The translations under genes and the position numbers were made by a program. Below, in pieces: positions 1 to 64,000 of a stretch of 64,000 nucleotides of DNA. The notes beneath the pieces are model-generated. The model was not told the origin of the DNA, made no database searches, and was given only the letters and a program-made list of their open reading frames with translations. How positions within the stretch are numbered: the stretch's first letter is position 1; every line of letters begins with the position of its first letter. The DNA is from Bradymonadia bacterium (GTDB taxonomy: Bacteria; Myxococcota_A; Bradymonadia; UBA7976; UBA1532), in contig JBKAGE010000053.1 of NCBI GenBank assembly GCA_046290225.1, forward strand, positions 7,834 to 71,833, read 5' to 3'.

Positions 1-1298
1 AGCGGGCTGCCGCCGTTGTTCACGCAAGCCACTCGGGCCTCGGGCTCCAGGCAGGCGGCGTCGCCGGTGGTGATGCAGCTGCGCATCGTCTCGTAGCAGC
101 TCTGCAGACACGTGGTCTTGTTGTTTGCCAGATCAGCAAGCTCAGTGACGCACTCGCACAGGCCGAAGTCGGCGCAGGGCACCGGCGTCATCGGCTCGTC
201 GGGGTTGGCGCAGAAGTTGTCAGCGTCTTCAGCAGAGCAGGGGTCACCCGTCACCGCTACTGGCAGGCTGTTGGCGCAGGTCTCTTTCGGATCGCGCTCG
301 TCCGAGTCGATCTTGCACTCGTTCTGGCAGACACCGAAGCGATCGAGGCAGCCACCATCGAACTGGTTGTGACCCGTCTCGCCGCTGGGCACGTCGACGC
401 AGGTCGCGGCGCTTGAGAGTCGCGGCGAGTCACCGGCCATGTCGGCGATGAGCGCGTCCACCTTGGGCACCGGGAAGCTGCCCTGGTTGCCTTGAGTCTC
501 GTAGAAGTCACCGCGGTTCGCCTCTGCCTGATCAGGATCGCAGTAGGCGAGGAAGTCGAAGCTGTCGGCCACCCACTCTGCGGCGTTGGAGCCCATCCCG
601 ATCACACCCTGCTCGGTGCGATCGTCCGTGGGCGACAGCGCCGGCAGGGGCTCATTGCCCGAGCAGTTGCCGTAAGCGATGCGGGCCTGGCCGTCGCCAG
701 AGGGGCCACAGCGATCGAGGGCGAGATCAGGGTTCTCCCAGACCGTCGTCCTTGAGGCGTCTCCCCGGCTGCGAGCGGCGAACTCCCACTCTGCCTCGGT
801 GGGCAGGCGGCCACCGCGGAAGCGACAGTAGGCCTCTGCCTGCTCATGGGTCACCCCGAGCACCGGGAAGGCGTCATAGGCGTCGTCATCGTTGGAGTAG
901 TACTTCGAGATCGCCCCGGGGCTGCCCGGCTGCCCGGCGCCGGTGGCCTTGGGCTTGGAGCACTCTTCACGGGCCACGCAGTGACGGTACTGCAGCACCG
1001 TCACCTCGTGCTGATCGATGCAGAAGTCGGAGACCGCCACCTCGGTGGTCAGGGTCTCTGACTGCTCGAAGGCATCGCAGCTCAGGGTGAGGCTGCCGTT
1101 GCTGGCCACCGCGGTAACGTCACAGGGATCCGCGTCGGTGGACCCCATGGTGAACTGACCACCCTCGATGAAGATGGCGGTGGTGGCCGCTGGTGGATCC
1201 TGACCCGCTGCGCAGCCCCCGATGGCGACGCCGGAGAGGGCGAGCAATGCCGCTGGGGTGAGGGAGCGGGTGGCGAAGCGCTTGATGTGAGTACGCAT
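1..1298 (-). CDS. FGE-sulfatase (formylglycine-generating enzyme family) lipoprotein with a Cys-rich C-terminal extension. Partial: the C-terminus runs off the window start.
   Basis: I translated the reverse complement myself, since it is not in the ORF track. Start MRTHIKRFATRSLTPAALLALSGVAIGGCAAGQD (signal plus lipobox) at ~1298, with GGGAGA 4 nt upstream. The frame is open to base 1. Hallmark FGE motifs are present: HEVTVLQYRHCV, FPVLGVTHEQAEAYCRFRGGRLPTEAEWEFAARS and GMGSNAAEWVADSF. A Cys-rich tail follows. Confidence 0.8.
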   Translation of the reverse strand, partial: MRTHIKRFATRSLTPAALLALSGVAIGGCAAGQDPPAATTAIFIEGGQFTMGSTDADPCDVTAVASNGSLTLSCDAFEQSETLTTEVAVSDFCIDQHEVTVLQYRHCVAREECSKPKATGAGQPGSPGAISKYYSNDDDAYDAFPVLGVTHEQAEAYCRFRGGRLPTEAEWEFAARSRGDASRTTVWENPDLALDRCGPSGDGQARIAYGNCSGNEPLPALSPTDDRTEQGVIGMGSNAAEWVADSFDFLAYCDPDQAEANRGDFYETQGNQGSFPVPKVDALIADMAGDSPRLSSAATCVDVPSGETGHNQFDGGCLDRFGVCQNECKIDSDERDPKETCANSLPVAVTGDPCSAEDADNFCANPDEPMTPVPCADFGLCECVTELADLANNKTTCLQSCYETMRSCITTGDAACLEPEARVACVNNGGSP

Positions 1299-1310
1299 GA
1301 TGTCTCCCAC

Positions 1311-2618
1311 TCAGAAAGTGAAGCCCAGGCCGGGGAAGGGTGCCCGGCGCGGCGCTGAGCCGATGCCCGAGGTCCCGCCGGGGGCCGTCACTGGCTGCTC
1401 GTAGTAGGGGTTCTTGTCCTTGTCGAGGATCACGTCGCGGTTGGCGTCCCAGATGAGCAGGCCGATGCCGATGGCCAGCAGGCCGCCGCCAACGCCGTAG
1501 CCGATGTTCTGGTAGCCCACCAGCTCGTCATAGCGTGCCGTGTCGTTGAACTCCTGGTCGGCGAAGTAGTAGGCCACCCCACCGCCGGCGAGGGCCAGCA
1601 CGCCCAGTACGTTCGAAGTCCAGCCCAGGCCCGATCGCCACGAGCTCACCGTTTCGGTGCGCACGAGGTAGGCGTTCACCCGGGTGGTGGCGCCCTTCTC
1701 CACGCTCACGTGCTCGTCGAAGCGGGTGTAGCCGTCTCGGGTCACCACCACCTGGTGGCGGCCCGCGGAGTAGGGCAGGGGCTCCTTGAAGGGGCTCAGG
1801 CCGACGTTCTTGCCGTCGATGTAGACCTGGGCGTCGATGACCGTGCAGTCCACGTGCAGCCAGCCGAGGTTCTGCACCTTGCGCAGGGCGAGGTTGAGGC
1901 GGAAGGGCTCCTTCACCTGCACCTCGATCTCCTGGCGGATCGGCTCGTAGCCCTCAAGCTCGATCCAGACGATGTGAGCCCCGGGGTTCACGTAGTTGCT
2001 GTAGGGGGTGGTGCCCACCACGCCGCGGCGGCGGTCGTCCACGTACACCTTTGCCCCAGGCGGATCGGAGTCGATGATCAGCTGCTGATCACGGACGATG
2101 CGCGCCTTGCAGTTGCGCCGCTGGGTGATGGCGCGATCTTTCTTGGGGCTCAGGGGCGCCTTCTCGATGAAGCGGTCCATGTAGTTCACACACTCGGACC
2201 AGCTCTCGAGCTGCTGATAGGCGATGGCGGTGCTGTAGAGCAGGTTCACGTCCCGCAGGATCTCGTAGGCCTGCTGGAACCGATCGATGGCCTCTTTGTA
2301 GCGACCCTGACCGTAGAGGGCCTGGCCCTCGTCCCACAGCGCGTTGGCCCGCTGCTTGTCGGCGTCGGAGATGTTCGACGCTGGCGGAGCAGCTGCGGGC
2401 GGCGGCGCAGCCGGTGGAGGCGCCGTAACTGCAGGGGCGGCGGGCGCCGGGGTGGCCGGCGGCGGTGCCGCTGCTGGGGCCGGGGCGGGCGCCGCCGGCG
2501 GGGGCTCTGCTGCAGGGGCAGCCGGTGGAGGGGTCTCTCCCCCTTCCTGCGCCGATGCCGGCAGGCAGAAGAGCACGATGCCAAGCCCCATCAAGAGGCG
2601 GAGAGCTGTGTGTGCCAT
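1311..2618 (-). CDS. PEGA-domain protein with signal peptide, Pro/Ala-rich linker, TPR-like segment and C-terminal TM helices.
   Basis: 435-aa ORF. N-terminal signal MAHTALRLLMGLGIVLFCLPASA. Two PEGA-like repeats (DPPGAKVYVDDRRRGVVGTTP.. and VIDAQVYIDGKNVGLSPF..). Hydrophobic C-terminus. Stop is 12 nt upstream of the FGE gene start. Confidence 0.7.
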   Translation of the reverse strand: MAHTALRLLMGLGIVLFCLPASAQEGGETPPPAAPAAEPPPAAPAPAPAAAPPPATPAPAAPAVTAPPPAAPPPAAAPPASNISDADKQRANALWDEGQALYGQGRYKEAIDRFQQAYEILRDVNLLYSTAIAYQQLESWSECVNYMDRFIEKAPLSPKKDRAITQRRNCKARIVRDQQLIIDSDPPGAKVYVDDRRRGVVGTTPYSNYVNPGAHIVWIELEGYEPIRQEIEVQVKEPFRLNLALRKVQNLGWLHVDCTVIDAQVYIDGKNVGLSPFKEPLPYSAGRHQVVVTRDGYTRFDEHVSVEKGATTRVNAYLVRTETVSSWRSGLGWTSNVLGVLALAGGGVAYYFADQEFNDTARYDELVGYQNIGYGVGGGLLAIGIGLLIWDANRDVILDKDKNPYYEQPVTAPGGTSGIGSAPRRAPFPGLGFTF

Positions 2619-2774
2619 ACGGCGAAAGCTCCTTTTCTGATCACCGGTTCGACCACAGAGCGGTGCGGCCTACCGGGGGGCACGATATGTCAGGTGCGTT
2701 CAGTGGGGCAAGGTCACGTTCGAGGGCTCCAAATCTGTGTCACGACTTGGCACACAGACGCCTCATTAAGTGGC

Positions 2775-3233
2775 TCAGTCATCACCATCATCGTAGTCGG
2801 CACCACCCCCACCTCCGCTGAAGCTCGACGGGGTGTGCACGTGGATGCTGCGGTGCCGGGCTCCCGGGCCCACGGGCTTCCCCTGTTTGACGTCGCGGAA
2901 CACGAAGAAGGCGAAGACGGGCACTGCGATGACAGGCATGGCGAAGATGATCGACGCGATGGGCAGATCGTCCCACATCGACCACGCGCCCACTGCGAAC
3001 ATGCCCAGGAGGGCGATGCCCGCCAGGCTGACGAAGCCGATCATGATCCAGGTCACCGCGTTCGCGCCTTTTTGCTTGCGGGCTGCACGCCGGGCCCGGG
3101 CCTCGCGTCGTGCGCGACGCTGCGACAACTTCTCTGCCCGTCGAGGCTCGGCGTCGGCCTGCTCGCGGGCGATGCGGGCTTCAGCGGCTTTGAGGCCCTT
3201 CATGCCCTGTTGTTTTTTACTGGACCGTGCCAT
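2775..3233 (-). CDS. Small membrane protein: basic N-terminus, two TM helices, Gly/Asp-rich tail.
   Basis: ORF 2775..3260. The likely start is MARSSKK at 3233, with GGAGA 4 nt upstream. Arg/Lys-rich cytoplasmic segment, then hydrophobic VTWIMIGFVSLAGIALLGMFAVGAW and IFAMPVIAVPVFAFFVF. Confidence 0.5.
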   Translation of the reverse strand: MARSSKKQQGMKGLKAAEARIAREQADAEPRRAEKLSQRRARREARARRAARKQKGANAVTWIMIGFVSLAGIALLGMFAVGAWSMWDDLPIASIIFAMPVIAVPVFAFFVFRDVKQGKPVGPGARHRSIHVHTPSSFSGGGGGADYDDGDD

Positions 3234-3377
3234 CGACTCTCCTGCGTGAGGGTTGAACAACCCCCTTGTGCCTCGGCGCCTGTGGTGGCACCAACTAGGC
3301 CCTCATCCACCGCAACTCGCCAGGGCCGAACCCCTCATTTCTGCCCGGTCGACGGCGGCTGACGGCGGCTTCCCAGG

Positions 3378-4073
3378 ATGAGGGGGCCGCCCCGACACCC
3401 CATCGGCAATGGGGCACAGGCTGACATGGGCGCGTTCAACGGTTCCCTCACCTATCGACAGTATTACATCAAAGACGCTCTCCCCGAGGGTTGGCAGGAC
3501 GCCTTCCAGGAGAAGATCACCAAGCATCTGTGCACGCCGGTCACTGCAGAGACCGAAGAGGAGCGCAGCATCGGGTGGTGCAACGCCGCTTTCTTGCTCG
3601 ACCTCGATCTGACGTCGGACAAGTGGCACTTCAACGAGTACATCGTGCTCGGCCTGCGCATCGACACCATCGCCGTGCCGGGGCCGCTGCTGAAGCTCTA
3701 CACCGAGAAGGAGATCCGTCGGCTGCAGGCCGAGCAGGGCCGCGAGGAGATCAACCGCTACGAGAAGGCGGAGATCAAAGAGCGGGTGAAGATCGACCTC
3801 AAGCGCAAGGTGTTCCCCAGCTACAAGACGGTGGACATGGTCTGGAACCTTGAGCAGGGGATCATGCGCTTCTGGAGCACCAACGAGAAGCTGAACCTCG
3901 AGTTCTGCGAGCTCTTCGAAGAGACCTTCGACGTAGAGCCGATCCTTGACACTGCTTACACCGCAGCCCTGCACGCCGATCTCGATCTGCCCGAGGAGCT
4001 GATCGCCCAGCTCCCCGATCTCGAGCCCTCGCTCTTCGCCGAGCTGCCCACCTTCAACCCCGGCCAGGAGTGA
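3378..4073 (+). CDS. rdgC: RdgC-like recombination-associated protein, N-terminal portion. The start may be the internal MGAFNG at 3426.
   Basis: Similarity to E. coli RdgC N-terminal half: FNGSLTYRQYYIK ~ FKNLMVYRL, and LQAEQGREEINRYEKAEIKERV..VDMVWNLEQGIMRFWSTN ~ [40 protein letters not shown]. Ends with an acidic tail and a TGA at 4071-4073. Confidence 0.55.
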   Translation: MRGPPRHPIGNGAQADMGAFNGSLTYRQYYIKDALPEGWQDAFQEKITKHLCTPVTAETEEERSIGWCNAAFLLDLDLTSDKWHFNEYIVLGLRIDTIAVPGPLLKLYTEKEIRRLQAEQGREEINRYEKAEIKERVKIDLKRKVFPSYKTVDMVWNLEQGIMRFWSTNEKLNLEFCELFEETFDVEPILDTAYTAALHADLDLPEELIAQLPDLEPSLFAELPTFNPGQE

Positions 4074-4077
4074 ATCG

Positions 4078-4605
4078 ATGAACCTGCTCGATTTGATCCA
4101 TCGCACCGCCTTCCTCGGCGGCGAGTTCCTCACCTGGCTGTGGTACCGCAGCGATCAGCAGGGGGGCGTGTTCCACCTCGGCGGCGAGATCGGCGAGATC
4201 GAACTCTGGTTCGACGATCGCCTCGTGGTCTCGTCGCTCTCCGTCGACGCCATGGAGAACCTCTTCAAGGGCGGCCACCCCACCAGCAGCGCTGAAGCCA
4301 TGGCGGCCCTCAAGAAGGGCAAGAAGGCCAGCGAGGCCAAGCTGCGGGCCATCAAGGGGGCCAAGGAGTGGTCCTTCATCTTGAAGGCTGAGGGGCTCAC
4401 CATCGGCAGCGTGAAGATCCCCGCGGTGTTGTCGAAGGAATACGACGACAAATTCTACGAGCGCATGATGCTCCTTGAAGAGCTCGATCAGATGGTCAAG
4501 GCTCTCTACCGACAGTTCCTGGTGTTGCGGGTCTCCCCCGAATGGGAAGACAAGGAGATCCCCGCGATCCAGAAGTGGGTGGCCGAAGGGGCCGAGTCCG
4601 CATAA
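4078..4605 (+). CDS. rdgC: RdgC-like protein, C-terminal portion. This is either a split rdgC or a disrupted gene.
   Basis: Starts 4 nt after the previous stop, in a different frame. EFLTWLWYRSDQQGGVFHL ~ RdgC ELTLTEWVRSGSAAQGFQL. The C-terminus DKFYERMMLLEELDQMVKALYRQFL ~ RdgC [28 protein letters not shown]. Confidence 0.5.
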   Translation: MNLLDLIHRTAFLGGEFLTWLWYRSDQQGGVFHLGGEIGEIELWFDDRLVVSSLSVDAMENLFKGGHPTSSAEAMAALKKGKKASEAKLRAIKGAKEWSFILKAEGLTIGSVKIPAVLSKEYDDKFYERMMLLEELDQMVKALYRQFLVLRVSPEWEDKEIPAIQKWVAEGAESA

Positions 4606-4625
4606 GCATTCGCAGGAGAGAGATC

Positions 4626-5714
4626 ATGCCCATGCACGCCGTCATCATGGCCGGAGGCTCTGGCACCCGCTTCTGGCCGCGCTCGCGAAAGGCGCGGCCG
4701 AAGCAGTTCTTGTCCATCGGCACCGAGCGGGCCCTGCTCGCGGAGACCGTGGCCCGTTTGAGCCCGGTCATCGAGGCCGATCAGGTCATGGTGGTGGCGG
4801 GCACCCGCCACGCCCCCCTCGTGGGCGAGGTGCTGCCCGAGCTCTCCGCTGAGGGCCTGGTCATCGAGCCTGCTGCCCGGAACACGGCGCCCTGTGTGGG
4901 CCTCGCGGCGATTCACATCGCCCGCAAAGATCCGAACACGGTGATGGCGGTGCTCCCTGCTGATCACCACATCCTCGACGAGAAGGGCTTCCGCCGTCTG
5001 CTGCTCGCCGCAGAGCAGCGGGCCGCCGCCGGGGAGATCGTCACCCTGGGCATCCGGCCCACCCGGCCCGAGACTGGGTATGGCTACATCCACTACGACG
5101 GCGCCGACGCCATCGCCACCGATCAGCGCGTTGACGCTTATCGGGTGCACCGTTTCGTGGAGAAGCCCCAGAAGGCCGTCGCCGAGCGTTACCTCGCCGA
5201 GGGCCACTACCTCTGGAACAGCGGCATGTTCTTCTTCACCGCCGCCCGCATCCTCGACGACATTCGCCGGTGCCTGCCCACCCTGCACCAGGCCCTCGAG
5301 CGCATCGGCGCCGCCCTCGACGAGGGCCCAGAGCGCTACAACGCGGTGCTGCAGGCCGAGTTCGAGGCCATCGAAGGCATCAGCATCGATTACGGCGTCA
5401 TGGAGCACGCCGAGAACGTCAGGGTGATCCCCGCGGACATCGGCTGGAACGACGTGGGGCACTGGGCCGCACTGGGTGACTTCGCCCCAGCGGACAAGCG
5501 GGGGAACATCGTGCAGGGCGACGCGGTGTTGATCGAGGCAGAGCGCAATGTCGTGCAGAGCGGCGCCGGTCGCCTCGTGGCCCTCGTGGGTGTGGAAGAT
5601 CTCGTGGTGGTCGACACCGAAGACGCGCTGCTCGTCTGCCCGAGAGATCGCGCCCAGGATGTCCGCAAGGTGGTGGACCGCCTCAAGGCCGACAAGAAGG
5701 AAGAGTTGCTATGA
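4626..5714 (+). CDS. manC: Mannose-1-phosphate guanylyltransferase (GDP-mannose pyrophosphorylase), short form without a cupin domain.
   Basis: MPMHAVIMAGGSGTRFWPRSRKARPKQFL is the canonical NDP-sugar pyrophosphorylase motif. GGAGAG sits 5 nt upstream of the ATG at 4626. 362 aa. Confidence 0.85.
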   Translation: MPMHAVIMAGGSGTRFWPRSRKARPKQFLSIGTERALLAETVARLSPVIEADQVMVVAGTRHAPLVGEVLPELSAEGLVIEPAARNTAPCVGLAAIHIARKDPNTVMAVLPADHHILDEKGFRRLLLAAEQRAAAGEIVTLGIRPTRPETGYGYIHYDGADAIATDQRVDAYRVHRFVEKPQKAVAERYLAEGHYLWNSGMFFFTAARILDDIRRCLPTLHQALERIGAALDEGPERYNAVLQAEFEAIEGISIDYGVMEHAENVRVIPADIGWNDVGHWAALGDFAPADKRGNIVQGDAVLIEAERNVVQSGAGRLVALVGVEDLVVVDTEDALLVCPRDRAQDVRKVVDRLKADKKEELL

Positions 5715-6169
5715 GCACACAGCGAAGGTCGATGCTGCGATGGTCCACATTGGGGGCGGTGGTGTTGATGCTGGCCCTCGTGGGCGCTGGGTGTGGTGGT
5801 GCCAAGGGACCGCCCCCCGATGACGACTCGCGTCGTGATCTGGCCAAGCCCATGCCCATGAACAAGGTGTTCACCGACTCGCTCACCTTCTCGGGCAAAG
5901 ACAAGAACGACTGGAAGCTCATCAACGTAGAAGAGCCGGGGCTCTTGTACGTCACCGTGCGCTTCGACGAGATCAACGCCGCATGCCGTGTGCACCTCGC
6001 CGACAAGTACGGTGCCAAGATCGCCCGTGAGGACAACGCCGGCCAGCCCCGCATCGAGATGGTGCGGGAGGTGAATCCCGGACGGTTCTTCATCTGGTTG
6101 GAGGCGGTAGACAACAGCTGTTCGAGTCAGTACTCCATAGAGGCGCGGCTCGATCCGTCGATCAGATGA
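5711..6169 (+). CDS. Hypothetical lipoprotein.
   Basis: ATGA overlap with the manC stop. Signal plus lipobox LMLALVGAGCGG. 152 aa, no recognisable domain. Confidence 0.5.
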   Translation: MSTQRRSMLRWSTLGAVVLMLALVGAGCGGAKGPPPDDDSRRDLAKPMPMNKVFTDSLTFSGKDKNDWKLINVEEPGLLYVTVRFDEINAACRVHLADKYGAKIAREDNAGQPRIEMVREVNPGRFFIWLEAVDNSCSSQYSIEARLDPSIR

Positions 6170-6226
6170 TCCGATACATGTCGAGCACCGCCCATCGATC
6201 TCAGTGCGAAGGAGTGTAGGCCCCAG

Positions 6227-7009
6227 ATGCCGCCTCAGAAGCCCATGCGATTCACCGCCGCCGGCGTCACCGACGTGGGTCAGGTGCGACAAGCCAACGA
6301 AGATGGCTACTCCATCGTGCCCCGCGAGAACCTCTGGATCCTCGCCGACGGCATGGGGGGTCACGCCTCGGGACAGGTGGCCAGCGCCATCGCCGTCGAG
6401 GCCATCGAAGATTTCATGACGCGCTGGCGTCACGAGCCCGACTTCCAGTGGCCCTTCGAGGTCATGGAGAGCCGTAGCCCCCACGAGAACGCCCTGGTGA
6501 ACGCCGTGCGGGTCTGCAACGTGCGGGTCTACAACCGGGCCCAGGTCGATCCGAGCTGCGAGGGCATGGGCACCACCATCGTGGTGATGCACCATCACCC
6601 CGACGTGGGCATGATCATGGCCCACCTCGGTGACAGTCGGGTCTATCGGTTGCGGGACGGCCAGCTGGTGCAGATCACCGAAGATCACTCTTTGGTGAAC
6701 CACCTGCGCAAGACCTACCACCTCTCCCTGGAAGAGGCCCGATCACGGGCGGGCAAGAACGTCATCGTGCGGGCCGTGGGCCTCGAAGACGACGTCGATC
6801 CGGAGCTGACCCTCGATCAGCCCATGAAGGGTGATCTCTACATGATGTGCTCCGATGGGCTCACCGATCTCGTGGACGACTGGATCGTACAGCAGATCCT
6901 CGCGGGCCTCGCCGACGAGCCTCAGGAGGCCTCTGAAGCGCTGGTGCGCGCCGCGAACCACGCCGGGGGCACCGACAACATCACCGTCATTGTGGTGCGC
7001 ATCACCTGA
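6227..7009 (+). CDS. PP2C-family Ser/Thr protein phosphatase.
   Basis: VTDVGQVRQANEDGY..ILADGMGGHASGQVAS and ..MCSDGLTD..GGTDNITVIVVRI are classic PPM motifs. AAGGAG upstream. Confidence 0.9.
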   Translation: MPPQKPMRFTAAGVTDVGQVRQANEDGYSIVPRENLWILADGMGGHASGQVASAIAVEAIEDFMTRWRHEPDFQWPFEVMESRSPHENALVNAVRVCNVRVYNRAQVDPSCEGMGTTIVVMHHHPDVGMIMAHLGDSRVYRLRDGQLVQITEDHSLVNHLRKTYHLSLEEARSRAGKNVIVRAVGLEDDVDPELTLDQPMKGDLYMMCSDGLTDLVDDWIVQQILAGLADEPQEASEALVRAANHAGGTDNITVIVVRIT

Positions 7010-7018
7010 GCGTCTCCC

Positions 7019-7471
7019 TCAATCGAGGGCAGCGCCTCCGATCTCCATCGCCTCCAGAAGCGCCATCACCCCACCCTGTAAATCACCATTTGTCAGCCGC
7101 TCGTGGGCTTCGAATTGAAGGTGCCGGCGCCAGGGCAGCCCTGCGAGGGCCTTCGCCGCCGCCATCGGGTCCCCGAGGGCGTGCCGAGCGGCGGCGCAGA
7201 GCCATTGGTGATAGCGCTGCAGGCGGGCTGGGGGTGGGTTCAGGCACGGCGAGCTCTCCAAGATCACCACCGCGTGCTGAGGATCCCCCAGCTTGAGCCA
7301 GCAGATGGCCAGCGCCAGCGCCGGGCGCGGATCAACAGGATCATCGTCGAAGGCTGCCTGGAAGGATTCCCGGGCAGAGGGCCAGAGTCCTCGCGCCGCT
7401 TCGTCGAGGCCGTCGCAGAAGGCGGCGTTGACTGTGGCGGGTGCTGGCCCGTGCGCCGAAGAGGAGGTCAA
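7019..7471 (-). CDS. Hypothetical protein, possibly TPR-like helical. Co-transcribed downstream of the pentapeptide-repeat gene.
   Basis: 150 aa. Its start overlaps the stop of the upstream minus-strand gene (ATGA coupling at 7468-7471). No motif recognised. Confidence 0.4.
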   Translation of the reverse strand: MTSSSAHGPAPATVNAAFCDGLDEAARGLWPSARESFQAAFDDDPVDPRPALALAICWLKLGDPQHAVVILESSPCLNPPPARLQRYHQWLCAAARHALGDPMAAAKALAGLPWRRHLQFEAHERLTNGDLQGGVMALLEAMEIGGAALD

Positions 7472-8667
7472 TCGAACTCCAGGTTGTGGAAGCGGCGGCT
7501 CAGAGGGCGATCGGACTTCTTGTCGTCCTTGCTCTCGGCCGCGGCGGGGGCCGCCGGCTGAGCGGAGGCTGCCGGCGCTGCGGGGGCACGGGCAGGGGCC
7601 CGGGCCGGGGTCGCCGGCGCCGCGCGGGGCGGTGTCGATGGGCGGGGTGGCTCGGAGGCGCGGTCCATGCTCACCTCGCGGGGGCCATCAGCGTCGACGT
7701 AGACTTTCTGGCCATCGACCTGAAACAGATCGAGCTCAGGGATGGTGAGGGTGCGCTTGAGGTGCGCCATGAGCCCGGGGAAGTCGAGGCCCGCGAGATC
7801 ACCGCCGAGGGCCTGATCAGGTGTGCCTGTGGGCAGGCCCTGCCCCAGCACGTACTCTTCGATGAGGGTGCGCAGCACCCGGCGCAGACGCTCGGGGGTC
7901 CACCCCTGATCTGCGCCGAGATCTTCGTAGATGCGCTCCCAGTCCTGCTCCGACATCGATGGACTCCCAGGGCCTCGGGTGCGGGGGAACAACCCCTCCG
8001 GCGGGGCGTCGCCCCAGTCTACCCGTGCCGTCTGACATTGGATCAAGGCTGCACCTTCCAGGGCCACATCGTCAAAATGAGCGCCGGAGAGATCACACCC
8101 CACCAGCAACGCGCCGGTGAGATCAGCCCCATAGAGATTGGCCGATTTGAGGTTGCACCCCACCAGCAGCGCCCCGCGAAGGTCGATGCGGGTGAGGGAG
8201 CTGCCCCCCAGCATGGGGTTGGCGAAGGACACGCCCACGAGGGTGGCGTCCTGCAACTCGAGGCCGTCGGTGTGGCCGCCCTTCACGTCTACCCTGGACC
8301 AGCGTGCCCCGGGCATGTGGGCCCCGGTGAGGTTGCAGTCTTCCACGGTGACCTGACGCAGGGTGATCTCGGCGGCGTTGATCTTGAACAGCGTGCAGTG
8401 ACTCAGGCCCGAGCGAGTGATCTCCGCAGACATCAAATCAGCGCGGCCGAGGTCGCAGCGGTGCAGCTGTGCGCCCCCTTCGATGCGGGCGTGATTGAGG
8501 CGCGCTTCCGCGAGACCCACCTGGCTCAGGGTGCACGCTTGCAGTACGACACCCTCGAGGGCGCGGCCCCGAAGATCTTGTTCTTGGATCCGGCCCCCGG
8601 CCACGATGGCACCGGGACCACTCAAGCGTCGATCAGAACCCATAGACACAGCGTGTGACATCCTCAT
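7468..8667 (-). CDS. Pentapeptide-repeat protein with a Pro/Ala-rich linker and a C-terminal RRFHNLEFD tail.
   Basis: About 200 aa of A(D/N)LXX pentapeptide repeats (ANLYGADLTGALLVGCDLSGAHF..). It ends ..SRRFHNLEFD*, which matches the C-terminus of the AAA+ ATPase at 10866..12452. Divergent from the FHA operon. Confidence 0.75.
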   Translation of the reverse strand: MRMSHAVSMGSDRRLSGPGAIVAGGRIQEQDLRGRALEGVVLQACTLSQVGLAEARLNHARIEGGAQLHRCDLGRADLMSAEITRSGLSHCTLFKINAAEITLRQVTVEDCNLTGAHMPGARWSRVDVKGGHTDGLELQDATLVGVSFANPMLGGSSLTRIDLRGALLVGCNLKSANLYGADLTGALLVGCDLSGAHFDDVALEGAALIQCQTARVDWGDAPPEGLFPRTRGPGSPSMSEQDWERIYEDLGADQGWTPERLRRVLRTLIEEYVLGQGLPTGTPDQALGGDLAGLDFPGLMAHLKRTLTIPELDLFQVDGQKVYVDADGPREVSMDRASEPPRPSTPPRAAPATPARAPARAPAAPAASAQPAAPAAAESKDDKKSDRPLSRRFHNLEFD

Positions 8668-8769
8668 GGTGCAAATCGCGAGATCCGCAAGATAGCGGAA
8701 GGATCCGCGGGTTGTAAGGGCACTGGGGCACAGCTATAGTCTGCCGGTTCGTATTGCTGGGAAGAGAGG
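8668..8769. promoter_or_regulatory. Divergent intergenic promoter region between the pentapeptide-repeat gene and the FHA/AAA operon.
   Basis: About 100 bp of non-coding sequence between divergent starts. No motif assigned. Confidence 0.4.
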
Positions 8770-10865
8770 ATGCCGAGTCAGGCGAAGCTGATTTACGTGG
8801 ACGATGGGGGTCGCTCCCAAGAGATCGTCATCACCCCTGGTGGCGAGATCACCATTGGCCGCCACCCCGCGTGCGACATCACTGTCTCGCACTCTGCGGT
8901 CTCCCGGAAGCACGCGCGGTTTGCCTTCCAGGGCGACACCGTCGTGGTTCAGGATTTGGGCAGCTCGAATGGCACCTTCGTCAACGAGCAGAAGATCACC
9001 ACCCATTATCTGAGCCACAACGACAAGGTGCGGTGTGGCAACTTCCCCCTCGATTTTCTGCTGCTCCAGGGCGGCGGAGGGGTGAAGCCCATCGGGCCCA
9101 TGAAGCCCGCGGGGCAGGTGAAGCCCGTGGGGCCCATCAAGCCCTTGAGCATCAAGCCCAAGCGGTCGAGCGTGCGGCCCACTGGCGGCCGGCCCACAGT
9201 GAACTCCCTGCCGCCTGATCGACCGACGGCCCCTCCGGGGATTGGCCCGATGTCGCCCACTCCGGCCATGCCCGGGGGTCCCAGCGTCGCCGAGGTCTCG
9301 GCCCTCAGAGGTCAGCTCAGAGACGCTGAGGGCGCGCGCCTCGACCTCGAGCGGCAGGTGGCTTCGCTCAAGGCTCAACTCGCCGACACGCAGGGTGGGC
9401 GCGCCGACACTGATCGCGAGCTGGCTGACCTGAGGCAAGACGTCGAGGGCCGCACCCGCAAGGTGAAAGAGCTCGAGAGCGAGCTGGCCCGACGGGCGCA
9501 GCAGGCCGACATGGCCACCCAGCGCACCATCGATCTTGAGCAACAGGTGAGTGAGCTTCGGGGCAACCTCGAGGTGGTCCGGGGCGAGCGCGAAGATCTC
9601 GAAGTCGAGCTCGCACGGGCCCACGCTCGGGCGGATGATCTCGCTCAGGGCAACGAGCTGACCAGCCAGCGCGAGAGTGAGCTCGCCGAAGACGTGAACC
9701 GCCTCAAGCGGGAGATCCGGCAGAAAGACAAAGAGCGCCTCGAGGTCCAGAACCAGCTCGGCGCTGTGGAATACGATCTCTCTGCAGCCCATCAGAAGAT
9801 CGAGCAGCTCGAGCTGGCCATGCAGGACACCGACAGCCAGCGCGGTCGCCTCAACGAGCAGCTCGAAGCCTTCAAGCAGATCCTCACCGAGAAAGAGGAC
9901 ATGATCGAGCACCTGCAGGGGGAGCTGAGCCGGACCGAGTCCTGGCTCGCTCAGGCCCAGGCAGAGGCCGAGCGCCCCGGCGAGATGCTCGCCCAGGCTC
10001 GCCAGGAGCTCGAGCGCTTGCGCAACGACCTCGCAGAGGTGCAGCTCAGCCGCGAGGCCCTGCTGCACAAGATCGAGCGGTACGAAGACGAGGTGCAGGC
10101 CTACAAGCGCGAAGCCACCGAGCTCGACCAGGCCCTCAGGCAAAATCAGGTCGAGCTGCAACAGGCCCGCGCCGAGATGGAGCAGGCCCAGAAGCAGGCT
10201 CAACAGGCCCTGCGTCAGAGCACAGGCCCCAAGAACTCACGTGATCTCATGGAGCAGCTCAACGAGCTGCGCCGGGCCAACCGCGATCTCAAGCGAGAGG
10301 TGGCGGAACTGCAGGAGAGCGGCGGTGGGGGCGGCGAGGACGACTCCGCGGTCCAGGCTTCCATGGAAGCCGCCGATGCCGCCCGTCGGGCCGCAGAGCG
10401 GGCCCGCGATTCTGCAGAAGAGGGCCGCCGCCTCGCTGAAGAGCAGGTGTCCAGCCTGCGCCGTCGGGTGCAGGTGCTCCAGCAACGGGCCGGGGCCATT
10501 GAAGAGGCCGCCGCGAAGGCACCAGCACCTGCGCCTCAGGCCTCCGGTGACTTCGACGCCTTCCGCCGGGAGGCCGTGGCCCTCTACGAGCAGATCAACG
10601 ACATGGTGAGCAACCTGCGTAACAACGTGGATGTGGTCGCCGACGGCATCGATGATCTCAAACCCCTCGATGGGGCCCTCGGCGAGCAGGCCGGGGAAGA
10701 TGATGCTGGCTGGGGGCGACGCATCAAGGCCTTGTCCCAGAAAGCAGATCTCGAATACTTCATTGAGTCCACCCCGGAGATGATGACCGAGGTGCGCGAA
10801 ACCGTAGACCAGTTCAAGCAAGTCCTGCGCAAGTTCAGGGACGTGCTCAAAAAACACGGATACGA

Positions 10866-10869
<4 letters not shown>
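8770..10869 (+). CDS. FHA-domain protein with a Pro-rich repeat linker and a ~450-aa coiled-coil.
   Basis: N-terminal FHA (ITIGRHPACDITVSHSAVSRKHARF..GSSNGTFVNEQKI). VKPIGPMKPAGQVKPVGPIKP repeats. A long heptad-rich Glu/Arg/Leu/Gln segment follows. AGAGAGG upstream. Confidence 0.85.
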
Positions 10870-12451
<1,582 letters not shown>

Positions 12452-12452
<1 letters not shown>

Positions 12453-12847
12453 TGTCGCACTTCACCACCGTAGAGACCAAGATCAAAGACCTGGTGGCCC
12501 TCAAGGCCGCCCTCAAAGATCTGGGCTACGAGTTCAGCGAAGCCGAGCAGGGGGTCGAGGTCAACGGGTACCTCGGCCAGAAGGAGCTGGCGGAAATTTC
12601 GATACACGCCAGCCGAACCTATGATATCGGCGTAAAGGCGACAGACAGTGGCTATGAGTTCGTCGCCGACTGGTGGGGCGTGGAGACCACCAGAGGCGTC
12701 ACTCAAGAAGAGTTCGTCAAAACGGTGACCCGGCGCTACGCCTATCACAAGGTCATGAGCGCCGTGGCAGCCCAGGGCTACACCATCGAGACGGACGAGG
12801 TGAAAGAGGACCAGACCATCTCCATCACGGTGCGCAAATGGCAGTGA
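12452..12847 (+). CDS. DUF1257 / Ycf35-like small protein.
   Basis: Begins MSHFTTVETKIKDLVALKAALKDLGY. Recalled from memory, chloroplast/cyanobacterial Ycf35 (DUF1257) proteins start MSHF.. and are ~130 aa. TGATG overlap with the AAA gene. Confidence 0.6.
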
Positions 12848-13044
12848 GGCACGAGATCGAGTTCGAGATCACCCCCGATGGCGAGATCAAGCTGACGGTG
12901 AAGGGGGCCTCCGGTGGAGAGTGCCTCGAGATCACCAAGGCCCTCGAGGAAGAGCTGGGTTTGGTGGTCGATCGCCAGATGACCTCCGAGTACTACAAGG
13001 AAGAGGTCAACGTGGAAGACACCGTCCAGATCGGAGAGGATTGA
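12838..13044 (+). CDS. DUF2997-like small protein (68 aa).
   Basis: MAVRHEIEFEITPDGEIKLTVKGASGGECLEITKALEEELG fits the DUF2997 pattern (xIEFxIxPDGxV..V.G..G..C). It overlaps the DUF1257 stop by 10 nt. DUF1257/DUF2997 pairs are recalled to co-occur with AAA ATPases. Confidence 0.55.
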   Translation: MAVRHEIEFEITPDGEIKLTVKGASGGECLEITKALEEELGLVVDRQMTSEYYKEEVNVEDTVQIGED

Positions 13045-13048
13045 GCCT

Positions 13049-15682
13049 GTGTGGCAGAGCATCGTGAACTTCTTCCGTCGTATCTTCGGCGGTGGTCCCC
13101 AGCAAGTCGAACAGCAAGTCGAGCAACAGGCCCAGTCCGCGGAAACGCCTGCTGAGCCCGCCGTCGAGGCTGCCCCTGAGCCCGTCGTCGAGGCCGCGCC
13201 AGCCACTCGAGAGCCCGCTGTCGAGGCAGCCTCCGAGCCTGCTGTTGAAGAACCAGCAGAGCCCGCAACAGAAGATGCTGCTGCAGAAGATGCCGGAGCA
13301 GATGCTGCCCCCGCAGAAGGTGCAGCCGCAGAAGATTCTGCTGAGCCCGCTGTCGAGGCGACACGCTCTCAAGAGCCCGCTGTCGAGGCAGCCTCCGAGT
13401 CTGCTGCCGAGGCGCCTGCTGAGGCAGAAGAGTCCGAGGCGGCTCAGGCCTCTGCAGAAGCGACCGAGGACGCCTCTGAGGACGACGAGGACGACGAAGA
13501 AGACGATGAGTCGTTGGAGGCGACCTCTGACGATCCCGAGGTCGAGGCTCGGAAGGCCGAGGCCCGCAAGGCTCGCCGCCAGCGCCGCAAGGCCCGCAAG
13601 CGCGAGAAGCGCAAGGCCCGTAAGAAGGGCGAGGCCGAGCAGAAGCGTGACCAGGCCCTCGCTGCAGAGGCTGAGGCCGAGCGCCGCCGTCAAGAAGAAG
13701 CTGAAGCCCTCAAGAAGGCTGAGGAAGAGGCGAAGGCTGCTGCCGAAGCTGCTGCGAAGGCCGCTGCAGAGGCTGCCGAAGCGGAGGCGAAGGCTGCCGC
13801 CGAGGCCGCTGCTGAAGCCGCAGCGAAGGCTGCTGAAGCCGCGGCGAAGGCTGCCGAAGAGGCGAAGGCCGCCACTGAGGCTGCAGAAGCCGAGGCCGCC
13901 GCAGCACAGCAGGAGGCTGAGGCTGCAGAGGCTGCAGCGAACGCCAGCGACGAGTCGGTGGACACTGAGGCTGCAGAGGTTGAGGCACCTTCTGTAGATG
14001 CTGCGCCGGAAGAGGTTGCAGAGGCATCTGCCGAGCCCGAGCAGGCCGCCGAAGATGCCCCTGCTGAGGACTCTGCTTCCGAGGAGTCAGTCGAGGCCGC
14101 ACCCGAGGCCGAAGCCACTCAGACAGAAGCTGCCGAGACCGAAGCAGCTGAGGCTGAAGCAGTTGAGGCCGCAGCTGAAGAGGCCGCATCTGAAGAGGCT
14201 GCATCTGAAGAGGCTGCCGAGCAGGCTGCTGATGAGGCGCCCGCTGAAGAGGCTGCAGTTGAAGCTGCGTCGCCCGAAGAGACGACTGAAGAGGCTACAT
14301 CCGAGGCGCCTGCTGAAGAGGCTGCCAGCGAAGAAGCTGCCAGCGAAGACACTGCTGACACCTCCGCTGAAGACGAAGCGGCCGCAGCTGCTGCGGCCGC
14401 CGCAGAGGCTGCTCGCGTTGCTGAAGAGGCAGCAGCAGCTGCTGCACAAGCTGCTTTGGACGCACAAGCTGAAGAAGAAGCTGCTGCTGTCGCCGCGGCC
14501 GAAGCTGCCGCCGCAGCTGCCATGGAGGCCATGTCTGGTGGGACCGTCGAGGTCAGCGCCATCGTCTCCGAAGAAGAGGCTCAGGAGCTCGACGCCATCA
14601 AGGACGAGATTCAGTCCGAGGTGGTCGAGGAGAGCGCCTCTGCAGATCCGGTGGAGATCGCAGCCACTGTGGCGGTCATGCCCGCGCTGAACTTCGCAGC
14701 AGAGCAAACCAGCGATGCGGCTGAGTCCTCAGCTGAGGAGGCGGTTGAAGAAGCTGCCGAGCAGGCTGAAGACGGCGTCAACTCCGACACGCAGATGATG
14801 GACGCCATCGACCTGCCAGAGGACGATGACCTTGATGCACCTGCGGAAGCAGCTGCAGAAGAGACGGCGTCAGAAGAAGAGGTCGCTGCCGAGGCAGAGC
14901 CTGCTGCTGAGGAGGCCGCAGCTGAAGAGGCTTCTGAGGCAGAGGTCTTAGAAGAGGCTGCTGGCGCCTCTGAAGACGCCGCAGCCGAAGCGCCCGCTGC
15001 TGAAGCTGCGACCGAGGCATCAGAAGAGGCCGTTGCTGAAGAAGCTGCCGAGGCCACAGAAGAGGCTACTGCGGCAGACTCAGAGCCTGCTGACGAGGCG
15101 CCTGCTGCCGAAGCTGCCGAGGCGGAAGAGGCCCCTGCTCAGGAAGCTGTTGCCGCAGACGCTGCCGAGGCCACGCCCGAGCACGCTGATGAGGGCGAGG
15201 CTGCTGAGAGCGAGGCTGCTTCTGAAGCCCCTGAGAGTGAGGCTGCCGAAGCTGAAAGTGCCGAAGCAGAGAGTGTTGAAGCCACCAGCAAGCCCGTGGG
15301 CCTGCCTCCTCTCAGTAGCACCCCCAAGACCAGCCCGCTCAGCAAGAGTGGCGGTGGCCTCGGTGGTGTGCTCACCCCCAACCTCACCGGCGGCCGCAAG
15401 GGTAGCCTGCTCGGGGGTCAGAAGAAGAAAGAAGGCGGGAGCCTCTGGGGCGACGTCAACGAAGGCTGGAGCAGCCTCGGTGGCCCCTCCAAGACCCCCG
15501 GTACCGGCGGTGGCCTGAAGTTGGGCAGCCTCGGTAAGGGTCGGACACCCGCCCCGGGCCGTAGCCCCCTCGCCGGACTCTCCGCCTCGCTCTCCAAGAG
15601 TAAGACTGGTGCCGAGAAGCCCAAGGTGGAAGAGGCCGAGCAGGCCGACGACACCAAAGACGGCGACCAGCCCGCCCAGTGA
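13049..15682 (+). CDS. Giant Ala/Glu-rich acidic low-complexity protein (877 aa), with a short amphipathic N-terminus and a Gly/Ser/Lys-rich basic C-terminal ~140 aa.
   Basis: GTG start with GGAGAGGA upstream. About 750 aa are almost only A/E/P/V/T/S/D. The C-terminus is GLGGVLTPNLTGGRKGSLLGGQKKKEGGSLWGD... The open frame is kept over 2.6 kb despite repetitive DNA. Confidence 0.65.
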   Translation: MWQSIVNFFRRIFGGGPQQVEQQVEQQAQSAETPAEPAVEAAPEPVVEAAPATREPAVEAASEPAVEEPAEPATEDAAAEDAGADAAPAEGAAAEDSAEPAVEATRSQEPAVEAASESAAEAPAEAEESEAAQASAEATEDASEDDEDDEEDDESLEATSDDPEVEARKAEARKARRQRRKARKREKRKARKKGEAEQKRDQALAAEAEAERRRQEEAEALKKAEEEAKAAAEAAAKAAAEAAEAEAKAAAEAAAEAAAKAAEAAAKAAEEAKAATEAAEAEAAAAQQEAEAAEAAANASDESVDTEAAEVEAPSVDAAPEEVAEASAEPEQAAEDAPAEDSASEESVEAAPEAEATQTEAAETEAAEAEAVEAAAEEAASEEAASEEAAEQAADEAPAEEAAVEAASPEETTEEATSEAPAEEAASEEAASEDTADTSAEDEAAAAAAAAAEAARVAEEAAAAAAQAALDAQAEEEAAAVAAAEAAAAAAMEAMSGGTVEVSAIVSEEEAQELDAIKDEIQSEVVEESASADPVEIAATVAVMPALNFAAEQTSDAAESSAEEAVEEAAEQAEDGVNSDTQMMDAIDLPEDDDLDAPAEAAAEETASEEEVAAEAEPAAEEAAAEEASEAEVLEEAAGASEDAAAEAPAAEAATEASEEAVAEEAAEATEEATAADSEPADEAPAAEAAEAEEAPAQEAVAADAAEATPEHADEGEAAESEAASEAPESEAAEAESAEAESVEATSKPVGLPPLSSTPKTSPLSKSGGGLGGVLTPNLTGGRKGSLLGGQKKKEGGSLWGDVNEGWSSLGGPSKTPGTGGGLKLGSLGKGRTPAPGRSPLAGLSASLSKSKTGAEKPKVEEAEQADDTKDGDQPAQ
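13100..15300 (+). repeat. Extended low-complexity GC-rich repetitive DNA (gaggc/gctgc/gaagc units) encoding the Ala/Glu-rich protein.
   Basis: Visual inspection: many short degenerate repeats. A purine-rich coding strand persists for ~2.2 kb. Confidence 0.6.
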
Positions 15683-16248
15683 GTGACGACGCCACCAGGG
15701 GCCCCACATCAGGGGGCTCCGCTGGCCTCGAGATCTCCCCACTCTCAGCCCGCATTCAAGCCGAAGCCGAGCATCGGTGGTTTCGACGACCCCATCTGGT
15801 GTCGATGTGGACCCCCTCTGGCGTCGAGGGTTTGATCCGAGGCATCAGCAGGCCCATTCAGGATCTCGCTCAGGTGGAGCCTGATCCCGAGGGCATGACC
15901 ATGCTCAAGGGCATCGACGAGCCTCGAGATCTCGAGCGCCCTTACGAGACCAATGAGCACCTGGAGACGATCACCCCGCAGTTCTTTTTGCGGAACACCC
16001 ATCGGGTGGAGCGCTTCGCCGATCCGTTGCAGCTCGATTTCTATGGCTACATGGAGCTCGGTGAGCGGGAAGACCCGTGGATCGACATCGAGGTGGCCCG
16101 AGTGTGTGGTGAAGGTCATGTGGAGATGGGCCTCGACATCGTCGAGCTGAGCAGTCAATTGGTCACCGCTCAGGTGGCGGACAAACATCGTCTTGTGGTA
16201 GAGACCGCGTGGGCCGATACCTTTGGCCGGGCAGACGAGGAGGACTGA
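15679..16248 (+). CDS. Hypothetical acidic protein, last gene of the operon.
   Basis: GTGA overlap with the previous stop. 189 aa, no recognised motif. Confidence 0.45.
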   Translation: MSDDATRGPTSGGSAGLEISPLSARIQAEAEHRWFRRPHLVSMWTPSGVEGLIRGISRPIQDLAQVEPDPEGMTMLKGIDEPRDLERPYETNEHLETITPQFFLRNTHRVERFADPLQLDFYGYMELGEREDPWIDIEVARVCGEGHVEMGLDIVELSSQLVTAQVADKHRLVVETAWADTFGRADEED

Positions 16249-16711
16249 GCTCGACAGACCGAGCACCCTCCCCGAGCCCCCAAGGTGCAGATCAGCCTTC
16301 GAAACTGCAGGTAACCACCCCGCGGCGATGATGCCGACACACCTGCAGCGCGACGTACGACGTCGTGAAGGGGTGGGGAAGATTCCAAGCCTGCCCGGCC
16401 ATTTCGTGGAGCATGCTCCACAACCCACCGGGGTCGTCAGCGACGGGCAGGCCTCTCCAGACGACCCCGAGGAGCGTACAGGGCACTGTACTCGGGCACT
16501 GTCAAAGGTCGCCAGGTACACCCCCGGCTGACATCAGCCACATCAGGCCCCCCAGATCCCCCTCGTGAAGGGTGAGCCTGGGGAAGTTCACACACGGTCA
16601 TCCGCAGTCGAGAAGTCCCCTCGCACCGCTCCCCCCTGTGCCCCAATGAGGCAGCACAGGCCAGATGGAGAGGTCGAGGGTGGACCCGACCGCAAAGGAG
16701 TACACAGCGCC
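16249..16711 (+). promoter_or_regulatory. Putative rne promoter and long 5' leader (candidate autoregulatory UTR).
   Basis: About 460 nt of non-coding sequence upstream of rne. E. coli rne carries a long structured 5' UTR that RNase E uses for autoregulation. This is inference by analogy. Confidence 0.35.
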
Positions 16712-19700
16712 ATGACCAAGCGCATGCTCGTCAACGCCGCCCAGGCCGGAGAGGTCCGGGTGGCCATCGTCCAGGACTCCACCCTGGAAGATCTCAACGT
16801 CGCCACCGAGAACAACACCCAGATTCAGGGCAACATCTACCGTGCGAAGGTGGTGAGCGTCGAAAGCGGCCTGCAGGCCGCTTTCGTCGATTACGGGGCC
16901 GAGCGAAACGGCTTCATCACCTTCAACGATATCCATGAGCGGTATTACAGCCGGCCCGCGAAGAAGGGGACCAGGGCGCGCATCCAGGACTGCCTGGACA
17001 AGGGCGCCGAGATCATGGTGCAGGCCTACAAGGAGGAGATCGGCAACAAGGGTGCCGCCTTCACCTCCGACATCACCATCCCTGGCCGGTACCTCGTGCT
17101 CATGCCCTTCGCCGGTGGCGGCGGCGTCAGCCGCAAGATCTCCGACGAGAAGACCCGCAAGCGGCTCAAGGATCTCATCAAGAAGCTCGACCCGCCAGAG
17201 GGCATGGGCATCATCGTGCGCACCGCCGGCGTGGGCCGCACCAAGTCGGAGCTCGAGCACGACTACGAGCAGCTGATCCGCACCTGGGGCCATATTCAGG
17301 CAGGCTTCGAGCGCCGCCGCGAGCCCGGCATCGTGCACCAGGAGCAAGACGTCGTCATCCGGTCGGTCCGCGACTACTTCACCGATGACATCGACGAGGT
17401 GGTCATCGACGCCGAGAGCTTGCACACCAAGGTGGTCGAGTTCTTCGAGCGTCACATGCCCGACAACCTCGACAAGGTGCGCCACTACACCGGCAAGATG
17501 CCCATCTTCAGCAACTTCGGCCTCGAGCGGCAGCTGGAGAACATCGTCAGCCAGCAGGTGCCCCTCGAGAGCGGCGGCAGCATCGTCATCAACCCCACCG
17601 AGGCCCTCACCGCCATCGACGTGAACTCCGGCAAGTCTAAGGGGCAGGCGAGCCAGGAGCAGATGGCCTACGAGACCAACCTCGAGGCCGCCGCAGCCGT
17701 GGCGCGCCAGCTGCGCCTGCGCGATCTCGGCGGGCTCGTGGTGGTGGACTTCATCGACATGATGGAGAACAAGCACCGCAAGGCCGTGGAGAAGGCCCTG
17801 AAGCAGGCCCTCAAGCAGGACAAGGCCCGCACCGAGGTCGGTCGCATCAGTCGCTTCGGTTTGCTCGAGATGAGCCGTCAGCGTCTGCGCGGCCGTCTGC
17901 TCTCGAGCACCCACAAGACCTGCCCGATGTGCAACGGCTCCGGCTTCGTGCTGAGCACCGACACTTCGGCCCTCACCATGCTCCGCCGTCTGCAGGAGCT
18001 CGCGGTGAGCGCCCCCCGGCAGGCCACCATCCGCGGCCGCCTGCCACTCGATGTGGCTCTCTACCTGCTCAACACCTGCAGGCAGGCCATCGCCAGCCTC
18101 GAGGAGCAGTTCGAGGTCACCATCGAGATCATCCCCGACGCCACTCAGCTCGGCGCCACTCGTGAGTCCTTCGAGATCGTCACCCCCGGTGGCGAGGAGA
18201 AGCGCAAGAGCGAGCGCCCCAGCCGTGATCGGGGTCGCAGCCGTGGTCGTGGTGATCGTCGTGACGACCGTCGCGGTCGAGGCCGTGATCGAGATGACCG
18301 CCGTCGCAAGAGCGAGCGGCCCGCCGAGACCGAAGAGGTGGCCGCGAAGGGCGCCGAGGACGAGCCGTACTCCCCGCCGAAGATCCTCGGCTTCATCTCT
18401 CCCGATCGTCTCGCCAGCCAGACGGACGATGAGGAAGAGAGCGCCGAAGCTTCCGAGGCCCCCGAGGCAGCCGCCGAGGCCGCCGAAGGTGAGGGCGAAG
18501 GTCGCCGTCGTCGCCGGCGCCGTCGTCGTGGCGGGCGTCGTGACGAGGCAGCTGCCGAGGCCACAGTGGAGGCCACTGAGGCCGAGACCAGCGCCGAGGG
18601 AGACGACGCCGAGATCGTCGCCGAGGCCAGCGAAGACGACGAGAACCGTGGCCGCCGACGTCGTCGGCGCCGCCGTCGCGGTGGTCGCCGTGACGAGGCC
18701 ACCGCTGAGGTGACCACCGAAGCCGCCGAGGCGGAAGAGGATGCTGTCGAGGGTGATGATGCCGCACCGGCAGCAGATCCCCGCGCACGCCTCAAGGCTG
18801 CCATGCGCAACCGCAAGCGCGGTCGTGGTGCCGTGCCCGAGCAGGTGGCCGACGCCTACACCGGCGAGACCGAGACCGCCGACGTCGTCGAAGAGGCTGA
18901 GGCTGCCCCTGAGGGTGGTGAGGCCACACCAGCAGACGACGCCGCCCGTCGTCGCGCCGAGGCCCGTGCCCGTAACCGGGAGCGTCGCGCTGCTCGTCGT
19001 GCTCAGAAGGAGGGCCGCAAGACTGCCGCGGGGCAGGTTGCCGGCGATGATGCCGTCGCGGTGCCCGAGCAGGTGGCTGATGCCTACACTGGCCTCGCAG
19101 AGGCCAAGGCTGATGAGAGTGAAGAGGCCACCGAGGGCCGCCGTGGTCGCGCCCGCATCAAGGAGCGCCTGCGCAACCGTCGTGGCCGTCGTGGCAGCGA
19201 GACCCTGCCCACTGAGGTGAGCGAGGCTTACGCCGGTGACAAGGCCGAGGCCAAGGCCGAAGCCCCTGCTGAAGAGGCACCTCGGGGCCGGTCCCGTGAT
19301 CGCATCAAGGAGCGTCTGCGCCATCGGCGTGGCGCCCAGAGCGATTACGAGGCCCCCGTCGAAGAGAAGGAAGAGGCGGTCATCGAGGCTGTTGCCGAAG
19401 CTGAGGTGGCGGCGAGCGAGCCCGAGGCTGATCCCATCAGCGCCGATGTGATCTCCGCCTACACCGCCAAGACGGAAGAGGTCGACGAAGGCCTCGACCT
19501 CGACGCCTATGTGCAGGACCCGCCCTCCGAGCCCATCGTGATCAGCCCCGAGCGTCGCGCCGAGACCCTGGCCAAGGCCATGGATCGGCTCCGCGCCCGG
19601 GTGGCGTCACAGGCAGAGGCTGCTGCCAAGGCTGCGGCGAAGCCGGTGAAGGCCCCCAAGGCCCCGCCCCGGCGCGTCAAGGCCCGTAGGGCGGCGCAGA

Positions 19701-20476
19701 AGGCCATGGAGAAGCTCCGGGTCAAGCTCGACGTCATCGAGCCCCCTGCCGAGGTGGAAGCCCCCGTGGTGAAGGCCCCGCCCCGTCGGGTGAAGGCCCG
19801 GGCCACGGCGAAGAAGGCCGCTGCGAAGATGCGTGCCCGTCTGGGCATCGAGGTCGCTGCGCCGGCGAAGCCCACCCGGGCCCGTCGTCCGCGGAAGACT
19901 GCTGCGCAGAAGGCCGCTGAAGCTGCTGCTGAGACCACTACGGTCGAGGCAACAGCAGAGGCGCCTGCGGCACCTGCTGCGGAGGCACCTGCGGAGAAGC
20001 CCAAGCGTCCTCGCCGTACGCGGAAGACCGCGGCGCAGAGGGCCGCCGAGGCCGCTGAGGCTGCAGCTGAGGCGCCTGCCGAGGTCGCACCTGAGGCACC
20101 TGCGAAGCCTGCGCGTACCCGTCGCACTCGGAAGACAGCTGCAGCAGAAGCGCCCGCCGAAGCTACCGCTGAGGCACCTGCGAAGCCTGCGCGTACTCGT
20201 CGTACGCGGAAGACGGCAGCGCAGAAGGCCGCTGAGGCTGCAGCTGAGGCGCCTGCCGAGGCCGCACCTGAGGCACCTGCGAAGCCTGCGCGTACCCGTC
20301 GTCCTCGGAAGACGGCAGCGCAGAAGGCCGCCGAGGCTTCAGCTGCAGCAGAAGCGCCCGCAGAGGAGAAGCCCAAGCGGACGCGCCGCACGCGCAAGAC
20401 CCCTGCCAAGCCTGCCGCAAAGAAAGACACGGCCAAAGACGCCGCCGAGGCGATCTTCTCCACCATCAGCGACTGA
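16712..20476 (+). CDS. rne: Ribonuclease E.
   Basis: N-terminal S1 plus catalytic domain (MTKRMLVNAAQAGEVRVAIV.., DIHERYY.., Zn-link CPMCNGSG). Roughly 750 aa C-terminal Arg/Asp/Glu/Ala-rich scaffold with poly-Arg segments (RRRRRRRRRGGRRDE x2) and KPARTRRTRKTAAQKAAEAAAEAPAE repeats. Confidence 0.95.
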   Translation: MTKRMLVNAAQAGEVRVAIVQDSTLEDLNVATENNTQIQGNIYRAKVVSVESGLQAAFVDYGAERNGFITFNDIHERYYSRPAKKGTRARIQDCLDKGAEIMVQAYKEEIGNKGAAFTSDITIPGRYLVLMPFAGGGGVSRKISDEKTRKRLKDLIKKLDPPEGMGIIVRTAGVGRTKSELEHDYEQLIRTWGHIQAGFERRREPGIVHQEQDVVIRSVRDYFTDDIDEVVIDAESLHTKVVEFFERHMPDNLDKVRHYTGKMPIFSNFGLERQLENIVSQQVPLESGGSIVINPTEALTAIDVNSGKSKGQASQEQMAYETNLEAAAAVARQLRLRDLGGLVVVDFIDMMENKHRKAVEKALKQALKQDKARTEVGRISRFGLLEMSRQRLRGRLLSSTHKTCPMCNGSGFVLSTDTSALTMLRRLQELAVSAPRQATIRGRLPLDVALYLLNTCRQAIASLEEQFEVTIEIIPDATQLGATRESFEIVTPGGEEKRKSERPSRDRGRSRGRGDRRDDRRGRGRDRDDRRRKSERPAETEEVAAKGAEDEPYSPPKILGFISPDRLASQTDDEEESAEASEAPEAAAEAAEGEGEGRRRRRRRRRGGRRDEAAAEATVEATEAETSAEGDDAEIVAEASEDDENRGRRRRRRRRRGGRRDEATAEVTTEAAEAEEDAVEGDDAAPAADPRARLKAAMRNRKRGRGAVPEQVADAYTGETETADVVEEAEAAPEGGEATPADDAARRRAEARARNRERRAARRAQKEGRKTAAGQVAGDDAVAVPEQVADAYTGLAEAKADESEEATEGRRGRARIKERLRNRRGRRGSETLPTEVSEAYAGDKAEAKAEAPAEEAPRGRSRDRIKERLRHRRGAQSDYEAPVEEKEEAVIEAVAEAEVAASEPEADPISADVISAYTAKTEEVDEGLDLDAYVQDPPSEPIVISPERRAETLAKAMDRLRARVASQAEAAAKAAAKPVKAPKAPPRRVKARRAAQKAMEKLRVKLDVIEPPAEVEAPVVKAPPRRVKARATAKKAAAKMRARLGIEVAAPAKPTRARRPRKTAAQKAAEAAAETTTVEATAEAPAAPAAEAPAEKPKRPRRTRKTAAQRAAEAAEAAAEAPAEVAPEAPAKPARTRRTRKTAAAEAPAEATAEAPAKPARTRRTRKTAAQKAAEAAAEAPAEAAPEAPAKPARTRRPRKTAAQKAAEASAAAEAPAEEKPKRTRRTRKTPAKPAAKKDTAKDAAEAIFSTISD
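18495..20400 (+). repeat. In-frame tandem and dispersed nucleotide repeats within the rne C-terminal scaffold region.
   Basis: Two ~90-nt copies encoding EGRRRRRRRRGGRRDEA..AE (18495-18730). Three copies encoding VPEQVADAYTG. Four to five ~100-nt copies encoding AP-AKPARTRRTRKTAAQKAAEAA (19950-20400). Confidence 0.7.
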
Positions 20477-20490
20477 GCGCGCTCGCCCTT

Positions 20491-20522
20491 CCGGCATCAG
20501 GGGCGTACGTCCCTGATGCCGG
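20491..20522. terminator. Bidirectional intrinsic terminator hairpin between convergent rne and prfA.
   Basis: ccggcatcaggg-gcgtacgt-ccctgatgccgg forms a perfect 12-bp stem with an 8-nt loop, 15 nt after the rne stop. Confidence 0.6.
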
Positions 20523-20575
20523 CCCCTTCCATCTGCATATCTCTGTGAGTTGCCCGGCCTCGGAAAGAGGTTGGG

Positions 20576-21655
20576 TTACAGCAGCCCTTCTTGCTGGGCC
20601 TTGAGCTGCTCCGCCTGTAGGTGGGTGCGCAAGGGATCCACCACCATCTCCAGGCTGCCTTCCATCACCTGATCCAGGCTGTAGAGCGTCAGGTTGATGC
20701 GGTGATCGCTCACGCGGTTCTGCGGGAAGTTGTAGGTCCGGATGCGCTCTGAGCGATCGCCTGAGCCCACCATCGCCTTGCGGGCCCCTGCCCGCTCCGC
20801 ATCCTGATCCGCCTGCATCTTCTCGAGCAGGCGGGCGCGCAACACCTGAAGCGCCTTCGCTTTGTTCTTATGCTGACTGCGCTCGTCCTGGCAGGTCACC
20901 ACCAGACCCGTCGGTTTATGCGTGATGCGCACCGCAGAGTCAGTGGTGTTCACGTGCTGACCACCAGCGCCTTGAGCGCGATAGGTGTCGATCTCCAGAT
21001 CTCGATCCGGCACGTCGATCTCCACCACGTCGGCCTCGGGCAACACCGCCACCGTACACGCCGACGTATGGATGCGGCCCTGGCTCTCGGTGACCGGCAC
21101 ACGCTGCACACGGTGCACACCACTCTCGAACTTGAGCACGCTGAAGACGTCTTCCCCCGAGATTGAGAGGATGACCTCTTTGTAGCCCCCCGAGTCGCTC
21201 ATCGAGCTGCCCATCGTCTGCACTTTCCATCCACGGCGCTCGGCGAAGCGGGTGTACATGCGACAGAGATCTGCAGAGAACAGCGTGGCCTCTTCACCCC
21301 CGGTCCCGGCGCGAATCTCCAGGAGGGCGTCTCGGCCGTCGTTGGGATCCCGTGGGAGCAACAGCAGCTTCACCTGCTCTCGCAGCTCTTCGAGTTGAGC
21401 CTCGAGGGTGTTCACCTCTTCGCGGGCCATCTCCTTCATCTCGGCGTCGTCCGCCTCGTTGAAGAGCATGCGGGCCCCTTCGAGCTCTTCTTCCACCTTT
21501 TGCTGAGCGCGCCAGGACTTCACCAGGGGTTCGAGGTGGGCCACCTCACGGGCCACCTCGCGGTAGGCCTTGGGATCACTGTAGAGATCCGGATCAGCCA
21601 TACGGGCGGCGAGCTCGTCGTACTGACGACAGACCTCTTCGAGACGGGCTTCCAT
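20576..21655 (-). CDS. prfA: Peptide chain release factor 1.
   Basis: [23 protein letters not shown] carries the RF1-type PxT motif. GGQ motif [24 protein letters not shown]. 359 aa, with no internal frameshift (not RF2). Confidence 0.95.
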
Positions 21656-21760
21656 GGGAAACGCTCCAGGTTGGCAACGGCAGCATGATGAAGGAAGAAG
21701 GGGGGTGCAGGCCAGAGTCTGCGTTGTGGGGTGACTCTGACCTGTGGGCGTCGAGCCGGC

Positions 21761-23008
21761 TCAGCCGCCCATCGACTCCAGGAACTCACCGTTGTCGGCG
21801 GTCTTGGAGATCTTGCCCAGCATGAACTCCATCGAGTCCACCACGTTGAGGGGGTGGAGCAGCTGACGGAGGATCCAGATGCGGTTGAGGGCCGTGGGCT
21901 CGAGGAGCAGCTCTTCCTTACGGGTGCCCGACTTGTTGATGTCGAGGCAGGGGAAGATGCGCTTCTCCATGAGCTTGCGGTCGAGGTGCAGCTCGGCGTT
22001 ACCGGTGCCCTTGAACTCCTCGAAGATCACCTCGTCCATGCGGGAGCCGGTGTCGATGAGGGCCGTGGCGATGATGGTCAGGCTGCCGCCCTCTTCGATG
22101 TTGCGGGCCGCACCGAAGAAGCGCTTGGGCTTGTGCAGAGCGTTGGAGTCGACACCACCGGAGAGGATCTTGCCTGAGGGGGGCACCACGGTGTTGTAGG
22201 CGCGGGCCAGGCGGGTGATCGAGTCGAGCAGGATCACCACGTCGCGCTTGTGCTCCACGAGGCGCTTGGCCTTCTCGATGACCATCTCGGCCACCTGCAC
22301 GTGACGCTGGGCGGGCTCGTCGAAGGTCGACGAGACCACCTCGCCCTCGACCGAACGCTCCATGTCGGTCACCTCTTCCGGGCGCTCGTCGATGAGCAGC
22401 ACGATGAGGTACACCTCGGGGTGGTTCTCCACGATGGCGTTGGCGATGTTCTGCATCAGCACCGTCTTACCGGCACGGGGGGGCGACACGATGAGCGCGC
22501 GCTGGCCCTTGCCGATGGGGCAGAGCAGATCGACGATGCGGGTGCTGAAGTTCCGGGGGTGGTACTCCAGCTTCAGGCGCTCGTCGGGGTAGAGGGGGGT
22601 GAGGTTGTCGAAGAGGATCTTCGACTTGGTGGCCTCGGGGGGCTGGAAGTTGATCTGCTCCACCTTGAGCAGCGCGAAGTAGCGCTCGGACTCTTTGGGG
22701 GGGCGGATCTGCCCGGCGATGGTGTCGCCGGTGCGCAGGCCGAAGCGGCGGATCTGAGACGGCGACACGTAGATGTCGTCGGGTCCGGGCAGGTAGTTGT
22801 AATCGGGTGCCCGGAGGAAGCCGAAGCCGTCAGGCAGGATCTCGAGGACCCCTTCACCGAAGATGGGCTCGTTCTTTTTGGTCTGGGCGTTGAGGATCGA
22901 GAAGATCAGCTCCTGCTTGCGCAGGCCCGAGGAGTTCTCGACGCCCATGTTGCGCGCCATGGCGGCGAGCTCGGCGATCTTCAGCTGCTTCAGCTCTCTG
23001 AGGTTCAT
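21761..23008 (-). CDS. rho: Transcription termination factor Rho.
   Basis: [39 protein letters not shown] is the Rho N-terminal domain. Walker A PPRAGKT. 415 aa. Confidence 0.95.
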
Positions 23009-23569
23009 GATTTCCCCTCTAGGGGGCCGTCCGCTTCCGGGATCGGGTGATATCGGTTCATCGGGATATCATCTGAGTTGACGCCGGAAAATGGGTAGGT
23101 TGGGTGTGGTGGGGACGGCCGGGTCGTTTGTGGAGTCGTACCCTGCTTAAGGCGCGCACGCCTCATTGCAAGGTAGCGGTCTATAGCCATCAGAATACAT
23201 CAAGCCGGGGCGGACCCTAGCGATGAGGTTCAACCCTGTCAAGTGGCTTGTGCGGATGAGTCGTAGAGATGTCGAGCGTGACGGGAAAATCGAGTCTACA
23301 CGGCGCACCAGAATTGCGAATAGACTCCGCCAGAAGAGCTTTTCTGATCATTTCGTCGTTTTTTATGCGTGATGGTGCCTCAGATTTTCGAATCCAGTGA
23401 GGTAAGTGTTTTCAGGGCTTTACGGTGAGTTGTCATAGAAGAAAACCACTTCTTGTAAACAAAAACACAAAATTCCGACCGAAATGTGGTTAATTAAAGC
23501 CTTGCCATGAACCGACCCTCTCCTTAACGTCCGACTCATTGTCGATGCGTTCGAGAAGAGGTCATAGTC
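23009..23569. promoter_or_regulatory. Long intergenic region: rho leader/promoter plus the divergent cys-operon promoter. It contains an AT-rich (~45% GC) island at ~23380-23530.
   Basis: About 560 bp non-coding. Atypically AT-rich (tttttatgcgtgat.., aaaaccacttcttgtaaacaaaaacacaaaatt, ggttaattaaagcc). rho is autoregulated by attenuation in its leader in other bacteria. Confidence 0.45.
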
Positions 23570-25771
23570 ATGAACACCCCCCCGAGACGCTCTGGTGAGT
23601 ACGTACCTCAGCTGCGCCCTTCCATTGCAGGGGAGCGGCAAGAGGTACACGCCGAGCTCGATGCCTTCGAGACGTCGATCGATCGATTCCTCGATGGCAA
23701 GGTCCCCGAAGCCAGCTTTTTGGAATTCCGACTGCGTCATGGGGTTTATGGTCAGCGGCAAGATGGCGTGCACATGATGCGGTCGAAGTTGCCCCTGGGC
23801 TTGCTGGCCCCGGAGCAGCTCGAGTCGTTCGCCGATCTCACCGAGGCGTACACCGCTGGCGTGGCGCACCTGACCACCCGCCAGGACATTCAGGTGCACT
23901 TCATCCCCTTGAAGAAGACTCCTGATTTGATGCGGGTGCTCGCCGAGGCGGAGATGACCAGCCGCGAGGCCTGCGGGAACGTAGTGCGCAACGTCTGCGC
24001 CTCTGAGGCTGCCGGCGTCGAGCCTGGTGAGGCCTTCGACGTGACCCCCTATGGCATGGCCCTCGCCCGGTTCCTGCTGCGCCATCCCTCGGGCCAGAGC
24101 CTCGGTCGCAAGTTCAAGATCACCCTCGCGGGATCCTTCGATCCCTACTTCAACACCGGACCGATCCACGACATCGGCGCCACTGCGGTGATCCGTGACG
24201 GCGTGCGCGGGTTCCACGTGGTGGTGGGCGGTGGCCTCGGTGCAGTGCCTCACGAAGCGCAGTTGCTCACCGACTTCATGCCCGTGGCGGAGCTGTTCCC
24301 CACGGCGGTGGCCATGCTCCGCATCTTCGCCCGGCACGGTGAGAAGAAGAAGCGTGCTCGGGCCCGGATGAAGTTCCTCGTGGCCAAATGGGGCATCGAG
24401 AAGTTCCGCGAAGAGGTGGCCAGGGAGCGGGCCCTGCTCCGCAACGACGAGCTGGGCACAGAGTTCCTGGAGAACCTCGGCCAGTGGGACGATCAGCCGA
24501 TCCATCCGCCCGCCGAGCAGTTCCCCGTGGGGGCCACCCCTGAAGAGACCACCTGGCTGCGGACCAACGTGTTCCGCCAGAAGCAGGCGGGCTATGCCGC
24601 TGTTCGGGTCCGGGTGCCTCGCGGTGATCTGGTGCCCGACCAGCTGCGGGGGCTGGCGAACCTTCTGCGGGCCCACAGCGGTGACACCATGCGCATCGCC
24701 GCTGATCAGTCCCTGTTCATCCGCTGGGTGCCCTTCGATCACTTGCTCGAGCTCAAGGCTGGCCTCGAGGCCCTGGGCCTCGGTCAGGCCCGGGCGGGTG
24801 GCCTCGGCGATACGGTGACCTGCCCAGGGTCCGACTCGTGCAAGCTGGGCATCACCTCGCCCCGCTCTGTGGCCCGCCACATCGAGGCGCGCATCGACGC
24901 CCTCGCAGAAGACACGCGCCTTGAGCGTCTGCGCATCAAGATCTCGGGTTGCCCGAACTCCTGTGCTCAGCATCAGACTGCCGACATCGGCTTGTACGGC
25001 GCCACCCGGACCATCGCCGGCCGCGCCGCGCCTCACTACATGCTCTACCTCGGCGGTCGCCCTGGTGGCATGCGCCTCAACGCGGAGATCGGCGGCTTCG
25101 GCCTGCACGTGGGCCGCGTGCCCGCGCTTCGAGTGGGCGAGGTGGTGGAGCTGCTGCTGAAGACCTTCATCGAAGAGTCAGATGCTGGCGAAGAGTTCGC
25201 CCTCTGGGTGTACCGCACGGGCCGCGTGGCGATTCAGAACCTCATCCGCCCCCTGACGGTGCTGCCGAAGCCCGACGAAGACGGCCGCTTCTACAGCGAG
25301 GTGGGTGAGAGCGAGCCCTTCTCCATCGTCCGTGGGGTGGGGGAGTGCGCCGGCGAAGTGGTCCTCGCTGCAGATCTGCTGATGGTGGAGGCCGACACCC
25401 AGACGGAGCGCGCTACGCAAGGCTTCGACGAAGAGGCGGATCGCGATTTGATCATCACCTCGGCCCGAGAGGCCATGGTCTATGCCGCCCGGGCCCTCAT
25501 GGCCACTCAGGGGGTGAACGAGGCGGATCCGGCCCACGTGGTGGAGGCCTTCAAGGGGGCCTTCTACGACACCGGCCGCATCTACGAGGGCGTGGGCCAC
25601 TACTTCCTGCAGAGTCAGGCTGAAGCCCGCGACACCGTGGTGGGCGATCGCCTGCGTCGTCTGGTGGCGGAGTCGGCCCTCTTCGTGGAAGAGGCCCACA
25701 CGATCCTGGCCAAGATGCGGGCGACCTCTGTCCTCGACGATCTCGCGGCCTTTGGCGGGCCGGCATCATGA
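23570..25771 (+). CDS. cysI: Sulfite reductase hemoprotein (nitrite/sulfite reductase family, siroheme-[4Fe-4S]) with an additional ~170-aa C-terminal domain.
   Basis: The Cys clusters VTCPGSDSCKLG and ISGCPNSCAQHQ are the NiR/SiR 4Fe-4S-siroheme ligands. 733 aa, against ~570 for a typical CysI/Sir. Confidence 0.85.
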   Translation: MNTPPRRSGEYVPQLRPSIAGERQEVHAELDAFETSIDRFLDGKVPEASFLEFRLRHGVYGQRQDGVHMMRSKLPLGLLAPEQLESFADLTEAYTAGVAHLTTRQDIQVHFIPLKKTPDLMRVLAEAEMTSREACGNVVRNVCASEAAGVEPGEAFDVTPYGMALARFLLRHPSGQSLGRKFKITLAGSFDPYFNTGPIHDIGATAVIRDGVRGFHVVVGGGLGAVPHEAQLLTDFMPVAELFPTAVAMLRIFARHGEKKKRARARMKFLVAKWGIEKFREEVARERALLRNDELGTEFLENLGQWDDQPIHPPAEQFPVGATPEETTWLRTNVFRQKQAGYAAVRVRVPRGDLVPDQLRGLANLLRAHSGDTMRIAADQSLFIRWVPFDHLLELKAGLEALGLGQARAGGLGDTVTCPGSDSCKLGITSPRSVARHIEARIDALAEDTRLERLRIKISGCPNSCAQHQTADIGLYGATRTIAGRAAPHYMLYLGGRPGGMRLNAEIGGFGLHVGRVPALRVGEVVELLLKTFIEESDAGEEFALWVYRTGRVAIQNLIRPLTVLPKPDEDGRFYSEVGESEPFSIVRGVGECAGEVVLAADLLMVEADTQTERATQGFDEEADRDLIITSAREAMVYAARALMATQGVNEADPAHVVEAFKGAFYDTGRIYEGVGHYFLQSQAEARDTVVGDRLRRLVAESALFVEEAHTILAKMRATSVLDDLAAFGGPAS

Positions 25772-27297
25772 GCCGCCCGGCGAACATCGCCCCGGTGCAG
25801 GGTGGGGGCTCGCTGCTCCTGGCCTGGCGTCTGAAGGGTCGCACTGCCCTGGTGGTAGGCGGCGGTGAGGTGGCCGCGGGCCGGGTGGTCCGGGCCCTGG
25901 AGGCCGACGCCAGGGTGGTGTTGGTGGCCCCTCGCATCAACGCTGAGCTCACGCGCCGGGTGCAGGCAGGTGAGATCGAGTGGCGTGAGCGCAAGTGGTG
26001 CTTCTGTGATCTGTACGGCGCCGCCATGGTGATGACCGCCATCGATGATCCAGTGGTCTCTCGGCAAATCGCCGAGCTCTGCCGAAACCGCGGGATCCCG
26101 GTGAACGTCGCCGATGTGCCGCCGCTCTGTGACTTCTGGTTCGCGAGCATGTACCGCGATGGCCCGGTGCAGATCGCCATCAGCACCAACGGCAAGGGCC
26201 CCGCCATCGGCTCTCGCCTGGCGCAGGAGCTGGGCTCGATGTTGCCGGCGGGCCTGGGCCAGCTGGTCGAGCACTTCGGCACGTTGCGCAAGGCTGTGCG
26301 CAAGGTCGACCCGGAGCCTTCTTCGGGGCCGCGGCGCATGTCGTGGCTGGGCCGCCTGGCCCGGACCTGGCCCTACGAGGCCCTCGGTCGCTTGCAGGTG
26401 GAGCCGCTGATCAAGGAATACCGGCGCGGTGGCGAGCCCCCGGAGCCACCCAAGGGTCGACGCCCGGAGCGTGACGCACCTGTGGCGCACTTCGCCGGCG
26501 CAGACGATCTGCCGGTCATCTCATTGGTGGGCGCTGGCCCTGGTGATCCGGGCTTGCTCACTGTGGCCGGCGCCGAAGCTCTGGCCCAGGCCGACCTCGT
26601 GGTGGCCGACCGCCTCATCGCCCCTGAGATCCTCGACCTCGTCACCGGCGAGTTGCGCATCGCCCGCAAACTGCCCGGTCGCGCTGACGAGGCTCAGCGC
26701 GAGCTGGAGGATTGGGTGCTCGAAGGGGCCCGAGCGGGCCGCCACGTGGTGCGACTCAAGGCCGGTGATCCCTTCGTCTTCGGCCGGGGCACTGAAGAGA
26801 TCGAACGCTTTACCGCCGAGGGCTTCGGTGTACGGGTGGTGCCGGGCATCAGCAGCGCCCTCGCAGGCCCGCTGCTCGGGGGCATGCCTCCTACGGCCCG
26901 AGGCGTTGCTGATCGCGTGCAGGTGCTCACCGCTCAGCTCAAGGGCGGCGGCTGGCCCGAGATGCCTGCCTACGACGCAGGCTGCACGCAGGTGATTTTG
27001 ATGGGCGTGGGCCGTGCGGCAGAGATCAGCCGCCGCCTCATCGCCGCCGGGCACCCCGCAGATCGCCCGGTGGCCTTCGTGGAGCGTGCTTCCCAGCCGG
27101 GGCAACGCACCACCCTGACCACCCTCGAACAGATGGGCGAGGCGGTTCAACGCCACGGCATCCGGGCGCCGGCGGTCATCGTCATCGGCGACGTGGTGCA
27201 GTTCGCCACCCGCTTCGACAATCGCGCCGACGGTCAGGTCGACCGCGCGTCCGAGTCTCGATTCGAACGGCCCCTGCAGGCCGCAGGAGGTACTTGA
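25768..27297 (+). CDS. cysG: Siroheme synthase (precorrin-2 dehydrogenase/ferrochelatase N-domain plus uroporphyrinogen-III C-methyltransferase C-domain).
   Basis: N-terminus LKGRTALVVGGGEVAAGRVVRAL (Rossmann fold, CysG-N/Met8-like). SUMT motif ISLVGAGPGDPGLLTVAG. ATGA overlap with the sulfite reductase gene. Confidence 0.9.
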   Translation: MSRPANIAPVQGGGSLLLAWRLKGRTALVVGGGEVAAGRVVRALEADARVVLVAPRINAELTRRVQAGEIEWRERKWCFCDLYGAAMVMTAIDDPVVSRQIAELCRNRGIPVNVADVPPLCDFWFASMYRDGPVQIAISTNGKGPAIGSRLAQELGSMLPAGLGQLVEHFGTLRKAVRKVDPEPSSGPRRMSWLGRLARTWPYEALGRLQVEPLIKEYRRGGEPPEPPKGRRPERDAPVAHFAGADDLPVISLVGAGPGDPGLLTVAGAEALAQADLVVADRLIAPEILDLVTGELRIARKLPGRADEAQRELEDWVLEGARAGRHVVRLKAGDPFVFGRGTEEIERFTAEGFGVRVVPGISSALAGPLLGGMPPTARGVADRVQVLTAQLKGGGWPEMPAYDAGCTQVILMGVGRAAEISRRLIAAGHPADRPVAFVERASQPGQRTTLTTLEQMGEAVQRHGIRAPAVIVIGDVVQFATRFDNRADGQVDRASESRFERPLQAAGGT

Positions 27298-28040
27298 TGA
27301 ATGCCCCCAACATCACCGTAGAGGGCTGGGCTGGGGTGGACGTCTCCAGCGCCGAGGCCATCATCGCCCGGGCCATCGATCTGTATCACCCGGCTCTCAC
27401 CATCGCCTCGAGCTTCAGCCACGAAGACGTGCTGCTCATCGACATGGCGGTGGCCCATCGCGCCGATGTGCGGGTCTTTGCCCTCGACACAGGCCGCTTG
27501 CCAGAAGAGACCTACGCCTGCGCCGAGGCCGTACGGGCGCGATATGGCCTGGAGATCGAGTGGTACGCCCCTGATCGCGACGATCTCGAGGCCCTGATTC
27601 GCGATCAGGGCCTCTACAGCTTCAAAGAGAGCCTCGACGCCCGCCACGCCTGCTGCGCCGTGCGCAAGGTGGGCCCTCTGAAGCGGGCCCTCGCCGGCAA
27701 GAAGGCCTGGGTGACGGGTCAACGCCGCAGCCAGAGCGTCACCCGCGCGACGTTGTCTCCCGTGGAGGCGTCAGACTCGGGGCCCATCAAGATCAACCCC
27801 CTCGCCGATTGGAGCCTCGAGCAGGTCCAGGCAGAGGTGAAGGCCCGCGGGCTGCCCTACAACGCCCTCTACGACCAGGGCTACCGCTCCATCGGCTGCG
27901 CGCCGTGCACGCGAGCGGTGCTGCCCGGCGAGGACGAGCGGGCGGGCCGCTGGTGGTGGGAGCAGGCGGAGCACAAAGAGTGCGGGCTCCATGGCCGGCC
28001 GGGTTTCGAACATCTTTCTTCTGACACTTCACGAGGGTGA
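27294..28040 (+). CDS. cysH: Assimilatory adenylylsulfate (APS) reductase, thioredoxin-dependent CysH family with Fe-S cluster motifs.
   Basis: PAPS-reductase fold plus a CC pair (HACCAVRKV), CxxC (SIGCAPCT) and catalytic ECGLH. These four Cys mark the [4Fe-4S] APS-reductase subtype rather than the PAPS reductase. Confidence 0.85.
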   Translation: MMNAPNITVEGWAGVDVSSAEAIIARAIDLYHPALTIASSFSHEDVLLIDMAVAHRADVRVFALDTGRLPEETYACAEAVRARYGLEIEWYAPDRDDLEALIRDQGLYSFKESLDARHACCAVRKVGPLKRALAGKKAWVTGQRRSQSVTRATLSPVEASDSGPIKINPLADWSLEQVQAEVKARGLPYNALYDQGYRSIGCAPCTRAVLPGEDERAGRWWWEQAEHKECGLHGRPGFEHLSSDTSRG

Positions 28041-28044
28041 TCCC

Positions 28045-28968
28045 ATGAACGCAAACCTCAAGCCTCGGTCGGGGCGCTCACCCACGGCCCTCGACGAGCT
28101 CGAGGCCGAGGGGATCCACATCCTGCGGGAGGTGGTGGCCCAGGCCCGAAACCCGGTGATCTTGTTCTCCGGGGGCAAAGACTCGATCTGTGTGCTGCAC
28201 CTTGCCCGCAAGGCCTTCTGGCCTGGGAAGTTCCCTTTCCCGCTGCTGCACATCGACACCGGCCACAACTTCGACGAGGTGATCGAGTTCCGCGATCGCC
28301 GCGCCGCGGAGCTGGGCGCCACGCTGCACGTGCGCACCGTGGAAGACGCCATCGCCAAAGGCATCGCGGTGCCCACCCCTGGTGTGGTGAGCCGCAACCG
28401 CCTGCAGTCGCCAACGCTGCTCTCCGCCCTCGAGGAGTTCGAGTTCGACGCCGCCGTCGGTGGCGCCCGCCGCGACGAAGAGAAAGCCCGGGCCAAGGAG
28501 CGCATCTTCTCGTTCCGCGACGCCTTCGGCCAGTGGGAGCCCCGCAAGCAGCGCCCCGAGCTCTGGAACGTCTACAACGCGCGGCTGCACCCCGGCGAGC
28601 AGGTCCGGGCGTTCCCCCTGAGCAACTGGACCGAGCTCGACGTCTGGGCCTACATCCGCCGAGAGGGCCTCGAGGTGCCGTCGATCTACTTCAGCCACAC
28701 CCGCGAGGCGGTGAAGCGCAGCGGTCAGTGGCTGCCGGTGAACGACATCGAGCCCCTGCAGGCCGGTGAAGAGACCACCACCCGCCAGTTCCGGGTGCGC
28801 ACCATCGGCGACATCATCTGCACCGGCCTGGTGGAGTCCCCCGCCGCCGACATCCACGCCATCGTCGACGAGGTGGCCCGAGCCCGAGTGACCGAGCGCG
28901 ATGGCCGCGCCGACGATCAAGGCTCCGAGACCTCGATGGAAGACCGCAAGCGAGAGGGGTACTTCTGA
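28045..28968 (+). CDS. cysD: Sulfate adenylyltransferase subunit 2.
   Basis: ILFSGGKDSICVLHLARKAF..LLHIDTGHNF is the CysD PP-loop. GAGGG 8 nt upstream of the ATG at 28045. Confidence 0.9.
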   Translation: MNANLKPRSGRSPTALDELEAEGIHILREVVAQARNPVILFSGGKDSICVLHLARKAFWPGKFPFPLLHIDTGHNFDEVIEFRDRRAAELGATLHVRTVEDAIAKGIAVPTPGVVSRNRLQSPTLLSALEEFEFDAAVGGARRDEEKARAKERIFSFRDAFGQWEPRKQRPELWNVYNARLHPGEQVRAFPLSNWTELDVWAYIRREGLEVPSIYFSHTREAVKRSGQWLPVNDIEPLQAGEETTTRQFRVRTIGDIICTGLVESPAADIHAIVDEVARARVTERDGRADDQGSETSMEDRKREGYF

Positions 28969-30305
28969 TGCACGCCAACGCCTATCACGAGACCTCCGGG
29001 CACACCGTACGCGACGCCACAGAGGCCACCCTTGAGGTGACCGCCGAGGCCGGCCCCGATGCCACCGCAGAGGCGGAGTCCATCTCCCGGCTGCGCTTCA
29101 TCACCGCCGGCAGCGTCGACGACGGCAAGAGCACCCTCATCGGTCGCTTGCTCTACGACAGCAAGTCGCTCTTCGACGATCAGGTGGCGGCCCTCGAGAA
29201 GCGCTTTGATCTCGCCCGTCTCACCGACGGTCTGCGGGCGGAGCGGGAGCAGGGCATCACCATCGACGTGGCCTGGCGTTACTTCGCTACGCCCCATCGT
29301 CGCTTCGTCATCGCCGACTGCCCCGGACACGTGCAGTACACCCGGAACATGATCACTGGGGCCTCTCACGCCGAGGTGGCGGTGCTGTTGGTCGACGCCC
29401 GCCACGGGGTCGTCGAGCAGACCCGGCGGCACGCCTTCATCGCCGCCCGCCTGGGCCTGAGCCACATCGTGTTCTGCGTGAACAAGATGGATCTCGTCGA
29501 CTTCGACGAGGGGCGGTTCGACACCCTCGAGGCAGAGCTTGAGGCCATGGCCACCACCCTCGGTGTGCCCGCCATCACGGTGCTGCCCATCAGCGCCCTC
29601 GAAGGCGACAACGTGGTGAGCCGCAGCCCCCGTACCCCCTGGTACGATGGCCCCGCGCTGCTCGAGCTGCTCGAGCGCATCGAGGTGGTCCACCGTCCGA
29701 ACCTGGGCCCCGACGCCCCAGCCCGCTTGCCGGTGCAGGTGGTGATCCGCCCGGAAGAGGACGGCCGACCGGAAGATCGCCGTTACGCCGGCACGGTGGC
29801 CTCGGGCACCCTCAACGTCGGGGACGAGGTGGTGGTGTTGCCCTCGGGTCAGACCACGCGCATCTCGGCCATCGACACCTTCGATGGTGGGTTGCAGCAG
29901 GCCGTGGCCGGTGAGGCTGTGGCCGTGGGCCTCGCCGACGTGCTCGACGTGGGCCGCGGCGCGGTCATCGCCCCCGTGAGCGGCGCGCCCACGGCGACGC
30001 AGTCACTGACGGCGACGGTGTGTTGGATGGGCCACCGCCCGCTGACCCCGGGCTCCACCTGGGTGGTGCAGCATGGCACCACGGAAGCCCGCTGCAAGGT
30101 GGCTGCGGTGGACCATCAGATCGATCTGGAGACGCTGCAGCCTGCGGAGGCAAGCCAGCTGGCCCTCAACGATCTGGGCCGGGTGCGTTTGAAGGTGTCG
30201 GTGCCCCTGGCCGCCGACGGTTTCACCGATGTGCAGGCCACAGGGCGCTTCATCATCATCGATCCCTCGACCCACGAGACCGTGGGCGCGGCCTTGGTGG
30301 AATAA
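28968..30305 (+). CDS. cysN: Sulfate adenylyltransferase subunit 1 (GTPase), without a fused APS kinase.
   Basis: GTPase motifs GSVDDGKST, DCPGH, NKMD. 445 aa, so no CysC domain. ATGA overlap with cysD. Confidence 0.9.
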   Translation: MHANAYHETSGHTVRDATEATLEVTAEAGPDATAEAESISRLRFITAGSVDDGKSTLIGRLLYDSKSLFDDQVAALEKRFDLARLTDGLRAEREQGITIDVAWRYFATPHRRFVIADCPGHVQYTRNMITGASHAEVAVLLVDARHGVVEQTRRHAFIAARLGLSHIVFCVNKMDLVDFDEGRFDTLEAELEAMATTLGVPAITVLPISALEGDNVVSRSPRTPWYDGPALLELLERIEVVHRPNLGPDAPARLPVQVVIRPEEDGRPEDRRYAGTVASGTLNVGDEVVVLPSGQTTRISAIDTFDGGLQQAVAGEAVAVGLADVLDVGRGAVIAPVSGAPTATQSLTATVCWMGHRPLTPGSTWVVQHGTTEARCKVAAVDHQIDLETLQPAEASQLALNDLGRVRLKVSVPLAADGFTDVQATGRFIIIDPSTHETVGAALVE

Positions 30306-30491
30306 CACCTCCCACCTGCCCCTTCCTCGACGCGGGTCTCTCTGCGTAGATCTCTCCATCACATCACGTTGTCTGACGGGCGCTCTTCAGGTCGCCATCA
30401 CCCCCTCATCTCAGGCCCGAAGGCTTTGTAGGGGATTTCAGGATATTGTAGGATGTTTGGCCTTGCGCTCGATCATGAAAGGTGAGCAGGC

Positions 30492-32843
30492 ATGGCTCGA
30501 TATCAATCCCCACGTATTCGGTGGCTGGTGGCCGCTCTTGCCGCAGGGTGTCTGTTTGTGGGCAGTCAGCTGACGGGCATCGATGCTGCCCATGCCCAGG
30601 TGCCCGAGCTGCTCAATCACCAGGGCCGTTTGCTCGACGCCGGGCAGGTGCCCATCACGGGCACTCGAACCCTGACCTTCGCGGTGTACGACAGCCCTGA
30701 AGGTGGAGAGCTGCTCTGGTCAGAGACTCAAGATGAGGTGCTCTTCCAGAACGGCTACTACGCGGTCACGTTGGGCCAGCAGGGGGGCTTCCCCACAGAG
30801 ATCGCTGCGGACTCTGGTCTTTATCTGGAGATCACCGTCGAGGATGAGCACCTCAGCCCGCGCCTGCCCATGGGCTCGGCGCCTTTTGCCCTGGCGGCTG
30901 GCGTCGCGGACGACGTCACTGGAGACATCAACCCCCGCTCGGTGAGCATCGGCGGTCAGCTGGTGATCGATGCCGAGGGTCGCTGGGTGGGTGAGGTGAT
31001 GGGCCTCGAGGGCCCGCAGGGTGAGCCTGGGGCGCAGGGCCCCGCTGGCCCTCAGGGCGAGCAAGGCCCTGCAGGGCCACAAGGTGAGCCCGGTGAGCCC
31101 GGGCCGCAGGGCGAGCAAGGCCCAGTGGGTCCTGCCGGGCCTCAAGGCGAGCGGGGCTTGCAAGGTCTACCGGGCGCTCTAGGGGCTCAGGGTGATCAGG
31201 GCCCCATTGGCCCGGTGGGGCCTTCAGGGCCTCAGGGTGAGCAGGGCCCTCAGGGTTTGCGGGGTGAGCAGGGGCCTGTTGGCCCTCAAGGTCTTCAGGG
31301 TGAGCAGGGGGCCGACGCGGATCCAGAGGTGATCGCCCAGCTCCTTCTCGAAGATGCTGACCTTCGAACTGCAGTGACGGAACTGCTCTTCGAGCAATAC
31401 AGCGCCGAGCTGAGAGGTCCTCAAGGCGAGCAAGGCATCCAGGGCGCTGACGCTGATCCCAACGTGGTGGCCGGCTTGCTCAGTGAAAACAACGCGTTCT
31501 TGGAGCTCGTCGCCTTGGCCCTCGCCATTGACTATGCCGACGAGCTGCGTGGCGCACCGGGCGTCCCTGGTCCCCAGGGCCCTCAGGGTGAGCAGGGTCT
31601 TCAAGGCCCACAGGGCTCAGAAGGCCCTCAAGGCCCCGCGGGATCAGTGGCAGATCCTCAGGACGTGGCCGACATCCTGGCGGAGGACGAGCAGTTCAAC
31701 GCGGGGGTGGCCGAGCGCTTCTTCAATGACTTTGGTGACGCCATCCGTGGTGACGAGGGTCCCGAAGGCCCTCAGGGCCCTGTGGGTCCAGAGGGTCCCC
31801 AAGGTGAGCAGGGTGTCCAAGGCCTTCAAGGTGAGCAGGGCGCTCCCGGACCTCAAGGGCCTCAGGGCGAAGTTGGCCCTGCTGGCTCCGTGGGGCCCGA
31901 GGGGCCTCTGGGTCCTCAGGGAGAGCCAGGGCCCGAGGGTCCTGTGGGGCCCGCTGGCCCTCAGGGTGATCAGGGGCCCCAAGGTGATCAAGGCATTCAA
32001 GGTCCCGCAGGCGCACAGGGGGATCAGGGCGAGCAAGGGCCTCAGGGTGAGCAAGGCATTCAGGGCGAGCAAGGCGTTCAGGGCGAGCAAGGCCCTGCCG
32101 GTCCTCAGGGCCCTGCCGGGCCTCAGGGCCCTGCCGGTGACGGGATCCCCGATGGGGTGGTCATGCCCTTCGCACTGGAGAGCTGCCCCGCAGGCTGGGC
32201 ACCTGCAGATGGCACCAACGGCACCCCGGATCTCCGTGGGCGCGTACCCATGGGCGTGGGTACTCTGCCTGGTGCCGAAGCCCCCAACACCATCGCCCTG
32301 GGACAGGCTGGTGGCTCCAGCCGCTACCGGGTCTTCGCGCAGCGCAACCTGGTGGCCCTCGGCAACAACGATCGCGCCATCCAAGGCACGGGCCTGCGCT
32401 GGTTCGGTGACGACGATCAGCAAGAGTCGGTGTCTTTCGCCAACAACGACGCCAACGCCGACAGCGGCGATCAAGAGGGCGGGATGGCCCGTCACCTGCC
32501 GCCGTATGTGGGTCTGCTGTACTGCGTGAAGGGCGTGCAGGCGCCGTCGACGCCCACGTTCGCCGCCGAGGTGACCGACATCTTCGCGGCCCGGTGCAAT
32601 GTCTGCCACAACGCGAACTTCTCGTCTGGCGGCCTGGACTTGTCTTCTTACAATGCTGCGCTGAGTGGTGGGATCTCCGGGCCTCTCGTGGACGCTGGAG
32701 GTGATCCAGCGGCGTCGGAGCTGATCCGTCGAGTGCGTGCGCTCGATGGCGCGCCCTTGATGCCTCAGGGCGGCCCGGCACTGGGTGAGGCCGACATTCT
32801 CACGCTGGAGGCGTGGATCAGCGGAGGTGTACCGGAGAACTGA
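30492..32843 (+). CDS. Secreted collagen-like triple-helix repeat protein with a phage tail-collar domain and a C-terminal PSCyt1 (planctomycete cytochrome c, CxxCH) domain.
   Basis: Signal [35 protein letters not shown]. More than 300 aa of interrupted G-X-Y repeats ([25 protein letters not shown]...). Tail-collar-like motif [34 protein letters not shown]-terminal [60 protein letters not shown]. Confidence 0.8.
31000..32150 (+). repeat. Degenerate 9-nt/18-nt tandem repeats encoding G-X-Y collagen triplets.
   Basis: ggccctcagggtgagcaaggc-type units repeated many times. Confidence 0.7.
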
Positions 32844-32951
32844 GGCCGCTGGTCACGATCCATCTGTCTTTCTCGTGCAGTTCCTCCGCAGGGCGGATAC
32901 GGCTATAGGACATCGCGTGGTGGGATAAGGGCGACGCCTGTCCTTCGGCCC

Positions 32952-34541
32952 CTACGCCCACAAAACCTCGACCCGTCGTGCCGAGGTCGTCTCGTGTACT
33001 TCGAATCGAGTCTGCGGAACATCCGCCAGCGCTGCCTGCCGTTGGTCGAAAATCACCATCCAGCCAGAGTCGAGTGACAGTGCCTGCAGATAGCGTTCGA
33101 TCTGCGTCAGCGCATCTGGCAGCGGGTTGCCCCGGGAGGCCCAACGTTTGATCTCGATGACCTCTTGTTGCACATGGTGGGCGTCACCATGGATGGGCCA
33201 GCGGACATAGACATCCACCGAGCCTCGACCGAGGCCGTATTCTCGATCGATGAACCCCCCGCCGTTCACCACTCTCTGCAAAAATGCCATCAAGATGATG
33301 TGAGGTGTCGCTTCGGGGTAGGTCACCCCGCGCTGAGTCAGGCCACGGCCGTGTTGGCGCCAAAAATCAGCGAAAGCGTCCATCGCTCCGCGCATGTCGA
33401 AGCGCCCGTCGGGTAATATGAAGCGTGCCGGCTCCACCGCGATTTGGGGCTCGTAGTTCGCGGTGAGCCCACGGATGATCACTTCACGATAGATCGGGTT
33501 CGCCGGGCGTGCTGGATAGTCTCGGGCGATGAGACCCAGATCCCGCACATAGCTGAAGTCATCGTTGTAGGTGAAGTCCTGAGTCGCTGTTTGGGCTGAT
33601 GGTTCCGTGATCAGGGGCGCCAGTACACGCTGGACCGCTGGCTCGTGCAGCCTAGCCACCAGAGAGTCCAGATGTGTGGCCCGGGCTAGGATCAAACGCT
33701 CTTTGGCCCGCTCAATGTCTGCTGCCGTGATCGTCCCTGTGACGCCCATCGCGTAGAGCACCTCGGCGGCGAGGCTGTTCACCAACCACGGTTGGCCTTG
33801 AGTCAGCTCGAAGGCTCGGGCTCTGGCTGCCTCGTCGAATCTCTGACCTGTCTCTTCTGTGTGTTGAGTGTAAAGGGTGTCGACTTCATCAGCGGTGAAG
33901 TTGTCCAACACCAAGGAGGTCACTTTGATGTTGAAAGGACTCGAGGTGCCAAACCGAGAGGTGTCTGCACCACTCGCGGCTCTATAGTCGCGTACGTCTC
34001 GCAGACCACACAAAGCCACCGACCATGGAGCGTGATCTGGTCGGTTGTCGTAGCCCATGCGCAACTGCCGCAGAACCGAGACGAGGCTTTGACCTCTCAG
34101 GGCGTCGATCTCATCGAAGAACAAGGCGAGCGGCTTTGGGCATGCGGCGGCCCAGCGCCTGAGGAAAGTGAGCAACAAGCTCCCGTCAGGCAGGTTGCCT
34201 GCCTCTGTGTCTGGAGGGTGAAGCCTCAAAGGCAGCTGGCTCTCCGCTTCCAGCCTGATGCTTTGGATGATGATCTTCTGTGCTTCGGCGTAGTCGTCTG
34301 CAGCGGCCTCTCCTGCTTCGCACGAGAAGTAGAGCGCGGCGAACCGCCCCTCCGAGTTGAGCTGTCGGGCCACATGTTTGAGGGTGGTGGTCTTCCCAGT
34401 CTGTCGTGGCGCATGCACGACGAAGTATTTACCGCGCCGGACCAGATCAGGCACCTCTGCCAGTCGGCTCAGAGCTGGCACCATGTAGTGGTCGCGCCCA
34501 TTACATGGGCCGGTGGTGTTGAACTCTTTGGGCAGATCCAT
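32952..34541 (-). CDS. AAA-ATPase_like domain protein with a C-terminal PD-(D/E)XK nuclease-like domain (DUF1703-type).
   Basis: Likely start MDLPKEFNT at 34541; the ORF extends to 34730. P-loop YFVVHAPRQTGKTTTL. C-terminus GSVDVYVRW..EVIEIKRW is a PD-(D/E)XK-like D..E.K. Local GC is noticeably lower than the surroundings. Confidence 0.65.
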   Translation of the reverse strand: MDLPKEFNTTGPCNGRDHYMVPALSRLAEVPDLVRRGKYFVVHAPRQTGKTTTLKHVARQLNSEGRFAALYFSCEAGEAAADDYAEAQKIIIQSIRLEAESQLPLRLHPPDTEAGNLPDGSLLLTFLRRWAAACPKPLALFFDEIDALRGQSLVSVLRQLRMGYDNRPDHAPWSVALCGLRDVRDYRAASGADTSRFGTSSPFNIKVTSLVLDNFTADEVDTLYTQHTEETGQRFDEAARARAFELTQGQPWLVNSLAAEVLYAMGVTGTITAADIERAKERLILARATHLDSLVARLHEPAVQRVLAPLITEPSAQTATQDFTYNDDFSYVRDLGLIARDYPARPANPIYREVIIRGLTANYEPQIAVEPARFILPDGRFDMRGAMDAFADFWRQHGRGLTQRGVTYPEATPHIILMAFLQRVVNGGGFIDREYGLGRGSVDVYVRWPIHGDAHHVQQEVIEIKRWASRGNPLPDALTQIERYLQALSLDSGWMVIFDQRQAALADVPQTRFEVHETTSARRVEVLWA

Positions 34542-34650
34542 GAAGTGGAGTCTACTGGTGCGCGCCTCGGAGCGTCCAGGCGACTGCGTGTCATTGAACT
34601 TTTTCGCCCCTCGTGCGTGAGTACCCGAGCCACCCACTCGGAGTACCTGA

Positions 34651-35541
34651 ATGAAGCACCTGCTCGCGATCTGCGCCCTCGCCCTCGCTGCCACCACAGG
34701 CACCGCCATCGCGTGTTTGCACCCCGGCAACCCCTCGGTCCAGCTCGTCGAGACCGGTCAGAAAGCCCTCATCATGTATGCCGATGGTCGCGAGGAGCTG
34801 ATCATCAAGGTCGACTACGCCGGCTATGCTGCGCCTGGGCCCCTTGCTTGGGTCGTGCCTACACCTTCGGTGCCTGATCATTACGCCGAGACCGATCCGG
34901 CGCTCTTCGACGAGCTGCATCGACTCACCCAGCCTCCACAGCCGCGGAGCAAGGGGCTGCGCTCGAAGTCGAAGTCGGCAGCGCCTGCGATGTTGATCAT
35001 GCATCAGCCCGTGAATGTAGGGACGTACACCATTCAACCCATCGGCGCCTCGGGGCCGGAGGCTGGCCCTGCCTTGAACACGTGGCTCAAGTCCAACGGC
35101 TTTGGCGAGGTACCCGAGGCCAACATGAAGTGGTACCTCGATAAAGGGTGGACCTTCCTGGCCATCAAGACCGAAGCCAACGAGCCCAAGGGTGGCCTCA
35201 AGCCTCTGCGCATCTCGTTTGCTGCCGATCGGCTGTGGTACCCGCTGAAGTTCAGCAGCCACCAGGGGGACTTCCCCGTCACCGTGTATACCCTCACCAA
35301 GGAGCGGTTGAAGCCTGAGGCAATTGCGGGATTGCCCGGTGGGTTCAAGGCTGTGGGGCAGGCCCGAATCGTCGGTGGGGTAGGGACCTCTGCCCTGAAA
35401 TTGCTCATGGCCGAGATCGCCAAAGAGGGGCGCCTCATGATTGGGCGAGGCCACCTGCGTCGGCTGCAGTCCAGGCGGGTCAACACTCAGGCAGACCCCG
35501 TCGCCAAGTGGCCTGAGGACTTCTCCATCGCAGCGCCCTGA
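34651..35541 (+). CDS. Secreted hypothetical protein.
   Basis: Signal MKHLLAICALALAATTGTAIA. 296 aa, no motif recognised. Confidence 0.5.
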   Translation: MKHLLAICALALAATTGTAIACLHPGNPSVQLVETGQKALIMYADGREELIIKVDYAGYAAPGPLAWVVPTPSVPDHYAETDPALFDELHRLTQPPQPRSKGLRSKSKSAAPAMLIMHQPVNVGTYTIQPIGASGPEAGPALNTWLKSNGFGEVPEANMKWYLDKGWTFLAIKTEANEPKGGLKPLRISFAADRLWYPLKFSSHQGDFPVTVYTLTKERLKPEAIAGLPGGFKAVGQARIVGGVGTSALKLLMAEIAKEGRLMIGRGHLRRLQSRRVNTQADPVAKWPEDFSIAAP

Positions 35542-36198
35542 TCAGAAGCCGTCGCCGAAGCCGGGTGAACCACCGAAGCCTGGCATGCCTCCCATGCCAT
35601 CGGGGCCAGGTACGCTGAAGCAGTCCTGAGGATCGTCGATGCAGGCAGCGTTGGGCAAACACGCTGTACGGCTCTCGTCTCCCTCGTCGGTGGCGCATTC
35701 GAGCAGGCTCACCGAGATCCCACCCACAGAGGGCGGGTTGCACTGACTGTCCATCGTGCAGGGGATCGTGCAGTCGCGGGCGCCCCTCCATTGGGCACAG
35801 ATCGCCGTGGGGTCGAGGACCTGACACTCGGCATCGGTTTGACAGGGCAGGCGGGGCTCTTCTTCGGGCGCAGGTGGGTTCTCCTCGCTGGGCGCCTCTG
35901 CAGGGGGCTGGCAGATGTCGACCGAGACGGTGCCTACCCCTTCACAGCCGGCGCTGCCGCTGCACTCATTGCCTTCTACACTGCAGTCGAGATGACAGGT
36001 CGTGCGATCACCAAGGCGTACACAGACCGCCCCGTCTTCACAGTCCGCCGTTGTGGTGCAGGCCTGCGCTGTGTCGCCTGAGTATTCGCCGCTGGCTGCG
36101 CCGCCACCTGTATCGCCAGAGTCACCATCACCGTCATCGCACCCTATGAGGGTGATCATCAGGGCAGACATCGCCAGAGCTGTCAGTCGAGCATGCAT
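35542..36198 (-). CDS. Cys-rich lipoprotein with a Gly/Phe-rich C-terminus.
   Basis: Lipobox MSALMITLIGC. About 24 Cys in an acidic 200 aa. C-terminus GMGGMPGFGGSPGFGDGF. Confidence 0.55.
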   Translation of the reverse strand: MHARLTALAMSALMITLIGCDDGDGDSGDTGGGAASGEYSGDTAQACTTTADCEDGAVCVRLGDRTTCHLDCSVEGNECSGSAGCEGVGTVSVDICQPPAEAPSEENPPAPEEEPRLPCQTDAECQVLDPTAICAQWRGARDCTIPCTMDSQCNPPSVGGISVSLLECATDEGDESRTACLPNAACIDDPQDCFSVPGPDGMGGMPGFGGSPGFGDGF

Positions 36199-36306
36199 CG
36201 TACTTCCTCCGTGTGTGGTAAAGCGTCGAAGACACTGTACGGATCACGTGCGAGGCATCACAGCGATCGTCGCTGAACTCGTCTGAACAGAAGTTTGAGT
36301 GTGTTT

Positions 36307-39030
36307 TCAGGTGTTTGCTGCCCGACGCCATCCCCATGCGCCTGCCAGCGTGTAGCCCTCGGCTGTGGTCAGGAGCCATTGGGGACCCGTGTCGCCCAGG
36401 GCGTGTCGCAGCTTCTTGATGTTGGCGTGTAGCCGGTTGTCGTGACGCAGAGGGTGATAGTCGGCCTCGCCCCACACTTGGGTGCAGAGGGCTTCTTTGT
36501 CGAGGGCGCCGCCTGCCCGGGCAAGAGAGACCATGATGCGCCAGAGCAGAGGGCTCAGCGCGATCTCGGCCCCGTGGGGGCGCCAGATACATTGACGGGC
36601 TTCGTCCACACCCCATCCTGGGGTCCAGGGAGTGGCGGCGTGGGATTGCCCAGGGCGGGTGGATGATCGCGAAAGGCGTTGGCAGATCTGTAGATCGAGC
36701 TGATCCAGAGGCGGATCGCCACCGAGCAGCCATTGTGCGCGTCGGGCTGCCGTCGGTGAGACATGGGGACTGGCGGCGAGCTCTTCCAGTGGACCGAGAG
36801 GTCGTGGGGTGGTGTGCGCCATCCACGCCATGAGGCGAGCGCGGTGTGCATATCGAAGGCTGCCCATCTCTTGTGCCAGCACATCGAGGGCTTCGCTCTG
36901 TGTCTGAACCTGGGCAATGTCACCGGTGAGCAAAGACAGATCACCGAGCGTGCAGCGCAGCTCGGCCAGCGCCCGCCGATCACCCTGAGCCTCGGCGAGT
37001 TCGATGCCCTCTGTTTGCGCGCGGATGCCCTCAGAGAGTTGATCGTTGAGAGCTGCGCGCTCTCCTCGGAGCACATACGCCAGCAACTGCCCGTGCGGAT
37101 GCGAGCCCGGGTCGGTGGTGGCCCACAGATCACCATGGCGCAGCGCCCGCCGCGCTCTCAAAATACGCAAGGGGCCACGAAACGCCGGGGACACGTCGAG
37201 CAAGGGCGCATTGGGCGGTCGCCCCTCGACGCGCCCCACCTCCTCTATGGCGGCGCCGACTGCATGGGCAAAGACATCTGTGCTGTTGATCAGGGTGTCT
37301 GCCTGCAGAGTGGTCAGTGTGCTCCAGAGGCCATCGAAGTCTCCTGCCAGAATCGCGTGCTCCACTGTGAGCAGCTGCACGCTTACGCTGAGCAGCCCAC
37401 CACAGTGGGTCATCAGACGGAGCGACTCCAACCGCTCACCGCACGCTGTCAGATCGCCCTGAGTCAGGCTGTGGCCGGCGTCGATGAGCAAAGCTGATGT
37501 ACGTTGAGGAGAAGGCCTCATTTGAGCGATCAGGGGTCGGGCGAGGGCCATCACCTCTCTGGCGGGCTCGAGGGCGCCCAGCGTGATCAACGCCCGGGCG
37601 AGATCGAGCAGTGGCGTGGGCACCAGCGTGTCAGGGGTGGCAGAGAAGCGCCTTTGTTGCGCCATGGCCTCACGCAGCGCGTCGTCACGTCGATCCAGGT
37701 GAGAGAGGGCAACCACCCGGATGACCGCACCGCGGTAGCCTGCCGAGGCCTGATGCGCAGGAGGCGTCAGGTGGAGGAGTGCGTCGTCGTAATGCCCCAG
37801 GTTCATCAAACACAGGGCTGTGGCCAGCGCCGTGGAGGGCCCCAACCCATCGAGGGCTTCAAGGGCCCGAGCGGGATCACCGGCGAGCATCACGCCCCGT
37901 GCCCAGACCGATCTCAGCTCTGCATCTTCAGGGGGATCTGCAGGCAAGGTGGCGAGGGCTGCCCGTGAGCCCATGGCGACGGCAGCCCGCATGCGCCACG
38001 GCCGTAACGCGGGGGATTCTACCGGGGCCAGCAACGGCCAGAGGCGTCCGCAGTGATCCAGGAGTGTCTGGCCATGAGCGGTCAATAGCCGACATGCAGC
38101 GGCTTCGTCACCGAGCTGAAGCCACAGCCGCAGCGATTCGATGAGGCACTCTGGTGCTGTGCGCTGTGCCAGAGCAGTGGCGGTCTCACGGCGTCTCGCC
38201 AGGGACTCGGGTGTGCCCTGGAGCCCCTCGCGGACTGCCGGGTGAGCGTGCAGCAGGTCACCGTCGAACAGCACGAGGCCCCGGCGTCGGAGCATGCTCA
38301 GATCTTCAGCGTTGATCAGGTCGTCTTCCGTGGGGATGCCGCGGAGGAGCGCGAGGCGATATAGGGCGTCTTGAGCGGAGGGCGAGAGGCCTTCGAGCCA
38401 GAGACGCTGCGGATCACGGGCGCCAGATAGCAGCTGAATGAAGTGCAGTGGGGAGCCCCCTCCGTGGGTGTGCGCCTGTGCCCTGAGATCATCAGAGGCG
38501 CTCCATGCGTCGGCGATGACGTCGAGTGTCTCTCTGGGCAGCGTTGAGAGCGGGATGTGAGGAATACTGGCCAGGCCTTGATGCCGCCAGCTCAGCACCA
38601 GCCAGTGGCTGTGCCGGCCATATTGGCTGACAAGGTCGACGAGCGCCCCAGCATCGGGACTGCCAGCGGCATCGATGACCACCCACCAGCGGTGGACCTC
38701 GGCGAGGGCCACGGCCTCACTGAGCGGATCTTCCACGGCCTGCTCGGGGCCGTGGTTGAGGCCCGCGGCGCGACTGAGGGCGTGGAGCAGCCACTGAGCG
38801 AGGGGGGCATGCGCTTCAGGGCTGCTCACCACGAGGGTCTGCTCGACCTTGCGCTTGAAGTGACGATGCAGAGTCATTTGGGCCAGGGTGCGTCGGCCGA
38901 TGCCTGGTGGACCCCAAATCTGCACCACCGGCCCTTGGCGAAGGGCTGCTCTCAGCGCCTCGATCTCTGCTGTACGACCCGCTGCATGAGGGGGCGGGTT
39001 GGGCAGGCGGAATTTGAGAGGCAGGGGCAT
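36307..39030 (-). CDS. STAND-type NTPase / TPR-like regulator with a C-terminal OmpR/PhoB-type winged-helix DNA-binding domain.
   Basis: N-terminal P-loop VVQIWGPPGIGRRTLAQ. About 600 aa helical/TPR-like. The C-terminus LSPLLWRIMVSLARAGGALDKEALCTQVWGEADYHPLRHDNRLHANIKKLRHALG..GYTL matches the trans_reg_C pattern. Confidence 0.7.
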   Translation of the reverse strand: MPLPLKFRLPNPPPHAAGRTAEIEALRAALRQGPVVQIWGPPGIGRRTLAQMTLHRHFKRKVEQTLVVSSPEAHAPLAQWLLHALSRAAGLNHGPEQAVEDPLSEAVALAEVHRWWVVIDAAGSPDAGALVDLVSQYGRHSHWLVLSWRHQGLASIPHIPLSTLPRETLDVIADAWSASDDLRAQAHTHGGGSPLHFIQLLSGARDPQRLWLEGLSPSAQDALYRLALLRGIPTEDDLINAEDLSMLRRRGLVLFDGDLLHAHPAVREGLQGTPESLARRRETATALAQRTAPECLIESLRLWLQLGDEAAACRLLTAHGQTLLDHCGRLWPLLAPVESPALRPWRMRAAVAMGSRAALATLPADPPEDAELRSVWARGVMLAGDPARALEALDGLGPSTALATALCLMNLGHYDDALLHLTPPAHQASAGYRGAVIRVVALSHLDRRDDALREAMAQQRRFSATPDTLVPTPLLDLARALITLGALEPAREVMALARPLIAQMRPSPQRTSALLIDAGHSLTQGDLTACGERLESLRLMTHCGGLLSVSVQLLTVEHAILAGDFDGLWSTLTTLQADTLINSTDVFAHAVGAAIEEVGRVEGRPPNAPLLDVSPAFRGPLRILRARRALRHGDLWATTDPGSHPHGQLLAYVLRGERAALNDQLSEGIRAQTEGIELAEAQGDRRALAELRCTLGDLSLLTGDIAQVQTQSEALDVLAQEMGSLRYAHRARLMAWMAHTTPRPLGPLEELAASPHVSPTAARRAQWLLGGDPPLDQLDLQICQRLSRSSTRPGQSHAATPWTPGWGVDEARQCIWRPHGAEIALSPLLWRIMVSLARAGGALDKEALCTQVWGEADYHPLRHDNRLHANIKKLRHALGDTGPQWLLTTAEGYTLAGAWGWRRAANT

Positions 39031-39049
39031 ATCCTCAGATAAACACAGA

Positions 39050-40234
39050 TCACCAGCGGGCGCAGATCTTCTCTGCGCCGCAGATCGAACGTTGCTCGCA
39101 CTCGCTGTTCGCAGGGCAGACGGTCACAGTGGCGGTGTCGTCCGGGCACACCGGCTCGGCGTCGCAGACCACCTCTGCCACACTGCACAACAACTGCTCG
39201 CCACAGATGTCCAGCAGAACACAGGGCCGGTCATCGAGGCAGACCTCCACCTCTTCCCAGCCGTCCAAGCAGCGAGGGGGCACGTCGCAGTTGGGGATCT
39301 GCGTGCACGCCGTCTGACCGCCGCAGGGGCCCATGGCCCGTACACAGGGCACGCCGATGGGGCACAAGCCATTCTCTGAAGGTACGAAGCCCTCGGGGCA
39401 GAGCTCTTCGGGGGTCTCCTCGCGGTCACAGTCGAGTGATGCGAGGCAACTGATCTGCTCGCCACACCCCTCGACGCTGAAGCCGACAACGTTGGGATCG
39501 AACTCTGCACCGGCCTCCGCCTGCTCGAAGCCTTCAGGGCAGGCCAGCGGGCAGAAGTCCTGGCGCTCACAGGTGATGGGTCGGTCGCATGCCCTGACGG
39601 TGGCGCAGGTGCGGTTGGGGCTGCAAGACTCGACCTCTCGCCAGTCTCGAGGACAGCCCAGAGGTTGGGGGTCCATTGAGCAGCCTTCGGGATCGACACA
39701 GATGACGGGCGCACCAGTGCAGGTGTTGACGCCCTCGGAGCACTCACCTGCGATGGGACAAAAGGGTGCAGCCTCGGTGCCTTCAGGGCACTGAGGACCA
39801 CACTGGTTTTCCGGGGGCTCTGCATCAGCAACCTCGGCGTCTATCCCACCTTCGTTGCCCAGCCCGCCATCCTCCTCGGGTTGGGGCATGGCCACGACCT
39901 CGGCGTCAGGATCCTCCGGCGGGGGGGCGGCGAGGCCAGCGTCGGGGTTCGGGCGCTCATTGCCTGGGAAGGTGGGGGCGCAGATCAGCTGCTCACCACA
40001 CGCATCTGTCTCCACTACACAGTCAGCGTCTACAGGGCAGGCATCCACCTGGTCGAAGCCCGAGGGGCAGGCGAGGAAGGCACCAGGACGACAGGGCATT
40101 TCTGATTCGCCACCTCCGCCAGAGGCCGTGGTGTTGCCCTCGTCGAGGCGAGAGTCCTGAATGCAACCAGAGAGCCCGGTGGCGGAGAGGCCGCACAACA
40201 GAGCGAGAGAGAGGGTGAGGTTGAGCGCGCGCAT
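39050..40234 (-). CDS. Cys-rich repeat lipoprotein.
   Basis: Lipobox LLCGLSATGLSGC. Repeated CPxGF(E)..C..C modules with ~50 Cys. 19 nt upstream of the STAND regulator gene on the same strand. Confidence 0.55.
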   Translation of the reverse strand: MRALNLTLSLALLCGLSATGLSGCIQDSRLDEGNTTASGGGGESEMPCRPGAFLACPSGFDQVDACPVDADCVVETDACGEQLICAPTFPGNERPNPDAGLAAPPPEDPDAEVVAMPQPEEDGGLGNEGGIDAEVADAEPPENQCGPQCPEGTEAAPFCPIAGECSEGVNTCTGAPVICVDPEGCSMDPQPLGCPRDWREVESCSPNRTCATVRACDRPITCERQDFCPLACPEGFEQAEAGAEFDPNVVGFSVEGCGEQISCLASLDCDREETPEELCPEGFVPSENGLCPIGVPCVRAMGPCGGQTACTQIPNCDVPPRCLDGWEEVEVCLDDRPCVLLDICGEQLLCSVAEVVCDAEPVCPDDTATVTVCPANSECEQRSICGAEKICARW

Positions 40235-40385
40235 GGATGGTCCTTCACGGGTCGATGCGCTCTGCCCTTTTCACACAGCGTACCAACATGAGGTTGCTCG
40301 TGATTTCAGCAGGTTGGCGCTGCACACTCCCGACAGGCCTCAGAAAAACGTGGCCTCGGGCACAAATGACTGATGACCTGAGCAC

Positions 40386-41900
40386 ATGCGATCCGACGAA
40401 TACACTGCCCACGACGCCCTCTCCCTCGCCGAGATCATTCGGCAGGGGCAGATCTCGCCCCGAGAAGCCCTCGACGCCTGCATCGATCAGATCGAGCGGT
40501 GGAACCCGAAGCTCAACGCTGTCGTCGACGATCTGCGAGCCCTCGGCGCCGAGATGGCCGGCGCTCTCTCCGAGAAGAGCGCGCCTTTCTATGGCGTGCC
40601 ACTTCTGCTCAAAGATCTCATGGCCTGCATCCATGGGCAGGTCACCACGAGCTCATGTGGATTGCTCACTGGTCACAGAGCCAGCAATGACACTGAACTC
40701 GTGGCGCGATATCGCCGCGGCGGCTTTGTGTTCGCAGGTCGAACCAACACCCCGGAGTTTGGGATCCTGGGCATCACCGAGCCCCGCCTGAGAGGTCCAG
40801 CCCGAAACCCGTGGCATCTCGACCGCAGCACCGGTGGCTCGAGCGGTGGATCAGGCGCCGCCGTCGCTGCAGGCCTTGTGCCCCTGGCCCATGGTGGAGA
40901 CGGCGGTGGCTCGATCCGGATCCCCGCCTCTGCCTGCGGGCTCTTCGGCCTCAAGCCTTCCCGAGGCCGAAACCCCCTGGGCCCCGACATCGGGGAGTCG
41001 TGGGGCGGCATCGTGCAGGAGCACGTGCTCACACGCACCGTGCGCGACGCCGCGGCGGCCCTCGATCTCACCGCAGGGGTTGCCCCAGGTGATCCATATG
41101 CCGCCCCTGCGCCAGAGCGGCCGTTCTTGAAAGAGGTTGGCGCTGATCCCGGCGTGTTGCGGGTGGCGTGGTCCACAGCGTCGCTCTTTGGACGGGAGAC
41201 ACATCCAGAATGTGCTCGGGCGGTGGAGCAAGCGGCCACGCTGCTCACAGAGCTGGGTCACGAGGTGGAGCAGGTCGACTTGCCTGTGGAGGCGGCGCCC
41301 TGGAGCCGCGCCTGGCTCACTCTGGTGGCGGCCTCTGTGGCCTTGGACGTGCAGCGAGCCGCGGCGCTGGCCGGCAAGAAGCCGCGGCCTGGGGACTTCG
41401 AAGCCCCCACATGGTTCATGGGGCAGCTCGGGCGCAAGCTGTCGGCGATGGATCTGGAGCACGCTCGGGGAGAGATGCATCGAGCGGCCCGCGTCATGGG
41501 CAGCTTCTTCGAGCGCTACGATGTCTTCGTGAACCCCACCATGGCGCACTTGCCCGTGACCATCGGCCACTTCGACCTCAAGTGGTTCGAGCGTGCAGGG
41601 CTGGCCTTGATCCGGGCGCTGCCTGCCCGGGCACTCATGGAGGCGGTGTTGAGCAACCTCGCCAGCGAAGGCCTCGAGATCACGCCCAACACGCAGATCT
41701 TCAACCTCACGGGTCAGCCGGCGATGTCGGTGCCGCTGCACGTGACCCCTGAGGGCTTGCCGGTGGGTGTGCAATGTGCTGCGCGGTATGGCGACGAGGC
41801 CACGCTCTTCCGGCTCGCTGGCCAGCTCGAGCAGGCGGCGCCATGGGTCGGGCGCTATTTCGAGCTGTGGCAGCGGAGCTCTGAAGAGGCCCCTGGCTGA
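40386..41900 (+). CDS. Amidase-signature family amidase.
   Basis: GGSSGGSGAAVAAGLVPLAHGGDGGGSIRIPASACGLFGLKPSRGR is the amidase signature with the Ser-cisSer-Lys triad. Confidence 0.85.
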   Translation: MRSDEYTAHDALSLAEIIRQGQISPREALDACIDQIERWNPKLNAVVDDLRALGAEMAGALSEKSAPFYGVPLLLKDLMACIHGQVTTSSCGLLTGHRASNDTELVARYRRGGFVFAGRTNTPEFGILGITEPRLRGPARNPWHLDRSTGGSSGGSGAAVAAGLVPLAHGGDGGGSIRIPASACGLFGLKPSRGRNPLGPDIGESWGGIVQEHVLTRTVRDAAAALDLTAGVAPGDPYAAPAPERPFLKEVGADPGVLRVAWSTASLFGRETHPECARAVEQAATLLTELGHEVEQVDLPVEAAPWSRAWLTLVAASVALDVQRAAALAGKKPRPGDFEAPTWFMGQLGRKLSAMDLEHARGEMHRAARVMGSFFERYDVFVNPTMAHLPVTIGHFDLKWFERAGLALIRALPARALMEAVLSNLASEGLEITPNTQIFNLTGQPAMSVPLHVTPEGLPVGVQCAARYGDEATLFRLAGQLEQAAPWVGRYFELWQRSSEEAPG

Positions 41901-42030
41901 GCCATCAGCCATCCCATGGGTCATCACACCCCAGCGATGACTGCTTTACCTGACTTTTTCATGGGTCTTTACATGGCACTTTTCGTGCTATGAACACACC
42001 CCAGTCTCGATCTCCAGTCAGGAGCCTCTC

Positions 42031-43752
42031 ATGCGTCGGTTCTCTATCATCACCCTCGCTGCCTGTAGTTTGACCGCTTGTGGTGACGCTGACACCACGA
42101 CTGAGGCGCCTGCAGAAGAGGCACCGGCCAAGGCCGACTTCGTGCCTGAGGTCTCGGGGAAGACCGACTCGGTGTTCCAGCTGACTGAGGCAGGTCGCCT
42201 CGTGCCCGGCGGCACCCTCGAGGGCACCCTCGAAGGGTACAACCTGCCTGTGGTGCGGGTGCTCAGCCATGGCAACACCGTGCTCGACATTCAGCTCGAG
42301 GCCCTCGAGGCCGACACCCTCGACACGTTCCTCCGCGTCGAAGGCCCCCTCGGCGGTGAAGAAGAGCCCAAGGTGGTGGCCTACAACGACGACCTCCACA
42401 GCGAGACCTACGACAGCGGCTTGCAGGTGAAGCTCGAGGCCCCAGGGGCCTACCGGGTGGTGGTGGGCTCCTTCGGCGCCCTGGCGCTGAACACGCCCGA
42501 GACTGGAGACTGGAAGTTGACTGTGCAGTGTGAGTCAGGCTGCGAGATGCCCCAGATGACCATCGAAGAGGTCCTGGCAGATCTCCGGCAGAAGGTGGGG
42601 GAGCAGACGCTGAAGGTGATGCTCGAAGATGGTGCCGAGCGCTGGTTCGAAGATGAGGCCCTCGCCGCTGTGGTGAAGTCTCAGATCGACCCGCTCCTCG
42701 CTGGGGAGCTCACCGACGAGGCGGGCACCACCATCTTCCCCATGGTGCCCCTCGCCGCCGGTGGTGTGCTGCAGGGTCTCTTCGAGCCCCAGGAGACCCC
42801 CGCAGAGATCCCCGGGCCCCGCACCTTCGATCTCGAAGAGCTCAAGGCCGCTGATTGCGTCGTCGAGCGTCCGAGCCTGGCCTCGGCCTCGCCGGTGGTG
42901 CCTGCCCTGAAGCGCGGCGCCATGGACGATCCCACTTGGTCCGACTGCGCGCTCCATCGGGCCCAGGCCTTCGCCGACGTGCTCAACAACCTCGCCCTCG
43001 ACAACGGCTCGAAGGTGGTCGCCGGCGATGCCACCTACGCCACGATCGGCGAGGTCTTCGACGCCCTCGTGGCCAGTGGTCACACCATCGTCGCCGAGAA
43101 CAACCGCTACATCGCCAACTTCCTCGGCTTCTACTACGAGAAAGAGGGCGTGAACCACACCGTGGTGGCCCCAGTCTGGATCGACACGGGCCTGCAGTGG
43201 CCCGACGACGCCAATGTGGTGATCCCTGCCCCCCACAGCCACTACACCTTCCGGGTCGATGGTCCCCTGGTCACCGCCACCATCGAGTTCTACATGGGCA
43301 CCAACGGTGGCACCCGCTTCCGCGCTGCGGCCACCCTCGATCCGGTCTGGGTCGGGGAGCGTACCCACTACAGCTACACCAGCAAGGGCGAGCCCGAGGT
43401 GGTCCGCGCGCTCATGCAGACTGCCGGGGCGCTGCGCCAGAAGTGGACCAAGGCCGCCGAGAACCTGTCTTCTGAGGGCTACGCCCAGCTCGGTGTGTGC
43501 AATGACTCCACCGCGGTGTTGGAGTACGCCACCGAGGGCACCGTGTCTCTGTTCCCCCTGGCGCAGCCCGGTGTGACTGAGGCGCAGGATGCCATCGACG
43601 AGTGGCTCAAGGCTCTGCCCAGCGATTTGGGCCTGACCCTCAGTGACGACGCGCTCTCCCGCGTGATCGCCTCCTGGTCCTTCGAGCCCGGCGAGGCCAA
43701 CCCCTTCCCCGCCCTGAGCGAGCGCATGAGCGTCCCCACCGCCGCCCCCTGA
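42031..43752 (+). CDS. Hypothetical lipoprotein.
   Basis: Lipobox IITLAACSLTACG. 573 aa, no motif recognised. Confidence 0.5.
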   Translation: MRRFSIITLAACSLTACGDADTTTEAPAEEAPAKADFVPEVSGKTDSVFQLTEAGRLVPGGTLEGTLEGYNLPVVRVLSHGNTVLDIQLEALEADTLDTFLRVEGPLGGEEEPKVVAYNDDLHSETYDSGLQVKLEAPGAYRVVVGSFGALALNTPETGDWKLTVQCESGCEMPQMTIEEVLADLRQKVGEQTLKVMLEDGAERWFEDEALAAVVKSQIDPLLAGELTDEAGTTIFPMVPLAAGGVLQGLFEPQETPAEIPGPRTFDLEELKAADCVVERPSLASASPVVPALKRGAMDDPTWSDCALHRAQAFADVLNNLALDNGSKVVAGDATYATIGEVFDALVASGHTIVAENNRYIANFLGFYYEKEGVNHTVVAPVWIDTGLQWPDDANVVIPAPHSHYTFRVDGPLVTATIEFYMGTNGGTRFRAAATLDPVWVGERTHYSYTSKGEPEVVRALMQTAGALRQKWTKAAENLSSEGYAQLGVCNDSTAVLEYATEGTVSLFPLAQPGVTEAQDAIDEWLKALPSDLGLTLSDDALSRVIASWSFEPGEANPFPALSERMSVPTAAP

Positions 43753-43756
43753 GGCT

Positions 43757-44476
43757 TCACCACGGGTGCTCGCTGCCGTCCCATTGCAGGAACTTGCCCG
43801 AGTCGTCGAGATCCAAACCCATGAGGGTGTCGAGCATGCCCGACACCGACTCTTCTGCTGACAACTTCGCCCTCTCACCTCCCATGTCGGTGCGGACCCA
43901 ACCCGGGTTGAAGTTCACCGAGATCACCCCCCGGACCTTCAGATCGTTCGCCAGGGCTTTGTTCATCATGTTGAGCCCCGATTTGCTGGCGCAGTAGCCA
44001 TAGTTGCCCCCGCTGGTCTTGATGCTCACTGAGCCAAGCCAGGATGACACGTTGAGCACGCGCGTGCCCTCTCGCAGCTGAGGCAACAGCGCCTGTACCC
44101 AGAGCACGGGGCCAATGGTGTTGATGGTGAACTGCTGCAGCAAGCTGCCTTGGGTCAACTCACCAAGGCGCAACGAGGTGGCGGCTTCGAAGCCAGGGTT
44201 GCTCTTCGAGTTCACCCCGGCGTTGTTGACGATCACGTCGACGTGGCCGTGTGCTTCGGCGATGGCCGCTGCCGCTCGGGTCATCGAGTCGGGGCTGGAG
44301 ACGTCGAGGGCTTGGAGAGAGGCCTGCCCTGCCTCGGCGAGGGTGGTAAGGGCGTCGTATTTCTCGGGGCGTCGAGCACACGCGACGACATGAAAGCCCC
44401 GGGCGACGAGCTGTCGGGTGAATTCGAGGCCGATGCCTCGCCCGGCGCCGGTGACGATTGCGATCTGGTCGGACAT
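43757..44476 (-). CDS. Short-chain dehydrogenase/reductase (SDR) family oxidoreductase.
   Basis: IAIVTGAGRGIG Rossmann motif. YCASK catalytic Tyr-x3-Lys. Confidence 0.85.
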   Translation of the reverse strand: MSDQIAIVTGAGRGIGLEFTRQLVARGFHVVACARRPEKYDALTTLAEAGQASLQALDVSSPDSMTRAAAAIAEAHGHVDVIVNNAGVNSKSNPGFEAATSLRLGELTQGSLLQQFTINTIGPVLWVQALLPQLREGTRVLNVSSWLGSVSIKTSGGNYGYCASKSGLNMMNKALANDLKVRGVISVNFNPGWVRTDMGGERAKLSAEESVSGMLDTLMGLDLDDSGKFLQWDGSEHPW

Positions 44477-44587
44477 GGGTACCTCAGGGTGAGGGTGAAT
44501 GGATCATCGCCCTTCCGTGGATACCCCCACGCGCGGCGATTGAAAACCGCAGGCACGTGCAATGAGTCTTTCACTTTGATGCAGTCA

Positions 44588-45334
44588 TCAAAGTGGCCGC
44601 CTGCAGAGGAAGATCTCCTCGCTGTAGCAGCCCTCTGGCTCGATCTCTTCGAGCGCGCGCTTCATGACCTGCACCTCGAATCCCACCGAGGACAGCACCT
44701 CGATCCAGGTCTCTTTCGAGAACAGGCCCTCCACGTGCTCGTCATGTACGATTCGCATCGAGTCGCCTTCGCGGAGCATGAAGACATAGTTCACTGTGTA
44801 GGTGGTGTCTGTCGGGTCTGGATCCCACACCCACTCGCTCATCATGAGGGCCCGATTGCCCTCTGACACGGGCTCGGTCATGTCGGCACACTCAGAGAAG
44901 CTCTCTCTCAAACAGTCCGGAGCAAAGAGCGCCGCGCCGCCAGGTCGCGTGTGCATAAAAGCGGTCTCTGCCATGGCGCGGAGATCTGCTTCTGAGGTCA
45001 TGTAAACCACAGCGTCGTGGACGAGCACTGTGTCGAACTGCGTATCGAGCCTCAGAGTGCGCATGTCACCCACGTGGTGGCTGCACTCGGGGTTCTGGGT
45101 TTCGCTCAGCCCCAGCATCTCTGGGGAGAGATCGGTGGCGGTGCATTGGAACATCTGTTTGAGATGAAAGATGTTGTTGCCGGCGCCAGCGCCCAGCTCC
45201 AGTAAAGTGCGGGCCTCGAAGGCTGCGGCCTGTTTCAGAGCAGAGGCATAGAGGGCAGCCTCCTCTGCGTGATCGGCCACAGGGTCGATCAGGTGATACC
45301 AGTCGATCAGCTCACCATAGAGTGCGTGTGTCAT
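44588..45334 (-). CDS. Class I SAM-dependent methyltransferase.
   Basis: LLELGAGAGNN is SAM-binding motif I. 248 aa. Confidence 0.75.
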   Translation of the reverse strand: MTHALYGELIDWYHLIDPVADHAEEAALYASALKQAAAFEARTLLELGAGAGNNIFHLKQMFQCTATDLSPEMLGLSETQNPECSHHVGDMRTLRLDTQFDTVLVHDAVVYMTSEADLRAMAETAFMHTRPGGAALFAPDCLRESFSECADMTEPVSEGNRALMMSEWVWDPDPTDTTYTVNYVFMLREGDSMRIVHDEHVEGLFSKETWIEVLSSVGFEVQVMKRALEEIEPEGCYSEEIFLCRRPL

Positions 45335-45340
45335 AGAGCC

Positions 45341-48300
45341 TCAATCGCAGGGGTTCGCCGCCCCCGGTGAGATCGCCTCGAGCAGGCGGAAGTCTGCAGA
45401 GTTCTCGTTCGTGTCCACGCCATTCGGGCAGCGTGCCAGCGCGCCCTCGCCTGTGTCGGCCTCCTCGGGTGACATGCCTTCACCAGACTCAGGCAGAGCG
45501 CCCTCGTAGGCCAGGGCGTCGAGCACGTCGCCGTCCACCACGATGCGCACCCCATCAGGGGCGCCGTTCTGAATGCTGCGGCCCAGATCGAGGGCCATGG
45601 CACCGTCGGGTAGATCAGCGATGGCCGCACCGTTGCCCACCACCAGGAACTGCCCCGGGCTCAGGCTGCCTGCGGTGTCGAGCGGAATCGAGCCGTAGGG
45701 CTCGCCGTCATTGCCGTTCACCAGCTCCAGCACATGGCCTGCCAGCGGCACCGCCTCGGCGCCAGCGTTGTAGATCTCCACGAACTCGGCCTCGTCGGCG
45801 CCAGGGTTGTCGTAGTCGATCTCGTTGATCACCAGCCCCCCACCAGCGCTCTCCACAACCTCTACGGTGGCCTGTGACGACAAAATGCCCAACGTGGCCA
45901 CCAGACGCCCGTTACCGGGCTGGGCCGGCGCCTGCAGCGTAAAGGCCCCTCGAGACGCGCCGGGCTCGATGGTCACGGTCGCCGGCACCGAGCCGATGTC
46001 CGTCTGCAGCCGGACCTCGAAGCCATCGGGTCCTGCAGGCACATCGGCCTCTACCGTCAGGGCCCCCTGACCACCAGCAGGGACCTCGAGGGTTCGGGGC
46101 AGCACCGTCAGGCGGTCTGGCCCTTCGTCTACGCCGAGCACCCGGACTGTAGCCGAGGACATGCCCTGACCGGGAATGCTCGCCGTCACCGTCACCATGC
46201 GGCTCGCGCTCAAACCCTCTGCGGTGATCGCCGCAGTCCGCTCTCCCGCAGGCACCATCACCTGACGGCCTGTGAGCAGGGCCTGGCCGTCGCTCACTTG
46301 CAGATCGACCAGCTGTCCGCCGTCGCCGGCGGGTGACGTCAGCACCACCTCGAGGGCGCGGCCCTCGGTGTCGGTCGGTATGGCGGACTCGCCCACGCGG
46401 ATGAAGGTGAGGGCCGGACGCACCGAGGTCACCGCGGGGGCGCCCTGATCGAGATCTTGTGGCCCGGTGGGTTCGAGCTTGTAGGCGTCGTTGGCGAAGC
46501 GCATCACCCCGGTGATGCCTTCGAAGCGCGCGCCGATGTTGGGCAACGGGTCGAGTAGGAACAGGTAGTCGTCCACAGGCAGCACGTTGTCCACCTGGAA
46601 CTCGTTGGTGGGATCCCGATCTCCAGGTCCAGGGGGCAGGTTGGTGGCCGTGACCACCACATCGGCCACCCTGACGCGGACCCCTTCGAGGGTCTGGGCG
46701 CGACCGCCGCCCACGGCCACCTGGGCCGGAGAGACCTCCACAGCGGCCGGCAGCTCGCCGCGGCCTTCCACCTGCACCCCGCTCACACGGGAGATCTGCT
46801 TCTGCCCGAAGAACTCGGAGTGGATGCCATCCACCACCACGGCATCGCCGGCGGAGGGGGTTGGCACCCCATCTTCAGCGTTGCCGGTGTAGACGAAGAT
46901 GCCCGAGTCGTCGGGGCCGCTGTATACGCCGGCGCTCTCGGGCACCTGCAGATAGAAGCCCTGGTCGTCGGGTACCACGCCCGTCACCACACCCGTGGCT
47001 CGCACCGGGATCTCCTGATCCACGGGCACCTCGCCCCGCTTCATCGCGTAGATCGTCACCGGGCAGCCAGCGCCGTTGGCGTTGGGTGAGTTCGGGCAGA
47101 AGTCACACGGATCGCCGATGCCGTCGTTGTCGCTGTCCGTCTGGCTGGGGTTGGCCCGAGCAGGGCAGTTGTCCTGGGCGTTGGGCACATCGTCGCCGTC
47201 GAGATCGTCTGGTGAGGGGCGCTCACAGGGGCAGTCGCGGCCCGCCCAGGGGCACGGATCACACGGATCACCCTTGCCGTCGTTGTCGAGATCGGCCTGG
47301 GTGGGGTTGAAGACGTTGGGGCAGTTGTCGGCGTCACCGACCAGATCGTCGCCATCGGGATCTTGTGCGGTGATCTGGCCACTCACTGTGTCGTTCCCCA
47401 GGGTGCAGTCGTACACCGGGGCGCACTCGAAGAGGGGAAACACGTTGTAGGCGTATGCGAACTCGCCGCCGGACCCGGGCTTGGCGCTCACCTCGCGCTC
47501 GAGGTAGTCGATGTGCTCCTGATAGGTGAAGCGCTGCCAGTCCTCGTCGCTGCTGGTGTCGGCCTGGCCTTCGGCCTGTTTCACGCAGATGCGCTTGGCG
47601 CCGCCACAGACCTGCACATCTTCACAGAAAGCGTTGAAGGCGATGTTGTCGGTGACCACGTCGGCGTCACCGTAGTAGGCCACGCCATCGATGAAGACCC
47701 CCCGCACATCGGCGGATTCGGCGGCCACCACGCTCTCGTAGGGTCGGGTGCGATCACCATTGAGCAACAGTACGTCGGCATAGAGCCCCGGCTGCAGGCG
47801 GCCGATCAGGTCGGTGAGGCCCATGCTGTCGGCGGCCATGCTGGTGACCATCTGCACCATCTGCTGAGCATTGATGGCGCCTCCGAAGTGGGTCTGGTTC
47901 ACCTCGTCGGCGCACTTGAGCTCCGCGAGCTGGTTCATGGTGCCCGAGGGGGTCCAGTCAGGGCCCATCGACACCGTGAGGCCCATGTTCAGGGCGGTGA
48001 CCACGTCAGTGGTGGTGCCGTAGAGGCCCACGTTCGACTGCGGGGACCACACCAGCTTGGTCTGATTCACCAGCATCTGGGTCATCTGGCCACCGTCGCA
48101 GCTCACACAGTGGATGATGGCGGTCTTCTCACCGAGCTGGCCGCTCTGTACGAACTCGTCGAACTCGTTGTAGGCGGTGCGATCGTAGCCTTCGCTCACG
48201 TGCGCCATGTAGGCGCGGCCGGGGATCTGATCCCCACGGCCATAGTCGGGGGCGTCGCGGCAGCTGGATCGCAGAGGGAACACACACTCGGTGAAGTCGT

Positions 48301-49075
48301 CGTTGCTGTAGCCGAGATCGTTGGCGTCGGGCCCGCGGTCGAGGTTGCGCACGTGAGCCCAGGAGGCGTTCGAGCCCTCTGACTTGTGCACCGCCGTGGT
48401 GCCCGCCATGAGCAGGCGCAGCTCGTTGTACCGGGCTGAGATCTTGTCGCCATTGTCAGGCCGGGCGTCGTAGAGGGCCTCGGCGACGTCGCGGTTCCAC
48501 TGCCCTCGGTTGCTGTAGAGCCGCCCCATGGCGTCGAAGGGGGGCAGCGTGTTGTAGCTCATGTGGTTGTGGGGATCGATCATACCCGGGGTGATCAGAT
48601 CTGCGCAGATCACCGTGGCCTGGGCCGCCATCGGATCACCAGAGCAGTCGGCCCCGACGCAGGTGATCTGGCGACTGCCCCGATCGAAGAGGACCTGCCC
48701 GTTGCACAGCACCTCGTCGGGCGTGATCACCGTGCCCTGTACGAGGGTGGCGCCGTTGGTCCCTTGTCGTGGGGTGCACGCTGCGAACTGAACCCCCTCG
48801 CAGTGAGGGATCGGATCGGGCTCGGGGCACATGTCACCGCCACCCTGACCACCCACACCGCCCTGGCCACCCTCACCGGCGTTGCCGCCCTGGCCGCCGA
48901 AGTTGCCGATGTTGCCCGTGCCACCCTGGCCGCCGGTGATGCCACCCTGGCCACCTCGACCACCCTGGCCGGCGCTGCCGCCCTGACCGCCCTGTCTATT
49001 TTCGACCGGATCGTCTTTGGCGCAGCCGTACGTGATCAGCGCGAGGAGAATCGTAGAGAAGAGAGCCTGACGCAT
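45341..49075 (-). CDS. Large secreted lipoprotein: Gly-rich GGQGG repeats, amidohydrolase-family domain, thrombospondin type-3 Ca-binding repeats, Ig-like region and C-terminal lamin-tail domain (LTD).
   Basis: Likely start MRQALFSTILLALITYGC at 49075 with GAGGTG upstream; the ORF extends to 49225. PHNHMSY metal-hydrolase motif. TSP3-like DNCPNVFNPTQADLDNDGKGDPCDPC and DNCPARANPSQTDSDNDGIGDPCDFC. LTD motif LVINEIDYDNPGADEAEFVEIYN. Confidence 0.7.
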   Translation of the reverse strand: MRQALFSTILLALITYGCAKDDPVENRQGGQGGSAGQGGRGGQGGITGGQGGTGNIGNFGGQGGNAGEGGQGGVGGQGGGDMCPEPDPIPHCEGVQFAACTPRQGTNGATLVQGTVITPDEVLCNGQVLFDRGSRQITCVGADCSGDPMAAQATVICADLITPGMIDPHNHMSYNTLPPFDAMGRLYSNRGQWNRDVAEALYDARPDNGDKISARYNELRLLMAGTTAVHKSEGSNASWAHVRNLDRGPDANDLGYSNDDFTECVFPLRSSCRDAPDYGRGDQIPGRAYMAHVSEGYDRTAYNEFDEFVQSGQLGEKTAIIHCVSCDGGQMTQMLVNQTKLVWSPQSNVGLYGTTTDVVTALNMGLTVSMGPDWTPSGTMNQLAELKCADEVNQTHFGGAINAQQMVQMVTSMAADSMGLTDLIGRLQPGLYADVLLLNGDRTRPYESVVAAESADVRGVFIDGVAYYGDADVVTDNIAFNAFCEDVQVCGGAKRICVKQAEGQADTSSDEDWQRFTYQEHIDYLEREVSAKPGSGGEFAYAYNVFPLFECAPVYDCTLGNDTVSGQITAQDPDGDDLVGDADNCPNVFNPTQADLDNDGKGDPCDPCPWAGRDCPCERPSPDDLDGDDVPNAQDNCPARANPSQTDSDNDGIGDPCDFCPNSPNANGAGCPVTIYAMKRGEVPVDQEIPVRATGVVTGVVPDDQGFYLQVPESAGVYSGPDDSGIFVYTGNAEDGVPTPSAGDAVVVDGIHSEFFGQKQISRVSGVQVEGRGELPAAVEVSPAQVAVGGGRAQTLEGVRVRVADVVVTATNLPPGPGDRDPTNEFQVDNVLPVDDYLFLLDPLPNIGARFEGITGVMRFANDAYKLEPTGPQDLDQGAPAVTSVRPALTFIRVGESAIPTDTEGRALEVVLTSPAGDGGQLVDLQVSDGQALLTGRQVMVPAGERTAAITAEGLSASRMVTVTASIPGQGMSSATVRVLGVDEGPDRLTVLPRTLEVPAGGQGALTVEADVPAGPDGFEVRLQTDIGSVPATVTIEPGASRGAFTLQAPAQPGNGRLVATLGILSSQATVEVVESAGGGLVINEIDYDNPGADEAEFVEIYNAGAEAVPLAGHVLELVNGNDGEPYGSIPLDTAGSLSPGQFLVVGNGAAIADLPDGAMALDLGRSIQNGAPDGVRIVVDGDVLDALAYEGALPESGEGMSPEEADTGEGALARCPNGVDTNENSADFRLLEAISPGAANPCD

Positions 49076-49223
49076 GGTCCACCTCGAGTCGGGAACGCGT
49101 GACGGTAGCACAGAGCGTAAGTTGAAGTGCGACAGGTCGGTGAAATGCGCTGTCGATTTTGGCGCGGCCTTTGCTGGGACTCCCACGCAATACGGAACAC
49201 CCCCGATTTTGCCCGGAGCCACC

Positions 49224-50402
49224 ATGTTCAGCCGTCAGATTTTCAGGAACGCCCCCCAGATTTTCACCTTGCCCGCCATGCTCGCGGCGCTGCCTGCGTT
49301 GATGCCCAGTCAGGCCGAGGCGTGCTCGCCCCCACTCCCTGGGCTCACCGGCAGCATCCCCGAGAGCGGTGACGTGCTGTACGCAAACTCTGCCATCGTG
49401 CTGCAGGGTCACGACATCACGCTCGACGATCTCAATGTTCTGGTCGACGGCGAGCCCGCAGAGATCGTCGAGACCGAAGAAGACTACCCCGGGCTTTCAT
49501 TCCGCATCTCGCCCGAGCCGATGCCGAACAGCACAGTGACCGTCTTCGGCAACGCCTGTCACCCTGAGGCGCGAGAGTGGTCTGAAGAGAGCTGCGGCGA
49601 TGTAGAGCTGACGTTTCTCACGCTCGAAGCCGACGAGGTGGTCCCGAGCCCCGTGGTCGACCTGAGCTTCAGCATCTACGACCACCCCAACTTCGAGGTG
49701 CCCCCTGGGGCATGTTTCGCCGGGGGCGACTACACCACGTACGTCAACGCCACCTTCGACCTTCCCCCTGGTGAAGAAGGCGCCCCCATCTTCGTGAATC
49801 TCTACCGCAAGATCGACGGCGAGGATTGGCGCCCATGGCGTCGCCGACGCATCTCGGGCAACACATACGAGGCCGAGATCTATCTCTGGGAGGGTGGCCG
49901 TGATCCGGCGAGCATCCCCGGCGGAGAGTGCTGGCGAATGCAACTCGTCGACGCTGCGGGCAATGTCGGCGAAGCCGCCGAGACCTGCGCGCCGTGTTTT
50001 GTGCGCGTCGAGCCTGGCGAAGACGTCGAGTACGAGATCGGTGATTACCCTGAGCAGCCCGAGTGGTCGGCAGACGATCTCTTCCCAGGTGGCGTATGTG
50101 GTGTCGACGACCAAATCATCGATGACGACATCGATGATGATGCAGACGAAGACATCGATGAAGACACTGATGAAGACACCGATGAGAACATTGACGAAGA
50201 CAATCCCGTGGACGAGGGCATGGACGATGTTGACGAGTCAGGGGGCGCACGTGGTGGCGAGGGGCAGCAAAACAGCGCCGGTGGTGACGAGATCGGCGAG
50301 CGCACGCGGAGCAGTGGTGGGTGCAGCTCTGGCGGCGGTGCTCCAGCAAGCGGCATTGTGTGTTTGATCTTCGCCCTCATCGGGCTTCGGCGGATGCGCT
50401 GA
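49224..50402 (+). CDS. Secreted protein with an acidic DxD-rich linker and a MYXO-CTERM sorting tag.
   Basis: Signal MFSRQIFRNAPQIFTLPAMLAALPALMPSQAEA. DDDIDDDADEDIDEDTDEDTDENIDED. The C-terminus SGGCSSGGGAPASGIVCLIFALIGLRRMR (GC, then TM, then RR) matches MYXO-CTERM. Confidence 0.7.
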   Translation: MFSRQIFRNAPQIFTLPAMLAALPALMPSQAEACSPPLPGLTGSIPESGDVLYANSAIVLQGHDITLDDLNVLVDGEPAEIVETEEDYPGLSFRISPEPMPNSTVTVFGNACHPEAREWSEESCGDVELTFLTLEADEVVPSPVVDLSFSIYDHPNFEVPPGACFAGGDYTTYVNATFDLPPGEEGAPIFVNLYRKIDGEDWRPWRRRRISGNTYEAEIYLWEGGRDPASIPGGECWRMQLVDAAGNVGEAAETCAPCFVRVEPGEDVEYEIGDYPEQPEWSADDLFPGGVCGVDDQIIDDDIDDDADEDIDEDTDEDTDENIDEDNPVDEGMDDVDESGGARGGEGQQNSAGGDEIGERTRSSGGCSSGGGAPASGIVCLIFALIGLRRMR

Positions 50403-50427
50403 AGGCCCCTGGCATCACCAGGGCCGT

Positions 50428-50862
50428 TCAGGCTGAGGCGGGGCTGACCACCAGCTCGAGGTATTGCTTGATCATCTCTGCCATCTGCTCGAACTGGGCG
50501 AAGCGCTGAGATTTGACGATGTACCCTGCCACCTGACGGGCATAGGCCTGCCGAATATCGACCACATCTGTCGAGGTGGTCATGAAGAACACCACCAGAT
50601 GGCTCAGCTGTGGATCGTTGCGGATCGCCTCGAGGCACTCGTGACCATTCATGCGGGGCATGTTGATGTCCATGAGCACCACATTGGGCAGCGGGATCGC
50701 TGCGTGGCCCTCCTCGCCCTTCAACATGCTCAGGGCTTCTCGCCCGTCTTTGGCGAGGTGGGTGGTGTATTCCGTGAGCCCGGCGCGCTTGAAGGCGCGC
50801 TGGAGCGCGATCACGTCGAGCTCGTCGTCTTCGACCACCAATATGGAAGGCTGCACGATCAT
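50428..50862 (-). CDS. Single-domain response regulator (CheY-like receiver).
   Basis: ILVVEDDELD..VLMDINMPRMNG..FFMT has the receiver Asp, Asp and Thr. ATGA overlap with the histidine kinase stop. Confidence 0.8.
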   Translation of the reverse strand: MIVQPSILVVEDDELDVIALQRAFKRAGLTEYTTHLAKDGREALSMLKGEEGHAAIPLPNVVLMDINMPRMNGHECLEAIRNDPQLSHLVVFFMTTSTDVVDIRQAYARQVAGYIVKSQRFAQFEQMAEMIKQYLELVVSPASA

Positions 50863-52760
50863 GGGCGCGAGTCCGTAACTGACCCACCCGTATTGGGCCA
50901 ATACAGAGTAAATCGGGTGCCGCGGCGCCCTGCTGCATCTGTGGGTGCGCCTTGCTGAGTGATCGGCGCCTCGAGGTGTATGTGGCCCCCATGCAGCTCG
51001 ATCAGGCGCTTGACGATGGCCAGGCCCATACCGCTGCCTTCTACCTCATCTCTCGACTTGAGCGTGGTGAAGGGCTCGAAGATGCGGGTGTGGTACTGCT
51101 CAGGGATCCCGGGACCGTCGTCTTCCACCAGCAGCTCACATCCACCGTCAGCGGCCTTCACCGTCACGATGATGCTGCCTTCACCGCGATCGTGGTGCTT
51201 TATGGCGTTGCTCACGAGGTTGCGCAGTGCTGTGGAGAGAGGCGTCGTTTGCGTATTGAGGATCTGCGTCTCCCCCACCACCTGGACAGTGAAGGCGTCT
51301 GGCGGGTCGACGACGTAGACCACCTCCTGGGCGAGCTCAAGGATGTCCACCTCTCTCACTTGATCGATCCGTTGCCCCAATCGTGCATAGGCGAGGAGGT
51401 CATCGAGCAGAGCGCTGAGGCGACCCACTCGACGCACGAGATGCTCGAAGTGATCTCGAGCTTCACCCGTGAGCTGCTCACCGAGATCTTCTTCGATCCA
51501 GGAGGCGAGGTTCTTGATCCCCCTCAGAGGGGCCTTGAGATCATGGGCCGCTACACGGGTGAACTGTTCGAGATCGGCGTTGGCTTGAGCCAGCTTCTCG
51601 TTGCTCTCTCGCAGTGAGGTCTCCGCGAGCTTGCGCTCAGTGACGTCGCGCCCGATGGACTGAAACTCCAACACGCGCCCGTCAGTGTCGAAGATCGCCG
51701 TGTCGGTCCACTCCTGCCAGACCTCGTGGCCGTGCACGAGGGCACGGTGCTCATACGTCATCGTGCCCGGCCCTGCAGGATCTCCGAGCAGTTTGAGCTG
51801 GTTGAGCGTGCCCGCCTGATCGACCGCAGGGATGAAGTCGAGGAAGGCACGCCCGACGAGCTCGGTGGGCGTGCTGCCGAAGATCCGAGCATATGCTTCG
51901 TTGGTGTAGAGCAGGGTGGTGTCAGGCAGGAACCTGCAAATCATCTCGCTCTGGGCGTTGAGTATGTCGTGGCTCAGCGCTGCAGACTCGAGCTCGGCCT
52001 TGAGCGCCTGCTCTCGCTCTCGGGTCAGGCGTTTGAGGGGGGTGACATCGACAATGATGGCGAGGCTGCGGTTGACGCGGCCGTCATCGTCGTACTCGCT
52101 CGTGGCAGAGAGCAACACGTCGACCAGCTCGCCGCTCTTGGTCACGAATTGATAGGGCACCGACTCGCATCGCCCCGTGATCATGTACTGGGGCAGTACT
52201 TCTTCGATGGCATAACGCCGTGACTCGGGCGTGAGGAGTTCTGTGGAGCGCCTGCCGAGGACCTCACCCCGGGTGTAGCCCAGTCGTTGCAGCCACATGT
52301 CGGAGATGTGCACGAGGCGACCTTCAGCATCGATGGAGTGCATCATGGCCGGCGCCGACTCGAAGAGTTCGGTGTAGCGCTGCTGGTAGTCGGTCTCTTC
52401 ACCGAGGGGCCGCGTCAGCACTGTGACGAGACATCGAGGCACGCCCTCAACACCGTGTAGAGGGCTGAAGCGGACGTGCATGTGTTGCTCAGTGGCGGGC
52501 CAGGGGTACTGGAGATCGCGTCCCTCGACATCTTCGAGCCCTGAACGCCACCGGGTCACCAGGCTGGGAGACAGCAGGTCACTCAGCGCGCAGGGGGTCT
52601 CTGCATCTTCTGCCCGACCCCAGACCTTCTGCCAGTGGGCGTTGGCCTCGTCGATCTGCCAGGATTGATCCGGTTGGCGTGTGAGCACGGCTGCGGCGGC
52701 GCCCATCATCTTCACCATGCTCAAACCAAGCTCTCCTGGTGACTGTGCTATGAACATCAT
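50859..52760 (-). CDS. Cytoplasmic PAS-domain sensor histidine kinase.
   Basis: Likely start MMFIAQ at 52760 with GAAGG upstream; the ORF extends to 53141. Multiple PAS-like segments. H-box AAHDLKAPLRGI. HATPase NLVSNAIKHH..DDGPGIP..GSGMGLAI. Confidence 0.8.
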   Translation of the reverse strand: MMFIAQSPGELGLSMVKMMGAAAAVLTRQPDQSWQIDEANAHWQKVWGRAEDAETPCALSDLLSPSLVTRWRSGLEDVEGRDLQYPWPATEQHMHVRFSPLHGVEGVPRCLVTVLTRPLGEETDYQQRYTELFESAPAMMHSIDAEGRLVHISDMWLQRLGYTRGEVLGRRSTELLTPESRRYAIEEVLPQYMITGRCESVPYQFVTKSGELVDVLLSATSEYDDDGRVNRSLAIIVDVTPLKRLTREREQALKAELESAALSHDILNAQSEMICRFLPDTTLLYTNEAYARIFGSTPTELVGRAFLDFIPAVDQAGTLNQLKLLGDPAGPGTMTYEHRALVHGHEVWQEWTDTAIFDTDGRVLEFQSIGRDVTERKLAETSLRESNEKLAQANADLEQFTRVAAHDLKAPLRGIKNLASWIEEDLGEQLTGEARDHFEHLVRRVGRLSALLDDLLAYARLGQRIDQVREVDILELAQEVVYVVDPPDAFTVQVVGETQILNTQTTPLSTALRNLVSNAIKHHDRGEGSIIVTVKAADGGCELLVEDDGPGIPEQYHTRIFEPFTTLKSRDEVEGSGMGLAIVKRLIELHGGHIHLEAPITQQGAPTDAAGRRGTRFTLYWPNTGGSVTDSRP

Positions 52761-52824
52761 TGCTATTAGACCTTCATCGGCAGGTCGAGTGAAAACCTGT
52801 CGATTCTTGTAAGGGAGCGGCGAG

Positions 52825-54015
52825 ATGCCCCGGCCGGGTGAGCACGAGCGCTGGACAGAAGCCATGCTGCTGGCCCTGGAGGCCGACGAGCACGACTTCC
52901 AGGAGTTCAAGAGCAGCCCCTTCGTCGTGCAAGAGGGGCGCATCGTCTCAGGGTTTCGAGACGCGCTCTCCCGGCAGATGTCCGCCTTCGCCAATGGGGC
53001 AGGCGGGCTGCTCTTCATCGGCCTCGAGGATGATGGCGGCATTGACGGCGGTGTACCTGTCGATCTCCGTGGAGGCGGGACCCGAGCGTGGCTCGAAGAT
53101 GTCATCCCCAACCTCGTCGATCCGCCGCTCACGCGCTTCAACGTCTACGAGGTCACCGCCGACGGGCCCGGATCTGCCATAGATGAAGGGCATGCGGTCT
53201 ACGTCATCGAAGTCTTCGGCAGCGAAGATGCGCCTCATCAGTCCTCCGACAAACGCTACTACCTGCGCATCGCCGGCAAATCCCGGCCCATGGGCCATGT
53301 GCACATCCAAGATGTGCTGCGCCGCACGCAGCATCCGCTGGTGCAGATCAGCCGGGTCGATCCATATGGCGAGACGGTCCACAGCGAGGATGATCCACGC
53401 GGCCCCAAGGCGGTGCTCTCGTTTCAGAGTTTCCTGGCCAACACAGGGCGCCCCATGGCCCGCCACGTGGGGGTGGAGCTGATCTTGCCGCGCCCGCTGG
53501 TGAACGGCGAGGTGCGCGCCAGGATGATGGAGAGTGGCACCGACATCCGCCTGACTCAGCGCCCCGGTGAGCTGGTGTTCTTTCACTATCACCCGCTGCC
53601 GCTGTTTCCCGGCCAGGAGATCTTCTTTCAGCGTTTCTGGGTGGTGGTGCACGCTGCCAATCTCGAGCGCTTCACCAGCGGGCTGGGGGTGATGCGGTGG
53701 AGGGTCTACGCCGATGACGCCACCTTCGAGGAGGGCGAGGTCGATCTGAGCCGTTTCGCTCAGGTGCGTCGGGCGGTCGATTGGGTGCAAGAGCAGACTG
53801 GCCAGGGGCCTGTACGTAATCGCACCAAGAACGATCGGCGTCGACGAAAGCGCCGTCGAGATCGACAACAAGCCCGCAAGGAAAAGGCCCGCCAGGGCAA
53901 GAAGCCGTCCGAGAGCCCTGGCACACCCGCGAAGCGTCGACGCAAGCCCGCACGGAAGCAGACGCCTCCGCCAGAGCAGACCAGCCTCGATCTCAACTCA
54001 CCAAGCAGTGAGTGA
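52825..54015 (+). CDS. AlbA_2 (Schlafen-like) domain protein with an extremely basic Arg/Lys-rich C-terminal tail.
   Basis: EADEHDFQEFKSS..SAFANGAGGLLFIGLEDDGG fits the AlbA_2/Schlafen core. Tail NRTKNDRRRRKRRRDRQQARKEKARQGKKPSESPGTPAKRRRKPARKQ. Divergent from the HK-RR pair. Confidence 0.6.
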   Translation: MPRPGEHERWTEAMLLALEADEHDFQEFKSSPFVVQEGRIVSGFRDALSRQMSAFANGAGGLLFIGLEDDGGIDGGVPVDLRGGGTRAWLEDVIPNLVDPPLTRFNVYEVTADGPGSAIDEGHAVYVIEVFGSEDAPHQSSDKRYYLRIAGKSRPMGHVHIQDVLRRTQHPLVQISRVDPYGETVHSEDDPRGPKAVLSFQSFLANTGRPMARHVGVELILPRPLVNGEVRARMMESGTDIRLTQRPGELVFFHYHPLPLFPGQEIFFQRFWVVVHAANLERFTSGLGVMRWRVYADDATFEEGEVDLSRFAQVRRAVDWVQEQTGQGPVRNRTKNDRRRRKRRRDRQQARKEKARQGKKPSESPGTPAKRRRKPARKQTPPPEQTSLDLNSPSSE

Positions 54016-54669
54016 TCAGCCTGCGAGCAGTTTCTTCAGGTTGGCCTTGAGGGCATCAACACCGAAGGTGCCCCCCGAGGTGTAGAAGTAGGGGTAGCGG
54101 GGGTGACCGCTGGTGAGATCGGCTTTGACCTCTCCGTTGGCGTCGAGCAGGAAGATGCGGGGTACATAACCGCCATATTGCTGGAACTTCTCCGAGAGCC
54201 ACTGGGGGCGCTCGTCGGAGTTCTGCTTGATCATGATCACCTCTTTGCCCATGGCCGCGAGCTCGCTGTCGTTGCTCAAGATGGGCGCCAGCGATCGGCA
54301 CTTGGGACACCAGTCGGCGTAGACCACGAGGCACACGGGCTTCTGCTCGGTTTTGGCTTTGGCCATGCCCGCGTCCCAGCTCTGCCACTCCACGGCGCCG
54401 GCCCACTTGGCGGCAGATTTGGCGCTGTGACCTGTAGGCGTCTTGACCTTGGGTGGGGTCACCTTCATGGCCTTGGGCAACGTCTTCTCGGCCTTCGCGG
54501 CCGGTGGAGCGGCCTTGGAGGTTTGAGAGGTCTTCACTGCCGGTGGGGGGCTCTGAGGGGTCTGTGCCGCAGGCTTCTCGACAGAGCAACCCAGCAAGCC
54601 CGTGAAGGTGAGGGTCCAGAGGGTGAGGGGGCGCAGCGCCATGAGGGCTCCTGAAAAGTTGAGGGTCAA
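54016..54669 (-). CDS. Thioredoxin-fold lipoprotein (CxxC).
   Basis: Lipobox FTGLLGCS. Pro/Ala/Lys-rich linker. VVYADWCPKCRSL thioredoxin motif. Confidence 0.7.
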   Translation of the reverse strand: MTLNFSGALMALRPLTLWTLTFTGLLGCSVEKPAAQTPQSPPPAVKTSQTSKAAPPAAKAEKTLPKAMKVTPPKVKTPTGHSAKSAAKWAGAVEWQSWDAGMAKAKTEQKPVCLVVYADWCPKCRSLAPILSNDSELAAMGKEVIMIKQNSDERPQWLSEKFQQYGGYVPRIFLLDANGEVKADLTSGHPRYPYFYTSGGTFGVDALKANLKKLLAG

Positions 54670-57600
54670 GGTTCGTCGTCTTCTTCGGGCACGAAGATCA
54701 CCACCGCGCCGGGATCAACCACCTCGCCATCGGCGATCTCGACGTTCGGGCCGATGACCGCCCCGGCGCCGATGACCGCGTCGGTGCCGATCCAGACGTC
54801 GTCGCCGATCCAGACATCTTCTGCCACGAGGGCGGTGCGATCGATGCGCACCCGCTCTCCGATGGTGGTGCGGGCGCCGATGACCACCTCCTCGGCCACC
54901 TCGAGGTATCCGCCGGCCCAGACCGTCGAGGCGATCTGTGCCTGATGGTAGATGCGCGCCCGCTGGCCGAGATAGACCCCCTCGGGGAGATCGGCGCTGA
55001 TCATGCTGTTGGCGCCGATCTGGCAATCTGCACCGATGCGCCGGCGCTGCACCAGGATGCTGTCGTCACCGAGACGTACCCGAGGGCCCACCTTGGCCTC
55101 AGGGCCCACCTCGACCCGCTCGCCCACCGTGGCACCTGGGCCTATGGCGCTGTACGAGGCGATACGACTGCCAGCACCCACTGCGCTGTCGGAGCCCACT
55201 GTGCCGTCGATGGTGGTCGCGGCGCCGACGACGGCGCGGGGGCCGATGGCTGCTCTGCTGAGCACGCGGGCCTCAGGGCTCACCTGTGCTTCGGGGTGTA
55301 CCTGGCCATCGACGGACGTGCACTGCGCCGGATCGTCTCCAGCGCAGTCGGGCACCAGCGTGAGGCGTACCCCATCAGGGCCCACAGGCACTGCGTGCAC
55401 GGTGAGCAGGTTGTGGGCGTCGGGCAGCACTGTGCCCTCGGAGATGGCGTTGCCCTCGAGATCGGTGAGGGTCCAGCGGTAGCGCCGGCGGGGCACCACC
55501 TGGAACTGCTGAAGACGCCGCGGGGTGATGCCCACAGTCTGCTCGGTGTCGTCTTCGGTGCGGAACGCCATGGACCAGCGAGCGGGCTCGTCCACGGGAG
55601 GACCGGCCCAGTCGAGCCAGCTCGAGGACCAGGTCACCACCTGGTTGTAAAACGAGTCCACGCCGCTCGGGGGCGGGTAGGGCGAGTTGCCCGATGTGCG
55701 CTCAAAGGCGGGGATGCTCTCGTTCTTCACCACCGTGAAGCCGTTGAAGGGGGCGCTCGAGCGGTCGACGGAGAGGGGCTCCGGCATCCCACGCCAGCCT
55801 TCCCAGCGGTGGTCGAAGCCGTTGATCAGACCACCCCAGGTCACCTTGCTGGCGTCGAAATCGACATAAGAGGGCTGGCCCACGTCCCGCCAGGTGATGC
55901 TGCGATCGTTGTAGCCGTGGGCGATCCCGAAGGGGGCCACGTCGTCACCGAGGTGAGTGAGCATGTGGGTGCGGTGGTCCTGCATGTCCCAGACGAGGCG
56001 GCCGGAGAAACGATCGGCGAACTGGGTCCAGGGGCCCACGCCACGGAAGATGACCGGGTACTCGTCTCGTCGACGACCCCAGCGGTATTCGGCGTTGGGC
56101 CGCCACCGCTCGTTGGCGGCGTAGTTGGTCTGCCCCTGGCTGGAGTAGAACGCCGCGAAGACCTCCGGGTAGCGGATGCCCATGGCCATGGCGCCGCTGC
56201 CCCCCATGGAGTGGCCATAGATATACAGCCGGTTCGGATCTGGGGGTGGGCGATCACCGGGCATGCGCAAAAGGTCGTACACCATGCGCAAGAGGCGCTG
56301 TTCGGTGTAGTTCACCACCACGTCGTCGCCCGAGGGGCCTTCACCGGTGCGGTAGTCGTGATCTCGGGCGAAGCCCAGGTACCAGCTGTTGTTGAAGTCC
56401 GCGGGGCGCATCTCGAGCACGCAGTAGTAGCGGCTGGCCACCAGGGGCACGTCCGCAGGCTGATCACCGCCGGTGTGGCCGTGCAGGTTCACCAGGAGCG
56501 GGGCCTGCTCGGGCAGCTGACGGCCAGGGCATGCGTCCACCCGCGGATCGAGCACGATGTAGGGGTAGGCGTACTGGATCGCCTCCTGGATGCCCGGCGT
56601 ATCCGACGAGCGCCCCCAGAACGACCCCTCTCGTGGGGCGTTGTAGGTGGGGTTCCAGTTTTTGAGATCCATGTACTGGATGTACGCCCGGCCGCCTTCG
56701 GTCTTGATGCCCACCACCGGCAGCGGATCATCTACGGTCTCCGCCACGGGGCCTGTGGCCCAGGGCCCGCCGAGGGTGTCGATCTCCGGCTCGCCGCCCT
56801 GAGGCACAACCACCACGGCGTAATACCCTTCGCCTTGACGGTCGGCGCCGAGCTCGCCCTCGTCGAGGGTCCACACCAGCATGCCAGTGCTCTCGTGCAG
56901 CTCACCGGCGCCTTCGGCCACCACATAGCGCTCGAAGTAGCGGGTCCGCCATTGGCGGGTTGTCAGAGGAAAGTGGCGATCGAGGAAGAACGCGCCGGTG
57001 TTCTCCGGCAGCTCGTAGAGCATGGTGGCGTTGGCGAGATCCGCAGCGTCTTCGATGGGGCTGTTCGAACGATAGACGCGGTAGTGCTCACCCTGCAGAT
57101 CCATGCGCTCGCCAAAGAGCACGAAGGTCTGACCGCTGCGATGGAACGCGTGCACACCCGTAAACGCGGGTGCGTTGCCTTCGATGGTAAAGCTCAGCGT
57201 CAGTGTGGGCCTCACCCCTTGAGTACCTTCTGAAGAGGCGAACTCCGTGGCGACGTCGCTGGTGAGCAGCACGCCGAGGTTGCTCCCCGGATCTGCAACC
57301 CAACCCTGGGCAAAGGCCGTCAGCTCGATGTCGAGGGGGTTGGTGCCGTCGAAGTAGGTGCCTGCAGGGGTGTCGGCGAAGTCTCCCCCAGGGTTTTGCC
57401 AGCTCTGCCATGTCACCGTCTCTTCTTCGAAGGCGGCAGTGAGCGGATAGGCAGACACATTGCCTTCTTCACCCTGTGCTGTAGGGGTGAGGCGTAGCCA
57501 GGCAGAGGTGAGCGTGGCGCCTTCTGGCAACACCGACAGATCGAAATGGAGCACCGCTCGCCGATCGCCGTTGGGGTCGATCCGAAAGGTGGCGCCATTG

Positions 57601-57791
57601 TCGTTTTGATCGGTGAGGGCGTTGGAGAAGCCGGCATCGATGACACCTGCATAGCCATCGAGATCTCGCTGCAGGGTCAGATCATATGTGCCGTCGACCT
57701 GAACCAGAGGTCGCTGTGCGCTGGCGGTGCCAGCGAGCAGTGAGACACAGAGCAGGCCGGTTGTGGCGTTCGCGAGGCCGCGAAAGGGCAT
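54666..57791 (-). CDS. Large secreted protein: N-terminal beta-sandwich (DNRLRE/CBM-like), alpha/beta-hydrolase esterase domain (GHSMGG), C-terminal hexapeptide-repeat left-handed beta-helix.
   Basis: Start MPFRGLANATTGLLCVSLLAGTASA at 57791 with GAGGAG upstream; the ORF extends to 57851. YIYGHSMGGSGAMAMG nucleophile elbow. The C-terminal ~200 aa are imperfect hexapeptide repeats ([LIV]G..x..[LIV]G). Confidence 0.65.
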   Translation of the reverse strand: MPFRGLANATTGLLCVSLLAGTASAQRPLVQVDGTYDLTLQRDLDGYAGVIDAGFSNALTDQNDNGATFRIDPNGDRRAVLHFDLSVLPEGATLTSAWLRLTPTAQGEEGNVSAYPLTAAFEEETVTWQSWQNPGGDFADTPAGTYFDGTNPLDIELTAFAQGWVADPGSNLGVLLTSDVATEFASSEGTQGVRPTLTLSFTIEGNAPAFTGVHAFHRSGQTFVLFGERMDLQGEHYRVYRSNSPIEDAADLANATMLYELPENTGAFFLDRHFPLTTRQWRTRYFERYVVAEGAGELHESTGMLVWTLDEGELGADRQGEGYYAVVVVPQGGEPEIDTLGGPWATGPVAETVDDPLPVVGIKTEGGRAYIQYMDLKNWNPTYNAPREGSFWGRSSDTPGIQEAIQYAYPYIVLDPRVDACPGRQLPEQAPLLVNLHGHTGGDQPADVPLVASRYYCVLEMRPADFNNSWYLGFARDHDYRTGEGPSGDDVVVNYTEQRLLRMVYDLLRMPGDRPPPDPNRLYIYGHSMGGSGAMAMGIRYPEVFAAFYSSQGQTNYAANERWRPNAEYRWGRRRDEYPVIFRGVGPWTQFADRFSGRLVWDMQDHRTHMLTHLGDDVAPFGIAHGYNDRSITWRDVGQPSYVDFDASKVTWGGLINGFDHRWEGWRGMPEPLSVDRSSAPFNGFTVVKNESIPAFERTSGNSPYPPPSGVDSFYNQVVTWSSSWLDWAGPPVDEPARWSMAFRTEDDTEQTVGITPRRLQQFQVVPRRRYRWTLTDLEGNAISEGTVLPDAHNLLTVHAVPVGPDGVRLTLVPDCAGDDPAQCTSVDGQVHPEAQVSPEARVLSRAAIGPRAVVGAATTIDGTVGSDSAVGAGSRIASYSAIGPGATVGERVEVGPEAKVGPRVRLGDDSILVQRRRIGADCQIGANSMISADLPEGVYLGQRARIYHQAQIASTVWAGGYLEVAEEVVIGARTTIGERVRIDRTALVAEDVWIGDDVWIGTDAVIGAGAVIGPNVEIADGEVVDPGAVVIFVPEEDDEP

Positions 57792-57874
57792 GGGGGGCTC
57801 CTCGGTACATGCCCGGTGGGACAGCCACCGCGCAGTGTGCATGGAACCCAAGAGGGCGACCCTGTGTCAACGGC

Positions 57875-58828
57875 TCAGCCCTTGACCGACTCCACGAGCC
57901 TTGCGAGGCCTTCTTGTACTGGCACCGTGGGGTCGAAGCCGAGGGTGTTTCGGGCGGCATCGATGCGGGCAAGAGAGTGCTTGATGTCGCCCTGGCGCGC
58001 AGGGCCGTATTTCACCGGGGGTGCCCCGCCGACGATCTCTGCGAGCATGGCATAGAGCTGGTTGAGGCTGGTGGTGGCACCTCGAGCCACGTTGAACACC
58101 CCGCCGCTGGCCTCAGGCACAGTGCCGGCGAGCATGTTGGCCTGCACCACGTCGCCGATGTAGATGAAGTCGCGGGTCTGCTCCCCGTCGCCGAAGATGG
58201 TGACGTCGGCACCACGGAGCAGTCGGTCGACGAAGATGCTGATCACGCCGGAGTAGGGGCTGCTCGGATCTTGCCGAGGGCCGAAGACGTTGAAGTAGCG
58301 CAGGGTCACCGTCTCTACACCAAAGAGCTGAGACCACACCTTCACATATTGCTCGGAGGCGAGCTTCTCCACAGCGTAGGGGCTCATGGGTCGAGGGAAC
58401 ACGCCCTCGCTCAGGGGCAGCTCGTCAGAGTCGCCGTACACCGCCGCTGATCCGGCGAAGACCACCCGCGTTGCACCGACGGCCTGGGCCGCCCGGAGCA
58501 CATTGAGAGTGCCCCCGAGGTTCACGGCGTTGGTCTCGAGGGGGGCCTCCACTGTGCGCTGCACCGAGGCCACCGCGGCCTCGTGATAAATCAGCGCGCA
58601 CCCCTCAGCTGCGGCCTGTACCGCTTGCATGTCGGTCACCGAGCCCACGAACAACTGCACTGGCCCACCCTGACCAGGGGCGCTGTCGAGATCACCATGA
58701 TGGGCCAGGTTGTCCCGCTTGCCCGTCGACAAGTCGTCGAGCACGGTCACTGTGTCGCCACGCGCCACCAGCGCGTCGACGATGTGTGAGCCGATGAATC
58801 CGGCGCCGCCGGTGACCATAACCTTCAT
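57875..58828 (-). CDS. NAD-dependent epimerase/dehydratase (UDP-glucose 4-epimerase-like).
   Basis: MKVMVTGGAGFIGSH at 58828 with GGGAGA upstream. YAVEK is Tyr-x3-Lys. 317 aa. Confidence 0.8.
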   Translation of the reverse strand: MKVMVTGGAGFIGSHIVDALVARGDTVTVLDDLSTGKRDNLAHHGDLDSAPGQGGPVQLFVGSVTDMQAVQAAAEGCALIYHEAAVASVQRTVEAPLETNAVNLGGTLNVLRAAQAVGATRVVFAGSAAVYGDSDELPLSEGVFPRPMSPYAVEKLASEQYVKVWSQLFGVETVTLRYFNVFGPRQDPSSPYSGVISIFVDRLLRGADVTIFGDGEQTRDFIYIGDVVQANMLAGTVPEASGGVFNVARGATTSLNQLYAMLAEIVGGAPPVKYGPARQGDIKHSLARIDAARNTLGFDPTVPVQEGLARLVESVKG

Positions 58829-59071
58829 GCTGTCTCCCTTTGCCTGGTGAGGGGCTGATCTGTCTCGTCGATGCACACTCTACTTTCGGCACTGCATGCA
58901 CTGCCATGAACTTTTGGTGGCGATGTAGATCCGGTGACACCTCAAGGAAGGCGTGGCGCCTATCGCTATGAGTCTGGCGCGGATTGATACCCGCCTGGCA
59001 CATACGGATCGCTACCTTGGCGAATCATGCGTGTGAGCGATGCGCACACGCCCGACTCAAGAGGAGGCAAC

Positions 59072-60052
59072 ATGGCAAAGCGCAGAAAACTGGCCATCGA
59101 CGAGGCGACGCGAGCGAAGGACCTCTCCGGCAGAATCTACATTGTCACTGGCGCCAACTCCGGTGTTGGCCTCGAGACGACACGCCAGCTGGTGAAGCAG
59201 GGTGGGCATGTGGTGATGGCATGTCGACGACCTGATGCTGGCGAGGCCGCTGCCCAGACCATGGTAGATCTGAAGGGGAGCTGTGAGGTCATGCAGGCCG
59301 ATCTCGCCGACTTCCAATCAGTGCGCGACTTTGTCTCCAGCTTCAAAGACAAGCACGACAAGCTGCATGGTCTGGCCTGCAACGCGGGCATGGTGAACAT
59401 GTCCAATGAGCGGCAGCTGACCAGAGATGGCATCGAGACCACCATCGGGATCAGCTACTTCGGCCATTTTTTGCTCACCGAGCTGCTCCTCGATCGTCTC
59501 AAGCAGACGGAAGACGCCCGCATGGTGATTCTCTCTTCAGTGGTGCACGCCGGAAGCCCGAAGAGCCGGCCAGAGGTGCACTTCGACGATCTGAACTGGG
59601 AAGAAAGGCCGTTCAAGAACTTCGCGGCCTATGCAGAGGCGAAGGTGGCCACGAACCTGTACGTCATGGAGCTCGCCGAGCGCCTCGAGCAGGCAGGGGT
59701 GACGACGGCTTCGGTTCACCCCGGGTGGGCTCGGTCGAACTTTGGCGGTGGTGGGGGCTTCATGATGCGCGCCGCCATGACGCTGATGCGGCCCATCACC
59801 AACACCTTCGGCATGACCGACAGCAGCGAAGAGTCAGCACAGACCTCTCTGCACGTTTTGTTGTCAGACGAGGCCCCGGAGCACTCGGGCGCCTACTTCA
59901 GCCAGAGCAGCGTCTTATACCGCGATGCGCAGTGCAAAGGCGGTGGCTGGCCTCTGGAAAGCCCCAATCCGAACGCAAAGGACATGAACGCTGCACGGAA
60001 GCTGGTGGCGCTCAGCTACGACATGGTCGGTTTGTCTGCGCCAGGCGCCTGA
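59072..60052 (+). CDS. SDR family oxidoreductase.
   Basis: Start MAKRRK at 59072 with GAGGAGG 4 nt upstream; the ORF begins at 59027. IYIVTGANSGVGLETT, NAG, YAEAK. Confidence 0.8.
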   Translation: MAKRRKLAIDEATRAKDLSGRIYIVTGANSGVGLETTRQLVKQGGHVVMACRRPDAGEAAAQTMVDLKGSCEVMQADLADFQSVRDFVSSFKDKHDKLHGLACNAGMVNMSNERQLTRDGIETTIGISYFGHFLLTELLLDRLKQTEDARMVILSSVVHAGSPKSRPEVHFDDLNWEERPFKNFAAYAEAKVATNLYVMELAERLEQAGVTTASVHPGWARSNFGGGGGFMMRAAMTLMRPITNTFGMTDSSEESAQTSLHVLLSDEAPEHSGAYFSQSSVLYRDAQCKGGGWPLESPNPNAKDMNAARKLVALSYDMVGLSAPGA

Positions 60053-60098
60053 ACAACACGTCGGACTCTCCACACCGGCCTTCCACAGAGCAGCCAGT

Positions 60099-60941
60099 TC
60101 ATGTTTTCGCGGTGTGTGCTTCGAGGACCTGCCGGCGGAGTGTTTCCGGAGACATGCCGGTCCAGGTGCGAAATGCCCGGAAGAAGGATGTCGGCTCATC
60201 GAAGCCGAGCAGATATGCGATCTCGTTCGAGGTGAGCTGGGTTCGACCGAGATAGTGGCGGGCCAGCCGCTCACGAGTATCGCGCAATACCTGCTTGAAG
60301 CTCGTCCCCTCCTCGTGAAGCCGTCGCTGCAGCGTTCTCGAACTCACGGCGAGGCGGCTCGCCACTTGTGCCATGGCCACCTGGCCGCTCGGGATGGCTT
60401 CGAGGAGTACGGCGTGCGTACGCTCGCTGAAGGTGGCGCCGGCCTCCAGATCGGCCAGGCGTTTGCGCAGCTCGGGCTCGAAGATGTGCCACATCTCGCT
60501 GCTGGCGGTGAGGAAGGGCTGTCGTGCATCAGCGAGCGAGAAGATCACCTGCACATTGCCGCCGGTTTTCAGTGGCACCCCGAGGAAGTCCTCGAAGGGA
60601 TCGGCGTGTCGTGGCCGTTCCGGGACGTACACCTCGCTCGGTCGTACTGCTTTCCGCGTGCCAAGGCGGGCGAGCTTCACGATGAAGAGCGCTTCGACAG
60701 CGTGCATGTACGCTGGGATCGCCATCGACGTCTTCCGCCACTGGTAGTCGAGCGTGAGCCCTCCAGACGTCTCGTGCAACAGGGCTGCTGAGCATGCTCC
60801 AAGGACACACGCCCACACTCCGCTGGCCAATGGATGCGTGCCATAAACCTCAAAGTTCATAGGGGGTTGCCCTACAACCTCTTGCCCAAGCTTGCCGGAC
60901 TGGGTAGTGATCCCCACCGGCGCCCCCCTACACATCATCAT
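60099..60941 (-). CDS. AraC-family transcriptional regulator, divergent from the vault-protein gene.
   Basis: The C-terminal ~100 aa form a two-HTH AraC signature (..VASRLAVSSRTLQRRLHEEGTSFKQV..IAYLLGFDEPTSFFRAFRTWTGMSP). Confidence 0.8.
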   Translation of the reverse strand: MMMCRGAPVGITTQSGKLGQEVVGQPPMNFEVYGTHPLASGVWACVLGACSAALLHETSGGLTLDYQWRKTSMAIPAYMHAVEALFIVKLARLGTRKAVRPSEVYVPERPRHADPFEDFLGVPLKTGGNVQVIFSLADARQPFLTASSEMWHIFEPELRKRLADLEAGATFSERTHAVLLEAIPSGQVAMAQVASRLAVSSRTLQRRLHEEGTSFKQVLRDTRERLARHYLGRTQLTSNEIAYLLGFDEPTSFFRAFRTWTGMSPETLRRQVLEAHTAKT

Positions 60942-61010
60942 TTATCCACGCCACCCGACCCGTGCCCGACATGCACGCACTGGCCAGGGCTCGGCGAGTC
61001 GGAGCAAACC

Positions 61011-64000: not shown

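What the first reader, a model, noticed from the sequence alone, without database searches (positions are those of the whole stretch)
30492..32843. Secreted chimeric protein: collagen triple-helix repeats + phage tail-collar domain + PSCyt1 cytochrome-c-like domain
The domain combination is unusual. Bacterial collagen-like proteins are typically fused to adhesins or phage fibre domains. Here a tail-collar-like segment (..[13 protein letters not shown]..) is followed by a CxxCH motif in the planctomycete PSCyt1 pattern ([19 protein letters not shown] ... WISGG). This suggests a phage-fibre-derived, possibly haem-binding, extracellular filament.
Basis: partly seen in the sequence, partly recalled or inferred. 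Interest (0 to 1): 0.6.

Follow-up and report, generated by a model that had tools for sequence, protein, structure and literature searches.

The report
Cytochrome-capped collagen fibre of a predatory bacterium
A predatory (Bradymonadia) bacterium encodes a long collagen-stalked surface fibre of the kind predators use to grab prey, and this copy alone carries a small haem-binding cytochrome c domain after its phage-like tip, a combination found nowhere else in the databases searched.

Summary
ORF 30492-32843 (+) encodes a 783-aa protein with a signal peptide, 94 Gly-X-Y triplets (Pfam Collagen 6.8e-40) and a PSCyt1 cytochrome c domain (37-42 bits, cutoff 22). That domain keeps CxxCH and the conserved Met-Pro, and a profile of it matches both haem domains of the solved FoxE structure at 1.4e-18. 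Pfam Collar narrowly fails (22.2 vs 24 bits, partial), but the segment is homologous to trimeric phage tail-fibre tips (PHROG 3.6e-7; PDB 9qgo 2.7e-6 alone, 8.7e-15 as a profile).

It defines a Myxococcota family: same N-domain, collagen stalk, interchangeable tips (collar-like, P-domain, DUF4215/COLFI-like, C1q, canonical Collar). It hits NCBIfam Bdello_MAT_N weakly but consistently (15 of 19 members, best 1.8e-11, below cutoff).

The host is a Bradymonadia MAG. A second fibre gene, probably from the same genome (P0009), has the same tip (68% identity) but ends without the cytochrome. Of 171 collar-like tips examined, 167 end within 10 residues of the stop; only this one has a different domain appended. 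No prophage was seen among the window ORFs scanned.

Verdict: a new variant of a known kind (MAT-like chimeric fibre). Haem binding is likely but untested, and its purpose is unknown.

The parts
30492..30596 (+). Signal peptide, residues 1-35 ([35 protein letters not shown] | QVPE)
   Evidence: By inspection: basic n-region, hydrophobic core, AHA|Q site. All family members have the same layout, with A-x-A|Q/E directly before the N-domain. No signal-peptide predictor was available.
30597..31001 (+). Conserved beta-rich N-domain, residues 36-170, ending in the V.DAEGRWVG motif. It is the family-defining, presumed cell-proximal anchor and trimerisation end.
31002..31316 (+). Collagen run 1, residues 171-275, 35 Gly-X-Y triplets
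31317..31415 (+). Stalk interruption 1, residues 276-308, 33 aa ([33 protein letters not shown])
   Evidence: Consensus ADP..VA..L.eD.dF...V..tLfd.FadeLR is shared with P0009 (8 interruptions, the last a 73-aa double module) and P0161. No Pfam family.
31416..31451 (+). Collagen run 2, residues 309-320, 4 triplets
31452..31550 (+). Stalk interruption 2, residues 321-353, 33 aa
31551..31649 (+). Collagen run 3, residues 354-386, 11 triplets
31650..31748 (+). Stalk interruption 3, residues 387-419, 33 aa
31749..32144 (+). Collagen run 4, residues 420-551, 44 triplets
32145..32537 (+). Collar-like phage-tail-fibre-type tip domain, residues 552-682 ([19 protein letters not shown] ... [14 protein letters not shown]). 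Conserved Cys pair C565/C678.
   Evidence: Pfam Collar 22.2-22.4 bits, below the cutoff of 24, partial. PHROG 1800 'tail collar fiber protein' 3.6e-7 over the full length. PDB 9qgo tail fiber 2.7e-6 with the window sequence alone. Profile A7 against PDB: 9qgo 8.7e-15, 6ov6 4.3e-13, 9nxk 5.4e-9, 9cuy short tail fiber 2.7e-4. 68% identical to the C-terminus of P0009.
32538..32561 (+). Short linker, residues 683-690 (QAPSTPTF)
   Evidence: P0009 terminates here (…LLYCVKADQN*).
32562..32840 (+). Mono-haem class I cytochrome c domain of the PSCyt1/FoxE family, residues 691-783. CxxCH is C702-N-V-C705-H706 (32595-32609). The putative distal ligand M757-P758 starts at 32760.
   Evidence: Pfam PSCyt1 37-41.6 bits, cutoff 22. 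All near-invariant positions of 359 homologous domains are retained. Profile A6 against PDB: FoxE 5mab 1.4e-18 on both haem domains, hydrazine synthase alpha 1e-7, many class I cytochromes c. AF2 pLDDT is 91-97 over this domain.
32841..32843 (+). Stop codon TGA

Best explanation
The gene encodes a Sec-exported, most likely homotrimeric surface fibre of a predatory Bradymonadia bacterium (Myxococcota).

Architecture, which is shown: signal peptide; a conserved beta-rich N-domain; a collagen triple-helix stalk of 94 Gly-X-Y triplets broken by three acidic 33-residue modules; a phage-tail-fibre-type collar-like tip; and, unique to this copy, a C-terminal single-haem class I cytochrome c domain of the PSCyt1/FoxE family.

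Mechanism, which is inferred: the N-domain holds the fibre on the producer's surface and helps set the trimer register. The collagen stalk places the tip roughly 80-95 nm away (about 81 nm of triple helix at 0.286 nm per residue, plus the three interruption modules). The tip contacts a ligand on prey cells or particles, as Bdellovibrio MAT fibres do.

Because the chain crosses the periplasm unfolded, the cell's cytochrome c maturation system can attach haem covalently to C702/C705, with H706 and probably M757 as axial ligands. Trimerisation would then bring three haem domains together at the distal cap.

The stalk has no redox cofactors, so the haem cannot be wired to the cell. It most likely acts locally, as an extra binding or redox-reactive or redox-sensing cap on the receptor-binding tip, not as a respiratory conduit.

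The gene arose by grafting one cytochrome domain unit onto the C-terminus of an existing fibre like P0009, which is probably a paralogue in the same genome.
For: Domain calls.

Family with a constant N-domain and interchangeable tips: 6 genome loci, all in MAGs labelled Myxococcales, Myxococcota or Deltaproteobacteria or left unclassified, plus 17 further proteins including Collar and C1q tips.

Link to MAT: NCBIfam Bdello_MAT_N hits 15 of 19 N-domains, always right after the signal peptide. The MAT paper defines MATs by a conserved ~130-aa beta-rich domain after the signal peptide, variable tips and surface display, and lists members in Bradymonadaceae and Myxococcales (PMC10769870). The AF2 N-domain model is beta-rich and confident.

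Tip: homologous to solved trimeric phage fibre tips and common on viral contigs.

Cytochrome: CxxCH, S, M-P and W are all retained. FoxE matches at 1.4e-18. The FoxE haems are His/Met ligated by the corresponding methionines (PMC10654088). AF2 pLDDT exceeds 90.

Organism: the window's CysN is NCBI MFN3200550.1, Bradymonadia bacterium. P0009 is MFN3201918.1 with the same label, and its variant P0175 comes from the same sample as the window protein's contig. Bradymonadia are contact-dependent predators with a T2SS (PMC7460792).

Appended domain: 167 of 171 collar-like domains end within 10 residues of the stop. The only other long extension is a tandem collar.
Against: - Nothing here was tested experimentally: not haem attachment, trimerisation, surface location or any role in predation.
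- The MAT link rests on sub-threshold HMM hits (29 bits against a cutoff of 60). The fold comparison that would settle it could not be run because afdb50 was unavailable.
- Known MAT stalks are beta-prisms or beta-helices, not collagen.
- The collar half of the AF2 model is uninformative. My query cut off its first 23 residues and the alignment was shallow.
- The cytochrome fusion is seen in a single MAG or sample, so it could be a recent, neutral or even deleterious accident.
- The exact 783-aa sequence is absent from the 15-billion-protein collection, although the neighbouring CysN is there under an NCBI accession. The gene may therefore be called differently or flagged in GenBank.
- No cytochrome c maturation genes could be checked, because only 64 kb of the genome is visible.
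Confidence: 0.6

Rival explanations
1. Neutral or accidental fusion. A cytochrome domain unit was recently recombined onto the end of a normal fibre gene in one lineage. It has no selected function and may be poorly matured or may even impair the tip.
For: Only one occurrence was found anywhere. P0009, probably a paralogue, has the same tip and works without it. The collar-like domain is otherwise the extreme C-terminus in 167 of 171 cases. The exact product is not in the large protein collection.
Against: All near-invariant residues of the cytochrome family are intact, with no frameshift or stop. The junction sits exactly at a domain boundary with a short Pro/Thr linker. GC3 of the cytochrome segment (0.74) is close to that of the other globular domains (0.80). 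The tip has diverged 32% from P0009, so the gene is not a very recent duplicate.
Confidence: 0.17
2. Periplasmic or cell-envelope protein. The collagen-like protein stays in the periplasm or inside the outer membrane, and the cytochrome domain takes part in ordinary periplasmic electron transfer, like FoxE.
For: FoxE and most class I cytochromes c are periplasmic. Only a Sec signal is visible, with no recognisable outer-membrane export signal. Close relatives of the cytochrome domain include lipoproteins and membrane-anchored cytochrome-b fusions (P0001, P0011, P0016).
Against: An 80-95 nm rigid stalk is several times wider than a periplasm. The tip is of the phage receptor-binding type. MAT relatives are surface displayed (PMC10769870). 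Other family members carry adhesin-type tips such as C1q, P-domain and COLFI-like.
Confidence: 0.12
3. Extracellular electron-transfer filament (a nanowire), or an Fe(II)-oxidising appendage coupled to the cell's energy metabolism.
For: It is a fibre with a c-type cytochrome. The closest solved relative, FoxE, oxidises Fe(II). Relatives occur as tandem arrays fused to membrane cytochrome b.
Against: There is one haem per chain, located only at the distal end. About 81 nm of collagen without cofactors lies between the haem and the cell, far beyond electron-tunnelling range by established knowledge. No foxY or foxZ, multihaem or porin-cytochrome genes were found nearby.
Confidence: 0.05
4. Prophage or phage-tail-like particle component: the gene is a phage tail fibre sitting in a degraded prophage.
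For: The tip is homologous to phage tail-fibre tips and is abundant on viral contigs. Collagen repeats do occur in some phage fibres (general knowledge).
Against: The flanks are housekeeping genes: rho, a release factor, RNase E/G and a cysH/D/N-sirohaem-sulfite reductase operon ending 187 bp upstream. There are no tRNAs. No phage-family genes were found among the 21 large ORFs scanned. The protein has a Sec signal peptide, which virion proteins generally lack. One N-domain peptide pattern found no relative on viral contigs.
Confidence: 0.03

Closest known systems
Bdellovibrio bacteriovorus MAT (mosaic adhesive trimer) chimeric fibre proteins (Caulton et al. 2024, PMC10769870; NCBIfam NF053851 Bdello_MAT_N)
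   Same: A signal peptide is followed at once by a conserved ~130-aa beta-rich N-domain, then a long fibre with interchangeable, partly phage-like C-terminal tips. Several fibre genes differ in their tips, and the host is a predatory bacterium. The HMM matches are weak but consistent (15 of 19 family members, best 1.8e-11). The authors already list MATs in Bradymonadaceae and Myxococcales, and one with a 'collagen-like' tip.
   Different: Scores are below the curated cutoff (29 against 60 bits). The stalk is a collagen triple helix with 33-aa interruptions rather than beta-prism or beta-helix. There is no S74 chaperone-protease. A cytochrome c cap is not among the MAT tips described in the text and tables read. 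Surface display and trimerisation are untested here.
Phage tail-fibre tip domains of the T4 gp12 / 'tail collar' type (Pfam PF07484 Collar; PHROG 1800; PDB 9qgo, 6ov6, 9nxk, 9cuy)
   Same: It shares the GW..[11 protein letters not shown] start motif and the PPY..L.Y..K end motif, and the profile aligns end to end with solved trimeric tips. In relatives the domain is normally the extreme C-terminus of the fibre.
   Different: It falls below the Pfam gathering score and matches only the first third of the model. It lacks the MP.H.H histidine motif seen in the phage-like relatives P0003 and P0006. It has a Cys pair instead. Here it is followed by another domain.
PSCyt1 (PF07635) / FoxE-type class I cytochrome c domains
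   Same: It passes the Pfam threshold. CxxCH, Ser, Met-Pro and Trp are all conserved. The profile matches both haem domains of FoxE at 1.4e-18. The model is helical and confident.
   Different: There is one copy per chain, whereas 150 of the 151 best relatives have 2-8 tandem copies (the ranking favours multi-copy proteins). It is not joined to PSCyt2/PSD1 as in Planctomycetes, and it is not in a foxEYZ operon. It sits at the C-terminus of a fibre in a Myxococcota organism.
Bacterial collagen-like surface proteins (Streptococcus Scl1/Scl2, Legionella Lcl, Bacillus BclA)
   Same: Gly-X-Y triple-helix stalk with globular end domains, and an extracytoplasmic location. The NCBIfam Scl/Lcl models hit the repeats.
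   Different: Scores are far below the cutoffs (170 against 325; 140 against 500) and come only from the repeats. There is no LPXTG anchor. The N- and C-terminal domains are different, and none of these proteins carries a cytochrome.
Cytochrome nanowires (Geobacter OmcS/OmcE/OmcZ) and surface multihaem cytochromes (MtrC/OmcA)
   Same: An extracellular filament or surface protein containing c-type haem that must be matured in the periplasm before export (general knowledge).
   Different: Those are polymers or proteins with closely stacked multiple haems that form a continuous electron path. This protein has a single haem per chain at the far end of an insulating collagen stalk.

Membership tests
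Pfam PF01391 Collagen triple helix repeat | Score above the gathering threshold; uninterrupted Gly-X-Y runs | tested here: met
   135.1 bits against 27.2, in 6 stretches. 94 triplets in runs of 35, 4, 11 and 44; X is mostly Pro, Y mostly Gln.
Pfam PF07635 PSCyt1 / class I cytochrome c | Score above the gathering threshold | tested here: met
   37.0 bits on the whole protein and 41.6 bits on the isolated domain, against a cutoff of 22.
Pfam PF07635 PSCyt1 / class I cytochrome c | CxxCH haem-attachment motif and a distal Met ligand | tested here: met
   C702-N-V-C705-H706 and M757-P758 are present. These positions are 100% and 91-93% conserved in 359 homologous domains. They align with the FoxE CxxCH and 'rMP' motifs, whose Met residues are the axial ligands (PMC10654088).
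Pfam PF07635 PSCyt1 / class I cytochrome c | Covalently bound haem c in the mature protein | not testable with these tools
   Needs expression in a Ccm- or Ccs-proficient host, followed by haem staining, spectroscopy or mass spectrometry.
Pfam PF07484 Phage Tail Collar domain | Score above the gathering threshold over the domain | tested here: not met
   Not reported on the whole protein at E<=1. The isolated segment scores 22.2-22.4 bits against a cutoff of 24 and covers only profile positions 1-21 of 57.
Phage tail-fibre tip domains (gp12-like; PHROG 1800; PDB 9qgo, 6ov6, 9nxk) | Significant sequence homology across the domain to phage fibre tips | tested here: met
   PHROG 1800 at 3.6e-7 over residues 6-135 of the segment. 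9qgo at 2.7e-6 with the window sequence alone. Profile A7 at 8.7e-15, 4.3e-13 and 5.4e-9, aligned end to end.
Phage tail-fibre tip domains (gp12-like) | H-x-H histidine motif seen in the phage-like relatives (a metal site on the three-fold axis in T4 gp12, from my own knowledge) | tested here: not met
   In alignment A7, P0003 and P0006 have MPAHTH and MPSHTH. The window protein, P0009 and L005 have no H-x-H at that place.
Phage tail-fibre tip domains (gp12-like) | Fold of the domain | tested here: inconclusive
   The AF2 model has pLDDT below 50 for this half. My query lacked the first 23 residues and the alignment had only 5 homologues.
MAT (mosaic adhesive trimer) superfamily | Conserved beta-rich ~130-aa domain immediately after the signal peptide, homologous to the Bdellovibrio MAT N-domain | tested here: inconclusive
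   Position, size and beta-rich fold fit. NF053851 hits at 7.8e-7 and 29 bits, and 15 of 19 family members hit (best 1.8e-11), always profile positions ~3-78. All are below the curated cutoff of 60 bits. The fold comparison with MAT AlphaFold models was not possible.
MAT (mosaic adhesive trimer) superfamily | Mosaic design: one constant end and diversified C-terminal tips across family members | tested here: met
   The same N-domain occurs with collar-like, P-domain plus collar-like, DUF4215 plus COLFI-like, C1q, canonical Collar and unassigned tips.
MAT (mosaic adhesive trimer) superfamily | Trimeric fibre displayed on the predator surface and binding prey | not testable with these tools
   A trimer is expected from the collagen repeats and from the trimeric solved tip homologues, each of which has 3 chains. 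Location and ligand need experiments.
MAT (mosaic adhesive trimer) superfamily | Intertwined beta-prism or beta-helix stalk; S74 protease in one subfamily | tested here: not met
   The stalk is collagen with helical-looking 33-aa modules. Pfam reported only Collagen, PSCyt1 and Cytochrome_CBB3 on the protein, so no S74-type domain.
Scl1/Scl2/Lcl collagen-like adhesins (NCBIfam NF038329, NF038330, NF046116) | Score above the curated cutoff; LPXTG or a specific non-collagen domain | tested here: not met
   170, 125 and 140 bits against cutoffs of 325, 400 and 500, with matches confined to the repeats. There is no LPXTG motif in the sequence.
FoxE Fe(II) oxidase | Two haem domains in one chain; foxEYZ operon context | tested here: not met
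   There is a single domain. The neighbours are cysN upstream and an AAA ATPase downstream, with no PQQ protein or transporter.

The most novel reading that the evidence does not exclude
The three cytochrome domains brought together by trimerisation form a functional tri-haem cap on the end of a predator's prey-contact fibre. They might be cross-ligated in trans by Met757, as the two FoxE domains cross-ligate each other. The cap would carry out redox chemistry at the target surface, for example electron exchange with prey outer-surface redox proteins or minerals, redox-gated adhesion, or peroxidase-type damage. That would be a new functional class of fibre tip: a redox-active tip rather than a purely lectin-like one.
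Probability: 0.15. Interest if true: 0.8.

Novelty: new variant of a known kind. Interest (0 to 1): 0.55.

Why it matters
Prey-recognition fibres of predatory bacteria were described only in 2024, and their known tips are lectin-like, TNF-like or enzyme-like binding modules. This locus extends them in two ways.

- It defines a Myxococcota/Bradymonadia branch in which the stalk is a bacterial collagen triple helix with regular 33-residue interruptions. This links the MAT-type N-terminal domain to collagen-stalked fibres.
- It shows that a covalent-haem cytochrome domain can be grafted onto a phage-type receptor-binding tip.

If the haem is really attached and exposed about 80-95 nm from the cell, it would be the first redox cofactor reported on the tip of an adhesive fibre. 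It would raise testable questions about redox sensing or redox attack during contact-dependent predation. It would also offer a natural scaffold that displays three haems on a rigid collagen rod, which could be useful for protein engineering.

If the fusion is an evolutionary accident, it still illustrates tip-swapping at domain boundaries in these fibres.

Tried and rejected
- **Word-index homologue search with the N-domain alone** found nothing. It worked only after P0009 was found by the exhaustive search and a profile was built.
- **AF2 of the C-terminal module.** I used window:32214-32840, believing it started before the collar-like domain. It starts at T575 and cuts off the domain's first 23 residues (found). 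The collar half of the model (pLDDT below 50) is therefore uninformative. The cytochrome half is fine.
- **Foldseek of that model against the PDB** gave no significant match.
- **The afdb50 fold library was unavailable**, so the N-domain could not be compared with Bdellovibrio MAT AlphaFold models.
- **Look-ups of Rho, CysN and P0009 in the contig index** failed. The organism was identified through cluster membership instead.
The 8-sequence alignment found no viral relative, using a single peptide pattern.
- **Promoter and terminator scans** and the **Rfam and tRNA scans** were uninformative.
- **Three apparent 'collagen plus cytochrome' proteins** were flagged among the cytochrome relatives. 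The two inspected (P0020, P0072) were false positives from poly-Gly linkers or incidental Gly spacing, and P0040 is filled end to end by four tandem cytochrome domains.
- **Lower GC3 of the ORF (0.69)** was considered as a sign of foreign origin and rejected. It is confined to the collagen repeats (0.57-0.59), while the globular domains have 0.74-0.80.
Full report
**1. The observation**

ORF 30492..32843 on the + strand is real: 783 aa, ATG start, TGA stop. An independent Logan assembly of run SRR22269038 (L001, 4534 bp) is base-for-base identical to the window and encodes the same product.

- Pfam on the whole protein gives Collagen at 6.8e-40 (six stretches) and PSCyt1 at 37.0 bits against a cutoff of 22, over residues 702-758. 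Collar is not reported at E<=1.
- Scanned as separate segments, PSCyt1 rises to 41.6 bits. Collar reaches 22.2 bits, just under its cutoff of 24, and matches only profile positions 1-21 of 57.
- The same segment matches PHROG 1800 'tail collar fiber protein' over its full length at 3.6e-7.

So two of the three domain calls are confirmed outright. The third is a near miss by Pfam's own standard.

**2. Anatomy**

| Residues | Feature |
|---|---|
| 1-35 | Signal peptide, AHA\|Q site (by inspection) |
| 36-170 | N-domain |
| 171-275, 309-320, 354-386, 420-551 | Four Gly-X-Y runs: 94 triplets, X mostly Pro, Y mostly Gln |
| 276-308, 321-353, 387-419 | Three acidic interruptions of exactly 33 residues, consensus ADP..VA..L.eD.dF...V..tLfd.FadeLR |
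| 552-682 | Collar-like domain ([19 protein letters not shown] ... [14 protein letters not shown]) |
| 683-690 | Linker |
| 691-783 | Cytochrome domain: C702-N-V-C705-H706 and M757-P758 |

The only cysteines in the mature protein are the C565/C678 pair, which brackets the collar-like domain and is conserved in the closest relatives, plus the CxxCH pair. At 0.286 nm per residue (established value for the collagen triple helix), 282 residues give about 81 nm. With the interruptions, the stalk should be roughly 80-95 nm long.

**3. The cytochrome domain is a bona fide haem c module**

- The exhaustive HMMER search found 8651 relatives. In 359 aligned domains from the best 150 proteins, C, C and H of CxxCH are 100% conserved, a Ser 98%, Met-Pro 91-93% and a Trp 99%. 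The window protein keeps all of them.
- A 23-sequence profile (A6) matches both haem domains of the solved FoxE structure (5mab) at 1.4e-18. It also matches the C-terminal haem domain of hydrazine synthase alpha at 1e-7 and dozens of class I cytochromes c such as c6, c551 and CcoP.
[quoted passage not shown] Its haems are His/Met ligated. By residue spacing, the ligating methionines are the 'MP' methionines of this family, each ligating the haem of the other domain (PMC10654088; alignment).
- AF2 models the domain as a helical bundle with pLDDT 91-97.

Covalent haem attachment itself cannot be shown in silico.

**4. The collar-like domain is a phage tail-fibre tip, but a divergent one**

- The window segment alone hits the solved 'Tail fiber protein' 9qgo at 2.7e-6 and 6ov6 at 0.009.
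- A 7-sequence profile (A7) aligns end to end with 9qgo (8.7e-15), 6ov6 (4.3e-13), 9nxk (5.4e-9) and a short tail fibre, 9cuy (2.7e-4). The first three are entries with three chains.
- Six of the seven profile members individually give weak Collar hits.
- At least 86 relatives lie on IMG/VR viral contigs.
- Unlike the more phage-like relatives P0003 and P0006, the window protein, P0009 and L005 lack the MP.H.H histidine motif.

My AF2 query for this half was faulty. It started at T575 and cut off 23 residues, and it had only five homologues, so the low-confidence model says nothing either way.

**5.

The exhaustive search turned up P0009 (1173 aa). It has the same N-domain (54-56% identity), collagen runs with the same 33-aa interruptions, and a collar-like C-terminus 68% identical to the window's. 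It stops at ...LLYCVKADQN with no cytochrome.

A genome scan with the N-domain found six loci. Four are in MAGs labelled Myxococcales, Myxococcota or Deltaproteobacteria, and two are unclassified. Each has a signal peptide, the N-domain ending in V.DAEGRWVG and a collagen stalk. Their C-terminal ends differ:

- L003: repeats plus an unassigned tip
- L004: an unassigned tip
- L005: proprotein-convertase P-domain plus the same collar-like tip
- L006 and L007: DUF4215 Cys-rich repeats plus a COLFI-like segment

A profile search added 17 proteins, including one with a canonical Pfam Collar tip (P0162) and one with C1q (P0166). Three short metagenomic ORFs join the N-domain directly to a collar-like tip. 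This is a mosaic fibre family with one constant end and swappable tips.

**6. Relation to the Bdellovibrio MAT fibres**

NCBIfam NF053851 (Bdello_MAT_N, 'mosaic adhesive trimer family chimeric fiber protein') hits the window N-domain at 7.8e-7 and 29 bits. It hits 15 of the 19 family members, best 1.8e-11. The matches are always to profile positions ~3-78, always directly after the signal peptide, and always below the curated cutoff of 60 bits.

Caulton et al. [quoted passage not shown] They show surface display, report that the N-domain has no PDB homologue, and list MATs in Bradymonadaceae and Myxococcales plus one with a 'collagen-like' tip. No cytochrome appears in the text and tables read.

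**7. Organism and context**

The window's CysN is NCBI MFN3200550.1 from 'MAG: Bradymonadia bacterium'. P0009 is MFN3201918.1 (ACE366_26165) with the same label, and its near-identical variant P0175 lies on a contig from the same run as the window protein. The organism therefore probably carries at least two such fibres, one capped and one not. That P0009 comes from the same genome is an inference from the shared label, the close accession numbers and the shared sample.

Bradymonadia are facultative, contact-dependent predators with type IV pili and a type II secretion system (PMC7460792).

The gene sits in ordinary chromosome. RNase E/G, a peptide chain release factor, rho, and a sulfite reductase-sirohaem synthase-cysH-cysD-cysN operon ending 187 bp upstream lie on one side. 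An AAA ATPase lies on the other. There are no tRNAs, no Rfam hits and no phage genes among the 21 large ORFs scanned. There is no paralogue within the window.

**8. How unusual is the fusion?**

- The word-index search (5.8 billion clusters) found no protein matching both halves.
- The exhaustive search of 1.84 billion representatives found none either. Collagen proteins may, however, be hidden inside 50% clusters.
- Among 171 collar-like domains in 160 metagenomic and viral loci plus the earlier ones, 167 end within 10 residues of the stop codon. Two have a 30-residue tail and one has a second collar copy. Only the window protein has a different domain appended.
- None of the 150 best cytochrome relatives has an N-domain, a collar-like domain or real collagen.
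- The junction lies exactly where P0009 ends and where cytochrome domain units start in tandem arrays. This points to grafting of a domain unit, not read-through into a neighbouring gene.

**9. Mechanism**

Shown: the architecture, the family, and the integrity of the haem-binding residues.

Inferred:
- Sec export.
- Haem attachment in the periplasm by the cell's maturation system.
- Trimerisation through the collagen and the tip.
- Anchoring by the N-domain.
- Presentation of the tip about 80-95 nm from the cell to contact prey or particles.

The stalk carries no cofactors, so a single distal haem cannot be wired to the cell. That argues against a nanowire or respiratory role and for a local binding, sensing or redox-reactive function.

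One speculative point is worth testing. This cytochrome family is almost always tandem (150 of 151 best hits have two or more copies, though the ranking favours multi-copy proteins), and FoxE's two domains cross-ligate each other's haems. A homotrimer would bring three single copies together, perhaps cross-ligated in trans.

**10. Verdict**

The finding is real and the domain combination is unique in the data searched. The best description is a new variant of a known kind: a MAT-like chimeric surface fibre of a predatory Myxococcota bacterium with a collagen stalk, a phage-type tip and an unprecedented cytochrome c cap.

It occurs in a single uncultured genome, and the function of the haem is unknown. 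The main rival is a neutral accidental fusion. Interest is 0.55. The most novel reading, a redox-active tri-haem tip acting on the target surface, has a probability of about 0.15 and would deserve about 0.8 if true.

Noticed in passing
window 60834-63689 (+): A 951-aa ORF with Major Vault Protein domains (MVP_shoulder 1e-10, Vault_3 4.5e-7, Vault_4 1.3e-5). It is a vault-protein-like gene in a bacterial (Bradymonadia) genome.
   Followed up: no
window 31317-31415, 31452-31550, 31650-31748; also P0009 and P0161: The collagen stalk is interrupted by acidic modules of exactly 33 residues, equal to 11 triplets, with net charge -5 to -8 and consensus ADP..VA..L.eD.dF...V..tLfd.FadeLR. P0009 has seven such modules plus one 73-residue double module, and the unrelated-sample protein P0161 has one. 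They have no Pfam family. They may be register-preserving hinges or trimerisation nodes.
   Followed up: partly
L006 7932-9794 and L007 7923-9839: Fibre relatives whose tips combine DUF4215 Cys-rich repeats with a segment resembling the fibrillar collagen C-terminal (COLFI) domain (9.4e-5, 22.3 bits, below the cutoff of 26.2). This is an animal-collagen-like C-propeptide motif next to bacterial collagen repeats.
   Followed up: no
L003 7911-10832: A fibre relative with about eight repeats of a ~50-residue module (G.T.LNG..DP....G..GDFY.NT......GPK...GW) interleaved with short collagen segments, and an unassigned C-terminal tip. Pfam reports only Collagen.
   Followed up: no
window 32193-32195 (C565) and 32523-32525 (C678): A Cys pair brackets the collar-like domain (CPAGW ... 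LLYCVK). It is conserved in P0009, L005, P0004 and P0005 but absent from the phage-like relatives P0003 and P0006, which instead have His-rich motifs. This suggests a disulfide has replaced a metal site.
   Followed up: no
P0007-P0156 (relatives of window 32562-32840): The PSCyt1/FoxE-type domain occurs in tandem arrays of 2-8 copies in 150 of the 151 best relatives. Some are fused to an N-terminal multi-pass membrane domain that looks like cytochrome b by eye (P0011, P0016) or are separated by poly-Gly linkers (P0008). Single-copy use, as in the window protein, is rare in this set, although the ranking is biased towards multi-copy proteins.
   Followed up: partly
window 30492-32843: The exact 783-aa product is absent from the 15-billion-protein collection, although CysN from the same contig is present under an NCBI accession. 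The gene may be uncalled, given a different start or flagged as a pseudogene in the GenBank record. That would hide this fusion from protein-database searches.
   Followed up: no
window 32952-39030 (- strand ORFs 32952-34730, 35542-36198, 36307-39030): The genes just downstream have lower GC3 (0.69-0.71) than the core genes (0.8-0.9). They are an AAA-ATPase-like protein of 592 aa, an ORF with no family match, and a 907-aa protein with a C-terminal winged-helix Trans_reg_C domain. This may be a variable region.
   Followed up: no
window 45341-49225 (-): A 1294-aa protein combining amidohydrolase domains with a Lamin Tail Domain.
   Followed up: no
L088 9498-10004: The second fibre gene (P0175, a variant of P0009) is preceded by a 168-aa gene of unknown function that overlaps its start by 4 bp. 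The window gene has no such partner. It follows cysN after a 187-bp gap.
   Followed up: no
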